In this document: piece by piece, positions 1 through 64,000 of the stretch | Layout of the letters: the number at the start of each line of letters is the position of its first letter | Position numbering within the stretch: the first letter of the stretch is position 1 | From: Escherichia coli | GTDB taxonomy: Bacteria > Pseudomonadota > Gammaproteobacteria > Enterobacterales > Enterobacteriaceae | DNA: 64,000 nt | Strand: one strand, 5' to 3' | NCBI RefSeq assembly: GCF_003019035.1 | Contig: NZ_CP027447.1 | Notes under the pieces: generated by a model | Told to the model about the DNA's origin: nothing | Database searches by the model: none | What the model saw: only the letters and a program-made list of their open reading frames with translations | Translations under genes and position numbers: made by a program

Positions 1-12592: not shown

Positions 12593-13674
12593 TGCAACCT
12601 TTTGGCGTACTTGACCGCTATATCGGTAAAACTATTTTCACCACCATCATGATGACGCTGTTCATGCTGGTGTCGCTGTCGGGCATTATCAAGTTTGTCG
12701 ATCAGCTGAAAAAAGCCGGGCAGGGGAGTTACGACGCGTTAGGCGCAGGAATGTATACCTTGCTGAGCGTGCCGAAAGATGTGCAAATCTTCTTCCCGAT
12801 GGCGGCTCTGCTTGGGGCGTTGCTTGGTCTTGGGATGCTGGCGCAGCGCAGCGAACTGGTGGTGATGCAGGCTTCTGGTTTTACCCGTATGCAGGTGGCG
12901 CTGTCGGTGATGAAAACCGCCATTCCGCTGGTCTTGCTGACGATGGCGATTGGTGAATGGGTCGCGCCGCAAGGCGAGCAGATGGCGCGTAACTACCGTG
13001 CGCAGGCGATGTACGGCGGCTCGTTGCTCTCCACTCAGCAAGGCTTATGGGCGAAAGATGGCAACAACTTCGTCTACATTGAGCGGGTTAAAGGTGACGA
13101 AGAGTTAGGTGGCATCAGTATTTATGCCTTTAACGAGAATCGTCGTCTGCAATCCGTACGTTATGCCGCTACCGCGAAGTTTGACCCGGAACATAAAGTC
13201 TGGCGTCTGTCGCAGGTTGATGAATCTGATCTGACCAATCCGAAACAGATCACCGGTTCGCAGACGGTGAGCGGCACCTGGAAAACCAACCTCACGCCAG
13301 ACAAACTGGGCGTGGTGGCGCTGGACCCGGATGCACTCTCTATCAGCGGTTTGCACAACTATGTGAAGTATCTGAAGTCGAGCGGTCAGGATGCCGGACG
13401 TTATCAGCTCAACATGTGGAGCAAAATCTTCCAGCCGCTATCCGTGGCGGTGATGATGCTGATGGCGCTGTCGTTCATCTTTGGTCCACTGCGTAGCGTA
13501 CCGATGGGCGTGCGTGTGGTCACCGGTATCAGCTTCGGTTTTGTCTTCTACGTACTGGACCAGATCTTCGGCCCGCTGACGTTGGTTTACGGCATCCCGC
13601 CGATCATTGGCGCACTGTTGCCAAGCGCCAGCTTCTTCTTAATCAGCCTGTGGCTGTTAATGAGAAAATCGTAA
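12589..13674 (+). CDS. lptG: LPS export permease LptG (YjgQ)
   Basis: 361-aa paralogue of LptF; start overlaps the lptF stop (ATGA). Confidence 0.9.
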   Translation: MMQPFGVLDRYIGKTIFTTIMMTLFMLVSLSGIIKFVDQLKKAGQGSYDALGAGMYTLLSVPKDVQIFFPMAALLGALLGLGMLAQRSELVVMQASGFTRMQVALSVMKTAIPLVLLTMAIGEWVAPQGEQMARNYRAQAMYGGSLLSTQQGLWAKDGNNFVYIERVKGDEELGGISIYAFNENRRLQSVRYAATAKFDPEHKVWRLSQVDESDLTNPKQITGSQTVSGTWKTNLTPDKLGVVALDPDALSISGLHNYVKYLKSSGQDAGRYQLNMWSKIFQPLSVAVMMLMALSFIFGPLRSVPMGVRVVTGISFGFVFYVLDQIFGPLTLVYGIPPIIGALLPSASFFLISLWLLMRKS

Positions 13675-13680
13675 TCTAAC

Positions 13681-13710
13681 AAGGGAGCGAAAGCTCCCTT
13701 TATTATTGTT
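13681..13710 (+). terminator. Rho-independent terminator after lptFG
   Basis: AAGGGAGC-GAAA-GCTCCCTT hairpin (13681-13700) followed by a T-rich tract. Confidence 0.75.
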
Positions 13711-13736
13711 GACAAAGTCAAATACGAGTTCGAACG

Positions 13737-13775
13737 GTCCCCTCGCCCCTTTGGGGAGAGGGTTAGGGTGAGGGG
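13737..13775. repeat. GC-rich palindromic intergenic repeat (inverted relative to the copies at 51190 and 55935)
   Basis: GTCCCCTCGCCCCTTTGGGGAGAGGGTTAGGGTGAGGGG is the reverse complement of the 55935 copy; it generates spurious small ORFs translating ..PHPNPLPKGARG... Confidence 0.55.
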
Positions 13776-13792
13776 CACAGATCACGTCTGAC

Positions 13793-15295
13793 TTACCTTT
13801 TTCTCCCCCCCAGCAAACTCCCCAACATCCCGCGTACAATCTGATTCGTCACCTGGCGAGCGGCGCTTTTCGCCATTGTTTGCACCACACCATCTTTCTT
13901 CCCGCCGCGTGGTCCGGTAGTGCCAAACAAAATATCCTTCAATCCACCAAGAATACCGTCATCCACCGCCACCTCTTTCCCTTTCACGGGGGGATTATTT
14001 TGCTGCTCGGTACTGGCCTGAAAGCCTTTTTGCAGCATCTCATAGGCGGACTCGCGGTCCACCTCATCTTCATATTTGCCATACACCGGGGAGTGATTAA
14101 TCAGGCCATTACGCTCATCTTCCGTCACCGGCCCCATTCGCGAACAAGGTGCGATCACCATCGCCCGTTCCACCACAGAAGGACTTCCTTTTGCATCGAG
14201 AAACGAGATTAACGCCTCGCCGGTCCCCAGTTCCTGGATTGCCTTTTCGGTATCAAATGCCGGATTGGCCCGCATGGTTTGCGCCGCTGCCTTCACTGCT
14301 TTCTGATCTTTTGGCGTAAAAGCCCGCAAAGCGTGCTGAACGCGATTACCGAGCTGGCCGAGCACATTATCCGGAATATCAGACGGGTTTTGCGAAACGA
14401 ACCAGACGCCCACGCCTTTTGAGCGAATAAGCCTTATCACCTGCTCAATCTTATCCAGCAGTACCTGCGGTGCATCGTTAAACAGCAGATGTGCCTCGTC
14501 GAAGAAAAACACCAGTTTTGGTTTCTCCAGATCGCCCGCTTCAGGCAATTGTTCATACAATTCTGAAAGCATCCACAGCAGGCTGGCGGCGTACAGTTTC
14601 GGCATCTGATAAAGCTTCTCGGCGCTGAGGATATTGATAACGCCTTTACCGTTGGCATCGGTACGCATCCAGTCTTTGATATCCAGCATCGGCTCACCAA
14701 AAAAGTGCGCCGCGCCTTGCTGTTCCAGCGATAACAGCCCGCGCTGGATGGCACCAACCGATGCGCTACTGATATTACCGTACTGATTCTGGAAGGATTT
14801 GGCGTTATCGCCGATGTACTGGGTAATCGCCCGCAAATCTTTAAAGTCGAGCAGCAACAATCCCTGATCGTCCGCAATGCGGAAGATAATATTCAGCACG
14901 CCAGATTGCACATCGTTGAGATTCAACAGTCGTGCCAGCAACAGCGGCCCCAGATCCGAAACCGTCGCCCGCACCGGATGGCCTTTCTCGCCAAAGATAT
15001 CCCACACCACCACCGGATTGGCATGCGGTTGCCAGTCGTTGACGCCGATATTTTTCAGTCTTGCGAGCAGTTTTTCCGACGCCGTTCCTGCCTGCGCGAT
15101 GCCGGTCAGATCGCCTTTCACATCGGCCATAAACACCGGAACACCGATTTCCGACAATGACTCTGCCAGTTTTTGCAACGTGACAGTTTTACCCGTCCCC
15201 GTTGCGCCAGTAATCAGCCCGTGACGGTTAGCCATTCCCGGCAGTAAAAACAGTTCTGTGTCCGGCGTGCGGGCAATTAACAGGGGTTCGCTCAT
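13793..15295 (-). CDS. yjgR: YjgR, DUF853/HerA-like P-loop NTPase
   Basis: 500-aa protein with Walker A (GATGTGKT) and a Walker B-like FFDEAHLLF stretch; conserved position. Confidence 0.85.
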
Positions 15296-15372
15296 GAGAT
15301 TTCCTCCAGTTTCCTGCCTGGAGTATAGGCAACGTCCGGCAAAGAGAATATGTGTAATGAAGAGAAAATAAC

Positions 15373-16371
15373 CTAAAGCGTGTTACCGTGATAAATCTGA
15401 TACCCGAGGTCAACAGTGTTGTGGTTGTGATCGTTATTCTTAATCTTGCTCAGCAACATTTGGGCGGCCATCCGACCAATATCAAAACGGGGAGTAATTA
15501 CGCTGGCGAGGCTTGGGATCATTTGCCTGCCAATCTCCAGCCCATGAAAACCCGCAATGGAAATTTGTTCTGGCACGGCGAGGTTTCGCTCGCGGCACAG
15601 CAGAAGCGCACCCATCGCAATATCGTCATTGGTGCAAAATACACCGTCTAAATCCGGGTTTGCGCTAAGGGCATCACGCATTAACTGCATTCCTAAATGA
15701 ATGGATGAGATGGCGCGTGGATTCATGCGTAATGGGGAAAGATTATGCAGCATCATCGCATCGCAATACCCCTGATAACGCTGTTCATCGCGGGTGTCAT
15801 CTTTGGAACCGAGATACAGAATTTTGCGCCTGACTCGCTTATCCAGCATGGTACACACCATGTCAAAAGCAGCCTGCCGATTATCAAAACCGACCTCCAT
15901 ATCCAGCCGTTCTCCCTGTACATCCATCAATTCCACGACCGGAATGGTGGCTGAACGCAGAAATTTCACCGTCCTGATGGTGTGATATTTTTCCGAAAGA
16001 ATAATCCCGTCAATGTTATAAGAGAGCAGGTTAATCACCGACTCTTCTTCGGAATCGCGATCGTAATTGTAATTAGCAATAAGGGTCTGATAATTATGCA
16101 CAGAGGTGACGGATTCTATTCCCGCGAGAATGTCAGCGAAGAGTTGATTTTGAAATGACGGAATCAAGATACCGAGGGTATAACTTTGTGCATTCAACAA
16201 CATGCCGGGAGCGCGATTAGGGATATAATTGATCTCTTCCATAATTTTGGCGATGCGCTCGCCTGTTTCCTTTGCCACCTTTTTCGGCGAGCGGATATAA
16301 CGACTCACGGTCATTTTTGTTACGCCAGCCAGCGTAGCGATATCCTGTAAAGAAATTCTGTGATTGCGCAT
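15373..16371 (-). CDS. idnR: LacI-family regulator of the L-idonate operon
   Basis: N-terminal [30 protein letters not shown] plus periplasmic-binding-fold domain; the track ORF has a 10-codon upstream extension. Confidence 0.85.
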
Positions 16372-16437
16372 AACTTCTCCCAACGTCGGGGGAATCTTCA
16401 ATCTTCCCCCGAAACTACATCACAATATTTTATTCTT

Positions 16438-17757
16438 TCAGTGCAATACGGCGTTAATGGCTAACACGCCGAGCAAACCCATAATAGAAATAAGGGTTTC
16501 CATCACTGTCCAGGTACGCAACGTTTCACCAACCGTCAGATTAAAATACCCTTTAAATAGCCAGAAGCCAGGGTCGTTTACGTGTGACGCGATCACGCTG
16601 CCCGCACCAGTTGCCAGTACCATTAAAGCGGGATCGGCATGGGTAACGTTGATAATCGGCAACACCACACCCGCGGTGGTAATGGCCGCGACGGTGGCAG
16701 AGCCCAGAGCGATACGCAACAGCGCCGCGACAGTCCAGCACATCAATAACGGCGAAAGCGTAGTTCCGGTCATTAAGTGTGAAATATACTGCCCGACACC
16801 ACTATCTACTAATACCTGCTTAAACGCGCCGCCGCCAGCGATAATAAACACAATCATCGCGATAGCGCCTATAGAATCCCCAATGATATCCATGATTTGC
16901 TCGATGGTGCGTCCATTACGTCGGCCCAGTGTGAAAATCGCAATAACAATGGCAATAAACAGCGCAACGGCAGGGTTACCGACAAATTCAAAGAAGAGGC
17001 GCACGGTGTTAGTTTTCGGTAACGTAATTTCACAAACGGCGGCGATAGCCATCAGGATGACCGGGATCACGGCAGCGAAAATACTGTTCCAGAAGGAGGG
17101 CATCTCCTCTTCGCTAAACAGATGAGGATTAAATAAGCCTTCCGGTGGTGCTTTCTCAAAGCGAGTTAGCAGTTTAGAAAACAGCGGTCCTGCGACAATA
17201 ACTGTCGGAATGGTAATGATAAATCCATACAGTAAAGTCGTTCCGAGATTAGCCTCAAAGATAGTCGCGATGGCAGTAGGCCCTGGATGTGGCGGCAGAA
17301 AACAGTGGGTTACAGAGAGCGCTGCTACCATCGGTACGCCAACATACAACAGGGGTAATCCAGATGATGCCACGATGGTAAATACCAACGGCAGCAGCAG
17401 GACAAAACCCACTTCAAAAAACATGGCGAGGCCCACAACCAGACCGGTGATCACTAGCGCCCATTGCACGCGTTTTTTACCAAAAGTAGCAATCAGCGTA
17501 GTGGCGATACGTTGTGCCGCGCCCGTATCAGAAATCAGCTTGCCTAACATGGCCCCGAAACCGAGGATCATTGCCAGCCCGCCGAGCGTGCTGCCGATAC
17601 CATTTTGTATAGAGTGCAGGACGGCCTGTGCATCCATCCCTTCGGCAAATCCGACGACGGCAGCTACCAGAACGAGGGCAATAAAGCCGTTAACTTTAAA
17701 GCCGATCATCAGGATAAGAAGCAGCGCGACGCCTGCCGCAATAATGATTAATGGCAT
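16438..17757 (-). CDS. idnT: GntP-family L-idonate/5-ketogluconate/gluconate transporter
   Basis: 439-aa polytopic membrane protein of the GntP permease family; in the idn operon. Confidence 0.9.
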   Translation of the reverse strand: MPLIIIAAGVALLLILMIGFKVNGFIALVLVAAVVGFAEGMDAQAVLHSIQNGIGSTLGGLAMILGFGAMLGKLISDTGAAQRIATTLIATFGKKRVQWALVITGLVVGLAMFFEVGFVLLLPLVFTIVASSGLPLLYVGVPMVAALSVTHCFLPPHPGPTAIATIFEANLGTTLLYGFIITIPTVIVAGPLFSKLLTRFEKAPPEGLFNPHLFSEEEMPSFWNSIFAAVIPVILMAIAAVCEITLPKTNTVRLFFEFVGNPAVALFIAIVIAIFTLGRRNGRTIEQIMDIIGDSIGAIAMIVFIIAGGGAFKQVLVDSGVGQYISHLMTGTTLSPLLMCWTVAALLRIALGSATVAAITTAGVVLPIINVTHADPALMVLATGAGSVIASHVNDPGFWLFKGYFNLTVGETLRTWTVMETLISIMGLLGVLAINAVLH

Positions 17758-17821
17758 AGTCTTTATCTCTTATTAGTGCCAGAAAAGCAGCGCTTTCGCG
17801 CTGCACGTAGGGTGGTGGCTG

Positions 17822-18586
17822 TTAAACAGCCACTAACATGCCGCCATCAACAAACAACAGGTGGCCGTTTACGAAATCAGAGGCTTTTGAAGAAAGGAAC
17901 ACCGCAGCACCAATCAGTTCCTGCGGATCTCCCCAGCGTGCGGCGGGGGTCCGTTTGCACAACCAGGCGGTGAAGGCTTCGTCCTCAACCAGTGCTTTAG
18001 TCATTTCTGTTTTGAAATAGCCCGGCGCAATACCGTTGACCTGAATATTGTGGCGCGCCAGCTCGACGCACATGCCGCGGGTGAGCATTTTTACCGCCCC
18101 TTTCGATGCGGCATAAGGGGTGATGGTGTCACGTCCCAGTTCGCTTTGCATCGAGCAAATATTAATAACTTTACCTGCCTTGCGTTCAACCATGTGACGA
18201 GTTACCGCTTGCGATACCAGGAACACGGCGGTCTGGTTTACTGCGATCACATCATTCCACTCTTGTTCAGGGAACTCAGTAAAAGGATGACGGCGCTGGA
18301 TACCGGCGTTATTCACCAGCACATCAATGGGGCCGATGTCCTTTTCGATATGTTCAACGGCGGCATCAATTTCATGTTTATGAGTAACATTAAAAGGTGC
18401 GGCAACGGCCTGAATACCCTCCTGGTGGAGTTTTTCTACAGCAAGTTCTGCGCGTTCGGCAGTAATATCATTAATAATTATTTGTGCGCCATATTTACCC
18501 AGACCGGTTGCCAGTAAATAGCCAATGCCCTGTGCTGAACCGGTAATCAAGATATTTTTTCCTGCCAGTGAAAATAGATCGTTCAT
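17822..18586 (-). CDS. idnO: 5-keto-D-gluconate 5-reductase (short-chain dehydrogenase)
   Basis: 254-aa SDR with TGSAQGIG glycine-rich NAD(P) motif and a downstream catalytic Tyr/Lys (YAASKGAV). Confidence 0.9.
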   Translation of the reverse strand: MNDLFSLAGKNILITGSAQGIGYLLATGLGKYGAQIIINDITAERAELAVEKLHQEGIQAVAAPFNVTHKHEIDAAVEHIEKDIGPIDVLVNNAGIQRRHPFTEFPEQEWNDVIAVNQTAVFLVSQAVTRHMVERKAGKVINICSMQSELGRDTITPYAASKGAVKMLTRGMCVELARHNIQVNGIAPGYFKTEMTKALVEDEAFTAWLCKRTPAARWGDPQELIGAAVFLSSKASDFVNGHLLFVDGGMLVAV

Positions 18587-18609
18587 TGTATTATTCCTTT
18601 ATTTATCTC

Positions 18610-19641
18610 TTAGAAAACAAGCTGGACTTTTGCTGCCTGGGTTTTATCACCGGCGAAACGTAGCGCCTCTTCCAGGTCAGTGAAGAGATATTCAGCACTC
18701 AGTAAAGGCAGTGGATTGATAACGCCATTCGCCAGCCATGACACTGCGGTATTAAATTCGCTGGTAAAACGGAAAGAGCCTTTGAGTGAAATCTCCTTAC
18801 CAATCAACGTCATCATTGGGAATTCTGCCATCGCGCCTCCCATCCCTACCTGCACCATTACGCCGCGTGCACGAGTGACCTCCAGACAGGTATTCACTGA
18901 TGAAGGATGACCGGACACTTCAAAGCTGACATCGAAATAGCCTTTTTCCGCTTTCCAGTGATCCATGTCGTCGTTTTGTGGGTTTACGAGCACCTCCGCC
19001 CCCATCTCTTTGCCCAGCGAAAGGGAACGGGGACTCACATCGGCACAGACAATTTCCGCGGCCCCCAGTGTTTTCACAGCACTGACAATCAGGCAGCCAA
19101 TGGGCCCAACACCAGAAATAAATACTCGCTTGCCCTGTAACTCGCCGGCCTGATGTGCGGCATGAATCGCGACGGCTAAAGGTTCGGCAAAAGCCATAAC
19201 CTTTTCGTCAGCTTTGGCCGGATAAGGGACACATTGCGACGTTTCGACCATTTTATAACGGGTAAAACCACCATCAACATGAGGGAAATACATGGCACTG
19301 CCAAAAAAACGCATATCTGTACACTGATTCTCGTTATGTTCAATGCAGTATTTGCAGTGACCGCACGGTTTAGACGGATTAATGGCTACCGTTTGCCCTT
19401 CATGTAATTCTGATGAGTCGCTATGAATAACTTTACCGATAACTTCATGACCTAACACCATCGGTGCCTTTATCATGAAATTACCTACTTTTCCTTCCTG
19501 ATAATAATGTAAATCGGAACCGCAAATTCCACCTCGGGTTATTTGTACTAATGTTCCATTATTATTCCAATCTATCGTCTGCTCGGTAACGGCAACAGTT
19601 TTCTTGCCCGCAACAACGCAGGACTGTGTTTTCACTTGCAT
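18610..19641 (-). CDS. idnD: L-idonate 5-dehydrogenase (Zn-dependent MDR family)
   Basis: 343-aa medium-chain dehydrogenase with GHE..G Zn motif (GICGSDLHYY, GHEVIG). Confidence 0.9.
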   Translation of the reverse strand: MQVKTQSCVVAGKKTVAVTEQTIDWNNNGTLVQITRGGICGSDLHYYQEGKVGNFMIKAPMVLGHEVIGKVIHSDSSELHEGQTVAINPSKPCGHCKYCIEHNENQCTDMRFFGSAMYFPHVDGGFTRYKMVETSQCVPYPAKADEKVMAFAEPLAVAIHAAHQAGELQGKRVFISGVGPIGCLIVSAVKTLGAAEIVCADVSPRSLSLGKEMGAEVLVNPQNDDMDHWKAEKGYFDVSFEVSGHPSSVNTCLEVTRARGVMVQVGMGGAMAEFPMMTLIGKEISLKGSFRFTSEFNTAVSWLANGVINPLPLLSAEYLFTDLEEALRFAGDKTQAAKVQLVF

Positions 19642-19740
19642 AAATTCCTCACTGGTCAGGTAGACACCTCGGAAGCATTTAAGCGGTTTTAATTGTCATT
19701 ATTTGTGATGAAGATCACGTCAGAAAATTGTTACATTACT

Positions 19741-19756
19741 ATGTTACGCATAACGT
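19741..19756. promoter_or_regulatory. Candidate GntR/IdnR operator in the idnK-idnD divergent promoter region
   Basis: ATGTTAcgcaTAACGT resembles the ATGTTA-N4-TAACAT GntR/IdnR operator palindrome; a partial second copy lies at about 19729-19741. Confidence 0.5.
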
Positions 19757-19857
19757 GATGTGCCTTGTAATTCTTATCAGCAGAAATAAAAAAACGTGAA
19801 ATTATTATGCCACCAGGCGTAGTATCGCAGCAGGTAAGATGATTCAGGAGATTTTAA

Positions 19858-20421
19858 ATGGCGGGTGAAAGCTTTATTTTGATGGGCGTTTCAGGGAGTG
19901 GTAAAACATTAATTGGTAGCAAGGTTGCCGCGTTATTATCTGCTAAATTTATTGATGGTGACGATCTTCATCCAGCCAAAAATATAGATAAAATGTCGCA
20001 GGGTATTCCATTATCTGATGAAGATCGACTTCCCTGGCTGGAACGCTTAAATGATGCTTCATACAGTCTTTATAAAAAGAATGAAACAGGATTTATTGTC
20101 TGTTCATCATTAAAAAAACAGTATCGTGATATTTTACGCAAGGGTAGCCCCCATGTTCATTTCCTCTGGTTAGATGGCGACTATGAAACTATTCTCGCGC
20201 GAATGCAGCGGCGGGCTGGGCATTTTATGCCGGTAGCGTTACTAAAAAGTCAGTTTGAGGCGCTGGAGCGTCCACAAGCAGATGAACAGGATATTGTGCG
20301 CATTGATATCAACCATGATATTGCCAATGTCACCGAACAATGTCGGCAGGCTGTGCTGGCGATACGACAAAACAGAATATGTGCGAAAGAGGGCAGCGCC
20401 TCAGATCAGCGCTGCGAATGA
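19858..20421 (+). CDS. idnK: Gluconokinase (thermosensitive, idn-associated)
   Basis: 187-aa kinase with P-loop GVSGSGKT; divergent from idnD. Confidence 0.9.
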   Translation: MAGESFILMGVSGSGKTLIGSKVAALLSAKFIDGDDLHPAKNIDKMSQGIPLSDEDRLPWLERLNDASYSLYKKNETGFIVCSSLKKQYRDILRKGSPHVHFLWLDGDYETILARMQRRAGHFMPVALLKSQFEALERPQADEQDIVRIDINHDIANVTEQCRQAVLAIRQNRICAKEGSASDQRCE

Positions 20422-20424
20422 TTT

Positions 20425-21444
20425 TCAAAAATCGGCTTTCAACACCACGCGGTAACGCGCCTTACCGTCGCGCACATGCTGGATGGCGTCGTTAATTTTC
20501 GACATCGGGAACAGTTCGGTAGTTGGCGCAACCTTGCTGCGGGCGGCAAAGCGCATCAGCTTACGCAGCTCATAAGGCGTGCCGGTAGCAGAGCCAGAGA
20601 CGCAGCGGTCGCCCGCAATTAACGTAAAGGCCGGAACAGACAGCGGCGTGAGAACCGCACCGACCGTATGGAAATTACCGCCATACGTCAGCGCCTCAAA
20701 ATAAGGCTGCCAGTCGAGGCTGACGTTCACAGTATTGATAATGAGATCAAACTGCCCCGCCAGAGTTTTCAGTGCCTGCGGATCGCGGCTATTCACCACT
20801 TTATCGGCACCCATCGCCAGTACTTCCTGCTCTTTCGCCGGATTTGAACTAAAGGCTGTCACCTCGCATCCCATTGCGTGCAGAAGTTTTATAGCGATAT
20901 GCCCCAGCCCGCCAATACCAATTACCCCAACGCGGCTGGTAGCAGTGATATGGTGCATCAACAGTGGTTTAAAGACCGTGATACCGCCGCACAACAGCGG
21001 CCCGGCGGACTCGATATCAATATTTTCTGGCAGCGGAATCACCCATTGCCAGTCCGCACGCAACTTCTCGGCAAAGCCGCCGCGATTCATAATTGTTGGC
21101 ACCGCACCTTGCTCGCAGTTGATCTGATTACCGCTAATACAGGCATCGCAATGCCCGCAGCTGCGTGCCGTCCAGCCAATCCCGACACGCTGACCGACCT
21201 GCAAACCTTTATCCTGTGCGGCACTCCCGAGCGCCACCACGCGACCAATCACCTCATGCCCGGCAACCAGCGGATACTGTGAAAATCCCCATTCATTGTC
21301 GATCATCGATAGATCGGAATGGCAGATCCCGCAATAATCCACCTGCACTTCAACATCTTGTGGCCTCAGCTCACCGGGATCGTACTCATAAACTTCCAGT
21401 TCGCCGCCCGCTTCTTTTGCGGCATAGCTTTTTATCATCGACAT
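20425..21444 (-). CDS. ahr: NADPH-dependent aldehyde reductase Ahr (YjgB), Zn-dependent alcohol dehydrogenase family
   Basis: [24 protein letters not shown]... with Zn-binding GHEVIG and NAD(P) motif GIGGLGH; the track ORF is extended 14 codons upstream. Confidence 0.85.
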
Positions 21445-21582
21445 GCTTTTATCCTTCTCTGGTGTTGTCTGGGAAGTGTAGAGCATGGCAGGGCGGAGTG
21501 CCTGGAGTGTGACAAAGGTTACACATCGCTGAGTGTAATGCTGAAAATTTCAGCACTTAGCGAGATGCGAGCAAGCTGGCGC

Positions 21583-21610
21583 TTGCATGGTGGCGTGCGA
21601 CAGGTATAAT
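21583..21610 (+). promoter_or_regulatory. Candidate sigma70 promoter of leuX
   Basis: TTGCAT (21583-21588), 16-bp spacer, TATAAT (21605-21610), about 30 bp upstream of the tRNA 5' end. Confidence 0.55.
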
Positions 21611-21639
21611 CCACAACGTTTTCCGCATACCTCTTCAGT

Positions 21640-21724
21640 GCCGAAGTGGCGAAATCGGTAGACGCAGTTGATTCAAAATCAACCGTAGAAATACGTGCCG
21701 GTTCGAGTCCGGCCTTCGGCACCA
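21640..21724 (+). tRNA. leuX: tRNA-Leu (anticodon CAA), 85 nt with long variable arm and encoded CCA
   Basis: GCCGAAGTGGCGAAATCGGTAGACGCAGTTGATTCAAAATCAACCGTAGAAATACGTGCCGGTTCGAGTCCGGCCTTCGGCACCA: acceptor stem GCCGAAG/CTTCGGC, anticodon loop tTCAAaa, T-arm GGTTCGAGTCC. Confidence 0.95.
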
Positions 21725-21913
21725 TACAAAGCTTTTTTTAAGTCTACTAACGTCTACTTTAGTCCATAAAAACAGTAAGTTAAGCGAGTTTCTGACTTGG
21801 CTTAGTCTGTTAACGTCTACTCAATTCCTTGAACATATACCAACCGATGATGGTATAACTGATGGTATTCCCGGTTCGATTGATTTTGATACCAACACAG
21901 GAGGTATCAACTG

Positions 21914-23161
21914 ATGGCTCTCACGGATATCAAAGTTAGGACTACCAAGCCCTCTGACAAACCCTTCAAACTTACTGATGGGCAGGGTATGCACCTCCTG
22001 GTCAACCCCAATGGTTCAAAATACTGGCGACTCCAATACCGTTTCGATGGCAAACAAAAAGTTTTAGCATTGGGTGTTTATCCAATGGTCTCTCTTGGTG
22101 AAGCTCGCAGGAAACGAGATGAGGCCAAAAAGTTGGTATCTGATGGTATCGACCCTTCCGAGAAGAAAAAAGCAGACAAGATCGAGCAGAGCGAAGCCCT
22201 GACATTCGAAGCTGTTGCAAGGGACTGGCATACTGCCTGTAAAAGGAAATGGTCAGATTCCCATAGTGAAAGGGTTTTAAAGAGCCTTGAAGACAACCTT
22301 TTCTCTTCCATAGGACAGAGAAAAATAGCCGAGCTTAAAACTAAGGATCTTCTCGAACCAGTCAAAACTGTTGCGGCTTCTGGACGACTAGAAGTAGCTG
22401 CTCGTCTGCAACAACGAACCACAGCAATCATGCGATATGCCGTCCAGAATGGCTTAATTGACTACAATCCAGCACAAGATATGTCTGGGGCAATTACAGT
22501 TGCGAAACGAACCCACAGACCAGCCTTACCATTTGATAGGTTCTCAGAGCTTTTAGAGCGCATTGAAAGCTTTAAAGGTAGGAAACTTACTAAATTAGTT
22601 GTGAAGCTGACATTGCTCATTTTTATCCGTTCCAGTGAACTCCGATTCGCAAGATGGTCGGAGATCGACTTTGAAAATGCGATGTGGACTATCCCTGGAG
22701 AACGCGAGCCATTACCAGGAGTCAAACATTCCCATCGAGGCTCAAAAATGAAGACCCCACACCTCGTGCCGTTAAGTCGTCAGGCCTTAGAACTTCTAAA
22801 AGTCATCAGAGAAATCAGCGGTGAATGCGACCTTGTATTCATTGGCGATCATGATTTCAGAAAACCTATGAGCGAAAACACAGTCAACAAGGCACTAAGG
22901 TCAATGGGTTATGACACAACCGTTGAGGTATGTGGGCATGGTTTTAGAGCAATGGCTTGTAGTGCTTTGATCGAGTCAGGAAAGTGGTCGAGAGATGCTG
23001 TTGAACGGCAGATGAGCCATCAGGAGCGGAACTCCGTTCGTGCCGCATACATTCATAAAGCTGAGCATTTGGACGAGCGTAGGTTGATGTTGCAGTGGTG
23101 GGCTGATTATCTTGATGAAACAACTAAGAGAAGAATTGCACCTTTCGATTTTAATAACTAA
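21914..23161 (+). CDS. P4-family tyrosine integrase (tRNA-associated)
   Basis: 415-aa protein with N-terminal Arm-type domain (MALTDIKVRTTKPSDKPFKLTDGQGMHLLVNPNGSKYWRLQYRF) and C-terminal catalytic region (..HGFRAM.., ..RAAYIH..); sits next to the tRNA as expected for IntB-like integrases. Confidence 0.9.
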   Translation: MALTDIKVRTTKPSDKPFKLTDGQGMHLLVNPNGSKYWRLQYRFDGKQKVLALGVYPMVSLGEARRKRDEAKKLVSDGIDPSEKKKADKIEQSEALTFEAVARDWHTACKRKWSDSHSERVLKSLEDNLFSSIGQRKIAELKTKDLLEPVKTVAASGRLEVAARLQQRTTAIMRYAVQNGLIDYNPAQDMSGAITVAKRTHRPALPFDRFSELLERIESFKGRKLTKLVVKLTLLIFIRSSELRFARWSEIDFENAMWTIPGEREPLPGVKHSHRGSKMKTPHLVPLSRQALELLKVIREISGECDLVFIGDHDFRKPMSENTVNKALRSMGYDTTVEVCGHGFRAMACSALIESGKWSRDAVERQMSHQERNSVRAAYIHKAEHLDERRLMLQWWADYLDETTKRRIAPFDFNN

Positions 23162-23230
23162 CTGATTTTTATAAGTAAAATGGCGTATTCAATAACCAAT
23201 TGAGACGCCATTTTTTTATTTGCGATTTAT

Positions 23231-24142
23231 GTGCTATTACGAAGTAAAGCTTTTTACAACGGAGTGGCATTAATGAAATCTTGGGTAAAAATGAATAGTT
23301 GGACATCAGAAGACACCAAAGCAGTGAAAACGTGGTTTGATTTGGACAAATATCGAGAGTTTGAAAACATTTCTATTAATATGCTTTACCATGAAATATG
23401 GGCGAGAACCTATTTTTTCAAACCAGTAATAGAAGAAGGAATGCAGAACACAGTATTGAAAAATTATATGCAGATATTGGATGGTGATCCTTTTCTTATC
23501 AAAGAGAAGCACTTAAATTATATGGATGCCGAAAATAAATTATATCAACCCCCATACTTTTTTATTACTACTGTTGATCGAATAGCAAATATCAGTTTTG
23601 ATTGTATGAGAAAGGCTTTATTCATTAGAGCAAATACAGAACAATATAAAATTGATTCCACTATTGAAAATGAATATATTTCCGAAAAAATTCCTGAACA
23701 GTTTCCTACTACGATTATGTTAGAAATCGATCTTGCGGGTGGAAGCGATGATGAGATAGCTGAGGCCCTGCGAGTATCATTACCACAATGGCGAAAAGTA
23801 AAAGGCGTTAAACCTGCACCACTTGATGCAGTCAGATTTGGTTATGGGGCAATAAAAAAATTAATTAGCTATCGAATTATTCCTATGCTTGATTTGCTCG
23901 CATGGTCAGAAAGAAAAAAAGTACTTCTGTCAGACGACAGATTATCTCGATTGCTATACACGGATGAAGATGATGATAAGGCGATTCGCCAAGGATATCA
24001 TATAAGAGATGCTGATCGGCCTTTCGCAATGAAAACTGTAGAAATTGATTTTTTAAGGCAATTTAACTTTTTTATCAATAAAAATCAGCATGTTAAAGAA
24101 ATGAGGGTTTCGGATGTTATGAAACTCTCAGATTCTGAGTGA
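23231..24142 (+). CDS. Hypothetical protein (303 aa), island cargo, no recognisable motif
   Basis: Long AT-rich ORF (GTG start in track; internal ATG candidates) between integrase and alpA. Confidence 0.5.
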   Translation: MLLRSKAFYNGVALMKSWVKMNSWTSEDTKAVKTWFDLDKYREFENISINMLYHEIWARTYFFKPVIEEGMQNTVLKNYMQILDGDPFLIKEKHLNYMDAENKLYQPPYFFITTVDRIANISFDCMRKALFIRANTEQYKIDSTIENEYISEKIPEQFPTTIMLEIDLAGGSDDEIAEALRVSLPQWRKVKGVKPAPLDAVRFGYGAIKKLISYRIIPMLDLLAWSERKKVLLSDDRLSRLLYTDEDDDKAIRQGYHIRDADRPFAMKTVEIDFLRQFNFFINKNQHVKEMRVSDVMKLSDSE

Positions 24143-24262
24143 TATGAATATCCAGAGACTCATAGTTTCGAGCCAAGGATGGCTCTGGTGTTCGTAATCT
24201 CGCTTCATCCATTCGAAATTCATTTGTACTGTAGCCCTGTAGACACAACAGAGGACATACAC

Positions 24263-24466
24263 ATGGAAAATCAAGCTCGTCTCATCCGTTTACCAGAAGT
24301 CATGAAGAAAACTGGATTTGGTAAAGCGTGGATCTATAGGCTTATCAGCAAGGGATGTTTTCCTCAACCAGTAAAAATTGGTCTTCGTGCAGTAGCTTTT
24401 GTAGAGAGCGAAGTAGATAATTGGATCCATGAAACGATTAGTTCTTCGAGAAATAAAGTTTCTTAG
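24263..24466 (+). CDS. alpA: AlpA-like phage/island transcriptional regulator (small HTH, 67 aa)
   Basis: MENQARLIRLPEVMKKTGFGKAWIYRLISKGCFPQPVKIGLRAVAFVESEVDNWI has the AlpA-family pattern (RLP.V...TG......Y......FP.P.K.G.R...W...E...W); the track ORF is extended upstream. Confidence 0.75.
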   Translation: MENQARLIRLPEVMKKTGFGKAWIYRLISKGCFPQPVKIGLRAVAFVESEVDNWIHETISSSRNKVS

Positions 24467-24913
24467 AAAATAAATAAAGAATATTAACACAAATTGTTAG
24501 ACTTTATGGTTGATGTTAATTAAGAGACGATTATGGTATATTAATATAATTTATGAGGTTGAATCCATTTTAAAAAATGGGGTAATAAAAAGGGGCTGTT
24601 TAGAAGCAATTACGCATTGTTATTCTAAATATGAACTAATTAATTATAAAATATCTTTTTTATTTTAAAATGATTATTGTGGTTCTTTCTTCAAATGTCA
24701 ATTTCCTTAACCTATTAAATTAGTGGATCACCGTAATGTATAAGAGTGAACCGTTTGTATTAGATTTTACTTATGAATATTTAGTCGTTTTCACTCAGGC
24801 ATCAAATTGTTGATGAATATATGTTGATTTTGATTCAAAACGAAATAGTCTATTTCTTATACATTTGATATAAAGGGTTATATTGGTATGCTGTACATCA
24901 GAAATGATATGCT

Positions 24914-25168
24914 TTATTTGTTTTTCGCTAATGCTACATATCGTCTATAATATGCAATTGCGCTATATTTTGTCGTATTCATTTTTTCAGCAACTTCTTT
25001 CCATTTTAAACCTGATGATCTTAGTTCAAAAGCAAGCTTTCTTTTTTCAGTTGCTACCCTTTCGTAATTCTCACGGCTAATGCCGTAATATTTTATCACT
25101 GTTGAACGAGATACACCTGCAGCCTTAGCTAAGTCTTTTGCTTTAATTAATTTCCCATGAATTATCAT
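24914..25168 (-). CDS. Small HTH DNA-binding protein (84 aa), co-transcribed downstream of the Rep-like gene
   Basis: HTH-like segment AKDLAKAAGVSRSTVIKYY; its start overlaps the stop of the upstream gene by 4 nt. Confidence 0.5.
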   Translation of the reverse strand: MIIHGKLIKAKDLAKAAGVSRSTVIKYYGISRENYERVATEKRKLAFELRSSGLKWKEVAEKMNTTKYSAIAYYRRYVALAKNK

Positions 25169-26013
25169 AATAATGCCTCCAATGCTATTTCTAATTTTTT
25201 TTGCGTTTTTCTTGTTTTTTTTGCTCTTATTGATTGTATTGTCGAAAATTTCTGAATTGAAAAATTACGCCATGTCCATTTACAAATACTGCTACAAATT
25301 TGTTTTGTCTCTTCATGAGATAATGGATTATGAGGGTTGCTATGATTATTAAGTAAAGTCGCTTTTGATAGCATATCATAAAAAAAACAACGATAGTTTT
25401 TACGTTTTTTAAAACTTAATACTTCTTTATAAGCAATAATTCTTAAATCTTCGAATAAGTTAACGTTGCGGCCCAACCCATGTATAACACTTTTCTTTTT
25501 ACTCGAAATTCTTATTTTGTCTGGGATAAAATCTAAGAGGTATTGTAGATCATATGCTGAAGTATTTGTCCATGTCGTTCTCCATTCATGAATGTTGAGA
25601 GGGTTTTTCATTAAAACATCAGCATAAGCTCTGTCTGCATCTAACCTTTCTGTAAATCCACTCTGAACAATAGCGGCCAATTTTAAAGGCTTATCTCTTG
25701 CCATGTCTGTTTTTAATACCGGATTTTTTAAAGCATAAAGTAAATGAGCATGGCCATTTTTTATGTTTTGTATGATCGTATTTGGTATTGGTAAACCAAC
25801 TAAGTCCCATGCGACCGCTCCATATTTGTGATCTATATCAAAAACCAAACCGTTAATAAAAGATTTGTTATTAAAACAAATATATTTCTTTAGAAGGGCT
25901 TTGTCTTTAGGGGCTCTGTATACCCCATCTCTAAAATCATCACAGCATAAAGCATATTTTTGAATTTGCAGCTTGTATTTTTCTACATTATATATATTTT
26001 CGTCATTTAACAT
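25165..26013 (-). CDS. Replication initiator-like protein (Replicase/primase-like N-terminal domain)
   Basis: 282-aa protein with FDIDHKYGAVAWDLVGLPIPN and NGHAHLLYAL (HxH) motifs reminiscent of plasmid/satellite Rep proteins; family assignment is by motif resemblance only. Confidence 0.5.
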   Translation of the reverse strand: MLNDENIYNVEKYKLQIQKYALCCDDFRDGVYRAPKDKALLKKYICFNNKSFINGLVFDIDHKYGAVAWDLVGLPIPNTIIQNIKNGHAHLLYALKNPVLKTDMARDKPLKLAAIVQSGFTERLDADRAYADVLMKNPLNIHEWRTTWTNTSAYDLQYLLDFIPDKIRISSKKKSVIHGLGRNVNLFEDLRIIAYKEVLSFKKRKNYRCFFYDMLSKATLLNNHSNPHNPLSHEETKQICSSICKWTWRNFSIQKFSTIQSIRAKKTRKTQKKLEIALEALL

Positions 26014-26561
26014 TTATAATCTCCTTATTGTATTCTCCATTTTATTGTATTTTTCTAAAAAGGAGATGCATATTATTTTTATAATTATTTAATAAGGGAT
26101 TTTAAAAGTTTGTCAAGTGTCTAAAAGCCATATCAGATATTAGGTGTTTCTTTTAGGGTTATAATAACAAGAGGGAGGTGCTTCAATGACAATATAAATG
26201 ATGATAGTTTTTTTTAAGTGCAGCTCATAAATCATTATGGCATATTGTAATATGATTACTTTTTATCTGATTAAAAGTAAATATCGATCGCAGATCTTTT
26301 AATTTAATTGTTAATTCAATAATCTGGTCTTGTCAAATTTTCATGGTTAAACTTCAACTTCCTTTATATACAAATCAGATATTTTAAATTTATAACAACA
26401 ATATTTGTAAGCCATAGGAGATATAGAATGTATAAGTTAATTTTTTTTCCAGTTAATACCTGTGATTGTTTTTATTTTGGCGATATAGTTCATTACTTGA
26501 CAATTTAAAAAAAGAATATATAAGTATTTAGATTGATATAGTTAAATTTAAGGATGGTACC

Positions 26562-26975
26562 ATGCAAAATACAAAGCTTAATATTATGGAGCGATATTTG
26601 ATACTGCTCGATAAGTTTGTCGATAAAATTATCGAATCAGGCGTTTCTGAACAACAATTGATCGAGAAGTCGTATCTGTTCTGTGCAGGGTATTATATTA
26701 AGTACCAGCAAGAAATTGAAAGGCTGACATTCTCAAATAAAGATGTCGTTTTAACATTTCTATTATTTTCATACTACAATTATATTAATGAGTTAGATAA
26801 TAATTTAATTAACAAAGTAAGGATGAGGAGAACATGTTCATTACTTATTAATTTCATTGTCGATAATGGTAGTCAGACAGAAAAAATTTATGTGCAGGAA
26901 AAAAAGAAGTACAAATCTTATACATTGAAAAGGGATTTATCAGTAAAGAATAAAAGGAAAAAATATGGTTTATAA
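26562..26975 (+). CDS. Hypothetical protein (137 aa)
   Basis: AT-rich ORF with plausible RBS (AAGGATGG) a few bases upstream; no recognisable motif. Confidence 0.4.
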   Translation: MQNTKLNIMERYLILLDKFVDKIIESGVSEQQLIEKSYLFCAGYYIKYQQEIERLTFSNKDVVLTFLLFSYYNYINELDNNLINKVRMRRTCSLLINFIVDNGSQTEKIYVQEKKKYKSYTLKRDLSVKNKRKKYGL

Positions 26976-27292
26976 CAATATGAAAACTTCCGTGATTTGA
27001 ATTTAAGGCTTTCACCTTATTATCCGATGCCTACATGAAAAATGCCAAAACTTACATAGCTTGCTCCAGCACAAGCAATGTAGAAATCAACTTTATCTCC
27101 TTTAAACATAATCGTGATTGTTTCGTTGCTTCCATGGAGTACCGATGGCAGGGATTTATATCGTTGTCTGGGACTGACCGTTATGCTTATTGTATAAACA
27201 TTTATCTTTGCTGCCAGAAGGGCTCAGACTGTAAGATTCGATAAGGATGCTAACATATTCTATTCGCGATTTTACCGTTCAAGATTTTAATT

Positions 27293-27964
27293 TTAAAATT
27301 GTATTGACTTAATAACGCTTCTGAGTGCGTTATCAAATCTTTGGCTTCTTCTCTTTATCCATTTAATGCAGGTAAAGCTTCCAAGTCGTGAGGCAAAATA
27401 GGTTAACCACATATATTTGTGTTCGTCAAAAACATATCCAGATTTAAACCCCCATGGCAATACAAAAAATGAAATAATCGCAATGCAACAAAGCAAGATA
27501 AATATGGTGGAAAAAAATTTAGGAACAGGCATCGCCCTATAATAAAATGCCATCGAAGCGTTAGGGAAAAGTACGGTGAGAAACGCAGGGATAATAATTG
27601 TCTTTCTATTTAAGTTGACTTCGTATTCACCCGTGGTTGTATTAACAATGAGAGCATCTTTGAAGGCACTAAATGAACCATTAACTCTATACTGGCGAAG
27701 CTCGTATTTACAAATTTTGTGAGATTTTATAAATGTGATACCAAAGGCTGGAATCTGTGTCTCATCCCCCGTATCGGTTTTAACCCAAACTTGGTCAGTA
27801 ATTGGGAGGGGACTGATGACAGTAGCAGAAAAGGTCTCAACGAACATGTAGGTTTCGCCGAACAACTCGAATTTAGGTGTTGTCATCTCAGCTTTCGTTT
27901 CCCGGCGACTTAACGGGTCAATGTTAACTTCTTTATTGCAGTGTTTCGTGATGGAGCTGCTCAT
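27293..27964 (-). CDS. Hypothetical protein with C-terminal transmembrane segments (223 aa)
   Basis: N-terminal soluble region followed by hydrophobic stretches (IIIPAFLTVLFPNASMAFYY, FSTIFILLCCIAIISFFVL). Confidence 0.45.
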   Translation of the reverse strand: MSSSITKHCNKEVNIDPLSRRETKAEMTTPKFELFGETYMFVETFSATVISPLPITDQVWVKTDTGDETQIPAFGITFIKSHKICKYELRQYRVNGSFSAFKDALIVNTTTGEYEVNLNRKTIIIPAFLTVLFPNASMAFYYRAMPVPKFFSTIFILLCCIAIISFFVLPWGFKSGYVFDEHKYMWLTYFASRLGSFTCIKWIKRRSQRFDNALRSVIKSIQF

Positions 27965-28249
27965 ACAAATTCCTATGTTTAAGATGAAATCAGATTCGAT
28001 GATGTATGAAATCGTTCAGTTCCAAAGATGGAATAATGTCTGCCATTTCCAGTACCGGTGCATTAATGAAAAGGATATAGACTAGTAAAATCATAATGTT
28101 AGCATTACAGTGTGAACTAACATTTTGACTAGGTTTACAGGAAACGCAAATCACTTGTACCGATCGATTAACAAATAATGATAGATTATAGCTATCAGTC
28201 TATCTTTATCGATCGGTATAAACGATCAATTTTAGGGGTATGTTGCTTA

Positions 28250-29518
28250 CTAAAATCTACATGTAAGGTGGTAATGTTGCCTTGGCGGCACTAAATTGCC
28301 GTCAAGTAAAGGCTCCACAAAAGTGTTTTTGGGATTGATGGGATGGATTTCTATCTTCATCGCTTCAGTGATGACTTGGTGCTTTGCGGGGCGTCTAAGA
28401 ATTGGGATTTTAAGTTGTCTCAGCAGACGATAAATCGTATCAAGGTAAGGGATGGTTTCCATCCATCTGAATGCTGAGACCTCGTAGCTTTGATTAGGCA
28501 TCTCTTTTACGGCTATAGTAGCTATCGCTTTCTTACTCCCTGCTAAAGCTTCCGAGGAACACTTCTCTTCTACATAAGCGACAGCACTTTCGTCTTTACC
28601 TGCATGCCTATCAATAATAAAAGCTTCGAAGGAGTTTTTAACGTTTTCCTTTAATATTTCGTTTGGATTCGCTTTAGTGATAGTTGCTTTTAGGTCAAAC
28701 AGAAAGCCGTTATCGCGTTCTGGTCTATAATCGAGTTTACCCTGCAAGGTCGACCATGAATAACACTTAGCTAATTGCGAAGCTTTGAAAGCAATCCCGG
28801 CGTATTCGAATGAGAAACCATTCATTTTACCTGTAGATGTGATATTGGGTAATGCATTAATATTTTGTTCAAAAAGCTGTTGGACAAACTCAGTGGTCGA
28901 TACTCTTTTAGAAACTAACGTCTCTAAAGCGTTCTGGATGATGGTTTTTGGGCATTGTTCACCTGTCCTTTTCTCTTGCATCGCTTCATTTCGTGTTTTT
29001 TTTCGTTTTAGTTTAGGGCAGGGCAATGCTAAAGAGGTTTTTGTTTTAGGGCCTTTGGTTCTTAGTAGCGAATAGTCGTGTTCAAGCTGTTGGATAATGC
29101 GTGTACTAATCAGGTTTTCATTTTTTCCGAGATAGAGTTTGCCTGTAATACGGTCTATGCGGCTGGCGATAATGTGGATGTGTTGACCGACCGCATCGTC
29201 ATGCAACACGTAGCATCTGAGATGCGTTTCCGAGAAGCCGATGCGCTTCATATAGTCATCAGCTATAGCGGACCACTGAGCATCGGTTAGCACTTCGTCC
29301 TTTGGTAAACGAAGCGAATTGTGCCAAACAGGTTTATCCACATCAGGGCGAAGCGTTTTTGTTAGATTGAATTCAGTGATCAGATCTTTCGCTGCACACC
29401 CATCCATATTTCCCCCGATCACGACAGGAGCTACCCTATGATGAGAATCTGGTTTTAACGTATAGAGGACGATCCCGATAAAATTCTTACCTCTGCGGAT
29501 CTTTTGCATTCCCTTCAT
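28250..29518 (-). CDS. Mobilization relaxase (MobA/MobL-type)
   Basis: Relaxase three-histidine motif HDDAVGQHIHIIASRID (HxDx4HxH); probable start MKGMQKIRRG at 29518 (track ORF extends to 29569); overlaps the upstream mobC. Confidence 0.75.
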   Translation of the reverse strand: MKGMQKIRRGKNFIGIVLYTLKPDSHHRVAPVVIGGNMDGCAAKDLITEFNLTKTLRPDVDKPVWHNSLRLPKDEVLTDAQWSAIADDYMKRIGFSETHLRCYVLHDDAVGQHIHIIASRIDRITGKLYLGKNENLISTRIIQQLEHDYSLLRTKGPKTKTSLALPCPKLKRKKTRNEAMQEKRTGEQCPKTIIQNALETLVSKRVSTTEFVQQLFEQNINALPNITSTGKMNGFSFEYAGIAFKASQLAKCYSWSTLQGKLDYRPERDNGFLFDLKATITKANPNEILKENVKNSFEAFIIDRHAGKDESAVAYVEEKCSSEALAGSKKAIATIAVKEMPNQSYEVSAFRWMETIPYLDTIYRLLRQLKIPILRRPAKHQVITEAMKIEIHPINPKNTFVEPLLDGNLVPPRQHYHLTCRF

Positions 29519-29924
29519 CGGAGTCTCCCCACAAGTCGGCGGTGATGAGATGTAAGCGAAGATCGGCAATTTGTCGCTTCACTGCAAATAGTTCCGTTTT
29601 TGTCAGGTGGCTTCCGGTACTTTTGTTATCAAGGTGGGCAACAATTTTATTTAGTTTCTGTGAAAGGTCAGCTAAAGATCTCCATGCTTTTATATTAATA
29701 GCTGGAACAACACCAGGAAGCGCATTAAGAAAAGATAAACGAAGCCATTCCCCTTTGCGATGCTGGCCACGTTTTTCATTTAGAAGCGTCAGCTCTTTAT
29801 CATTAAGCCTGACACTGACGCAATGATTACGAATTTGCTTGCGTGAAAGCTTCGTTTCGCAAGAGCTTCTACAGGAAGCTCGCGTATTTATAATAGTCTT
29901 ATTGAAATTATTATTACTGACCAT
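29487..29924 (-). CDS. MobC-like relaxosome accessory protein
   Basis: 145-aa basic protein with a MobC-like LSQKLNKIVAHLDNK motif (similar to the NLNQiARhlN signature), immediately upstream of and overlapping the relaxase gene. Confidence 0.6.
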   Translation of the reverse strand: MVSNNNFNKTIINTRASCRSSCETKLSRKQIRNHCVSVRLNDKELTLLNEKRGQHRKGEWLRLSFLNALPGVVPAINIKAWRSLADLSQKLNKIVAHLDNKSTGSHLTKTELFAVKRQIADLRLHLITADLWGDSDEGNAKDPQR

Positions 29925-30053
29925 ATTAACCTCTTTTTAAATATATAAATAAAAATATTATTTTATTTATATAATAAAATAGTCAGATGTCAATATACAT
30001 GTATTATATTGATTTTAACTTTTTTCAACTGAAAGGCGAAAAAACAAGGGGAA

Positions 30054-30085
30054 ACTCAATGAAGCAGCGTAGCGCTTCGTTGAGT
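30054..30085. promoter_or_regulatory. Candidate oriT inverted repeat upstream of mobC
   Basis: ACTCAATGAAGC...GCTTCGTTGAGT near-perfect inverted repeat (11/12 arms) in the AT-rich leader of the mobC-mobA operon. Confidence 0.4.
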
Positions 30086-30148
30086 TAGCCCTTGCTTTAA
30101 CAATATTGACCAAAATCTCTTTTTAATATAAAATGAATCCTAAGAGGG

Positions 30149-30724
30149 ATGGAGGTATACATGCTCAATGATAATAAAATTCGCACTGCATTAATAAATT
30201 TTTTACTGGCTAAAAAACCAGCGCCAGAAAGGATTATTGAAGAATTGCATATCGAGAACGGAAGAGCAATAGCTGATGTCGTAGCAGCATATAGTTATTT
30301 GCATTGCTACGAGATTAAAGGAGAGACTGATTCAATTGGAAGAATCCTTACTCAAGCTAATTATTATAATACTTCTTTCAACAAAATTACACTTGTAACT
30401 ACAAAAAATCATTTAACATGGGCATTAAAGCGTTCCCCATCCTTCTGGGGAATCATATTAGTAGAATTAAAAGATAATAACATTACTTTCAAATATATAA
30501 GGGGGGCTAAAGATAATATTTTCTTCAGAAAAGAAAATGCTTTCATGATGTTATGGAAGGACGAAATGTTGAAGGTAGCAAATGAAGCCTCTGTACCAGT
30601 TAAAAGATCACACACGAGGATGGAAATAGCCGAAATGCTTAGTAGTTCGCTTAAGAAAAGTGATGCTTTGCAAACTATACAAAGCATCATATCTAATCGA
30701 CTAAAATTAAGGGATGCAGTGTAA
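30149..30724 (+). CDS. Hypothetical protein with PD-(D/E)xK nuclease-like signature (191 aa)
   Basis: Motif ..ENGRAIADVVAAYSYLHCYEIKGE.. (hydrophobic-D ... E-I-K) matches the PD-(D/E)xK core pattern; convergent with and overlapping the 3' end of the three-gene operon. Confidence 0.5.
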   Translation: MEVYMLNDNKIRTALINFLLAKKPAPERIIEELHIENGRAIADVVAAYSYLHCYEIKGETDSIGRILTQANYYNTSFNKITLVTTKNHLTWALKRSPSFWGIILVELKDNNITFKYIRGAKDNIFFRKENAFMMLWKDEMLKVANEASVPVKRSHTRMEIAEMLSSSLKKSDALQTIQSIISNRLKLRDAV

Positions 30725-31822
30725 AACAAACTTAATATGTGAAGTCAGCATGGCTTTAATCCAGGATGAGGGATTACCTGCTTTATCTGGTTTTTTAGGC
30801 GAATAACTACTTCTATCATAAACATATTGTTCCCCATATGAGAATGTAGTTGCCCTGAAGAATTTTTGGTCATGGATTATTGTGGCAATATCATAATATT
30901 GACCATTTCCTCTCTCATCATTCTGGAAAGATCCACCTCTAACACAAAACATATTATTCTTATACGTATAAAATACTTTTGGTGCGGAAACTTTTCTAAA
31001 TAGCTTCGGATCTAAATCTATATCAGAATAATCAGGGCTAACAATTCCATAATCCCCGTATATAATATTACCAATTTTCTTTTCGTTAACTAATGTGTCC
31101 CAAATTTTCCACTCCGCTCTCGTGAACGATTTTCTTTGATAGGTTTCAAGTAATGAGGAAATATTAGCCGGTATCGAAGAGGCTGATATAATGCACTTAT
31201 CAAAGTGAAAGTCTTTATTTACATTTAGAATAAAGTATTCAGCCATGTCAGTTAGTCGCTTTATGTCAGTTGGCTGAATGTATCGTAGATCTATAATTAA
31301 GTGCAATTGTTCTACTTTCAGATTTCTAATGATTACCATCATCTTCAAGAGATGCATTTTTGTTATTTTATAGCTCTCAATATCTTCAGCAACTAACCTT
31401 ATGGCTAATTTCCCTCCGTTAATTGATAGGCTATCGTAAACACTTTTATTGTGTTTCTCTAATCGGTTGATACCGATCACAGGAATATATAAGTAATCAC
31501 GAAAAAGAGATAGTATATATTCGTATTGCTCCACTCCATCAATTAATATTTCATCATCCAGGTCATAATTATCTATGTAAAATTCCATGTTTTTAAATAA
31601 AGCTTTATTATCCAATCTCTTTTTGAAAGAATGAGCTTTATTCAATACATTTTCCATTGTTTGATTATTTGATTCTCTTGGTATATCGAAGAATGGAGTG
31701 ATTTGTGTGAAGATTGTAGCATCTTTTTTGTAAAGCTCTTCGAGGGCTTGAGTTTCGTTGCTTTTTGCTTTTAAAAATGGGATATATTTACTCATTGAAA
31801 CCAAGCTCCCTTCTGACATCAA
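30707..31822 (-). CDS. Hypothetical protein (371 aa), third gene of the ImmA-containing operon
   Basis: Long AT-rich ORF whose start overlaps the stop of the ImmA/IrrE gene; no recognisable catalytic motif. Confidence 0.6.
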   Translation of the reverse strand: MMSEGSLVSMSKYIPFLKAKSNETQALEELYKKDATIFTQITPFFDIPRESNNQTMENVLNKAHSFKKRLDNKALFKNMEFYIDNYDLDDEILIDGVEQYEYILSLFRDYLYIPVIGINRLEKHNKSVYDSLSINGGKLAIRLVAEDIESYKITKMHLLKMMVIIRNLKVEQLHLIIDLRYIQPTDIKRLTDMAEYFILNVNKDFHFDKCIISASSIPANISSLLETYQRKSFTRAEWKIWDTLVNEKKIGNIIYGDYGIVSPDYSDIDLDPKLFRKVSAPKVFYTYKNNMFCVRGGSFQNDERGNGQYYDIATIIHDQKFFRATTFSYGEQYVYDRSSYSPKKPDKAGNPSSWIKAMLTSHIKFVLHCIP

Positions 31823-32717
31823 TTGAATTAACTAAACTTGAGAAGATAACATAATTTTTGTGTTTATTTCTTACCGCACCAGCAGCGATTATTGGGTGTA
31901 TATTAAATCTTTCGCAGACAGATATTAGACTATCAGGTTCATTAAATGTCCGAAAGACAGCTCTATTTGCTTCTCTGGGTATCAGACTATCAGCTGCGGC
32001 TCTGTTAGCCTCAATCTCTACGTCTGTTTCTGTGTCAATGTCTAAATCATCGAGGATTGGCGTATCTAATTTATCATAGTGCAGAGCAATGTGGGATAAT
32101 TCATGCATTAATGTAAACCAAAAGTAATCATATCTCGAATATCTTAAACTTAGACCTATGACTGGTGTTTTATTTGGTAAACAAAAGGTACAGCCATCTA
32201 ACTTCATACCTTTGAATGATTTTTCAATTATTAGAATAATACCATATTCTTCTTTAAGGATTCTTGAAATATAATGAATAGATTGTACATCCCTGCTCAA
32301 ACTTGCAATTATTCCGAGGTTTTCAAAATCCAGATCTGTGAAGACCTTTGTATTTCCTTTTAAATAGGTGTTTAATGACTTTTTTTCTATTAATGATAAC
32401 CATAAATTTATGAGTTCAGAATTAGCATCATCTCTTTTTCTAAATAGTTTATTTTTGTTAAATGTTAAATTTTTTGCTACATCAAGTAGGAATTGATTTT
32501 CGTTTTCCATTTCTGGTTTACGGGAAATAATATCTTTTATTTTTTTGCTGTTTTTTATCTTTTGGAAATTTAGTAAAATTTCCAAATCAGACTCACTAAA
32601 CTGATTTGATACAAAGAAATCTTTCTCATGCGGCATTTGAAATTCCTCCGAGAGTTGATGCGACAACCTGTGATGCCTCATAAAATCGGAGATTTTCTTT
32701 TTCATGGTCGACGCCAA
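31788..32717 (-). CDS. ImmA/IrrE-family Zn-metallopeptidase (COG2856-type) with ~190-aa N-terminal extension
   Basis: HExxH motif WFTLMHELSHIALH followed by the third zinc-ligand region EIEANRAAADSLIP, characteristic of ImmA/IrrE peptidases. Confidence 0.8.
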   Translation of the reverse strand: MASTMKKKISDFMRHHRLSHQLSEEFQMPHEKDFFVSNQFSESDLEILLNFQKIKNSKKIKDIISRKPEMENENQFLLDVAKNLTFNKNKLFRKRDDANSELINLWLSLIEKKSLNTYLKGNTKVFTDLDFENLGIIASLSRDVQSIHYISRILKEEYGIILIIEKSFKGMKLDGCTFCLPNKTPVIGLSLRYSRYDYFWFTLMHELSHIALHYDKLDTPILDDLDIDTETDVEIEANRAAADSLIPREANRAVFRTFNEPDSLISVCERFNIHPIIAAGAVRNKHKNYVIFSSLVNSIDVRRELGFNE

Positions 32718-33273
32718 AATCAGTCATGCCAAGATGGTTATAGAAACCCTCTGCACTTGGGAGTGCATGTAGGCAAAAACCAGGTCTATACCCCCAGTTT
32801 GAACAGGCATAATTAATTGTATGTTGGATAAGCTCTTTGCCTACTCCACTATATTTAGGGGTAAAGTTAGGACGAGGACGATTCCAGTATGCTGTTGCAA
32901 TATAATCCACGTAGAAAATTTTATTATTATCAAATCGACTTTCTTTTGGATGGTAAAGAACACAAACACCTTGAACTGCGTCGTTTATTTGCAGAAAAAA
33001 CCACTGATAATCATCACCATTACATTGCAAAAGCTTGCGGCACCAGTCCCAATGCCAATCAGAAAGGCTGTTATCTGCCAGAATTTTCCTTGCTAACTCG
33101 TTATCAGTGGCCATACCGGGGTTAGCAGTAATTAGAGCTGACAATAAATCAGCACGATAGGCACCCCATTTGCTCTGCAAGTCAACCACTTTAGCATAGT
33201 CAATCCCTACGTGAATTTGGTAATCAACTGATTTTCCTGAACAATTTTCAACGACCATAAGCTCCCTTTCCAT
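32626..33273 (-). CDS. GNAT-fold acetyltransferase-like protein (215 aa), first gene of the operon
   Basis: GNAT-like motifs ..FYVDYIATAY..RP.....GVGKELIQ.. and ..SAEGFYNHLGMTDFG..; its stop overlaps the start region of the ImmA gene. Confidence 0.5.
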   Translation of the reverse strand: MERELMVVENCSGKSVDYQIHVGIDYAKVVDLQSKWGAYRADLLSALITANPGMATDNELARKILADNSLSDWHWDWCRKLLQCNGDDYQWFFLQINDAVQGVCVLYHPKESRFDNNKIFYVDYIATAYWNRPRPNFTPKYSGVGKELIQHTINYACSNWGYRPGFCLHALPSAEGFYNHLGMTDFGVDHEKENLRFYEASQVVASTLGGISNAA

Positions 33274-33505
33274 TGTGTCGGCTCATTTTGACTAATAATA
33301 CAACTTTATAGTCTTTAAGAATGCTCTGCTGGTCAAATTTCTTATTTGATCTATAGAAGGCTATGTTTTGAAGCTGGTTGTTAATCTGGTTATGATGTGG
33401 TCATATTAGAATTGGTAAATCAAACCAATTTTGTTGGTATGAATGATGGTATCTTCGCTAATGTAATATGCTTTATTCACTAAAAATCATAAGGATAGTT
33501 GCGAT

Positions 33506-33529
33506 GTTCGAGTCCGGCATCCGCACCAC
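33506..33529 (+). repeat. Degenerate direct repeat of the leuX 3' end (candidate att site at the distal island boundary)
   Basis: GTTCGAGTCCGGCATCCGCACCAC versus leuX GTTCGAGTCCGGCCTTCGGCACCA: 13 identical bases followed by 8 of 11 matching with one gap. Confidence 0.5.
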
Positions 33530-34203
33530 ACTGTATGCAAATCGAGTCGCTCAAGAGCGGCTTTTTTTGTGTCTGAAATCACCCATATCCGTGCAGTATA
33601 TAGGCCTGCCAGAAAAGCAATTCAGTATTCTTCATTTTGTAGTCGATGGTCCCAAGTTTGCTCTGGCTGGAAGCTGCATCGTCCACATTACGTGGGCAGG
33701 GTGGTTTCGCTATGCTACTTGAACGTTTTGACCATGTGGCTCAGGTAGCATATCAAAAGACGTCATTTTGTCTCCACGCCCACCTTGGTGAACATTCAAT
33801 AAATAGTTTCGGTCGAGAGCAGTTATGTAGGGCTAGCAGACGAAATGCGCAGACATCTTGTTGAAGACAATTTTACTGACCACCTGAGAACGCTATTCTA
33901 CCGAATAATATTTATTATCTTGGTGAATAATGATGATTACCTGTGTAACTATGGTTTTATGCTGATGGGACCGGCAGTACAATTTCTGTAGTGTACTCGC
34001 AATTTCAGGTCTCTGGCGTTTATTCTGGTGCAAAGGATGTATGTGATGAAAACTTTGCTACCATGCCATTAAATGCGACCAATATCGGATTATCCATCAG
34101 TTGCTTGTTGTAGATTTCATTGGTTATAAAAATGCAAGGTGTAAAAGATGAAATTTATAATTATTAGTTAAGTGGCTAGTTTTATAGTAATTTAGACAAT
34201 AGG

Positions 34204-36252
34204 ATGTATGGAAAAATGGAAAAAGTTTATGATACCACTAGAATTAGTAATCTTGCTAACGACCCGAAACAGTTTTGTTCTTTTTTTTGTGAGTACATAA
34301 AAAGAGATGATATTAGTATAGATATCGCCTTGGATGTGCTGAGAATATCTTCCATCTATTATAATAGATTTTCAGTTCAGACTGAAGTTGAGTATAACAA
34401 TACATTCAAAAAATGTATTAATGAGCTAGTAAACTCATTTCCTGATAACATTGAACTAATCTCTGAGTTCGAGAGTCAATGTAAAATTATGCATGATATA
34501 AATAATTCTTTCTTTGCGGCTACAAAATGTGCTGGTATTTGGCGTAAAAATACAAAAAAATCACATGCATTAATACTTAATCTCATCATGTTTTGTGAGA
34601 TGTTTTTATCATTATTATCATCCTTGGTTGTGGTCAATGATCCTAAAAAAATGAAGAGGATTTTTCCATTGTTTATCGTTTCTGAAAATATTAATATTCA
34701 TGCTGAACCTGATATCGAATATTTTCGAGTTATCGATAGGGCATTTGATGAGGTAGCCAATTACACCGGAAGAATATTTTCTTATTTACGGACTCATGGG
34801 CCATTGAAACTAACTTCTTGTGTGAATAAACAAACCTTGCTTTCAATGGGAGGGTACCTTAATGAGTGGAATGTTTTTGACTCATTAAGCAGAGTAAGAG
34901 ACTTTTTCAGACTAAGTAGTGCAGTATTTACAAAATTGGATAATAACATTTACTCTCTTGAGGTTGATAGTTTTTGTTTATACCGAGATTATGAGATTGC
35001 AAGAAATAGACTAATGATGAGAGCGTCACATCTATATAGCGAAGTTCATGAATTTAGTAACAAACATTTTCATCTAAATAGTTGGGTAAAGGATCATATG
35101 CCATCTTACTTAAATTCTGATGGCGTTTTTAGCTCATTTCATCTAAGCGAGTTGGAAAATATGTCTCCTGATGACCTTCATGAAGAATATGGGAATATAT
35201 CATTATTTAATTGGGTGCACGCTTATCAATGTTTAGTCGAGTTATCTAAAGAAGAAATGAGCAAAAGATTTTCATCGACAAAACCTATACCCCTACAGTT
35301 GGATCGCTGGCTGATCATAAAAAGCCGTGAGAGTTGGTTATCATTCTTTCAACGTAAGGGGATTGCAGTAGATGCAGCAAAAAAACTGATAGATTATTTT
35401 ACCTTCAATTCAAAATCACATGATCTTAATGATTGCCCATTTATTCCCTGTATGGACGGTTTATGCTTAATGCCTGCATTAATAGCAAATAGCTCAGTGA
35501 CTCGCTCTCTAATGTCATTATTTGGTTCCAAAAAAATTTCTCAAGCAAGTAAAGGGCGATTTCATGAGCAACAATTTATAAAACAAGTTCGTGATGCGGG
35601 GATTAAAGCTTCTCCAATTGATGCTCATGCTAATTATCAGTGCGATTGCGTGATTCTCCTGGATGATTGTTTGATTTTTACAGAACTAAAATCAAATGGT
35701 CAACCAATATATTATGGTAAGTACTATCAGCAAGTGTGTAACATCGTTGGAGATAGCTCATTAATACATGATCATAATAATAAATTTATGCGTTCTTATT
35801 TTCAACAAATAAATCGAATTTCTGAACATTATCTTAATCATCTTAATGTGATCATTAAAGAATTCGAACTACCATCAACATGGCAACCCAAAGGTGTGTA
35901 TAAGCTTATTGTTACTACAACTATGCTCGGTGGGAAATATCATGTGGATGATACATATGTAGCGGACAAATATGCATTATCTAGTTTTTTTCAACGAATA
36001 CCTGGAGTGATATATCAAACAAATGAAAATGGAAAAATGGCGAAAAATATCATTGATGGGTTTGAGTGTTGCGAAGGGGAAATCACTATCGATAAGTTTA
36101 TAGATTATCTTTCCTCTTTGCCCAGTATTAATGCTGTACGTAAAAATATAAAAAAATTAACTTATAGTGTTCGATTTAATGAAAAATTAGTCCATCACCC
36201 TTATTATGATTCTTGGGCTTTTGGCCCATATATTCGTAAGGGAAATGATTAG
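34204..36252 (+). CDS. Large hypothetical protein (682 aa), AT-rich, possible C-terminal PD-(D/E)xK-like motif
   Basis: Uninterrupted 2 kb ORF with strong terminator downstream; C-terminal stretch CDCVILLDDCLIFTELKS has a D...E.K pattern; otherwise unrecognised. Confidence 0.6.
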   Translation: MYGKMEKVYDTTRISNLANDPKQFCSFFCEYIKRDDISIDIALDVLRISSIYYNRFSVQTEVEYNNTFKKCINELVNSFPDNIELISEFESQCKIMHDINNSFFAATKCAGIWRKNTKKSHALILNLIMFCEMFLSLLSSLVVVNDPKKMKRIFPLFIVSENINIHAEPDIEYFRVIDRAFDEVANYTGRIFSYLRTHGPLKLTSCVNKQTLLSMGGYLNEWNVFDSLSRVRDFFRLSSAVFTKLDNNIYSLEVDSFCLYRDYEIARNRLMMRASHLYSEVHEFSNKHFHLNSWVKDHMPSYLNSDGVFSSFHLSELENMSPDDLHEEYGNISLFNWVHAYQCLVELSKEEMSKRFSSTKPIPLQLDRWLIIKSRESWLSFFQRKGIAVDAAKKLIDYFTFNSKSHDLNDCPFIPCMDGLCLMPALIANSSVTRSLMSLFGSKKISQASKGRFHEQQFIKQVRDAGIKASPIDAHANYQCDCVILLDDCLIFTELKSNGQPIYYGKYYQQVCNIVGDSSLIHDHNNKFMRSYFQQINRISEHYLNHLNVIIKEFELPSTWQPKGVYKLIVTTTMLGGKYHVDDTYVADKYALSSFFQRIPGVIYQTNENGKMAKNIIDGFECCEGEITIDKFIDYLSSLPSINAVRKNIKKLTYSVRFNEKLVHHPYYDSWAFGPYIRKGND

Positions 36253-36275
36253 AGCAATTTATTATATAGTCCATG

Positions 36276-36330
36276 TTATTCACTGATTATATTATTGATA
36301 ATATAATCAGTGAATAACTCTAATTTTTTT
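36276..36330 (+). terminator. Rho-independent terminator after the 682-aa gene
   Basis: 17-bp perfect inverted repeat TTATTCACTGATTATAT / ATATAATCAGTGAATAA (36276-36317) followed by a T7 run at 36324-36330. Confidence 0.7.
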
Positions 36331-36650
36331 AATGTTGGGGTTTAGCCTGAAGTTGAAATTGGTACTACGGAACGGTATGATCATATCGCATCAAAATATC
36401 AAGGTAGTGATGATTTTCTACGCACCGATCCAGAAATGTGGATTTTATCATCACCATAAGCAATGGCAGCGACAACACCATCAATTTCTATATCAAAGGT
36501 GGTAAAATAAATTAGAAAATTGTTTATTTAATCCATTAGCGATAAGTTTTATTGTTATTTAGCCGAGATATATTCCATTGAAAAAAGTAAATTGGCACTG
36601 ATATTATATCAAATGGGAATAATCCTTTTGTAAATAAGCTGAGGAATGTG

Positions 36651-36830
36651 TTAATTCACATCCAGCGCCTTATAAACCGCATCAACCGGTTCTGAGTAAA
36701 AACTTACCTGAAACTTGGTAAACAACTCTGCCGGAACTGTTGGAATATCCATAGCCGAGGATATCGGCAACAGAACTCGTTTTGCGCCGCTATCGAAGGC
36801 GAGTTGTAAACTAGCGGCAAGATCCTGCAC
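36651..36830 (-). pseudogene. Orphan 3' gene fragment (about 59 codons), probable remnant of a deleted gene
   Basis: Minus-strand frame translating ..VQDLAASLQLAFDSGAKRVLLPISSAMDIPTVPAELFTKFQVSFYSEPVDAVYKALDVN-stop with normal GC content but no upstream continuation; adjacent plus-strand fragments are also present. Confidence 0.3.
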
Positions 36831-36874
36831 TGATTATGTCAGCAATATTGAACATACTGCGATAGTTATCAACC

Positions 36875-37747
36875 TCACCCCCTAAAAACCTCTTTCCGAT
36901 GCCACTCCACAAATCCCTCATAAGGGTAATTTTTACGTACCTGCGGCAACGCAATAGTTTTCCCGTCAAAATCCCAGAATAGTTTCTCAACGATCCCTCC
37001 GCCGTTTACCGCATCTGATACCAGTACCCGCATATTTTCATCCAGGCCAATCGATCCTTTATCAAAGGCTTTATGGTGTATTGCACAAAGCGCCAGACCA
37101 TTAGGAATTTCACAAGGACCGCCGTGCTGTTTCCATTTTATATGCGCCGCTTCCAGCGCGACGGTGGTGTCGTCGTGGCGCATATTAAAGCCACATATCG
37201 CGCACTGGTAGTTATAAGCGCGTAATACATTTTTGCGAAATAACGGGTCGCGCTGTTTACGGATTTGCTGGAGATCAAAACCCAGTTCGTCAGCAATTTC
37301 TTCCTGAATACTCTCGGTGAAGTGCGCTTCGAGTATCTGTTGCGCCAGAGTATTGATGAGTTTTTTATTGCCAGTTACCAGGGCGTAGTGCTGTTCATCG
37401 AAACCGCCTGCAACGTGGTATTCAGTCAGTTCCTTCACTGGTGGTTGTCGGCTGCTCCCTGCTGTTGAGCAAAGCCCGGCATTGTGTAATTGCCAGAATC
37501 CGTCGCCTTGTAATCGCCAGAACGGCATATCAGGTCGGTACTGTGAACGCTGTGGCCCAAAACGTTCCAGTAAATTGTGCAGAGGTTCGTAGATTTCCGA
37601 TCCATAATCGAAAAGGCGCGGATGCCCATTCAGGTATCCCGCTAATACGTATAGCAGTAACAATGGTTTATGCGGCGCGCGCTGTTCACCCTTGTGCCAG
37701 ATTTTTATATTGGCAATTGCCTGCTGTAGCGATTTACTGGAAGCCAT
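36875..37747 (-). CDS. HNH-motif endonuclease with N-terminal DNA-recognition domain (candidate modification-dependent restriction enzyme)
   Basis: C-terminal His-Me finger CAICGF...HIKWKQHGGPCEIPNGLALCAIHHKAFD; probable start MASSKS at 37747 (track ORF extends to 37804). Confidence 0.7.
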   Translation of the reverse strand: MASSKSLQQAIANIKIWHKGEQRAPHKPLLLLYVLAGYLNGHPRLFDYGSEIYEPLHNLLERFGPQRSQYRPDMPFWRLQGDGFWQLHNAGLCSTAGSSRQPPVKELTEYHVAGGFDEQHYALVTGNKKLINTLAQQILEAHFTESIQEEIADELGFDLQQIRKQRDPLFRKNVLRAYNYQCAICGFNMRHDDTTVALEAAHIKWKQHGGPCEIPNGLALCAIHHKAFDKGSIGLDENMRVLVSDAVNGGGIVEKLFWDFDGKTIALPQVRKNYPYEGFVEWHRKEVFRG

Positions 37748-37958
37748 TGATATCCCTGGCAGTGAAATAATTGCGATCATGCTCGCAAATTTTCTGCTGT
37801 TCAAGCCTGCAAGTGAAGATATATTACCTTGATCTCATTTGTTTTTTTGCTGCCTGTGTACCCTAATTGCCATGCGATGTTGCACCGACGCAAACCACCG
37901 TTTACGCCGGAGGAGTTAAAAGCGCTGATGGATGCAAATAAATCAAATTAATGAACGC

Positions 37959-38939
37959 TCACCTTTCGCGCCAAAACCGCAAAATTGCTTCTACAAACCT
38001 GTCAGAAATAATCCCCCGACGGGCTGCCGCGCTGAAATGACTGCTTCGCAGTGCCGTCGTCCAGTTCTCCGGTGACCGGTACGCTGAACCGTAATATCCC
38101 GTGCTTAAATCGTCCGGGTCTTCAACAGGCGCGTTCGTCAGTCCTCTTTCACCTTGTTGCTGGAAGTCGACGAAAATAATATTGGCTAAAACATTATTTT
38201 GATAATTGCCATAAATAGCTTCATACGCATGAGGGAAATTTTCTTTCCAGTACCAGGTGGTATCGCCGCAAAACCACGGCGCGTCAGTAATATTATTAAG
38301 CTGAGAATGGTATTGTTTTAGATCCCTACGAAAGGCTTCAACCATATGATTAAAGTGTTGAGGGTGTGACGCGTAGTCACTGGTCATTAAGTCAAATTCG
38401 CCTTGCATCCAGCATACGCCGAGGAATTTGTTCTGCGGATTTTTTGCCAGTGCGGCTCGCGTTCTGCTGACTAAATCCTGGTATAGCGGAGTATCCGTTC
38501 CCCAACGACAAGCATCATGGCTGGCTCCGTGCCGTTCTGAATATGTCCCTTCGCTGCCCGCGGTAAAAGCCGATCCGCCACGGCAACACGGAACGATGAG
38601 AACCCCTGCATTATCAGGAATGAAGGGCAGTAATTTCCGTGCAATATGCAGTGCCTGGCCAACGGTGCCGTACTGTGTTTGATGATTCGTTGCCAGAGGA
38701 TGGTGATAACCCTGCATATCCTGAACATCGTGTGGGCAGTGAGTCAGTGGAATAATGTCGTTAAAGTGACATGACGGGCCTCCGGGATGCGTATGCGCAA
38801 ATCTCGCTAATTGTTTAATTCTGGGATGAGGCGCATCTTCCCCGTCCGGTAATGGCAGTCCTTCGCCATACGCCATGGCATTAGACTGACCAGCAACGGT
38901 AAGAACATAGTAATAATCGGGCGATATTATCGCGTTCAT
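37959..38939 (-). CDS. nanS: 9-O-acetyl-N-acetylneuraminate esterase
   Basis: 326-aa MNAIISPDYYYVLTVAGQSNAM...; SGNH-like esterase next to nanM-nanC. Confidence 0.9.
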   Translation of the reverse strand: MNAIISPDYYYVLTVAGQSNAMAYGEGLPLPDGEDAPHPRIKQLARFAHTHPGGPSCHFNDIIPLTHCPHDVQDMQGYHHPLATNHQTQYGTVGQALHIARKLLPFIPDNAGVLIVPCCRGGSAFTAGSEGTYSERHGASHDACRWGTDTPLYQDLVSRTRAALAKNPQNKFLGVCWMQGEFDLMTSDYASHPQHFNHMVEAFRRDLKQYHSQLNNITDAPWFCGDTTWYWKENFPHAYEAIYGNYQNNVLANIIFVDFQQQGERGLTNAPVEDPDDLSTGYYGSAYRSPENWTTALRSSHFSAAARRGIISDRFVEAILRFWRER

Positions 38940-39003
38940 ATAATTTTCGCGTAATTGAAATGATAAATTGATAGCAGGGCCCCTTTACCGGGGCCCTGAA
39001 GCG

Positions 39004-40110
39004 TTAGTTTTGTACTGTGACTTTATTATCCTTCACAGAAATTAAAACTGAATCCGTCACCGCTTTGCCGCCTGCAGTTTCACCGCCAATAATTAATAAA
39101 CTATTATTCCAGGGCAATGATACTCCGTAGGCCCGACCTTGCGATAATTCACCCGATTTATCCCATTTCCCGTTATGCCAAAGATGAATATCAGTGCTAT
39201 ATGATTTTTTCAGGCCTTCATGCGCATAGTTCTTACCGTTCTGGTAATTTTCTCGTGAACCTTTGAATCCGGCCCCCCCGGCAAATATAAGAGAATCATT
39301 GCTTATCCCCGCAAAACCGCCAGCGACGCCATCTGGTGATGAGACGGGAGCAAGCTTATTCCATTTTAAATTATTACCGGTGAAATCAAGTTCAAATACG
39401 GCATCCGTTCGCAATCCTGGTTTGGCTTCGCCATTAATAAGCCAGGTTTTATCACCTTTATTCACAACCGCCGCACCAGCCGTTCCGTACCAGGGAGATT
39501 CGCCAGCGTAACTCCATTGCTGTGTTGAGGGATCAAAAGACAACAGAAACTTATTGAAGAAATAATCTTCTGCTTTTTTGTCAAAATAGTGGGCGTTGAT
39601 TTTATCTATAGCGGTTGAATCTTTTCCAGCCTCGTTGAGATCTTCAAAATAGCCATTGAAGATATTCTGGTTAACACCGCCAGTAACATAAGCCTTGCCG
39701 TTGTGTACAAAAGTCACATGACCCGCCATGCCCATCGGCGCGTGCGACATCAATTTAACCCAGCTATTGGTTTTGGGGTTGTATTTGTGTACGTCATTAA
39801 ATACCTGAGTCAAGCCCTCGCTGTTTTTGCCAATGCCGCCAAACACATACAGATTGCCATCAATAAATGCCGAGGTTGCTTGATCTCTTGGTCCGCCAGG
39901 GAATGCAGCTAACGCTGTCCATTTTTTATCTTTGGCCTGTGTATCCAGCTTGTACCATGCCGTACCTGCGCTACCTAAACCAATGTAGACAGTGTCGTTA
40001 TCAATTGCTCCGGTACCACTTTTAAATGCCACAGGAGTTTCCGGTAATACAGACGCGTTTGCGGCAAATGAAGCCATCATGATAGCAAGCGCCGTTATTG
40101 TTTTATTCAT
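39004..40110 (-). CDS. nanM: N-acetylneuraminate mutarotase (Kelch-repeat beta-propeller, signal peptide)
   Basis: MNKTITALAIMMASFAANA signal peptide and repeated GG-containing Kelch blades; the track ORF is extended 36 codons upstream. Confidence 0.9.
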   Translation of the reverse strand: MNKTITALAIMMASFAANASVLPETPVAFKSGTGAIDNDTVYIGLGSAGTAWYKLDTQAKDKKWTALAAFPGGPRDQATSAFIDGNLYVFGGIGKNSEGLTQVFNDVHKYNPKTNSWVKLMSHAPMGMAGHVTFVHNGKAYVTGGVNQNIFNGYFEDLNEAGKDSTAIDKINAHYFDKKAEDYFFNKFLLSFDPSTQQWSYAGESPWYGTAGAAVVNKGDKTWLINGEAKPGLRTDAVFELDFTGNNLKWNKLAPVSSPDGVAGGFAGISNDSLIFAGGAGFKGSRENYQNGKNYAHEGLKKSYSTDIHLWHNGKWDKSGELSQGRAYGVSLPWNNSLLIIGGETAGGKAVTDSVLISVKDNKVTVQN

Positions 40111-40129
40111 TGTGACTGTCTCCTGTCTA

Positions 40130-40846
40130 CTACAGTTTAAATGACACACCAATGCGATAACTGTTTTCCGATAAATTATCTCTGCCGTTGTAAACACCCT
40201 GACGGTCCAGGTAGTCATATTCTATGTATGGCGTAATATCGGGCGTCATATGGTATTGTAGAACAAATGCATTTTCCGTCGCCCATTTCTTGTGGTTTGC
40301 ATAGCGATAATCGTTCTGTTTGCTGTATAGCGTCGTTTGCCATGCGAAGGTGAAATCACTATTAATATGGTAAGTGACATATCCATCCCAACGATGAACG
40401 TTATCACGAGACATATCACCGGATAAGTCTTGTTGTCGGTAAGCTTTCCAGTCGTAACGATAGCGAATGCCAAAATTAAGATCTTTTGTCGCGTCCCAGG
40501 ACAGTTTTACGTAGGGTCCGTAGCGTGTGCCGTTGCTGCTAAAATGCGTTAACATTCCCGGGCGCACCGTCCATTGATCATCAAGTTTAATCGCGTAATT
40601 AACTTCAACCTGAACATCATTGAGTGCGGCATTTTCCTTTTTATTATCATGAATGGTATTCCAGGTATTACTTTCCATGCTTGCCCACCATCCATTTTGC
40701 CATCCCTCACTGACTTTGAGTCGAGTCTCATAGGCGTGGCTTCCACTACGATATCCACCACGTACGTCCAGTGTCGCAGCCTGAGAAATTAATGGTGACG
40801 AAAAGCACAGTAATAATACGCCAGAAAGTATTTTAGCCTTTTTCAT
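40130..40846 (-). CDS. nanC: N-acetylneuraminic acid outer-membrane channel (KdgM family porin)
   Basis: MKKAKILSGVLLLCFSSPLISQA signal peptide, beta-barrel-type alternating pattern, C-terminal ..RIGVSFKL. Confidence 0.85.
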   Translation of the reverse strand: MKKAKILSGVLLLCFSSPLISQAATLDVRGGYRSGSHAYETRLKVSEGWQNGWWASMESNTWNTIHDNKKENAALNDVQVEVNYAIKLDDQWTVRPGMLTHFSSNGTRYGPYVKLSWDATKDLNFGIRYRYDWKAYRQQDLSGDMSRDNVHRWDGYVTYHINSDFTFAWQTTLYSKQNDYRYANHKKWATENAFVLQYHMTPDITPYIEYDYLDRQGVYNGRDNLSENSYRIGVSFKL

Positions 40847-42299
40847 AAATTTCACTCATTTGTAGGATACAGAAAGCAATACAAAGCCCGCATAAACAAT
40901 TAGCATTTATGTTGTGTAATATTTTTTTGCCAGGCTTATAGTGTCTTTGGCAACGGGTAACTGTATTTTATATTTTTTGTATAAGGTCTCCTGTGAAAAT
41001 TCTCTTTTCACATTATTTAAATAAACAGAGATCCAGATTAAATACCTGAGTATAAAATCTCTTCTGATGTTTAATTGATTTGAATGTTCGTAAGCTATAT
41101 CACTTACTCAATCCATTTTACCCAGAGTCATAAAATAGAGTGTCTGTTGATCTCATTTTCATATTCCTTTCAGACTGAAGTGCATTTTCATCACCCGATG
41201 TGAAAGAACTGAAGTGATGTTTGCCATAGATTACGAGATGCCCAGTCTCATTGACTATCGTGGTGCACCTTTATACCTGTTATACCAGATCAAAAATCAC
41301 GCAATCCATACAACAAAACCAGATTTGCAATTCGTGTCACAAAATATGTCGATCTTTTTCTAAGAGGCAGATGCCATGTGAAGCCAGACGAACACTTGCA
41401 GTGGTCTTCAAAAACTAAAAATTTTCTTTTAAATATATGTTTTATAAATAATTTATTTAGAATCTAAACAAAGAAAGCTTTGCAAGCTAACTCAGTGAGC
41501 TTGGTGAAAATAAGTGTTTACCCGCCATCAGGCTGAGCATAATTCTCACCATGAAATATGTTTCTTGGTTTGTGGCTTGTAACTGGTCACTCCTGATGTC
41601 GATCTGGAGAGGCTTGTTGATGTTGGTGTTTTCAGGATGATGTTTCACTTAGTTTGTTTGCCGTATCGTCCGGCGAATAGCTGTGATTGAGGAAGGTTTA
41701 AGTCGTAGTGACCAAAGCCATATTTACCAACGGATGTAGATGAAAAAGCGTCGCCTGCGTTCCCCCATATCTCCAGGATAAAAAGGAATGTAACAATCTC
41801 GTGGCGTAAGCTGATGAACCAGGCAGGAATAATCGCTAGGGACCTAAGAATTAGCATGATAATAGCCACTAAGAAATAACTGCGTTCCATGAAATAGCCA
41901 TTTTGTGGCAAATGCAGTTGACTAATAATGTCATATGTGAGACGGCTAGTTGAACGAATATTAAATTTTGCTGAATTTTTTATGTTGATTTTACTTGTTA
42001 CAGAACATATCACATGATATATAGATAAGATTAGTTGCATTAATGATGAGGGTTATTATTAGATTCGTATCCGATTGATAAATATATAAAGGTACATAGC
42101 ATGCAAGAGCATGGCGTTTGTATGGCAACGTTATTATAATTAACTGTTGCTACTCTATTTAAGTTCACTCAGAAGAACTGGTCCACTTACGTTAGTTATT
42201 AAGCAAACGTTCGCTTTTATAAACATAATCAGGATTAAAATGTTGGATTATTGCTAACCCAGCACAGCTAGTGCGCGTCTGTAATTATAAGGGAAAACG

Positions 42300-42902
42300 A
42301 TGAAGAATAAGGCTGATAACAAAAAAAGGAACTTCCTGACCCATAGTGAAATCGAATCACTCCTTAAAGCAGCAAATACCGGGCCTCATGCAGCACGTAA
42401 TTATTGTCTGACTTTGCTTTGTTTTATTCATGGTTTCCGGGCGAGTGAAATTTGTCGATTGAGGATTTCGGATATTGATCTTAAGGCAAAGTGTATATAT
42501 ATCCATCGATTAAAAAAAGGCTTTTCAACAACGCACCCGCTATTGAACAAAGAAGTTCAGGCTTTAAAAAACTGGTTGAGTATCCGTACTTCTTATCCGC
42601 ATGCTGAGAGCGAGTGGGTATTTTTATCACGTAAGGGGAATCCGCTTTCTCGGCAACAGTTTTACCATATTATCTCGACTTCTGGTGGTAATGCCGGGTT
42701 GTCACTGGAGATTCATCCGCACATGTTACGCCATTCGTGTGGTTTTGCTTTGGCGAATATGGGAATAGATACGCGACTTATCCAGGATTATCTTGGGCAT
42801 CGCAATATTCGTCATACTGTCTGGTATACCGCCAGCAATGCAGGGCGTTTTTACGGCATCTGGGATAGAGCCAGAGGGAGACAGCGTCACGCTGTTTTAT
42901 AG
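42300..42902 (+). CDS. fimB: Type 1 fimbriae switch recombinase FimB (tyrosine recombinase)
   Basis: 200-aa MKNKADNKKRNFLTHSEIESLLKAANTGPHAARNY... with the conserved HxxRH..Y catalytic region. Confidence 0.95.
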   Translation: MKNKADNKKRNFLTHSEIESLLKAANTGPHAARNYCLTLLCFIHGFRASEICRLRISDIDLKAKCIYIHRLKKGFSTTHPLLNKEVQALKNWLSIRTSYPHAESEWVFLSRKGNPLSRQQFYHIISTSGGNAGLSLEIHPHMLRHSCGFALANMGIDTRLIQDYLGHRNIRHTVWYTASNAGRFYGIWDRARGRQRHAVL

Positions 42903-43379
42903 AGATAGTTGAGATACCATGGATGGTGTTAAAAACTACATTATTCTTACGATATATCAAAAATGATTAACCATTTATTAATTGATGTTATTGTAAGTGT
43001 GATTCTTAATTATCATAATAAACATTAAGTTAACCATATCCATACAAAATACAATGGTTTATGTTCTTCAAAATAAATAAACAAAATCATTCATAAATTT
43101 ACACATCACTTAAATCCTCCTGTTTCCACACTTTTTTCTTTATTTTTTAAGCAACTGGAAGTTAATCTTCTGCAATCTATTGTTATATTGAATCAAATCA
43201 ATGAAAATAGATGTTGTCACATCGGTGATATTTTATTTTTGTATGATATTTAATGTAATTGACTGATAGCCACATCACTTCGTGTGTGGTTATCTTTTTA
43301 TCTATTGGGCTAATTTTGACCGATTGAGGTTTCCTATAGGTATTCATTCAAATATATCTCAGTCAGGAGTACTACTATT

Positions 43380-43976
43380 GTGAGTAAACGTCGTTATCTT
43401 ACCGGTAAAGAAGTTCAGGCCATGATGCAGGCGGTTTGTTACGGGGCAACGGGAGCCAGAGATTATTGTCTTATTCTGTTGGCATATCGGCATGGGATGC
43501 GTATTAGTGAACTGCTTGATCTGCATTATCAGGATCTTGACCTTAATGAAGGTCGAATAAATATTCGCCGACTGAAGAACGGATTTTCTACCGTTCACCC
43601 GTTACGTTATGATGAGCGTGAAGCCGTGGAACGCTGGACCCAGGAACGTGCTAACTGGAAAGGCGCTGACCGGACCGACGCTATATTTATTTCTCGCCGT
43701 GGGAGTCGGCTTTCTCGCCAGCAGGCCTATCGCATTATTCGCGATGCCGGTATTGAAGCTGGAACCGTAACGCAGACTCATCCTCATATGTTAAGGCATG
43801 CTTGCGGTTATGAACTGGCAGAGCGTGGTGCAGATACCCGTTTAATTCAGGATTATCTCGGGCATCGAAATATTCGCCATACTGTGCGTTATACCGCCAG
43901 TAATGCTGCTCGTTTTGCCGGATTATGGGAAAGAAATAATCTCATAAACGAAAAATTAAAAAGAGAAGAGGTTTGA
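43380..43976 (+). CDS. fimE: Type 1 fimbriae switch recombinase FimE
   Basis: 198-aa paralogue of FimB (SKRRYLTGKEVQAMMQAVCYGATGARDY...), GTG start. Confidence 0.95.
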   Translation: MSKRRYLTGKEVQAMMQAVCYGATGARDYCLILLAYRHGMRISELLDLHYQDLDLNEGRINIRRLKNGFSTVHPLRYDEREAVERWTQERANWKGADRTDAIFISRRGSRLSRQQAYRIIRDAGIEAGTVTQTHPHMLRHACGYELAERGADTRLIQDYLGHRNIRHTVRYTASNAARFAGLWERNNLINEKLKREEV

Positions 43977-44023
43977 TTTAACTTATTGATAATAAAGTTA
44001 AAAAACAAATAAATACAAGACAA

Positions 44024-44337
44024 TTGGGGCCAAACTGTCCATATCATAAATAAGTTACGTATTTTTTCTCAAGCATAAAAATATCAAAAAACGACAAAAA
44101 GCATCTAACTGTTTGATATGTAAATTATTTCTCTTGTAAATTAATTTCACATCACCTCCGCTATATGTAAAGCTAACGTTTCTGTGGCTCGATGCATCTT
44201 CCTCATTCTTCTCTCCAAAAACCACCTCATGCAATATAAAAATCTATAAATAAAGATAACAATAGAATATTAAGCCAACAAATAAACTGAAAAAGTTTGT
44301 GCGCGATGCTTTCCTCTATGAGTCAAAATGGCCCCAA
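44024..44337. promoter_or_regulatory. fimS: fimS invertible switch (314 bp between 9-bp inverted repeats), apparently in phase-OFF orientation
   Basis: TTGGGGCCA at 44024-44032 and its inverse TGGCCCCAA at 44329-44337; the internal promoter lies at the fimE-proximal end on the minus strand. Confidence 0.8.
44043..44072 (-). promoter_or_regulatory. fimA sigma70 promoter inside fimS, pointing away from fimA
   Basis: On the minus strand: -35 TTGAGA (44072-44067), 18-bp spacer, -10 TATGAT (44048-44043). Confidence 0.6.
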
Positions 44338-44456
44338 ATGTTTCATCTTTTGGGGGGAAACTGTGCAGTGTTGGCAGTCAAACTCGTTGACAAAACAAAG
44401 CGTACAGAACGACTGCCCATGTCGATTTAGAAATAGTTTTTTTAAAGGAAAGCAGC

Positions 44457-45005
44457 ATGAAAATTAAAACTCTGGCAATCGTTGTTCTGTCGGCTCTGTC
44501 CCTCAGTTCCGCAGCGGCTCTGGCTGATACTACGACGGTAAATGGTGGGACCGTTCACTTTAAAGGGGAAGTTGTTAACGCCGCTTGCGCAGTTGATGCA
44601 GGCTCTGTTGATCAAACCGTTCAGTTAGGACAGGTTCGTACCGCATCGCTGGCACAAGAAGGAGCAACCAGTTCTGCTGTCGGTTTTAACATTCAACTGA
44701 ACGATTGTGACACTACTGTTGCAGACAAAGCTGCTATTGCCTTCCTTGGTACCGCAATTGATGGAACTCATCCTAACGTATTAGCTTTGCAGAGTTCAGC
44801 TGCGGGTAGCGCAACAAAAGTTGGTGTGCAGATCCTGGACAGAACGGGTGCTGTGCTGGCGCTGGACGGTGCGACATTCAGTGAGCAAACAACCCTGAAT
44901 AACGGTACTAACACCATTCCGTTCCAGGCGCGTTATTATGCAACCGGTGTCGCAACCCCGGGTGCTGCTAATGCGGATGCGACCTTCAAGGTTCAGTATC
45001 AATAA
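44457..45005 (+). CDS. fimA: Type 1 fimbrial major subunit
   Basis: 182-aa pilin with signal peptide [23 protein letters not shown] and the conserved C-terminal ..ATFKVQYQ. Confidence 0.95.
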
Positions 45006-45069
45006 CCTACCCAGGATCAGGGACGTCATTACGGGCAGGGATGCCCACCCTTGTGCGATAAAAATAACG

Positions 45070-45609
45070 ATGAAAAGGAAGAGATTATTTCTGTTAGCGT
45101 CGTTGCTGCCGGTGTTTGCTCTGGCCGGAAATAAATGGAATACCACGCTGCCCGGCGGAAATATGCAATTTCAGGGCGTCATTATTGCGGAAGCTTGCCG
45201 GATTGAAGCCGGTGATAAACAAATGACGGTCAATATGGGGCAAATCAGCAGTAACCGGTTTCATGCGGTAGGGGAAGATAGCGCACCGGTGCCTTTTGTT
45301 ATTCATTTACGGGAATGTAGCACGGTGGTGAGTGAACGTGTGGGTGTGGCGTTTCACGGTGTCGCGGATGGTAAAAATCCGGATGTGCTTTCCGTGGGAG
45401 AGGGGCCAGGGATAGCCACCAATATTGGCGTAGCGTTATTTGATGATGAAGGAAACCTCGTACCGATTAATCGTCCTCCAGCAAACTGGAAACGGCTTTA
45501 CTCAGGCTCTACTTCGCTACATTTCATCGCCAAATATCGTGCTACCGGGCGTCGGGTTACTGGCGGCATCGCCAATGCCCAGGCCTGGTTCTCTTTAACC
45601 TATCAGTAA
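45070..45609 (+). CDS. fimI: Fimbrial protein FimI
   Basis: 179-aa pilin-like protein starting [19 protein letters not shown]; the track ORF is extended 44 codons upstream into fimA. Confidence 0.9.
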
Positions 45610-45645
45610 TTGTTCAGCAGATAATGTGATAACAGGAACAGGACA

Positions 45646-46371
45646 GTGAGTAATAAAAACGTCAATGTAAGGAAATCGCAGGAAATAACATTCTGCTTGC
45701 TGGCAGGTATCCTGATGTTCATGGCAATGGTGGTTGCCGGACGCGCTGAAGCGGGAGTGGCCTTAGGTGCGACCCGCGTAATTTATCCGGCAGGGCAAAA
45801 ACAAGTGCAACTTGCCGTGACAAATAATGATGAAAATAGCACCTATTTAATTCAATCATGGGTGGAAAATGCCGATGGTGTTAAGGATGGTCGTTTTATC
45901 GTGACGCCACCTCTGTTTGCGATGAAGGGAAAAAGAGAGAATACCTTGCGTATTCTTGATGCAACAAATAACCAATTGCCACAGGATCGGGAAAGTTTAT
46001 TCTGGATGAACGTTAAAGCGATTCCGTCAATGGATAAATCAAAATTGACTGAGAATACGCTACAGCTCGCAATTATCAGCCGCATTAAACTGTACTATCG
46101 CCCGGCTAAATTAGCGTTGCCACCCGATCAGGCCGCAGAAAAATTAAGATTTCGTCGTAGCGCGAATTCTCTGACGCTGATCAACCCGACACCCTATTAC
46201 CTGACGGTAACAGAGTTGAATGCCGGAACCCGGGTTCTTGAAAATGCATTGGTGCCTCCAATGGGCGAAAGCACGGTTAAATTGCCTTCTGATGCAGGAA
46301 GCAATATTACTTACCGAACAATAAATGATTATGGCGCACTTACCCCCAAAATGACGGGCGTAATGGAATAA
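45646..46371 (+). CDS. fimC: Periplasmic fimbrial chaperone
   Basis: 241-aa PapD-like chaperone, GTG start. Confidence 0.95.
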   Translation: MSNKNVNVRKSQEITFCLLAGILMFMAMVVAGRAEAGVALGATRVIYPAGQKQVQLAVTNNDENSTYLIQSWVENADGVKDGRFIVTPPLFAMKGKRENTLRILDATNNQLPQDRESLFWMNVKAIPSMDKSKLTENTLQLAIISRIKLYYRPAKLALPPDQAAEKLRFRRSANSLTLINPTPYYLTVTELNAGTRVLENALVPPMGESTVKLPSDAGSNITYRTINDYGALTPKMTGVME

Positions 46372-46437
46372 CGCAGGGGGATTTTTTCGCCTGAATAAAA
46401 AGAATTGACTGCCGGGTGATTTTAAACCGGAGGAATA

Positions 46438-49074
46438 ATGTCATATCTGAATTTAAGACTTTACCAGCGAAACACACAATGCTTGCATATTCGTAAGCAT
46501 CGTTTGGCTGGTTTTTTTGTCCGGCTCTTTGTCGCCTGTGCTTTTGCCGCACAGGCACCTTTGTCATCTGCCGAACTCTATTTTAACCCGCGTTTTTTAG
46601 CGGATGATCCCCAGGCTGTGGCCGATTTATCGCGTTTTGAAAATGGGCAAGAATTACCGCCAGGGACGTATCGCGTCGATATCTATTTGAATAATGGTTA
46701 TATGGCAACGCGTGATGTCACATTTAATACGGGCGACAGTGAACAAGGGATTGTTCCCTGCCTGACACGCGCGCAACTTGCCAGTATGGAGCTGAATACG
46801 GCTTCTGTCTCCGGTATGAATCTGCTGGCGGATGATGCCTGCGTGCCATTAACCTCAATGATCCATGACGCTACTGCGCATTTAGATGTTGGTCAGCAGC
46901 GACTCAACCTGACGATCCCTCAGGCATTTATGAGTAATCGCGCGCGTGGATATATTCCTCCTGAGTTGTGGGATCCCGGTATTAATGCCGGATTGCTCAA
47001 TTATAATTTCAGCGGAAATAGTGTACAGAATCGGATTGGGGGTAACAGCCATTATGCATATTTAAACCTACAGAGTGGGTTAAATATTGGTGCGTGGCGT
47101 TTACGCGACAATACCACCTGGAGTTATAACAGTAGCGACAGATCATCAGGTAGCAAAAATAAATGGCAGCATATCAATACCTGGCTTGAGCGAGACATAA
47201 TACCGTTACGTTCCCGGCTGACGCTGGGTGATGGTTATACTCAGGGCGATATTTTCGATGGTATTAACTTTCGCGGCGCACAATTGGCCTCAGATGACAA
47301 TATGTTACCCGATAGCCAAAGAGGATTTGCCCCGGTGATCCACGGTATTGCTCGTGGTACTGCACAGGTCACTATTAAACAAAATGGGTATGACATTTAT
47401 AATAGTACGGTGCCACCGGGGCCTTTTACCATCAACGATATCTATGCCGCAGGTAATAGTGGTGACTTGCAGGTAACGATTAAAGAGGCTGACGGCAGTA
47501 CGCAGATTTTTACCGTACCCTATTCGTCAGTCCCGCTTTTGCAACGTGAAGGGCATACACGTTATTCCATTACGGCAGGAGAATACCGTAGTGGAAATGC
47601 GCAACAGGAAAAACCCCGCTTTTTCCAGAGTACATTACTCCACGGCCTTCCGGCTGGCTGGACAATATATGGTGGAACGCAACTGGCGGATCGTTATCGT
47701 GCGTTTAATTTCGGTATCGGGAAAAATATGGGGGCACTGGGCGCTCTGTCTGTGGATATGACGCAGGCTAATTCCACACTTCCCGATGACAGTCAGCATG
47801 ACGGAAAATCGGTGCGTTTTCTTTATAACAAATCGCTCAATGAGTCAGGCACGAATATTCAGTTAGTGGGTTACCGTTATTCGACCAGTGGGTATTTTAA
47901 TTTCGCTGATACAACATACAGTCGAATGAATGGCTACAACATCGAAACACAGGATGGTGTTATTCAGGTTAAGCCGAAATTCACCGACTATTACAATCTC
48001 GCTTATAACAAACGCGGGAAATTACAACTCACCGTTACTCAGCAACTCGGGCGCACATCAACACTGTATTTGAGTGGTAGCCATCAAACTTATTGGGGAA
48101 CGAGTAATGTCGATGAGCAATTCCAGGCTGGATTAAATACTGCGTTCGAAGATATTAACTGGACGCTCAGCTATAGCCTGACGAAAAACGCCTGGCAAAA
48201 AGGACGGGATCAGATGTTAGCTCTTAACGTCAATATTCCTTTCAGCCACTGGCTGCGTTCTGACAGTAAATCTCAGTGGCGACATGCCAGTGCCAGCTAC
48301 AGCATGTCACACGATCTCAACGGTCGGATGACCAATCTGGCCGGTGTATACGGTACGTTGCTGGCAGACAACAACCTCAGCTATAGCGTGCAAACCGGCT
48401 ATGCCGGGGGAGGCGATGGTAATAGCGGAAGTACAGGCTACGCCACGCTGAATTATCGCGGTGGCTACGGCAATGCCAACATCGGTTACAGCCATAGCGA
48501 TGATATTAAGCAGCTCTATTACGGAGTCAGCGGTGGGGTACTGGCTCATGCCAATGGCGTAACGCTGGGGCAGCCGTTAAACGATACGGTGGTGCTTGTT
48601 AAAGCGCCTGGCGCAAAAGATGCAAAAGTCGAAAACCAGACAGGAGTGCGTACCGACTGGCGGGGTTATGCCGTGCTGCCTTATGCCACTGAATATCGGG
48701 AAAACAGAGTGGCGCTGGATACCAATACCCTGGCTGATAACGTCGATTTAGATAATGCGGTCGCTAACGTTGTTCCCACCCGTGGGGCGATCGTGCGAGC
48801 AGAGTTTAAAGCGCGCGTTGGGATAAAACTGCTCATGACGCTGACCCACAATAATAAGCCGCTGCCGTTTGGGGCGATGGTGACATCAGAGAGTAGCCAG
48901 AGTAGCGGCATTGTTGCGGATAATGGTCAGGTTTACCTCAGCGGAATGCCTTTAGCGGGAAAAGTTCAGGTGAAATGGGGAGAAGAGGAAAATGCTCACT
49001 GTGTCGCCAATTATCAACTGCCACCAGAGAGTCAGCAGCAGTTATTAACCCAGCTATCAGCTGAATGTCGTTAA
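46438..49074 (+). CDS. fimD: Outer-membrane fimbrial usher
   Basis: 878-aa usher with signal peptide; full-length. Confidence 0.95.
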   Translation: MSYLNLRLYQRNTQCLHIRKHRLAGFFVRLFVACAFAAQAPLSSAELYFNPRFLADDPQAVADLSRFENGQELPPGTYRVDIYLNNGYMATRDVTFNTGDSEQGIVPCLTRAQLASMELNTASVSGMNLLADDACVPLTSMIHDATAHLDVGQQRLNLTIPQAFMSNRARGYIPPELWDPGINAGLLNYNFSGNSVQNRIGGNSHYAYLNLQSGLNIGAWRLRDNTTWSYNSSDRSSGSKNKWQHINTWLERDIIPLRSRLTLGDGYTQGDIFDGINFRGAQLASDDNMLPDSQRGFAPVIHGIARGTAQVTIKQNGYDIYNSTVPPGPFTINDIYAAGNSGDLQVTIKEADGSTQIFTVPYSSVPLLQREGHTRYSITAGEYRSGNAQQEKPRFFQSTLLHGLPAGWTIYGGTQLADRYRAFNFGIGKNMGALGALSVDMTQANSTLPDDSQHDGKSVRFLYNKSLNESGTNIQLVGYRYSTSGYFNFADTTYSRMNGYNIETQDGVIQVKPKFTDYYNLAYNKRGKLQLTVTQQLGRTSTLYLSGSHQTYWGTSNVDEQFQAGLNTAFEDINWTLSYSLTKNAWQKGRDQMLALNVNIPFSHWLRSDSKSQWRHASASYSMSHDLNGRMTNLAGVYGTLLADNNLSYSVQTGYAGGGDGNSGSTGYATLNYRGGYGNANIGYSHSDDIKQLYYGVSGGVLAHANGVTLGQPLNDTVVLVKAPGAKDAKVENQTGVRTDWRGYAVLPYATEYRENRVALDTNTLADNVDLDNAVANVVPTRGAIVRAEFKARVGIKLLMTLTHNNKPLPFGAMVTSESSQSSGIVADNGQVYLSGMPLAGKVQVKWGEEENAHCVANYQLPPESQQQLLTQLSAECR

Positions 49075-49083
49075 GGGGGCGTG

Positions 49084-49614
49084 ATGAGAAACAAACCTTT
49101 TTATCTTCTGTGCGCTTTTTTGTGGCTGGCGGTGAGTCACGCTTTGGCTGCGGATAGCACGATTACTATCCGCGGCTATGTCAGAGATAACGGCTGTAGT
49201 GTGGCTGCTGAATCAACCAATTTTACTGTTGATCTGATGGAAAACGCGGCGAAGCAATTTAACAACATTGGCGCGACGACTCCTGTCGTTCCATTTCGTA
49301 TTTTGCTGTCACCCTGTGGTAATGCCGTTTCTGCCGTAAAAGTTGGGTTTACCGGTGTTGCAGATAGCCACAATGCCAACCTGCTTGCACTTGAAAATAC
49401 GGTGTCAGCGGCTTCGGGACTGGGAATACAGCTTCTGAATGAGCAGCAAAATCAAATACCCCTTAATGCTCCATCGTCCGCGATTTCGTGGACGACCCTG
49501 ACGCCAGGTAAACCAAATACGCTGAATTTTTACGCCCGGCTAATGGCGACACAGGTGCCTGTCACTGCAGGGCATATCAATGCCACGGCTACCTTCACTC
49601 TTGAATATCAGTAA
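49084..49614 (+). CDS. fimF: Type 1 fimbrial minor subunit FimF
   Basis: 176-aa pilin-like protein [22 protein letters not shown]...; ATG one codon after the track GTG. Confidence 0.9.
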
Positions 49615-49626
49615 CTGGAGATGCTC

Positions 49627-50130
49627 ATGAAATGGCGCAAACGTGGGTATTTATTGGCGGCAATATTGGCGCTCGCAAGTGCGACGATACAGGCAGCCGA
49701 TGTCACCATCACGGTGAACGGTAAGGTCGTCGCCAAACCGTGCACGGTTTCCACCACCAATGCCACGGTTGATCTCGGCGATCTTTATTCTTTCAGTCTT
49801 ATGTCTGCCGGGGCGGCATCGGCCTGGCATGATGTTGCGCTTGAGTTGACTAATTGTCCGGTGGGAACGTCGAGGGTCACTGCCAGCTTCAGCGGGGCAG
49901 CCGACAGTACCGGATATTATAAAAACCAGGGGACCGCGCAAAACATCCAGTTAGAGCTACAGGATGACAGTGGCAACACATTGAATACTGGCGCAACCAA
50001 AACAGTTCAGGTGGATGATTCCTCACAATCAGCGCACTTCCCGTTACAGGTCAGAGCATTGACCGTAAATGGTGGAGCCACTCAGGGAACCATTCAGGCA
50101 GTGATTAGCATCACCTATACCTACAGCTGA
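49627..50130 (+). CDS. fimG: Type 1 fimbrial minor subunit FimG
   Basis: 167-aa pilin-like protein MKWRKRGYLLAAILALASATIQA... Confidence 0.9.
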   Translation: MKWRKRGYLLAAILALASATIQAADVTITVNGKVVAKPCTVSTTNATVDLGDLYSFSLMSAGAASAWHDVALELTNCPVGTSRVTASFSGAADSTGYYKNQGTAQNIQLELQDDSGNTLNTGATKTVQVDDSSQSAHFPLQVRALTVNGGATQGTIQAVISITYTYS

Positions 50131-50149
50131 ACCCGAAGAGATGATTGTA

Positions 50150-51052
50150 ATGAAACGAGTTATTACCCTGTTTGCTGTACTGCTGATGGGCTGGTCGGTA
50201 AATGCCTGGTCATTCGCCTGTAAAACCGCCAATGGTACCGCAATCCCTATTGGCGGTGGCAGCGCCAATGTTTATGTAAACCTTGCGCCTGCCGTGAATG
50301 TGGGGCAAAACCTGGTCGTAGATCTTTCGACGCAAATCTTTTGCCATAACGATTACCCGGAAACCATTACAGACTATGTCACACTGCAACGAGGTTCGGC
50401 TTATGGCGGCGTGTTATCTAATTTTTCCGGGACCGTAAAATATAGTGGCAGTAGCTATCCATTTCCGACCACCAGTGAAACGCCGCGCGTTGTTTATAAT
50501 TCGAGAACGGATAAGCCGTGGCCGGTGGCGCTTTATTTGACGCCGGTGAGCAGTGCGGGGGGAGTGGCGATTAAAGCTGGCTCATTAATTGCCGTGCTTA
50601 TTTTGCGACAGACCAACAACTATAACAGCGATGATTTCCAGTTTGTGTGGAATATTTACGCCAATAATGATGTGGTGGTGCCCACTGGCGGCTGTGATGT
50701 TTCTGCTCGTGATGTCACCGTTACTCTGCCGGACTACCCTGGTTCAGTGCCGATTCCTCTTACCGTTTATTGTGCGAAAAGCCAAAACCTGGGGTATTAC
50801 CTATCCGGCACAACCGCAGATGCGGGCAACTCGATTTTCACCAATACCGCGTCGTTTTCACCCGCGCAGGGCGTCGGCGTACAGTTGACGCGCAACGGTA
50901 CGATTATTCCAGCGAATAACACGGTATCGTTAGGAGCAGTAGGGACTTCGGCGGTAAGTCTGGGATTAACGGCAAATTACGCACGTACAGGAGGGCAGGT
51001 GACTGCAGGGAATGTGCAATCGATTATTGGCGTGACTTTTGTTTATCAATAA
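50150..51052 (+). CDS. fimH: Type 1 fimbrial mannose-binding adhesin FimH
   Basis: 300-aa MKRVITLFAVLLMGWSVNAWS FACKTANGTAIPIGGGSANVYVNLAP... (lectin domain) plus pilin domain. Confidence 0.95.
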   Translation: MKRVITLFAVLLMGWSVNAWSFACKTANGTAIPIGGGSANVYVNLAPAVNVGQNLVVDLSTQIFCHNDYPETITDYVTLQRGSAYGGVLSNFSGTVKYSGSSYPFPTTSETPRVVYNSRTDKPWPVALYLTPVSSAGGVAIKAGSLIAVLILRQTNNYNSDDFQFVWNIYANNDVVVPTGGCDVSARDVTVTLPDYPGSVPIPLTVYCAKSQNLGYYLSGTTADAGNSIFTNTASFSPAQGVGVQLTRNGTIIPANNTVSLGAVGTSAVSLGLTANYARTGGQVTAGNVQSIIGVTFVYQ

Positions 51053-51124
51053 AGAAATCACAGGACATTGCTAATGCTGGTACGCAATATTACCTGAAGC
51101 TAAAAACCTGCACGTTAGCCCTTT

Positions 51125-51161
51125 GTAGGCCAGATAAGACGCGTCAGCGTCGCATCTGGCA
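51125..51161. repeat. REP (repetitive extragenic palindromic) element
   Basis: GTAGGCCAGATAAGACGCGTCAGCGTCGCATCTGGCAT: REP-like GC-rich imperfect palindrome between convergent fimH and gntP. Confidence 0.6.
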
Positions 51162-51189
51162 TAAACAAAGCGCACTTTGCTGGTCTGTT

Positions 51190-51228
51190 CCCCTCACCCT
51201 AACCCTCTCCCCGGAGGGGCGAGGGGAC
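51190..51228. repeat. GC-rich palindromic intergenic repeat
   Basis: CCCCTCACCCTAACCCTCTCCCCGGAGGGGCGAGGGGAC; near-identical to the 55935 copy. Confidence 0.55.
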
Positions 51229-51294
51229 TGGCCGGGCACATTTTTAGACTTTGTCATCAGTCTGAGCCTGCCATTGGCAGGCTCCGGTGTTCTT

Positions 51295-52638
51295 TTACGC
51301 TACCATGCTAATAATCAACACAATAATCAGCCCAACCACGGAGTTGACCAGCTCCAGCAGTCCCCAGGTTTTCAACGTGTCTTTTACCGACAGGTCAAAG
51401 TAACCTTTGAACAGCCAGAATGAGGCATCATTAATGTGGGTGAGGGTGTTGGAACCCGCAGCCGTCGCCAGTACCAGCAGCGCCGGATTCACGCCAACCA
51501 GCTGACCGGTTGCTGGATCAAGGATTGCAGCACTGATAATCCCGGCGGCGGTCATCGCCGAAACGACACCCTGACCCGTCGCCAGACGAATTAGCACAGT
51601 GATCAGCCATGCCATGATGTAGGGCGAGATATTGCCGTGGGACATCAACATGCCGATGGTGTCGCCAATGCCGGTGTCGATGATGGTCTGCTTCAGCACG
51701 CCACCCGCACCGATGATCAGAATCACCATTGCAATACTCTTCACCGCGCTTTCAAAAGCGTTCATCACCCACTGCATGTCATGACCACGCGCGGTGCCAA
51801 AGAGTACGAATGCAACCACCATCGCAATAAACATTGCAATCGGCGAGGAACCGATAAAGTTAACCACTTCCCAGGCAGGGGTATCTTTTACCAGCCAGAT
51901 ATTGGCGATGGTGGTGGAGATCATAATGATCGCTGGGATCAGCGGCACCAGAATCGAAACGCCGAAAGAGGGCAGATTATTCATATCTACCGGTTGATCT
52001 GCTTTCAGGAATGATGGCGTTGGGCGCTCAAGATTGCCGAGGAACTTCGGCAGGATCAGACCTGCGCAGATGACACTTGGGATCGTCACCAGTACGCCAT
52101 AGATATAAACCATCCCCATATCCGCGCCATAAGCATTCACCAGCGCCACCGGACCCGGCTGCGGTGGGAACAGTGAATGTGCGGTAGTGGCAGCTGCTAC
52201 TGCCGGGATCGCCAGTTTCAGGAACGGAATTTTAGCTTCGGCGGCAATAACAATAACCAGCGGCGCTAACATGATAAAGGCCACTTCATAAAACATCGCC
52301 AGACCGAAAATCAGGCCGATGATAATCACCGACAGCTGTACATAGCGCAGACCGAGACGCGCCAGCAGCGTATGTGCTATCTGGTGAGCCGCGCCGGAGT
52401 CGACCATCAATTTACCGATGACCGCACCGAACACCACGATGATAGCCAGTTCCCCCAGCGTGTTGCCGAAGCCCGCTTTCATGGTGTGCAGCAGCGACAT
52501 CAAATCCATGCCCGCCAGCATCCCGACGGACAGCGCCGCCACCAACAAAGCCACCATTGAATTGATTTTGAACTTCAAATTCAGTACCAGCATCAGACCA
52601 ATGCCGAATACCACCCAGAGAATGTTAAGCACATGCAT
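51295..52638 (-). CDS. gntP: High-affinity gluconate permease (GntP family)
   Basis: 447-aa polytopic transporter [23 protein letters not shown]...; divergent from uxuA. Confidence 0.9.
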
Positions 52639-52692
52639 AACGTTTTTACCTTACCTGGTTGAACCGTTGTTATTTTGGGCGACATGTTATGT

Positions 52693-52710
52693 AAATTGGT
52701 CAACCATTGT
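52693..52710. promoter_or_regulatory. Candidate UxuR/ExuR-type operator (site 1) in the gntP-uxuA intergenic region
   Basis: AAATTGGTCAACCATTGT: imperfect palindrome with TTGGT / ACCA half-sites. Confidence 0.35.
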
Positions 52711-52800
52711 TGCGATGAATGTCACATCCTCTGATCAATAACCATCGATTACCCTTTGCTGCAATTTGCAGCAACAACCATGAGAGTGAAATTCTTGTGA

Positions 52801-52817
52801 TGTGGTTAACCAATTTT
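52801..52817. promoter_or_regulatory. Candidate UxuR/ExuR-type operator (site 2) upstream of uxuA
   Basis: TGTGGTTAACCAATTTT containing the palindrome GGTTAACC with flanking AATT. Confidence 0.35.
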
Positions 52818-52978
52818 AGAATTCGGGTTGACATGTCTTACCAAAAGGTAGAACTTATACGCCATCTCATCCGATGCAACGCCACGGCTGCGGTCTGGTT
52901 GTTCATCCGGATACCTAAACAACTCCGGGGCTCCACGTCTCTTTGCTGTGGAACCCACTATGTGAAAGAGGAAAAATC

Positions 52979-54163
52979 ATGGAACAGACCTGGCGCTGGT
53001 ACGGCCCAAACGATCCGGTTTCTTTAGCTGATGTCCGTCAGGCGGGCGCAACTGGCGTGGTTACCGCGCTGCACCATATCCCGAACGGCGAAGTATGGTC
53101 CGTAGAAGAGATCCTCAAACGCAAGGCGATCGTTGAAGACGCAGGCCTGGTGTGGTCTGTCGTTGAAAGCGTACCAATTCACGAAGATATCAAAACCCAC
53201 ACTGGCAACTATGAGCAGTGGATCGCTAACTATCAGCAGACCCTGCGCAACCTGGCGCAGTGCGGCATTCGCACCGTGTGCTACAACTTCATGCCGGTGC
53301 TCGACTGGACCCGTACTGACCTCGAATACGTGCTGCCAGACGGCTCCAAAGCTCTGCGCTTCGACCAGATCGAATTCGCTGCATTCGAAATGCATATCCT
53401 GAAGCGTCCAGGCGCGGAAGCGGATTACACCGAAGAAGAAATTGCTCAGGCCGCTGAACGCTTCGCCACTATGAGCGACGAAGACAAAGCGCGTCTGACC
53501 CGTAACATCATTGCCGGTCTGCCAGGTGCGGAAGAAGGGTATACCCTCGACCAGTTCCGTAAGCACCTGGAGCTGTACAAAGATATCGACAAAGCCAAAC
53601 TGCGCGAAAACTTTGCTGTCTTCCTGAAAGCGATTATTCCAGTTGCTGAAGAAGTTGGCGTGCGTATGGCGGTTCACCCGGACGATCCGCCGCGCCCGAT
53701 CCTCGGCCTGCCGCGCATTGTTTCCACCATTGAAGATATGCAGTGGATGGTTGATACCGTAAACAGCATGGCGAATGGTTTCACCATGTGCACCGGTTCC
53801 TACGGCGTGCGTGCTGACAACGATCTGGTTGATATGATCAAGCAGTTCGGTCCGCGTATTTACTTCACCCATCTGCGCTCCACCATGCGTGAAGATAACC
53901 CGAAAACCTTCCACGAAGCGGCGCACCTGAACGGTGACGTTGATATGTACGAAGTGGTGAAAGCGATTGTTGAAGAAGAACACCGTCGTAAAGCGGAAGG
54001 CAAAGAAGACCTGATCCCGATGCGTCCGGACCACGGTCATCAGATGCTGGACGACCTGAAGAAGAAAACCAACCCAGGTTACTCCGCAATTGGTCGTCTG
54101 AAAGGCCTGGCCGAAGTTCGCGGTGTCGAACTGGCGATCCAGCGCGCTTTCTTTAGCCGTTAA
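52979..54163 (+). CDS. uxuA: Mannonate dehydratase
   Basis: 394-aa [35 protein letters not shown]...; RBS AAAGAGGAAAAA upstream; the track ORF is extended 12 codons. Confidence 0.95.
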
Positions 54164-54243
54164 TATCCACCGGCATGGCTGCGCGCCGTGCCGGTTCCTT
54201 CTTCCTTGCCGTCACTCTCTGAAGACGGATTCTGGAGTTTACG

Positions 54244-55704
54244 ATGACTACTATTGTTGACAGCAATCTGCCGGTTGCCCGCCCGTCATGGGATCATTCT
54301 CGTCTGGAATCACGCATTGTGCATCTCGGTTGCGGGGCGTTTCACCGCGCGCACCAGGCGCTGTACACCCATCATCTGCTGGAAAGCACCGACAGCGACT
54401 GGGGTATCTGCGAAGTTAACCTGATGCCAGGCAACGACCGCGTGCTGATCGAAAACCTGAAAAAACAGCAACTGCTGTACACCGTGGCGGAAAAAGGCGC
54501 AGAAAGCACCGAGCTGAAAATTATCGGTTCGATGAAAGAAGCCCTGCACCCGGAAATCGACGGTTGTGAAGATATTCTCAACGCGATGGCGCGTCCGCAG
54601 ACGGCGATTGTCTCCCTGACGGTCACAGAGAAAGGTTATTGCGCCGATGCGGCAAGCGGTCAGCTGGATCTCAATAATCCGCTGATTAAGCACGATCTGG
54701 AAAACCCGACTGCGCCGAAGTCCGCGATTGGTTACATCGTAGAAGCCCTGCGTCTGCGTCGTGAAAAAGGGCTGAAAGCGTTTACGGTGATGTCCTGCGA
54801 CAACGTGCGTGAAAACGGTCATGTGGCGAAGGTCGCGGTTCTGGGGCTGGCTCAGGCGCGTGATCCACAGCTGGCGGCATGGATTGAAGAAAACGTCACC
54901 TTCCCGTGCACCATGGTTGACCGCATCGTTCCGGCGGCGACGCCAGAAACCTTACAGGAAATTGCTGACCAGCTGGGTGTTTACGACCCGTGCGCCATTG
55001 CCTGCGAACCGTTCCGTCAGTGGGTGATTGAAGATAACTTCGTTAATGGTCGCCCGGACTGGGATAAAGTCGGCGCGCAGTTTGTTGCGGATGTTGTACC
55101 GTTCGAAATGATGAAGCTGCGTATGCTGAACGGTAGCCACTCTTTCCTGGCGTACCTCGGTTACCTCGGCGGCTATGAAACTATTGCCGACACCATGACT
55201 AACCCGGATTATCGCAAAGCGGCCTTTGCCCTGATGATGCAGGAACAAGCGCCAACGCTGTCGATGCCGGAAGGTACGGACCTGAACGCCTATGCGACGC
55301 TGCTGATCGAGCGTTTCAGCAACCCGTCTCTGCGTCACCGTACCTGGCAGATTGCAATGGACGGCAGCCAGAAGTTACCGCAGCGTCTGCTGGATCCGGT
55401 GCGTCTGCACCTGCAAAACGGCGGCAGCTGGCGTCACCTGGCGCTGGGCGTGGCTGGCTGGATGCGTTACACCCAGGGCGTGGATGAGCAGGGTAATGCC
55501 ATTGACGTGGTCGACCCGATGCTGGCGGAGTTCCAGAAGATCAACGCGCAGTATCAGGGCGTAGACCGCGTGAAAGCGCTGCTGGGCCTGAGCGGTATTT
55601 TTGCCGATGATCTGCCGCAGAATGCCGACTTTGTTGGCGCGGTGACGGCGGCATATCAGCAGCTGTGCGAACGCGGTGCGCGCGAGTGTGTGGCTGCGCT
55701 GTAA
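54244..55704 (+). CDS. uxuB: D-mannonate oxidoreductase (fructuronate reductase)
   Basis: 486-aa long-chain mannitol-dehydrogenase-family protein; follows uxuA. Confidence 0.95.
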   Translation: MTTIVDSNLPVARPSWDHSRLESRIVHLGCGAFHRAHQALYTHHLLESTDSDWGICEVNLMPGNDRVLIENLKKQQLLYTVAEKGAESTELKIIGSMKEALHPEIDGCEDILNAMARPQTAIVSLTVTEKGYCADAASGQLDLNNPLIKHDLENPTAPKSAIGYIVEALRLRREKGLKAFTVMSCDNVRENGHVAKVAVLGLAQARDPQLAAWIEENVTFPCTMVDRIVPAATPETLQEIADQLGVYDPCAIACEPFRQWVIEDNFVNGRPDWDKVGAQFVADVVPFEMMKLRMLNGSHSFLAYLGYLGGYETIADTMTNPDYRKAAFALMMQEQAPTLSMPEGTDLNAYATLLIERFSNPSLRHRTWQIAMDGSQKLPQRLLDPVRLHLQNGGSWRHLALGVAGWMRYTQGVDEQGNAIDVVDPMLAEFQKINAQYQGVDRVKALLGLSGIFADDLPQNADFVGAVTAAYQQLCERGARECVAAL

Positions 55705-55729
55705 CTAACTGATTACCCTACAGACTTAC

Positions 55730-55773
55730 TGGTCAATCAAACGCATATTTGGTTGACCAGTTTTCGTTTTTTT
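55730..55773 (+). terminator. Rho-independent terminator after uxuAB
   Basis: Stem TGGTCAATCAAA / TTTGGTTGACCA (one mismatch) followed by GTTTTCGTTTTTTT. Confidence 0.75.
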
Positions 55774-55934
55774 GCCCACCTGTACGTGCCAACTTCCAGT
55801 GCTAATGGTATAGTTTGAAAATAAATAACCGCATCTAACCAGATTGCTGACAAACCTGTTTATGAGCGATTCAGTCACTGTTTTTCTCCCCAGTCCAGGA
55901 AGGCAATAGGGCGGGGTAATGGCTACAGTCATTT

Positions 55935-55973
55935 CCCCTCACCCTAACCCTCTCCCCAAAGGGGCGAGGGGAC
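55935..55973. repeat. GC-rich palindromic intergenic repeat
   Basis: CCCCTCACCCTAACCCTCTCCCCAAAGGGGCGAGGGGAC upstream of uxuR. Confidence 0.55.
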
Positions 55974-56026
55974 TGAACGTGCCCTTTACAGGATTTGTTA
56001 CCAGTCTCATCAAATGGATATTACTT

Positions 56027-56800
56027 ATGAAATCTGTCACCTCTGCGCAAAGACCTTACCAGGAAGTCGGGGCGATGATCCGCGATCTGATCATAAAGAC
56101 GCCGTACAATCCTGGCGAACGGCTGCCGCCGGAGCGTGAAATTGCAGAAATGCTTGATGTCACGCGGACGGTGGTACGTGAAGCGCTGATCATGCTGGAG
56201 ATCAAAGGGCTGGTGGAAGTGCGCCGGGGTGCCGGTATTTATGTTCTTGATAGCTCAGACAGCCAGAACACAGACAGTCCGGATGCCAACGTCTGTAATG
56301 ATGCCGGTCCTTTTGAGCTGTTACAGGCGCGTCAGTTACTGGAAAGTAACATCGCCGAGTTTGCCGCCCTGCAGGCTACCCGCGAAGATATCGTCAAAAT
56401 GCGTCAGGCATTGCAACTGGAAGAGCGTGAACTGGCTTCCAGCGCGCCGGGCAGCAGCGAAAGCGGTGATATGCAGTTCCATCTCGCCATTGCCGAAGCA
56501 ACGCATAACAGCATGCTGGTGGAGTTATTCCGTCAGTCCTGGCAGTGGCGGGAAAACAATCCAATGTGGATCCAATTGCACAGCCATCTGGATGACAGCC
56601 TGTATCGCAAAGAGTGGTTGGGCGATCACAAACAGATCCTCGCCGCGTTAATCAAAAAAGATGCCCGAGCGGCGAAGCTGGCAATGTGGCAGCATCTGGA
56701 AAACGTTAAGCAACGTCTGCTGGAATTCTCGAACGTTGACGATATTTATTTTGACGGCTATCTGTTTGATTCATGGCCGCTGGATAAAGTCGACGCCTGA
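56027..56800 (+). CDS. uxuR: GntR-family repressor of the uxu regulon
   Basis: 257-aa MKSVTSAQRPYQEVGAMIRDLI... with N-terminal GntR HTH and FadR-type C-domain; the track ORF is artificially extended through the upstream repeat. Confidence 0.9.
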   Translation: MKSVTSAQRPYQEVGAMIRDLIIKTPYNPGERLPPEREIAEMLDVTRTVVREALIMLEIKGLVEVRRGAGIYVLDSSDSQNTDSPDANVCNDAGPFELLQARQLLESNIAEFAALQATREDIVKMRQALQLEERELASSAPGSSESGDMQFHLAIAEATHNSMLVELFRQSWQWRENNPMWIQLHSHLDDSLYRKEWLGDHKQILAALIKKDARAAKLAMWQHLENVKQRLLEFSNVDDIYFDGYLFDSWPLDKVDA

Positions 56801-56940
56801 CTTATTATGATAAGCGCAAGGGTAAACGTTCCTTGCGCTTTCTTAAATTAAGAAGTCGCAATGAGTATTACTTTGTAAATTGCAGGGTATTGTTTAACTA
56901 TCTGTATAACCTGAATGTTAGTACTCATTCTTCTCAGTAG

Positions 56941-57771
56941 TCATTTACCAATATAATTCCATTCACCATTTTTTAATTCAAACAGTTCTGGAAGAGATGA
57001 CGGTTGCAGAGTCATGCGTTTGAGTGGCGCATCTTCATCACCGGGGATAACTTTATATCCCATTTTTGCATGGATCTCCGCGGTACCGGGATAGGCTTCT
57101 ATACCAATTATTGGGTCATTTCCCATCTCAATATTAGCATTAAGTAATGCGGCAACGGCGAATCCGGAAGAATTTGCTACCCCTGTTACCGTCATTATCT
57201 GATCAATATAGATATCAATCCTTGGCTGTTCATTGGTCCATCTTTTTGCCTGAGAAGCTGGAAGGGTTGAAATATATCCTATCGTGGTTCCGGCATAACC
57301 AGGAACATTGCAGCCAGGGCCTAATGTTATTTCATGCACAGTATAGTCCTCTACAGGATCGGAGGGGCTCTTCATAAATAAATTTAGTTGTAATCCTTCC
57401 GCTAACTCTGTGGCAGCATGCGCCTTTTTACATATACCACCATATATTTCGTCTAAAGCTGAGGTGATTTTCAAGTTTCGATAGAGCATACGTCCTGTTG
57501 TTGTAATACCATTGAATTCTCTGCATGTTTCTGTCACATAATTAAATGGCCAGGACTGTTTGCTAATATTAAGTTTTCTAATTTCGACAACACTTTTTCC
57601 ATCGTAATTATGGTTATTGCCACGAGCAAGAGGCAGAAGATAGATATTTTCCGTATCCATGCGTGCATATTCATATTCACGTGTTAACTTATTGTCGACT
57701 CTTGGGTGATGAAGGAAGTGATTATTTGTATTGAATTGGTTAATAGCGGCATTGCTTAATGGCATAGACAT
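56941..57771 (-). CDS. yjiC: Uncharacterised protein YjiC
   Basis: 276-aa ORF in the conserved position between uxuR and iraD. Confidence 0.75.
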   Translation of the reverse strand: MSMPLSNAAINQFNTNNHFLHHPRVDNKLTREYEYARMDTENIYLLPLARGNNHNYDGKSVVEIRKLNISKQSWPFNYVTETCREFNGITTTGRMLYRNLKITSALDEIYGGICKKAHAATELAEGLQLNLFMKSPSDPVEDYTVHEITLGPGCNVPGYAGTTIGYISTLPASQAKRWTNEQPRIDIYIDQIMTVTGVANSSGFAVAALLNANIEMGNDPIIGIEAYPGTAEIHAKMGYKVIPGDEDAPLKRMTLQPSSLPELFELKNGEWNYIGK

Positions 57772-58433
57772 AATAGTTACCTTTTATGAGTATTTCACTG
57801 ATGTTTAGAAAAATAGATAAATTTTTCTGTAGTAAAAAAGAAGTAAAAAAATGACATGCATGTTTCTGTTGTAGTGATATCAACTCTACACGGTGATATT
57901 AAAGGGTAGGAAACACTCTAAAGTATCAAAAAACGCTCATTTGAAATTATTTTCATGCAATTAAAAAGCATATCTTATTACTAATTGGAATTTGATGTTG
58001 CTATATTTATGTCTATATTAATAATGCCTATGAATGGTATTTTTGATGTATTTGATATGTTATCAATTTATATTATTTACAAACTAATTGTTTCAAGTAA
58101 TACATGGCTGATTATGCGGAAATAAATAATTTCCCACCGGAATTAAGTAGCGGCGGTGACAAGTATTTTCATCTACATAACTATTCGGAATATTCAGAAT
58201 ATACTAGCAGTTTTTTTTTGAGTTTGATGATTTTTATCAAATCATGACTTTTTTCCTGAAAAGTCAGTAGATATTCATAGGCAAGTAAGGTTTTATACTT
58301 TGCTGACAGGATTCAGGCCTGTCTCAGACTGACATGGATGTAATGAACAAAAGGGAATGGCTATGGAAAATGAGCATCAATACAGTGGTGCCCGGTGTTC
58401 AGGGCAAGCCGCATATGTTGCTAAACGTCAGGA

Positions 58434-58826
58434 GTGCGCAAAATGATGCGCCAATCACTTCAGGCTGTTTTACCTGAAATTTCAGGCAATAAAACGTCAT
58501 CGCTGCGTAAATCGGTATGCAGCGATCTCCTCACACTTTTTAATTCTCCTCATTCGGCATTACCGTCATTACTTGTTTCAGGCATGCCCGAGTGGCAAGT
58601 GCATAACCAGAGCGACAAACATCTTCAGAGCTGGTATTGCCGTCAGCTGCGTTCTGCACTGTTATTTCATGAGCCACGGATTGCGGCGTTGCAGGTCAAT
58701 TTGAAAGAAGCGTACTGCCACACGCTGGCGATCAGCCTTGAGATAATGCTGTACCACGACGATGAACCGCTAACGTTTGATCTGGTCTGGCAGAAGGGGA
58801 GTTGGCATCGCACGATGCCGCAGTAA
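58434..58826 (+). CDS. iraD: Anti-adaptor protein IraD (RssB inhibitor stabilising RpoS)
   Basis: [25 protein letters not shown]...; track ORF starts at GTG 58434, first ATG at 58443 preceded by AGGAG. Confidence 0.85.
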
Positions 58827-58835
58827 ATGACGGGA

Positions 58836-58864
58836 AACGCGATACGCGCAAGACGTATCGCGTT
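58836..58864. terminator. Hairpin between convergent iraD and the dhaM-like gene (possible bidirectional terminator)
   Basis: AACGCGATACG-cgcaaga-CGTATCGCGTT: perfect 11-bp stem in the 47-bp gap; no strong T-run. Confidence 0.45.
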
Positions 58865-58873
58865 AGGTCACAA

Positions 58874-61255
58874 TTAGTGGGAGGTTCTGATTGCTGCTTT
58901 CAAGGCCGGAAGCCGGGACGGACTGGCACTGAGCTTATCAATCCCCATGGTGAGCAGTCGTGCTGTTTGCTGGGTATCTCCAGCCATTTCGCCGCACATA
59001 CTGACCGGAATTTCATTATTACGTCCGGCCTGACACACCATAGCAATAGCGTTAATCACCGCGTCATTACGATAATCGACCAGTTCCGCGACGGTGCTAT
59101 TTCCTCTGTCTGCCGCCATAATATATTGCGTCAGATCGTTGGTGCCGATGGAAAAGAAATCGACTTCACTGGCTAATTTTTCTGCAATCATGACTGCAGC
59201 AGGAACCTCAATCATAATTCCCAGCGCCGGAAGATTTTCTGCAGTAAGTCCCAGCAGTTTTGCCTGCGTTTGTATCAGCGTTTTGACGGCGTTGACCTCC
59301 TCGAGCGTTGAAACCATCGGCAGCATAATTTGCAGCGTTGGGTATTCTTTCCCGGCCCGGAGAAGTGCGCGTAATTGCGGAATAAATATTTGCGGATGCG
59401 CCAGGCACAACCGGATACCGCGAAGTCCCAGGAACGGGTTGTCCTCTGCGGGTAAAGGGTACGAAGGTAATGGCTTGTCACCGCCAATATCCAGAGTGCG
59501 GATGGTGACTGGTTTATCGCCAAAAGCCTGAGCAACAGAACAATACACGCGAAACTGCTCTTCTTCATCGGGTAATGTTGCAGACTCATGGAATAAAAAC
59601 TCTGTGCGCAGTAAACCCACGCCCTCAGCCCCGTGAGATAGCGCAGCCTCAATATCTTGCAGGTCACCAATATTCGCCAGCACGCTGATTTTTCGCCCAC
59701 CTTGCGTGACAGCGGGCAGCATGGCATCAGCTAACTGACGATCCCTTTGTTGCCGCCATGCTTCGGCGCGTTGCAGTAAATCCAGGCGGGTGACCTCATC
59801 CGGCTGTAGCCACAAACGGCCTGTTTCACCATCAAGAATGACTGTGTCGTTATCGCGGACGTTTTGCGGGGTAATAGCTGCCTTCACAATGGCAGGAATA
59901 CCCATTGCTCTGGCAAGGATCGCTGTATGTGAAGTTGTTCCGCCATTATGAAGACAAATGCCAAGAATGTGTGCTTTATTCAGGCTGGTTATCTGTGATG
60001 GCAACAGATCGTTGGCTAACAAAATGCAGGGCGCGGTAGTAATAAAGTGTTGTTCACTTACCCCGCAAAGCTGGTTCAGTACCTGACGTGTAAGGTCACG
60101 GATATCTGCCTCGCGTTCACGTAAATACAGTGTTTCCGCCTGACAATATTGCTCTGCTAATGCCTGCATGACTTCTAACCATGCGAATTCCGCCTGTTTG
60201 CCCTTTGCCAGACGTTGCTGTAATTGCCGGTTAATCTTTGGATCTTCAAGCATCATTTTATGGGCGGCAAAAATATCGCCTTCAGGGCCTGCCGCTTTAT
60301 CGGCAAGTTCACAAACAACAATGTCGATAGCAGACTCGATTCGCGACAGCTCTTCTTGCGGAGAATCGACGGTGCGCTGCGTAATTTCTGGTCGTTCGCA
60401 GGTAAACCATTTAACAGGACCAATAGCGATACCATTTTGTACTGACAAGCCTGATATTGCGCCATCAACAGGGGCGCTGACCACCGGCGTTTCCGTTAGC
60501 GGAATCTCTGAAGAAGCGAGCAGGTGAGCTTCACCAAAATGATTTTTCGCCAACGTTTCAATTGCCTTGAGAGCGTCACTGGCATCGGTGCCTTCGGCCT
60601 GGAAGATGATTTCATCGCCACAGCGGACGCCCAGCATTGCCAGTTCGTTGAGACTGCGGGTGCTGGCGCGTTTATCGCCTTTGATGACGATAATGTTTGC
60701 CGAAAATTGTGCGGATACTTTCAGGATGCTGGCTGCCGGACGAGCATGAATGCCGTGGGGATTACGTATCGTCCAGCAAAAAGTTTGCCATTCATCGCAA
60801 TGATTGATTGGTGATATTGCTGGAATAACCTCGCCTGCAGTTGAGGATGGCGTGAGTTGCTGCTGTTTAGCACACAGCGCAAGATCCACTTCAGCGATAA
60901 TCTCCGTCACCGAAAGCCCCGCTGCGGCAGACGTTACCGCTGACATGGCACCTTCCACTACAGGGGCGGCGAGCAGATAAATTGCACTTCTTTGCTCTTC
61001 AGAAAGCAGCTCCAGCGCCATCTCGGTACTAAGCAGCGCACTGCCCATATCCATGAGTACCAGAACGCCATCCGGTGACCAGACCGATTCAATCGCAGAC
61101 ATAATGGCAATAGCATCAGTGCCAATCGGATTTTGCGGATCATCAATACCTGCAGCAATGGCCAGAGGAACGTCCCCTCCAGACATCTGTAGTGCTAATT
61201 CCTCAACCCCCTGGGCGAGACGTAGACTATGAGAAACAATAACAATGGCAACCAT
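58874..61255 (-). CDS. DhaM-like PTS multiphosphoryl transfer protein: EIIA(Man-type)-HPr-complete Enzyme I fusion
   Basis: N-terminal MVAIVIVSHS (DhaM EIIA-type), HPr-like HGIHARPAA, Enzyme I phospho-His region GGTTSHTAILARAMGIPAIV and PEP-binding domain motifs IGTNDLTQY and CGEMAGD. Confidence 0.85.
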   Translation of the reverse strand: MVAIVIVSHSLRLAQGVEELALQMSGGDVPLAIAAGIDDPQNPIGTDAIAIMSAIESVWSPDGVLVLMDMGSALLSTEMALELLSEEQRSAIYLLAAPVVEGAMSAVTSAAAGLSVTEIIAEVDLALCAKQQQLTPSSTAGEVIPAISPINHCDEWQTFCWTIRNPHGIHARPAASILKVSAQFSANIIVIKGDKRASTRSLNELAMLGVRCGDEIIFQAEGTDASDALKAIETLAKNHFGEAHLLASSEIPLTETPVVSAPVDGAISGLSVQNGIAIGPVKWFTCERPEITQRTVDSPQEELSRIESAIDIVVCELADKAAGPEGDIFAAHKMMLEDPKINRQLQQRLAKGKQAEFAWLEVMQALAEQYCQAETLYLREREADIRDLTRQVLNQLCGVSEQHFITTAPCILLANDLLPSQITSLNKAHILGICLHNGGTTSHTAILARAMGIPAIVKAAITPQNVRDNDTVILDGETGRLWLQPDEVTRLDLLQRAEAWRQQRDRQLADAMLPAVTQGGRKISVLANIGDLQDIEAALSHGAEGVGLLRTEFLFHESATLPDEEEQFRVYCSVAQAFGDKPVTIRTLDIGGDKPLPSYPLPAEDNPFLGLRGIRLCLAHPQIFIPQLRALLRAGKEYPTLQIMLPMVSTLEEVNAVKTLIQTQAKLLGLTAENLPALGIMIEVPAAVMIAEKLASEVDFFSIGTNDLTQYIMAADRGNSTVAELVDYRNDAVINAIAMVCQAGRNNEIPVSMCGEMAGDTQQTARLLTMGIDKLSASPSRLPALKAAIRTSH

Positions 61256-61258
61256 AAT

Positions 61259-61891
61259 TTATCCCGCGAATCCTTCCTGCATAGCCTTAATCATCAGCCA
61301 GGAGGAGGTCGCGCCTGGATCCTGATGGCCCACACTGCGAGCGCCGAGATAACTGGCACGTCCTTTTTTCGCCTGCATATTGATGGTGTTATCGACGGCT
61401 GTTGCCGCATCTTGCACCATCGTATTCAGCAGAAGGGAAGGCGACATTCCGGCTTGCAGGTTCTTTTTGGCTTCGTGGAGAACTGGAACCCAGACATCAC
61501 ACAGAGTTTTATCCCTTTGTTCTGCTTTTCCTCGTGCGATAACGCCTGCAATCCCTTCTTCCAGACACGCCAGCCACTCTTCCAGAGTTAATTCTGTTCT
61601 GGCTCCCACTGCCGCAGAAGCGCGAATAAATAATGTGCCGTAAAGAGGACCACTGGCACCGCCAACGCTGGAAAGTAGTTTCATGCCAGTATTTTTAAGA
61701 ATATTGCCAATATGCTGACGTTCAATGTCGGGCAACGTCGCTTTCACTGCACTGAAACCACGATTCATATTGAGGCCGTGGTCGGCATCACCAATATCTC
61801 TGTCAAGTGCGGTTAGAAAATCTTGTTGTTCAGTGAGATGTGCAGCACAACTCTCCAGCCAGGCAATAACATGTTTGTTTTGAATTTTCAT
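61259..61891 (-). CDS. Dihydroxyacetone kinase subunit L-like (ADP-binding)
   Basis: 210-aa DhaL-fold protein with DxxxGDxDxG-like motif (DRDIGDADHGLNM). Confidence 0.85.
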   Translation of the reverse strand: MKIQNKHVIAWLESCAAHLTEQQDFLTALDRDIGDADHGLNMNRGFSAVKATLPDIERQHIGNILKNTGMKLLSSVGGASGPLYGTLFIRASAAVGARTELTLEEWLACLEEGIAGVIARGKAEQRDKTLCDVWVPVLHEAKKNLQAGMSPSLLLNTMVQDAATAVDNTINMQAKKGRASYLGARSVGHQDPGATSSWLMIKAMQEGFAG

Positions 61892-61903
61892 ATAATGTCC
61901 TTA

Positions 61904-62968
61904 TTAACATCCCCAACGAAGCGCTGGCGTATTGACCGGGGCATCCCAAAGTTGCAAAAACTCTGGGGTACATTTCAGCAGGCTGATGGAAAATCCGGCC
62001 ATATCTAATGATGTACAATAATTACCGACCAACTGGCGGCTAATTTTAATTCCCTGGCGCTGTGCGGCGCACATAAATACCCTGGCTACACCATATAACT
62101 CTGATTCAGGCGTGCTGCCAAGTCCGTTAATTAACACAATATATTCGGCATTTTGATCGAATGACTCATTCATTGATGATGCGTCAATCCATCCCCCCGC
62201 ATGGCGATCCCAATGGCGTAATGTGCGTCGCCAGGGGGTATTATCCAGTAATTGCGCTATCACGCTGTCGATTAAAGTGTTCAGATCTTGCAAAGTGCGG
62301 CGTTCAATGCCGGGTTCACCGTGGATCCCGACACCAAATTCGATTTCATTATCAGCCAGTTCAAATGAGGGTTTTCCCGCGGCGGGAACCGTACAGGCTG
62401 ACAGTGCGATGCCAAAAGAACGGGTGGCATTGTTAACATTTTTGCCAAGTTGCTCGCACTGCCCCAGGTTATATCCCTGAAGTGCAGCCGCACCGACAAT
62501 CTTTTCAACAAAAACTGTACCCGCAACACCGCGACGTCCGGCTGTATACAGGCTATCTTTTACCGCTACATCATCATCAATAATGACGGTCCCAACGGCG
62601 ATGCCTTCTTCGTGTAACATCTCGACTGCCGTTTCGAAATTCAGAATATCGCCTGTGTAATTTTTGATGAAAAACAGAACGCCAGAACCATTATCAACCG
62701 CTTTGGCACATTCGATCATTTGATCTGGCGTGGGCGATGTGAAGATTTCACCAGGACATGCACCGGTTAACATTCCCATACCGACAAAACCTGCATGCAG
62801 TGGTTCATGGCCTGAGCCGCCGCCTGAAATCAGCGCCACTGCATTATCGGTTTGTTTGCACCACACATATCGGGGCGCGTAATTTGCCTGCAGGTGTGGC
62901 CAGGTGGCGATGAGTCCTTCCATTTGTTCTGTGACAACAGAATCAATCTGGTTAATTAATTTCTTCAT
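61904..62968 (-). CDS. Dihydroxyacetone kinase subunit K-like (substrate-binding)
   Basis: MKKLINQIDSVV... with the conserved DhaK motifs GGGSGHEP and substrate-binding His region (GVGIHGEPG). Confidence 0.85.
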   Translation of the reverse strand: MKKLINQIDSVVTEQMEGLIATWPHLQANYAPRYVWCKQTDNAVALISGGGSGHEPLHAGFVGMGMLTGACPGEIFTSPTPDQMIECAKAVDNGSGVLFFIKNYTGDILNFETAVEMLHEEGIAVGTVIIDDDVAVKDSLYTAGRRGVAGTVFVEKIVGAAALQGYNLGQCEQLGKNVNNATRSFGIALSACTVPAAGKPSFELADNEIEFGVGIHGEPGIERRTLQDLNTLIDSVIAQLLDNTPWRRTLRHWDRHAGGWIDASSMNESFDQNAEYIVLINGLGSTPESELYGVARVFMCAAQRQGIKISRQLVGNYCTSLDMAGFSISLLKCTPEFLQLWDAPVNTPALRWGC

Positions 62969-63293
62969 AGTCATTCCTGTTCTGATAAATTACGTAAATC
63001 GCGCTAAATATGTTTGCGAGATTAATTCTCCAGCCGCAATAAAACAAATCGCACGATAATAAGATTCATAATGAAACAGTTAATTCATGGTGTTGTTTCA
63101 AAATGAAAAGGGACCAGTATGGATATTGATATATTGTGATTAAGGCATGAAAAGTGTTTTTTATTATCATCTGCAGATGATGTTTTTTACAGCGCGATCA
63201 TAAAACATAATTTTTCGCGAATGAAATGTTTGCCGCCACTGGATGCAACGAGTAGGTTAACAGTGAAGCAAAACAAGTTACGCGAGGAATGAT

Positions 63294-64000
63294 ATGGATA
63301 AGATTATTATAAGTCCGGCTAAATATATCCAGGGAAATGGTTCTCTGGATAATATTGCTACATATGCGGCGAGTTTGGGAACAGAACCATTAATTATTGC
63401 AGATGAATTTGTGACCGGTCTGGTTGGTGACAGAGTAAGCCAGAGCTTTGCAAGAGAAAACATTATTGCGGATCTTGATGTTTTTTGCGGTGAATGCTCG
63501 CAAAATGAAATTTCTCGAATTCGTGAGAAATTTAATCAGCGTAAATATAATGTCGTTATTGGTATTGGCGGCGGTAAAACGTTGGATACGGCAAAAGCCG
63601 TAGCGTATTACCAAAAAATTCCGGTGGTGGTGGTGCCGACAATTGCTTCCACAGATGCGCCAACCAGTTCTCTGGCAGTAATTTACACCCCGGAAGGCCA
63701 GTTTAGCGAATATCTGTTTTTCCCGAAAAACCCGGATATGGTGATTATGGATACTGGCGTCATTTCAGCCGCGCCAGTGCGTCTGCTGGTGGCCGGTATG
63801 GGAGATGCATTGTCAACCTGGTTTGAGGCGAGAGCCAATCAGGCGTCAGGAAAAGCCACAATGGCAGGTGGGGCGTCGACACTGGCGGCACTGGCTATTG
63901 CCCGACTCTGTTATACCACGCTACTGGAAGATGGCTATAAGGCAAAAGTCGCGGTTGAACAAGGTGTTAGCACCAAAGCGGTAGAGAATATTATCGAAGC
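63294..64000 (+). CDS. Glycerol dehydrogenase-like (iron-containing ADH family), 5' part; runs off the window end
   Basis: MDKIIISPAKYIQGNGSLDNIA... with GGGKTLDTAKA NAD-binding motif; RBS GAGGAA upstream; no stop within the window. Confidence 0.8.
   Translation, partial: MDKIIISPAKYIQGNGSLDNIATYAASLGTEPLIIADEFVTGLVGDRVSQSFARENIIADLDVFCGECSQNEISRIREKFNQRKYNVVIGIGGGKTLDTAKAVAYYQKIPVVVVPTIASTDAPTSSLAVIYTPEGQFSEYLFFPKNPDMVIMDTGVISAAPVRLLVAGMGDALSTWFEARANQASGKATMAGGASTLAALAIARLCYTTLLEDGYKAKVAVEQGVSTKAVENIIE

Follow-up and report, generated by a model that had tools for sequence, protein, structure and literature searches.

A 314-bp fimS element recorded in the phase-OFF orientation in an Escherichia coli genome

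Introduction

The closest described system is the fim switch of Escherichia coli, in which the promoter PfimA is located within the invertible element fimS (PMC9993118, PMC9096935). The phase is defined by the direction of this promoter, OFF being the arrangement in which PfimA is directed away from fimA (PMC9993118). Two recombinases act on the element: FimB inverts it in both directions and FimE mainly from ON to OFF, and each binds four half-sites flanking the repeats, with strand exchange inside the repeats (PMC9993118 and preprint, PMC9096935, PMC11316696). Cleavage and ligation take place inside the inverted repeats (PMC9993118). IHF and Lrp are required as architectural cofactors, Fis competes at LRP-2, and in phase OFF FimE is lowered by a Rho-dependent terminator within fimS, to which fimE is then connected (PMC9993118 and preprint, PMC9096935, PMC11316696). 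[quoted passage not shown]

Here we describe the corresponding locus in a 64-kb window, by which we mean the whole stretch of DNA that was analysed. The type 1 fimbrial locus is in its usual chromosomal setting, with the gene order nanS-nanM-nanC, a 1,444-bp intergenic region, fimB, fimE, fimS, fimAICDFGH, gntP, uxuAB, uxuR and yjiC. The segment between fimE and fimA is, with a probability of about 0.96, fimS, the invertible promoter element of type 1 fimbriae phase variation, recorded in phase OFF. As such it is already known, a textbook case in the state in which it is most commonly recorded.

Results

Location and identity of the element

Each strand of the 64-kb window contains exactly one copy of the 9-mer TTGGGGCCA, and the two copies enclose 314 bp (Table 1), which agrees with the original prediction that 9-bp inverted repeats bound a segment of exactly this length. 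At least two matches to the repeat were also seen in 12 of 100 shuffles, so the number of matches is in itself weak evidence. What settles the identity of fimS is its context, namely the intact fimE and fimA ORFs around it and the identity of 309 of its 314 positions to the fimS of MG1655. The flanking ORFs encode 198 aa and 182 aa, with a 200-aa ORF further upstream, and the stretch around fimS matches DNA annotated with fimE and fimA in 4,687 complete E. coli genomes. The junctions of the element show no irregularity, either in the sequence itself or in the alignment to MG1655. An Rfam search over the whole window gave no RNA family in or adjoining fimS.

Table 1. Features of the fim locus and of the dha operon in the window.
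Feature	Position	Strand	Basis
fimB, tyrosine recombinase, inverts fimS both ways	42300..42902	+	200-aa ORF, 100% identical to MG1655 FimB
fimE, tyrosine recombinase, mainly ON-to-OFF	43380..43976	+	198-aa ORF, GTG start, 197/198 against MG1655
IHF consensus match at IHF-1 position, just outside left repeat	43979..43991	-	predicted, WATCAANNNNTTR match
fimS, 314-bp invertible element, phase-OFF orientation	44024..44337		repeats, alignment, in-silico digests
IRL, left 9-bp inverted repeat TTGGGGCCA, recombination site	44024..44032	+	exact repeat match
Predicted PfimA (-35 TTGAGA 44072-44067, 18-nt spacer, -10 TATGAT 44048-44043)	44043..44072	-	consensus scan; points toward fimE
SnaBI site TACGTA, published orientation assays	44056..44061		in-silico digest
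IHF consensus match at IHF-2 position, within fimS	44106..44118	-	predicted, WATCAANNNNTTR match
fimS end with Lrp (LRP-1/LRP-2) and Fis sites, adjoining IRR as in phase OFF	44222..44328		probe primers; borders approximate
BstUI site CGCG, unique, OL4/OL20 orientation assay	44302..44305		in-silico digest
IRR, right 9-bp inverted repeat, TGGCCCCAA on + strand	44329..44337	-	exact repeat match
fimA, major type 1 fimbrial subunit, cut off from its promoter in this orientation	44457..45005	+	182-aa ORF
fimI, fimC, fimD, fimF, fimG, fimH	45070..51052	+	all ORFs intact; mapped on TCM3e1 annotation
Fused DhaM/HPr/enzyme I-like 793-aa protein	58874..61255	-	
DhaL	61259..61891	-	
DhaK	61904..62974	-	

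Recombinases and other parts of the fim locus

Both recombinase genes are present as full ORFs. The counterpart of fimB in a 99.8%-identical relative is annotated as "type 1 fimbria switch DNA invertase FimB". FimE differs at a single residue, F77Y (codon 43608-43610), from the FimE of MG1655 and from that of M172-1, being identical to each at 197 of 198 positions. The FimB paralog has an N in the column aligned to this residue, so the two recombinases do not share a conserved residue here. The residues R47, H141, R144 and Y176 (FimB numbering), which we take to be the catalytic R-H-R-Y residues of the recombinase family, are invariant in the four sequences that were aligned.

Directly past fimA, 45016-45050 matches the K-12 sRNA FimR2 with one mismatch in 35 nt, and FimR2 is annotated in the same place in NC_000913.3. 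FimR2 reportedly arises by processing of the transcript of the fim operon, and its production should therefore also depend on the orientation of the switch. On the other side of the recombinase genes, the nanC-fimB intergenic region (40856-42299) is AT-rich, with GC down to 0.29, and presumably corresponds to the long upstream regulatory region known for fimB. A 131-aa ORF on its minus strand (41645-42040) is probably spurious.

Orientation of the element

The original prediction held that the switch is in phase OFF, and it had proposed alignment to a reference and a restriction assay as ways to check this. In the alignment the window is collinear with MG1655 over fimE, fimS and fimA, so the orientation is that of the MG1655 reference OFF state and not of reference ON. 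The restriction assays were run in silico, and both gave the OFF sizes. For the PCR with OL20 and OL4 followed by BstUI, the published products are 539+187 bp for OFF and 433+293 bp for ON (PMC9993118). Both primers match the window exactly; the window as recorded gives 539+188 bp, and the same sequence with 44024-44337 flipped gives 293+434 bp. For the PCR with Inv-1 and Inv-2 followed by SnaBI, 440+161 bp (OFF) and 403+198 bp (ON) have been published (PMC4374849), and here we obtain 161+442 bp for the window and 405+198 bp once the element is flipped. Finally, the primers of a gel-shift probe, BSFORBIO (44222-44241) and BSREVBIO (44336-44356), are likewise collinear, as they should be for the right end of an OFF switch. 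These four tests concur in placing fimS in phase OFF, as had been predicted. The PfimA motif lies on the minus strand and fimA on the plus strand, and the motif is directed away from fimA, as in the definition of OFF.

The recorded orientation should be read as one consensus call for a phase-varying population, presumably reflecting most cells of the sequenced culture, and not as a fixed genotype.

Promoter candidates

In a scan of 43900-44500 the top sigma-70 match was TTGAGA-18-TATGAT, which scores 10/12 and lies 11 nt from IRL. This is the predicted PfimA, an assignment made from the consensus match together with the literature placement of PfimA in fimS. Transcription from it would start about 7 nt downstream of TATGAT, at about 44036-44038 on the minus strand.

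The motif had been described as the only good sigma-70-like promoter in the element, on the minus strand at the fimE-proximal end. That it is the best match stands, but it is not alone, as two weaker 9/12 matches also lie within fimS, one at 44113-44142 on the plus strand (TTGATA-18-TAAATT) and the other at 44262-44233 on the minus strand. The companion claim, that no comparable rightward promoter is visible, needs a similar adjustment: none is equally good, but the match at 44113-44142 does point rightward. The three matches together compare with a shuffle expectation of 1.9 +/- 1.5 and are within chance.

A perfect -35 hexamer, TTGACA, is found at 44388-44393 in the spacer between IRR and fimA, where it is created by a T-to-G difference from K-12. 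No -10-like hexamer is present 16-18 nt past it when the sequence is read, and the scan gave no match there, so TTGACA is probably not a switch-independent promoter. We have rejected an alternative rightward promoter at either place, given the missing -10 partner of TTGACA and a 44113-44142 match that falls within the shuffle expectation.

Cofactor sites

The IHF consensus WATCAANNNNTTR has only seven matches in the 64-kb window, and two of these are at the expected fim positions, corresponding to IHF-1 and IHF-2 (Table 1). A 16-nt inverted repeat with 88% identity spans IRL (43979-43994 / 44042-44057), and we considered whether it could give the fimE 3' UTR an RNA hairpin that depends on the orientation. 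Folding of the 101-nt stretch gave z = -0.08 for the OFF arrangement and z = -0.93 for ON, and the minimum-energy structure does not contain this pairing. The hairpin was rejected, since the z-scores are insignificant and the inverted repeat is what chance yields in AT-rich DNA.

Orientation across complete genomes

To put the recorded orientation in context, we searched 5,426 complete E. coli genomes with queries of 140 nt across the fimA-side junction, one in the arrangement of the window and one flipped, counting matches over at least 80% of the query. This returned 4,464 OFF-type and 247 ON-type IRR junctions, and these right-junction counts cover 4,711 of the approximately 4,718 genomes with a match. 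The switch is thus recorded OFF in about 95% of the complete E. coli assemblies that carry the locus and ON in about 5%, which is a useful baseline for reading the orientation of any single assembly. The proportion fits the published dominance of FimE in the ON-to-OFF direction. The ON-type assemblies include one of DH5alpha; NZ_CP026085.1 and NZ_CP058714.1 are examples of the class.

Discussion

How the switch would work here

For promoter use, recombinase directionality, cofactor binding and the terminator we rely on published K-12 work, and we infer the following course of events from it. PfimA would sit just inside one end of fimS, the end that now abuts the fimE-side repeat. From there it would fire leftward, giving a transcript that converges on the 3' end of fimE and leaving fimAICDFGH without a promoter. 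FimB, a tyrosine recombinase, would invert the element by strand exchange inside the two 9-bp repeats, aided by the bending of the DNA by IHF and Lrp. After inversion PfimA would adjoin the repeat on the fimA side and lie about 130 nt ahead of the fimA ATG, so that fimA would acquire a 5' UTR of about that length and fimbriae would be turned on. FimE would then return the switch, acting mainly from ON to OFF, and it is because of this bias that OFF would be the dominant state in cultures and in assemblies.

Other readings of the OFF record

A number of other readings could account for the recorded state. One is that the five SNPs inside fimS, of which 44241 and 44301 fall in the Lrp/Fis end, together with FimE F77Y might shift the rate or bias of switching, so that OFF would reflect an altered set-point and not the usual default dominated by FimE. 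We regard this as very unlikely, and nothing in the data points to it.

It is highly improbable, too, that a genetic defect, either in fimS or in the recombinases, keeps the switch locked OFF. Locked switches have been reported for EPEC, Shigella and some other lineages: E2348/69 has been described as locked OFF (PMC9096935), and OFF was the state of all 129 Shigella genomes in one survey, fimB being inactivated in S. flexneri (PMC4374849). The F77Y change in FimE, absent from K-12 and M172-1, could be taken to point the same way; a defect in FimE would, however, favour ON and not OFF. We found no lesion in fimS, fimB or the operon, as there is no deletion in fimS, fimB is wild type and all fim ORFs are intact. 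As far as sequence can tell, the switch looks competent, not locked. It has its full length of 314 bp with both repeats exact, its FimB is identical to the functional FimB of K-12 and its FimE is one residue off, both IHF consensus sites are present, and the same fimS allele is found inverted in M172-1. Locking may also be exerted in trans, for example in the Fis-dependent manner of EPEC, and that is beyond the reach of sequence evidence.

The orientation could also be an assembly artefact, or the arbitrary consensus of a culture that was roughly evenly mixed, to which we give hardly any credence. It is true that fimS inverts within cultures, that assemblers give only one orientation, and that 247 complete genomes have been recorded ON. 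OFF is nevertheless the majority state expected with an intact FimE and the one seen in 95% of assemblies, and the junctions here are regular. This reading moreover qualifies the main explanation and does not replace it.

That the true state of the element is phase ON, with fimA served by a rightward promoter elsewhere, such as the 9/12 match at 44113-44142 or the TTGACA that is perfect here and not in K-12, has a practically negligible probability, since both in-silico restriction assays and the reference alignment give OFF and neither candidate held up as a promoter.

What the record is good for

A fimS element in phase OFF, then, is what the assembly records, and its importance is as annotation only. 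The strain has a complete and apparently switch-competent type 1 fimbrial system, with fimA left without its promoter in the state that was recorded. In promoter and operon prediction, as well as in structural-variant calling, 44024-44337 should be handled as DNA that can invert, and be taken neither for fixed sequence nor for a mis-assembly.

Other features of the window

A few features outside the fim locus can be mentioned here. After the tRNA gene leuX, tRNA-Leu(CAA), at 21640-21724 come an integrase gene (21914-23161) and an island of variable content, and the region 21640-37804 looks like a variable defence/mobile island. Its ORFs include a relaxase-like gene (28250-29569), a member of the sce7726 family (30149-30724) and a phosphorothioated-DNA-binding restriction endonuclease (36875-37804), and no NCBIfam match was found for the island ORFs at 23231-24142, 25165-26013, 27293-27964, 30707-31822, 32626-33273 and 34204-36252. 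In TCM3e1, a close relative, the equivalent place upstream of nanS holds different cargo, with a type I R-M system, a TIR-domain protein and AAA ATPases.

Past yjiC there is a dhaK/dhaL/dhaM-like operon on the minus strand (58874-62974). TCM3e1 has iraD-hypT-iadA in this position, and the dha operon is probably a strain-specific insertion or replacement. On the plus strand, 10473-10667 matches the Rfam family Ysr276 (Yersinia sRNA 276, antisense type) with 182 bits and E = 9.5e-55; the match lies inside or antisense to a 503-aa ORF (9714-11225).

Comparison with known systems

The nearest named system is the fimS of MG1655 (NC_000913.3 4542682-4542995), which has the same locus, length, 9-bp repeats and orientation. 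It also shares the fimB-fimE-fimS-fimA order, the PfimA hexamers, the IHF consensus sites and the BstUI and SnaBI sites. The differences are small. Five SNPs lie inside fimS, at 44085, 44133, 44193, 44241 and 44301; the spacer between fimE and IRL is one A shorter here, several SNPs are found in the spacer between IRR and fimA, and FimE carries F77Y.

M172-1 (NZ_CP058714.1; 957-1270 of the compared locus) has an element that is 100% identical over the 314 bp but inverted, and thus recorded in phase ON. Its 64-bp left flank is identical, and the 140-nt synthetic query for the ON right junction, which includes 70 nt of right flank, matches it at 100%. In this arrangement TTGAGA-18-TATGAT adjoins IRR and points at fimA. 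As M172-1 carries the identical allele in the other orientation, this exact fimS allele inverts in nature.

The locked-OFF switches of EPEC E2348/69 and Shigella spp. are likewise recorded OFF, but those are held by mutations in fimB or other fim genes or by Fis-dependent control, whereas FimB, both repeats and the operon are all intact in the window. In the fimS of Klebsiella, the mrp/MrpI switch of Proteus, the invertons of Bacteroides and the hin switch of Salmonella, a promoter segment with inverted repeats is similarly flipped by a site-specific recombinase. The loci and sequences of these switches are different, and in the case of Salmonella hin the enzyme is a serine recombinase and so belongs to a different family.

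Follow-up and report, generated by a model that had tools for sequence, protein, structure and literature searches.

Adjacent palindromes upstream of iraD in Escherichia coli: probable upstream DNA of promoter P2 overlapping a predicted FNR-type site

In the current analysis we have considered two abutting palindromes in the spacer between yjiC and iraD of Escherichia coli, within a window (the whole stretch of DNA that was analysed) of 64,000 nucleotides. On balance we favour the reading that they are upstream regulatory DNA of the iraD promoter P2, comprising an H-NS-masked dyad of the CRP/FNR family centred at about -71.5 and a T-run/A-run dyad at about -50. The positions of the palindromes, the match to a known consensus, the conserved core with its spacing and the published ChIP data are direct observations, and it is on these that the reading is built.

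The palindromes would act as double-stranded DNA just upstream of the P2 core and not as RNA elements. Within palindrome 1, the candidate for a functional element is the dyad ATGAT-N4-ATCAA, of the CRP/FNR family, whose centre is about 71.5 bp upstream of the P2 start. In wild-type laboratory cells H-NS filaments would cover the AT-rich promoter island and the box would be without FNR; removal of H-NS and StpA would make it accessible, and we infer that FNR or a relative could then activate P2 from this box. Palindrome 2 would lie between the activator and the -35 region, in the zone contacted by the C-terminal domain of the RNA polymerase alpha subunit or by a nucleoid protein. The 7-bp symmetry of palindrome 1 arises because ATCA(T) recurs 5 bp downstream in E. 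coli, and this E. coli-specific extension is probably incidental.

Layout of the iraD locus

The window is from Escherichia coli and its layout has been taken from the list of open reading frames and from the RefSeq annotation of near-identical genomes. The features surrounding the palindromes are the following.

55919-56800: uxuR (ORF list and RefSeq annotation)
56941-57771, minus strand: yjiC (ORF list and RefSeq annotation)
57992-58026, plus strand: iraD promoter P1, TTGATG-16 nt-TATATT ending at 58019 (promoter scan), start at 58026
58104-58247, plus strand: ytiD (ORF47), a 47-codon small ORF on the P1 transcript (ORF list; 'protein YtiD' in RefSeq)
58294-58306, plus strand: iraD promoter P2, putative -10 hexamer TATACT at 58294-58299, start at 58305/58306
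58363-58446, plus strand: idlP (ORF27), a leader peptide gene downstream of the palindromes (RefSeq annotation; Park et al. 2017)
58443-58826, plus strand: iraD, the anti-adaptor gene that the palindrome region would control; ATG at 58443 from the RefSeq comparison

The spacer between yjiC and iraD is 671 bp long in the window, with a G+C content of 31.6%. The match of the promoter scan to P1 was found independently of the literature and coincides with the published start at -417 from the iraD ATG (Sass et al. 2021). The start of P2 has been mapped to -137 from the ATG (Sass et al. 2021), and a P2 leader fusion has -138 as its first position (Park et al. 2017). The hexamer TATACT, assigned by reading of the sequence, fits as the -10 element of this promoter. 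A GGA motif is found 3-4 nt past the P2 start, in agreement with the CsrA site BS1, which is located very near the 5' end of the P2 RNA (Park et al. 2017).

By the published start sites both palindromes occupy -79 to -40 of P2 and, within the P1 transcript, +202 to +241. The published P2-only fusions, which start at -234 and -253/-254, include both of them (Park et al. 2017). The preliminary description had placed the palindromes about 180 bp upstream of the iraD start in a long AT-rich leader. The distance is confirmed, as they lie at -216 to -178 from the ATG at 58443; the term leader is appropriate for the P1 RNA, whereas for P2 the same stretch is upstream promoter DNA.

The small ORFs of the spacer have been studied before. 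An ORF47-lacZ fusion is expressed, a start-to-stop mutation of ORF47 leaves iraD expression unaffected, and idlP is translationally coupled to iraD (Park et al. 2017). A paper on a restriction-modification C protein mentions idlP solely as a transposon insertion site. An ORF at 57985-58125, which overlaps the P1 start, contains the published 33-aa YtiB (MPVNGIFDV... in K-12, MPMNGIFDV... in the window); its first ATG at 58024 is upstream of the P1 start at 58026, so that P1 transcripts are limited to a later start codon.

At the extreme 5' end of the P2 transcript the sequence GACAGG-attcagg-CCTGTC (58305-58323) can form a hairpin that includes the GGA of CsrA BS1. The sequences of other Escherichia species differ at this end and could likewise pair into a 5' stem, as in GGAT-cttataa-ATCC and GGCA-aaagcta-TGCC; these pairs do not correspond column by column.

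The iraD gene has 127 codons in the window and 130 in K-12, and the C-terminal end of the 127-aa IraD differs from that of K-12. Downstream of iraD, at 58874-61255 on the minus strand, is an ORF of a 793-aa multidomain PTS/PEP-utilising protein instead of hypT. A locus outside E. coli (L014) has the same layout, with a 127-aa IraD followed by PEP-utiliser genes. These observations suggest that the strain of the window carries a different, possibly recombinant, right-hand junction.

Sequence and chance expectation of the palindromes

Both palindromes are present exactly where they had been reported and adjoin each other, and the second can be extended by one pair.

58227-58245: palindrome 1, ATGATTT-ttatc-AAATCAT, perfect 7-bp arms with a 5-nt spacer, axis at 58236
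58246-58265: palindrome 2 in the form reported, GACTTTT-ttcctg-AAAAGTC
58245-58266: palindrome 2 in full form, TGACTTTT-ttcctg-AAAAGTCA, 8-bp arms, axis at 58255.5, about -50 from the P2 start

As a result of the additional pair, T58245 is common to both palindromes. Palindrome 1 covers the last six codons of ytiD and the first base of its stop, and the two palindromes meet at the TGA (58245-58247). Further partners are available to the left arm of palindrome 1, namely TTTGAT/ATCAAA at 58223-58241 and TGAT-TTTT-ATCA at 58228-58239.

The expectation by chance was derived from 2000 dinucleotide-preserving shuffles of the spacer, counting perfect inverted repeats with arms of at least 7 and loops of at most 8. 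A shuffled spacer has on average 0.72 such repeats and the whole window about one per kb, so either palindrome alone is unremarkable. The spacer holds three (P of three or more = 0.031). Two abutting repeats occur with P = 0.0055, a criterion chosen post hoc, and the abutting pair is mildly unusual when judged in that way.

The third perfect palindrome of the spacer, AGAAAAAT-agataa-ATTTTTCT at 57807-57828, has 8-bp arms and lies 36-57 bp upstream of the start codon of yjiC, on the opposite strand.

A predicted FNR-type site overlapping palindrome 1

The left arm of palindrome 1 together with the first ATCAA comprises a box of a known type.

58227-58240: FNR-type box, ATGAT-TTTT-ATCAA, that is ATGATTTTTATCAA, axis at 58233.5

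Its axis is distinct from that of palindrome 1 (58233.5 vs 58236). In a pattern search, ATGATTTTTATCAA matches the FNR consensus TTGAT-N4-ATCAA (TTGATNNNNATCAA) at 9 of 10 positions with a single mismatch; the match of the box to the CRP consensus is 7/10 in E. coli. Boxes with at most one mismatch to the FNR consensus are found in 11% of the shuffled spacers, and within the 58-bp activator zone in a fraction of about 0.01. The axis of the box is at -71.5 or -72.5 from the P2 start, depending on whether 58305 or 58306 is taken. FNR activator sites are centred at -41.5, -61.5, -71.5 and so on, and -71.5 is a class I position.

The identical ATGATTTTTATCAA is already tabulated as a predicted FNR site of yjiC/iraD, with its centre at 4554800 and a PatSer score of 12.49 (Myers et al. 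2013, PLoS Genet 9:e1003565, Table S6). The site is listed there as H-NS-enriched and without a wild-type FNR ChIP-seq peak. The yjiC/iraD spacer is a published H-NS-bound 'promoter island', and an FNR ChIP-chip peak at yjiC/iraD is confined to the hns stpA mutant, where the value increases from 0.136 to 0.656 (Table S7), though the resolution of ChIP-chip is too coarse to assign this peak to the 14-mer. The sigma-70 peak at 4554880 increases from 96.6 in aerobic to 382.5 in anaerobic cells (Table S2); it is 80 bp downstream of the centre of the box, at about +8 of P2. The aerobic/anaerobic mRNA ratio of yjiD is 0.268 (Table S12). As iraD/yjiD is absent from the operons that differ between the wild type and the fnr mutant (Tables S8 and S10), these data do not tie the anaerobic rise to FNR. 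The same study found 124 of the 187 sites predicted by position weight matrix unbound and counted the iraD site among these 124 'silent' ones; many such predictions may therefore be non-functional. It also states that earlier evidence of FNR regulation exists in EcoCyc (Myers et al. 2013).

The resemblance to an FNR operator at a class I position thus includes a 14-bp dyad near the consensus, a canonical distance from a mapped start, an existing catalogue entry and an FNR ChIP signal at the spacer in the hns stpA mutant. It differs from such an operator in that the box is vacant in the wild type, with no fnr-dependent change of iraD in the data of Myers et al. (2013), in lacking the FNR-specific first T, in having two or three mismatches in several sister species, and in that palindrome 1 as first described is built on another axis than the dyad of the box.

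The locus also shares with H-NS-silenced promoter islands the listing of the spacer as H-NS-bound and the predicted, H-NS-enriched FNR site unmasked in the hns stpA mutant. Unlike typical silent islands, it serves a well-characterised gene driven from two mapped promoters, and instead of being fast-evolving filler its palindrome block is what has been conserved throughout the genus. H-NS control of iraD has reportedly been described by Battesti in 2012.

Conservation within E. coli and between Escherichia species

The spacer, taken as 674 bp, was found in 4903 of 5426 complete genomes, mostly with 95-99% identity to the window. The 50 nt at 58221-58270, which include both palindromes, are identical in 4849 of 4863 E. 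coli genomes, and the next 50 nt, containing the P2 core, in 4861 of 4899 genomes. The 50 nt upstream of the block differ in nearly all genomes because the lineage of the window carries two minority alleles.

Five other Escherichia lineages were obtained from a genome scan with IraD and two more from protein look-ups; two 'divergent' matches (L012, L013) turned out to be E. coli-type sequences with indels and were set aside as uninformative. The identity of the spacer to that of E. coli is about 54% among Escherichia species and 67% in E. albertii. Within it a conserved island extends over about 58172-58281, where 20-nt windows score 0.62-0.86 except for 58202-58221 at 0.49, and 58222-58281 scores 0.64-0.84 between species.

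Palindrome 1 as a whole is not maintained in this comparison, since 2-3 of its 7 pairs are broken, uncompensated, in each other Escherichia species of the alignment (A1). The left arm ATGAT, with its three possible partners in E. coli, retains only one genus-wide: TGA (58228-58230)-N6-TCAA (58237-58240) is invariant across eight Escherichia lineages. In all eight, precisely 53 nt separate the box from the -10 hexamer, with indels occurring further upstream and downstream of the start. Over the full box there is one mismatch to the FNR consensus in E. coli, L014 and L015, two in E. albertii and E69, and three in the E. whittamii clade. In place of the discriminating first T of TTGAT, E. coli has A and one clade has G. 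At the internal pair 58231/58236, T-A is present in E. coli, L014 and L015 and C-G in the E. whittamii clade, with C/A in E. albertii and E69; the double change from T-A to C-G is a single event with C/A intermediates and does not amount to statistical proof.

In at least four lineages (L004, L005, L007, L008), and with the same layout in L014 and L015, uxuR ends about 410 bp before iraD, and yjiC and the distal spacer are absent. These lineages are also without P1 and the small ORFs ytiB, ytiC and ytiD. The absence of the P1 half suggests that P2 and its upstream island are ancestral and that the P1 half, which E. coli and E. albertii share, was inserted later, judging from the layouts compared. 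A ytiD-like ORF was not found in any Escherichia species examined besides E. coli. As ytiD, and mostly yjiC and P1, are missing elsewhere, the conservation of the island is not due to ytiD coding or to the P1 leader.

Outside Escherichia, the genome scan with IraD returned only one contaminated Bacillus contig, a 605-bp contig (L003) labelled Bacillus coahuilensis with an iraD 97% identical, which is almost certainly E. coli contamination of that assembly. The nearest non-Escherichia homologues in a protein search are TssE genes of Citrobacter (L009-L011; 46-52% identity), which lie within type VI secretion operons, flanked by hcp and tssF, and have no promoter of their own. With operon-internal TssE as the closest outside relatives, the orthologous promoter appears confined to Escherichia; this is also consistent with IraD being an orphaned and repurposed TssE/gp25-like protein. 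The conservation across Enterobacteriaceae that had been proposed as a check thus reduces to a comparison among Escherichia, where the block is conserved and the symmetry of palindrome 1 is not.

Palindrome 2 and the sites of other regulators

All lineages retain the core of palindrome 2, C-TTTT/AAAA-G, together with its axis. The right arm is invariant, as is the AGTRGAT.TTC following it, and drift of the left arm has removed the outer pairs. The axis is 22 bp, or about two helical turns, from that of the FNR-type box.

With a T6 run ahead of a run of A4 (A5 in other species), both conserved and situated between -60 and -40 of P2, palindrome 2 bears a likeness to an UP element. UP elements are A/T tracts at -40 to -60 that bind the alpha C-terminal domain, and their SELEX consensus is -59 nnAAAWWTWTTTTnnnAAAnnn -38. 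Palindrome 2 differs in that its T/A tracts are shifted 4-5 bp upstream. Compared by hand in register (58247-58268), about 4 of the 14 specified positions agree with the consensus, which is a poor match.

Two further sites have been proposed in the spacer.

58196-58211: predicted HusR (YnfL) box, CAGAATATACTAGCAG in the window and CAGAATATACTAGCGG in K-12 (HusR gSELEX paper, Table 1)
58361-58369, minus strand: putative DnaA box '-81', TTTTCCATA (Sass et al. 2021), far downstream of the palindromes

The HusR box lies 16 bp upstream of palindrome 1 with no overlap, the CsrA sites are found from around the P2 start (58306) onward, and binding of DnaA at iraD was not detected by ChIP-seq. The DnaA box, the HusR box and CsrA BS1-4 all have coordinates elsewhere, and were discarded as the identity of the palindromes. 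Inspection by eye with the motifs of IHF, Fis, Fur, CRP, NarL, TyrR and Cra, and likewise of ArgR, the marbox, the LysR-type T-N11-A and the H-NS motif, gave none that was convincing or conserved.

The comparison with known regulators proposed at the outset has therefore a mixed outcome, with palindrome 1 overlapping a predicted FNR site and the DnaA, HusR and CsrA sites lying elsewhere. The suggestion of operator sites holds in part: the left arm of palindrome 1 with ATCAA is the catalogued site, but the conserved dyad has a different axis and the outer pairs of palindrome 1 are broken in other Escherichia. For palindrome 2, conservation is restricted to the T-run/A-run core, and no protein has been assigned to it.

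A near-perfect 20-bp palindrome, TATTCGGAATATTCAGAATA at 58182-58201, is made up of two tandem ATTCNGAAT units, and E. albertii is without exactly one 9-bp unit of this repeat. Among the 20-mers of the upstream spacer it shows the highest conservation between Escherichia species (0.86); it is located at -124 to -105 of P2 and overlaps the predicted HusR box. Its core, GGAATATTC, is reminiscent of an RcsB-type box. This palindrome is either excluded from the P2-only fusions of Park et al. or cut by their ends.

The palindromes as RNA

The preliminary description had also considered a structured leader element. In this case the palindromes would fold next to each other as RNA hairpins, at the stop codon of ytiD within the 417-nt leader of P1, affecting ribosome release, processing, stability or read-through to idlP-iraD. 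The stretch is indeed transcribed from P1 and translated as ytiD, and two adjacent hairpins are predicted for the 61-nt RNA (-14.3 kcal/mol, z = -2.95), hairpin 2 alone reaching -7.6 kcal/mol (z = -4.2); in the clade of E69, L014 and L015 the changes in hairpin 1 mostly yield G-U pairs. Hairpin 1, however, is weak, with -2.4 kcal/mol and 12 of 200 shuffles folding equally well, and among seven Escherichia sequences there is no two-sided change in any of the 14 pairs, with the proportion of paired cells (76.5%) equal to the shuffle mean. A scan of 57700-58900 against Rfam at E ≤ 1 gave only a spurious snoRNA match elsewhere. A U-run is absent after either hairpin and a terminator-like site was not found in 57700-58900. 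Abolishing the translation of ORF47 leaves iraD expression unchanged (Park et al. 2017), and species without the yjiC/P1/ytiD part also conserve the block. We consider the RNA reading very unlikely, and the proposal of a structured leader element is not upheld.

Two specific forms of RNA element were rejected in the course of the analysis. An intrinsic terminator of ytiD calls for a G+C-rich stem with a U-run, and GTAGATATTC follows hairpin 2; a riboswitch or attenuator has neither a match in Rfam nor compensatory changes. The known elements of the iraD leader, namely the CsrA sites, the hairpin sequestering the Shine-Dalgarno sequence and the idlP coupling, are on the same P1 transcript, on which the palindromes could fold as well. 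The authenticated CsrA sites and the coupling hairpin are however found from about the P2 start onward, at least 40 nt away, and the palindromes differ from them in being without covariation and Rfam match.

Other readings of the palindromes as DNA

The palindromes might be chance symmetries in AT-rich, horizontally acquired DNA and the FNR match a false positive of the position weight matrix, in which case the block would be kept for generic promoter reasons such as H-NS binding, curvature or RNA polymerase contacts. The frequencies of inverted repeats and of FNR-like boxes in the shuffled spacers are in line with such an origin, as are arms consisting of simple T and A runs, the lack of covarying pairs with paired cells at the shuffle mean, and the silence of the site in the wild type with no fnr-dependent expression change recorded by Myers et al. 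(2013). The rarity of an abutting pair (0.55% of shuffles), the canonical activator distance with invariant spacing to the -10 hexamer in eight lineages, the FNR ChIP signal at the spacer after loss of H-NS and StpA and the far better conservation of the block than of the remaining spacer argue against chance, which we regard as a doubtful though serious contender.

The sites could instead be operators of other dimeric regulators, with CRP or YeiL, the third member of the CRP/FNR family, on TGA-N6-TCA and another protein on palindrome 2, and this could explain why iraD is induced by damage independently of LexA, or why it is induced in stationary phase. The invariant TGA-N6-TCA is the core common to CRP and FNR sites, one clade has a CRP-like GTGA, the axis of the palindrome 2 core is fixed in all lineages, and the HusR, DnaA and CsrA sites map elsewhere, with DnaA binding unseen by ChIP-seq. 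Against it, the CRP consensus is matched poorly in E. coli, the literature searched has no report of CRP, YeiL or another factor binding here, and palindrome 2 fails to keep its outer pairs, which makes this explanation unlikely. It is quite improbable, too, that palindrome 2 is the operator of a further regulator forming a composite switch with the CRP/FNR-family site. If true, the composite switch would make IraD synthesis, and hence the stabilisation of RpoS, respond to oxygen limitation, replication stress or relief from H-NS silencing, and the regulator at palindrome 2 could be the missing factor of an iraD induction that is independent of LexA and, by ChIP-seq, of DnaA.

Implications for iraD regulation

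IraD stabilises the general stress sigma factor RpoS, and the sensing of DNA damage, starvation and oxygen by its promoters is only partly understood. Control of iraD by DnaA is disputed, and SspA and HusR are recent additions to its regulators. The palindromes are promoter-upstream DNA of a known kind and not a new type of element, their key part being tabulated already in a published supplement, and the finding is largely ordinary, mainly explained by known promoter architecture. They can now be placed in the upstream region of P2, overlapping the catalogued, H-NS-masked FNR-type site. As they lie in the sole block of the spacer that is conserved across the genus, they offer a precise and inexpensive target for mutagenesis.

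Follow-up and report, generated by a model that had tools for sequence, protein, structure and literature searches.

A predicted PEP-dependent dihydroxyacetone kinase operon, with a complete Enzyme I fused to its DhaM subunit, at the left end of the Escherichia coli GimA island

The analysed DNA is a stretch of 64,000 nucleotides from Escherichia coli (assembly GCF_003019035.1, contig NZ_CP027447.1), hereafter the window, and its last genes raise the question of what a set of dihydroxyacetone kinase-like genes is doing behind iraD, and whether such a kinase could draw its phosphoryl groups from PEP directly. The initial annotation had placed DhaK-like, DhaL-like and 793-aa DhaM-like genes after iraD, and the open reading frames are present where it had put them. 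It had also stated that K-12 carries a different gene at this position, which is the case, as hypT directly follows iraD in K-12. The identity of the region as a long-known genomic island had escaped it.

The region from 58807 to 64000 makes up the leftmost 5.2 kb of GimA, the ibeA-bearing island known from extraintestinal pathogenic E. coli. GimA was reportedly described in E. coli K1 RS218 by Huang et al. in 2001 (AF289032), with pptE and pdaK among the gene names of its GimA1 operon ptnIPKC, and the annotation of that year is said to have listed a PTS Enzyme I, a dihydroxyacetone kinase and a glycerol dehydrogenase among its genes. The present locus resembles the RS218 island in its site between iraD/yjiD and hypT/yjiE, its gene order, its first gene of 2,382 bp and its cglD of 1083 bp, and differs in that the window ends after 5.2 kb, with ibeA past the window end. 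The homology of uxuR-yjiC-iraD to K-12 stops at position 58806, within the 3′ end of iraD, and resumes in strain SMS-3-5 at the hypT stop, the right junction, which lies outside the window. These junctions delimit an island of approximately 20.3 kb, matching the published GimA, which occupies 20.3 kb between yjiD and yjiE and comprises the operons ptnIPKC, cglDTEC, gcxKRCI and ibeRAT (PMC2878320; PMC7545054). The published first gene, pptE (= ptnI), has 2,382 bp (PMC2878320), equal to the length of the pptE reading frame in the window. Thus, the island, its architecture and its first gene are already known and are not new. The features of the region are as follows.

58807 to 64000, no strand: left part of GimA; homology to K-12 ends at 58806, and the island runs on past the window end
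58836 to 58864, no strand: hairpin with an 11-bp stem and a 7-nt loop, AACGCGATACG-CGCAAGA-CGTATCGCGTT, between the convergent iraD and pptE stops
58874 to 61255, minus strand: pptE/ptnI, multiphosphoryl transfer protein of 793 aa (DhaM (EIIA-Man), HPr and complete Enzyme I), from Pfam, NCBIfam and PDB matches
58883 to 59725, minus strand: C-terminal PEP-binding domain of Enzyme I, aa 511-791 (Pfam PEP-utilizers_C, E = 7e-100)
59819 to 60451, minus strand: N-terminal part of Enzyme I (HPr-binding and mobile phospho-His domains), aa 269-479, H443
60545 to 60781, minus strand: HPr domain, aa 159-237, phospho-His H170, R172 (Pfam PTS-HPr)
60902 to 61246, minus strand: EIIA-Man-type DhaM domain, aa 4-118, phospho-His H9 (Pfam EIIA-man; 59% identical to the K-12 DhaM domain)
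61259 to 61891, minus strand: dhaL paralogue, ADP-binding subunit, 210 aa (TIGR02365, 246 bits, cut-off 138)
61904 to 62968, minus strand: dhaK paralogue, substrate-binding subunit, 354 aa (TIGR02363, 461 bits, cut-off 406)
63063 to 63109, no strand: predicted pair of DhaR-type boxes, GATTCATAATGAAAC (63063-63077) and GTTTCAAAATGAAAA (63095-63109), in the dhaK/cglD divergent promoter region
63294 to 64000, plus strand: cglD, first gene of GimA2 and glycerol dehydrogenase gene of the island; 5′ part with 235 of its 360 codons, running off the window

Identity of the window reaches 99.7% with SMS-3-5 and 97.9% with the GimA region of UTI89; the copy nearest to its allele (99.7%) is the one shared by SMS-3-5 and a further 16 genomes rather than that of UTI89 (ST95). 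In both reference strains, the order from the left is iraD / ptsP-dhaL-dhaK / gldh-MFS-FAD oxidoreductase / BCCT, followed by glxK-glxR-hyi-gcl / dhaR-ibeA-nhaC / hypT. As ibeA is present in SMS-3-5 and UTI89, its expected position in this strain is approximately 14 kb past the window end. The synteny comparison downstream of iraD that the initial annotation had proposed located the whole GimA left end in 243 of 5,426 complete E. coli genomes. A 342-bp remnant (58874-59215, the 3′ end of pptE) occurs in 511 of these genomes, about 268 of which carry the remnant only; these last 342 bp of pptE have already been published as the ‘GimA remnant’. The left end also occupies the same chromosomal site in E. 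albertii and E. marmotae.

The protein that distinguishes this operon from the K-12 system is PptE, which differs by 7 residues from its UTI89 counterpart. Pfam detects the EIIA-man and PTS-HPr domains and all three Enzyme I domains (PEP-utilisers_N at 269-381, PEP-utilizers at 408-479 and the PEP-binding domain), in agreement with the proposed domain composition, and a PDB sequence search matches residues 267-792 end to end with full-length Enzyme I structures, such as 2hwg. Both motifs cited for a complete C-domain, IGTNDLTQY and CGEMAGD, are found. In the alignments, the three phospho-histidines H9, H170 and H443 are retained, as are all eight Enzyme I catalytic residues (R550, R586, K594, E683, N706, D707, R717 and C754). 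The catalytic cysteine, whose absence would have contradicted the complete Enzyme I reading, is thus present, C754 corresponding to C502 and H443 to H189 of PtsI. PptE exceeds the cut-offs of the models TIGR01417 (PTS_I_fam; 462 bits, cut-off 342) and TIGR02364 (dha_pts domain; 120 bits, cut-off 98), and fails the K-12-type DhaM equivalog NF008478 (423 bits, cut-off 520), a model of 473 positions that ends after the N-terminal part of Enzyme I and covers residues 1-483 of the 793. The RefSeq gene name for pptE is ptsP, which does not reflect the fusion of DhaM, HPr and Enzyme I and hides the role of the gene as a DhaM subunit; ptsP is the nitrogen-PTS Enzyme I with a GAF domain.

The active-site residues of the partner subunits are conserved. 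GimA DhaK is 59% identical to K-12 DhaK and keeps H56, D109 and the substrate-binding H218 in identical local motifs; GimA DhaL is 54% identical to its K-12 counterpart and keeps the Mg-ADP-binding D30, D35 and D37 together with H38. The longest dhaK reading frame extends from 61904 to 62974 on the minus strand (356 aa), and translation probably starts at 62968 (MKKLINQ) rather than at 62974; the former is preferred because AGGA lies 6 nt upstream of it and RefSeq uses the same start. The visible part of CglD matches the SMS-3-5 protein at all 235 aa, and the SMS-3-5 reading frame has 1083 bp, the published cglD length. The suggested divergent glycerol dehydrogenase is borne out by the SMS-3-5 protein, with 57% identity to K-12 GldA and a score of 558 bits on NF006941, and glycerol dehydrogenase activity of CglD is reported in PMC7264371, which cites Zhang 2009. 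At the other end of the operon, the stop codons of iraD (58826) and pptE (58874) flank the hairpin, and positions 58821-58880 fold as RNA with -23.4 kcal/mol. The hairpin, which a scan for T-tract terminators did not pick up, is likely a bidirectional transcription stop.

The nearest reference system is DhaKLM of E. coli K-12, reportedly described as a PEP-dependent dihydroxyacetone kinase by Gutknecht et al. in 2001. Both systems share the dhaK-dhaL-dhaM operon, the order of EIIA-Man, HPr and Enzyme I N-domain, the three histidines and the paired putative operator boxes upstream of dhaK. They differ in that K-12 DhaM ends after the N-terminal part of Enzyme I, whereas the GimA protein adds a PEP-binding domain of 280 residues, and in that the GimA regulator gene lies 11 kb away, whereas K-12 dhaR is next door. 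The statement in the initial annotation that K-12 DhaM is shorter was correct: its 472 aa align only to residues 1-480 of PptE. The Enzyme I module of PptE is the full three-part form, with 37% identity to PtsI across 527 residues. In PtsA/FrwA, too, Enzyme I is part of a fusion with HPr and an EIIA domain (PtsA is 32% identical to PptE), and K-12 ptsA clusters with the dihydroxyacetone-related genes gldA and fsaB; however, the order EIIA-HPr-Enzyme I, in which the EIIA is of the mannose/DhaM type, sets PptE apart from both PtsI and PtsA/FrwA.

A full Enzyme I is unusual only relative to K-12. Among the DhaM relatives sampled, namely, the best 150 representatives of 50%-identity clusters, the full-Enzyme-I form is the majority form (102 representatives), and all eight Enzyme I residues are kept in 98. 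The same three genes form cassettes in Vibrio parahaemolyticus, Photobacterium, Serratia, Citrobacter and Pseudovibrio, with five-domain DhaM proteins 49-58% identical to PptE. These are, in contrast to GimA, ordinary chromosomal dha loci without gcx and ibe operons, and that of V. parahaemolyticus has a DhaR-type regulator next to it and two perfect boxes. The Dak1-Dak2-(EIIA-Man/HPr/EI) cassette adjoins an Fe-ADH gene in both V. parahaemolyticus and Pseudovibrio. No biochemical characterisation of the cassettes of these five taxa was found in the searchable literature.

The region comprises the GimA1 operon (dhaK-dhaL-pptE/ptnI) and the start of GimA2, and GimA1 probably encodes a PEP-dependent dihydroxyacetone kinase with its own complete phosphorelay on one polypeptide. 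By analogy with the accepted DhaKLM mechanism (summarised in PMC3863723), PEP would phosphorylate H443 of the Enzyme I module, with the chemistry performed by the C-terminal PEP-binding domain and its C754. The fused HPr domain would then receive the phosphoryl group at H170 and hand it on to H9 in the EIIA-Man/DhaM domain, from where it would reach the ADP on DhaL; in the last step it would be transferred to dihydroxyacetone, attached to DhaK as a hemiaminal at H218, to yield DHAP. CglD would supply dihydroxyacetone from glycerol. We infer this relay order, its autonomy from PtsI and HPr and the substrate dihydroxyacetone from sequence, and independence from PtsI and HPr is plausible on these grounds; the searchable literature yielded no experimental work on the GimA kinase or on any DhaM with a full Enzyme I. 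Against this reading, the canonical dhaKLM is also present in 98% of E. coli genomes, and the function of the GimA kinase is therefore at least partly redundant.

The promoter region between dhaK and cglD may connect the operon to regulation of the island. DhaR-type box pairs follow the pattern GTTTCA-N3-TGAAAC twice, 31-33 bp apart, and the pair found here, with a spacing of 32 bp and located 95-141 bp upstream of the dhaK start, is the only one in the 64-kb window. Equivalent pairs stand upstream of dhaK in K-12, E. albertii, E. marmotae, [Enterobacter] lignolyticus and V. parahaemolyticus, and this conservation suggests that the boxes may be DhaR operators. Three pairs lie at GimA promoter regions (dhaK/cglD, gcl/ibeR and ibeA), with none elsewhere in 45 kb and none in 200 shuffles of those 45 kb. 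IbeR reaches 986 bits with NF008485, the equivalog model for DhaR (cut-off 551), and is 33% identical to K-12 DhaR. The box pairs at the GimA promoters and the homology of IbeR to DhaR suggest that IbeR may control the island through these predicted sites. A more far-reaching reading, which we put forward tentatively and would lean against at present, is that the whole of GimA, ibeA included, forms one dihydroxyacetone-responsive regulon, in which IbeR would act on the three box pairs and be switched by the DhaK and DhaL of the island, and the full Enzyme I would free both sensing and catabolism from the general sugar PTS.

Several features of the locus bear on other explanations of the kinase. 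Its substrate could be another small carbonyl (D-glyceraldehyde, erythrulose or similar) made from an imported compound by the FAD oxidoreductases CglE and IbeA, with the other product entering the gcl-hyi-glxR-glxK branch. The three transporters, the MFS and BCCT transporters among them, the two paralogous FAD oxidoreductases (51% identical) and the glyoxylate-to-glycerate pathway go beyond a simple glycerol route and would be superfluous for it, and the [Enterobacter] lignolyticus cluster keeps these neighbours with only a 61-aa ORF at the dehydrogenase position. This alternative is nevertheless improbable in view of the similarity of DhaK to K-12 DhaK, with an above-cut-off equivalog score and H56, D109 and H218 in place, the Fe-ADH glycerol dehydrogenase homologue adjoining the cassette in E. 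coli, E. albertii, E. marmotae, Vibrio and Pseudovibrio, and the activity reported for CglD in PMC7264371. Autonomy may be doubted as well: the fused Enzyme I might be fed by the general PTS, through transfer from HPr~P to its N-domain, or mainly engage in cross-talk with the general HPr, donating phosphoryl groups to it or withdrawing them. K-12 DhaM, having the N-terminal part of Enzyme I alone, functions in dependence on Enzyme I and HPr (PMC3863723), and E. coli has other fusions containing Enzyme I whose role is unclear, such as PtsA. However, PptE retains the eight PEP-site and catalytic residues, as do 98 of the top 150 cluster representatives, which points to selection for autophosphorylation by PEP, and the cassette is present in Pseudovibrio, an alphaproteobacterium; alphaproteobacteria commonly lack a general sugar PTS. 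We give both versions, dependence on the general PTS and cross-talk with it, little chance.

The operon could also be mainly regulatory, with DhaK and DhaL serving as ligand-dependent partners of IbeR that set the expression of ibeA and GimA according to dihydroxyacetone, and with catabolism secondary. K-12 DhaR is reportedly controlled by DhaK and DhaL (Baechler et al. 2005), IbeR is a DhaR equivalog by NCBIfam, and the box pairs are confined, within the 45 kb, to GimA promoters. Stress and virulence phenotypes of ibeR mutants (PMC4359115) point in the same direction. On the other side, IbeR is only 33% identical to K-12 DhaR, and these predicted sites could be bound by the canonical DhaR, whose box consensus is the same. 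A mainly regulatory role is rather unlikely, and it is compatible with the autonomous dihydroxyacetone kinase that we favour.

The box pairs offer a concrete and cheap hypothesis for the control of the virulence-associated ibeRAT operon. If GimA were one dihydroxyacetone-responsive regulon, IbeR would be a metabolite sensor rather than the ‘RpoS-like stationary-phase regulator’ of its label in the literature, and a locus of meningitis and avian virulence would be tied to host glycerol or dihydroxyacetone.

The dihydroxyacetone kinase-like genes at the right end of the window belong to the already known GimA island of extraintestinal pathogenic E. coli, and comprise its GimA1 operon together with cglD of GimA2. 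GimA was reportedly first described by Huang et al. in 2001 (Funct Integr Genomics 1:312). The recomputed ORFs, listed below, agreed exactly in position with those of the initial annotation.

ORFs of the GimA part
58874-61255, minus strand: pptE (synonym ptnI), 793 aa
61259-61891, minus strand: dhaL paralogue, 210 aa
61904-62974, minus strand: dhaK paralogue, 356 aa as the longest ORF
63294 to beyond the window end, plus strand: cglD

The three minus-strand genes form a tight operon because they are separated by gaps of only 3 and 12 nt. An AGGA motif lies 6 nt 5' of an ATG at 62968 (MKKLINQ), and the RefSeq start of dhaK is identical; 62968 is more likely the true start than 62974. Consensus promoter and terminator sites between 58700 and 63400 were no more numerous than expected by chance. 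GimA was described as a 20.3-kb cluster from yjiD to yjiE with four operons (ptnIPKC, cglDTEC, gcxKRCI and ibeRAT), in which pptE, of 2,382 bp, opens GimA1 (Homeier et al. 2010, PMC2878320); the ORF in the window has the same length. Coordinates of 'PAI-iraD (GimA)' have been published for RS218, UTI89, APEC O1, LF82 and others (review, PMC7545054). The UTI89 locus, which matches these coordinates, was used as the comparison copy, and its 793-aa protein differs from that of the window at 7 residues. The divergent gene at 63294 is cglD, a 1083-bp ORF whose product reportedly acts as a glycerol dehydrogenase (work of Zhang et al. 2009, cited in PMC7264371) and is 57% identical to GldA, thereby bearing out the glycerol dehydrogenase proposed initially.

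The whole 5.6-kb stretch was present in 243 of 5,426 complete E. coli genomes (megablast), with a best match of 99.7%, SMS-3-5 among others. The annotated order in SMS-3-5 and UTI89 is iraD, ptsP-dhaL-dhaK, glycerol dehydrogenase-MFS-FAD oxidoreductase and BCCT, followed by glycerate kinase-tartronate semialdehyde reductase-hyi-gcl, dhaR-ibeA-nhaC and hypT. Beyond the window end, the SMS-3-5 FAD oxidoreductases CglE (L001 19331-20695) and IbeA (L002 2544-3914) are paralogous (51% identity over 452 aa), and each is adjoined by a transporter gene, MFS for CglE and NhaC-type IbeT for the invasion-associated IbeA. Homology to K-12 stops at 58806, within the 3' end of iraD, and restarts at the hypT stop in SMS-3-5; the island is therefore about 20.3 kb long. 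K-12 was correctly expected to carry another gene at this site, where its iraD overlaps hypT. The last 20 or so nucleotides of iraD (58807-58826, about 6-7 codons) differ non-homologously between GimA-positive strains and K-12, because the island junction falls inside the gene.

Upstream of the island, the G+C content of the window (1-58433) is 44.7%, below the E. coli average, for which the RS218 chromosome value of 50.8% was used (PMC2878320); the GimA part in the window has 48.5%. Collinearity with SMS-3-5 is lacking over 1-36858; in that strain, nanM/nanC and fim are preceded by Zorya, Wadjet and large defence genes of the helicase/methylase kind. After the tRNA-Leu(CAA) gene (leuX, 21640-21724) come a gene with an integrase domain (21914-23161) and a relaxase-like one (28250-29569), and 21640-37900 has the appearance of a leuX island specific to the strain.

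The 3'-terminal 342 bp of pptE (58874-59215) were found in 511 of the 5,426 genomes and the whole left end in 243, so the '342-bp GimA remnant' of Homeier et al. 2010 (PMC2878320) is all that roughly 268 genomes hold. RefSeq labels this remnant 'putative PEP-binding protein'. Canonical dhaM is near-universal (5,322 of 5,426 genomes), and GimA-positive strains therefore normally hold two dihydroxyacetone kinase systems. The cassette occupies the same place in E. albertii and E. marmotae (90% and 92% protein identity, respectively), flanked by uxuAB-uxuR-(yjiC)-iraD and, on the opposite side, by Fe-ADH-MFS-FAD oxidoreductase. This shared site fits the view that GimA is an old chromosomal part repeatedly lost rather than recently imported (Homeier et al. 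2010, PMC2878320).

Domain annotation of the 793-aa protein revealed all parts of Enzyme I, including the C-domain, on a DhaM-like protein, as had been read from the sequence.

Pfam domains of the 793-aa protein
aa 4-118: EIIA-man
aa 159-237: PTS-HPr
aa 269-381: PEP-utilisers_N
aa 408-479: PEP-utilizers
aa 511-791: PEP-utilizers_C

The protein scored 462 bits on the NCBIfam Enzyme I family model (cut-off 342) and 120 bits on the DhaM domain model (cut-off 98), and its residues 267-792 align with full-length Enzyme I structures from one end to the other. The whole-protein DhaM model of the K-12 type gave 423 bits, below its cut-off of 520, and reaches no further than residues 1-483. DhaL and DhaK scored 246 and 461 bits on their NCBIfam models (cut-offs 138 and 406). 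RefSeq (PGAP) names 58874-61255 'ptsP', which is blind to the EIIA-Man/HPr/Enzyme I fusion and the DhaM role; ptsP is the GAF-domain nitrogen-PTS Enzyme I. JGI names pptE homologues 'PEP-protein phosphotransferase/dihydroxyacetone kinase phosphotransfer subunit'.

Alignment to the K-12 proteins (NC_000913.3) indicated that the phospho-histidines H9, H170 and H443 (PtsI H189) are all kept. The Enzyme I C-domain has its full set of PEP/Mg-site and catalytic residues, namely, R550, R586, K594, E683, N706, D707, R717 and C754 (PtsI R296, R332, K340, E431, N454, D455, R465 and C502, respectively), and these include the catalytic cysteine on which the initial reading had been made to depend. H56, D109 and H218 of DhaK and D30, D35, D37 and H38 of DhaL are likewise retained. 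Identity to K-12 is 59% for DhaK, 54% for DhaL and 38% for the DhaM part, and the Enzyme I part is 37% identical to PtsI. K-12 DhaM is truncated, as stated initially: this 472-aa protein aligns only to residues 1-480 of the GimA protein. By domain-wise identities, its Enzyme I N-domain is about equally far from the GimA protein (32%) and PtsI (31%).

A word-indexed search found homologues that are 790-830 aa long and carry all five of these Pfam domains in Serratia, Citrobacter, [Enterobacter] lignolyticus, many Vibrio/Photobacterium, Moritella, Pseudovibrio and Rhodobacteraceae. Representatives of 50%-identity clusters were also searched exhaustively with residues 1-482 only, which the protein has in common with K-12 DhaM, and the best 150 were taken. 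Among these 150, 102 were at least 760 aa long, all with the C-terminal domain; 98 kept all eight catalytic residues, and only 31 had a K-12-like length (440-560 aa). V. parahaemolyticus and Pseudovibrio share the Dak1-Dak2-(EIIA-Man/HPr/EI) operon of GimA, beside an Fe-ADH gene, and a DhaR-type regulator gene adjoins the Vibrio cassette. The neighbours in [Enterobacter] lignolyticus are GimA-like (MFS, FAD oxidoreductase, BCCT and glycerate kinase). From these length classes and the operons of relatives, the complete-Enzyme-I DhaM is therefore the common form and K-12 the exception; the EIIA-Man/HPr/Enzyme I fusion is ordinary. At the glycerol dehydrogenase position, the [Enterobacter] lignolyticus locus (L009 7776-7961) holds only a 61-aa ORF, with the MFS, FAD oxidoreductase, BCCT and glycerate-pathway genes retained. 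The 2005 comparative-genomics review of the PTS by Barabote and Saier is said to list DhaM-HPr-EI fusions. In the literature searched, we found no characterised DhaM with a full Enzyme I, no experiments on the 793-aa protein or any full-length homologue, and no work on pptE/ptnI/pdaK beyond Homeier 2010.

In the DhaKLM scheme, phosphate passes from PEP through EI, HPr and DhaM to ADP on DhaL and then to the substrate on DhaK (summarised in PMC3863723). The EI, HPr and DhaM stations of this relay lie on one chain in the 793-aa protein. In the most economical reading, the Enzyme I module would autophosphorylate from PEP at H443, and the phosphoryl group would pass to H170 of the HPr domain, to H9 of the EIIA-Man/DhaM domain, to ADP on DhaL and finally to dihydroxyacetone on H218 of DhaK, with dihydroxyacetone supplied from glycerol by CglD. 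The PEP site is kept across about a hundred divergent clusters, which argues that its autophosphorylation is under selection. We infer that the GimA kinase would be autonomous from PtsI and HPr. The kinase may also act on a substrate different from, or additional to, dihydroxyacetone, because the glycerol route leaves the rest of the island unexplained: three transporters, the FAD oxidoreductases CglE and IbeA and the glyoxylate-to-glycerate genes are unaccounted for. The initial interpretation, a Dha-like operon with a complete Enzyme I on DhaM beside a divergent glycerol dehydrogenase, is supported at the sequence level.

Two near-palindromic putative DhaR-type boxes, 32 bp apart, lie 95-141 bp upstream of dhaK.

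Putative boxes and box pairs
63063-63077, dhaK/cglD intergenic: putative box 1, GATTCATAATGAAAC
63095-63109, dhaK/cglD intergenic: putative box 2, GTTTCAAAATGAAAA
L001 27359-27406, SMS-3-5: box pair between gcl and ibeR
L002 2261-2307, SMS-3-5: box pair between ibeR and ibeA

Pairs were defined as GTTTCA-N3-TGAAAC occurring twice at a spacing of 31-33 bp. Matching pairs with this spacing occupy the equivalent position in K-12 (dhaK/dhaR), E. albertii, E. marmotae, [Enterobacter] lignolyticus and V. parahaemolyticus. The 45 kb of SMS-3-5 contained exactly three pairs, each of them in a promoter region of GimA (dhaK/cglD, gcl/ibeR and ibeR/ibeA), and 200 composition-preserving shuffles of the 45 kb contained none. 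The 64-kb window has a single pair (63063-63109). Single boxes with at most one mismatch numbered 3 against 0.07 expected; with two mismatches allowed, no enrichment was observed in the window (4 against 3.8 expected), so that significance is confined to the pairs and the one-mismatch boxes. A published DhaR operator sequence for validating the boxes was not found in the literature searched.

IbeR, the GimA-encoded DhaR homologue, scored 986 bits on the DhaR equivalog model (cut-off 551). Neither IbeR nor K-12 DhaR contains the GAFTGA motif, which would point to sigma-54 dependence. The latter is reportedly switched by DhaK and DhaL, as described by Baechler et al. in 2005. DhaR is nowhere mentioned in the IbeR paper (PMC4359115). 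We hypothesise that IbeR may control the GimA island through the putative box pairs. Bench interest is confined to two points, namely, this box-pair/IbeR hypothesis and the putative independence of the kinase from PtsI.
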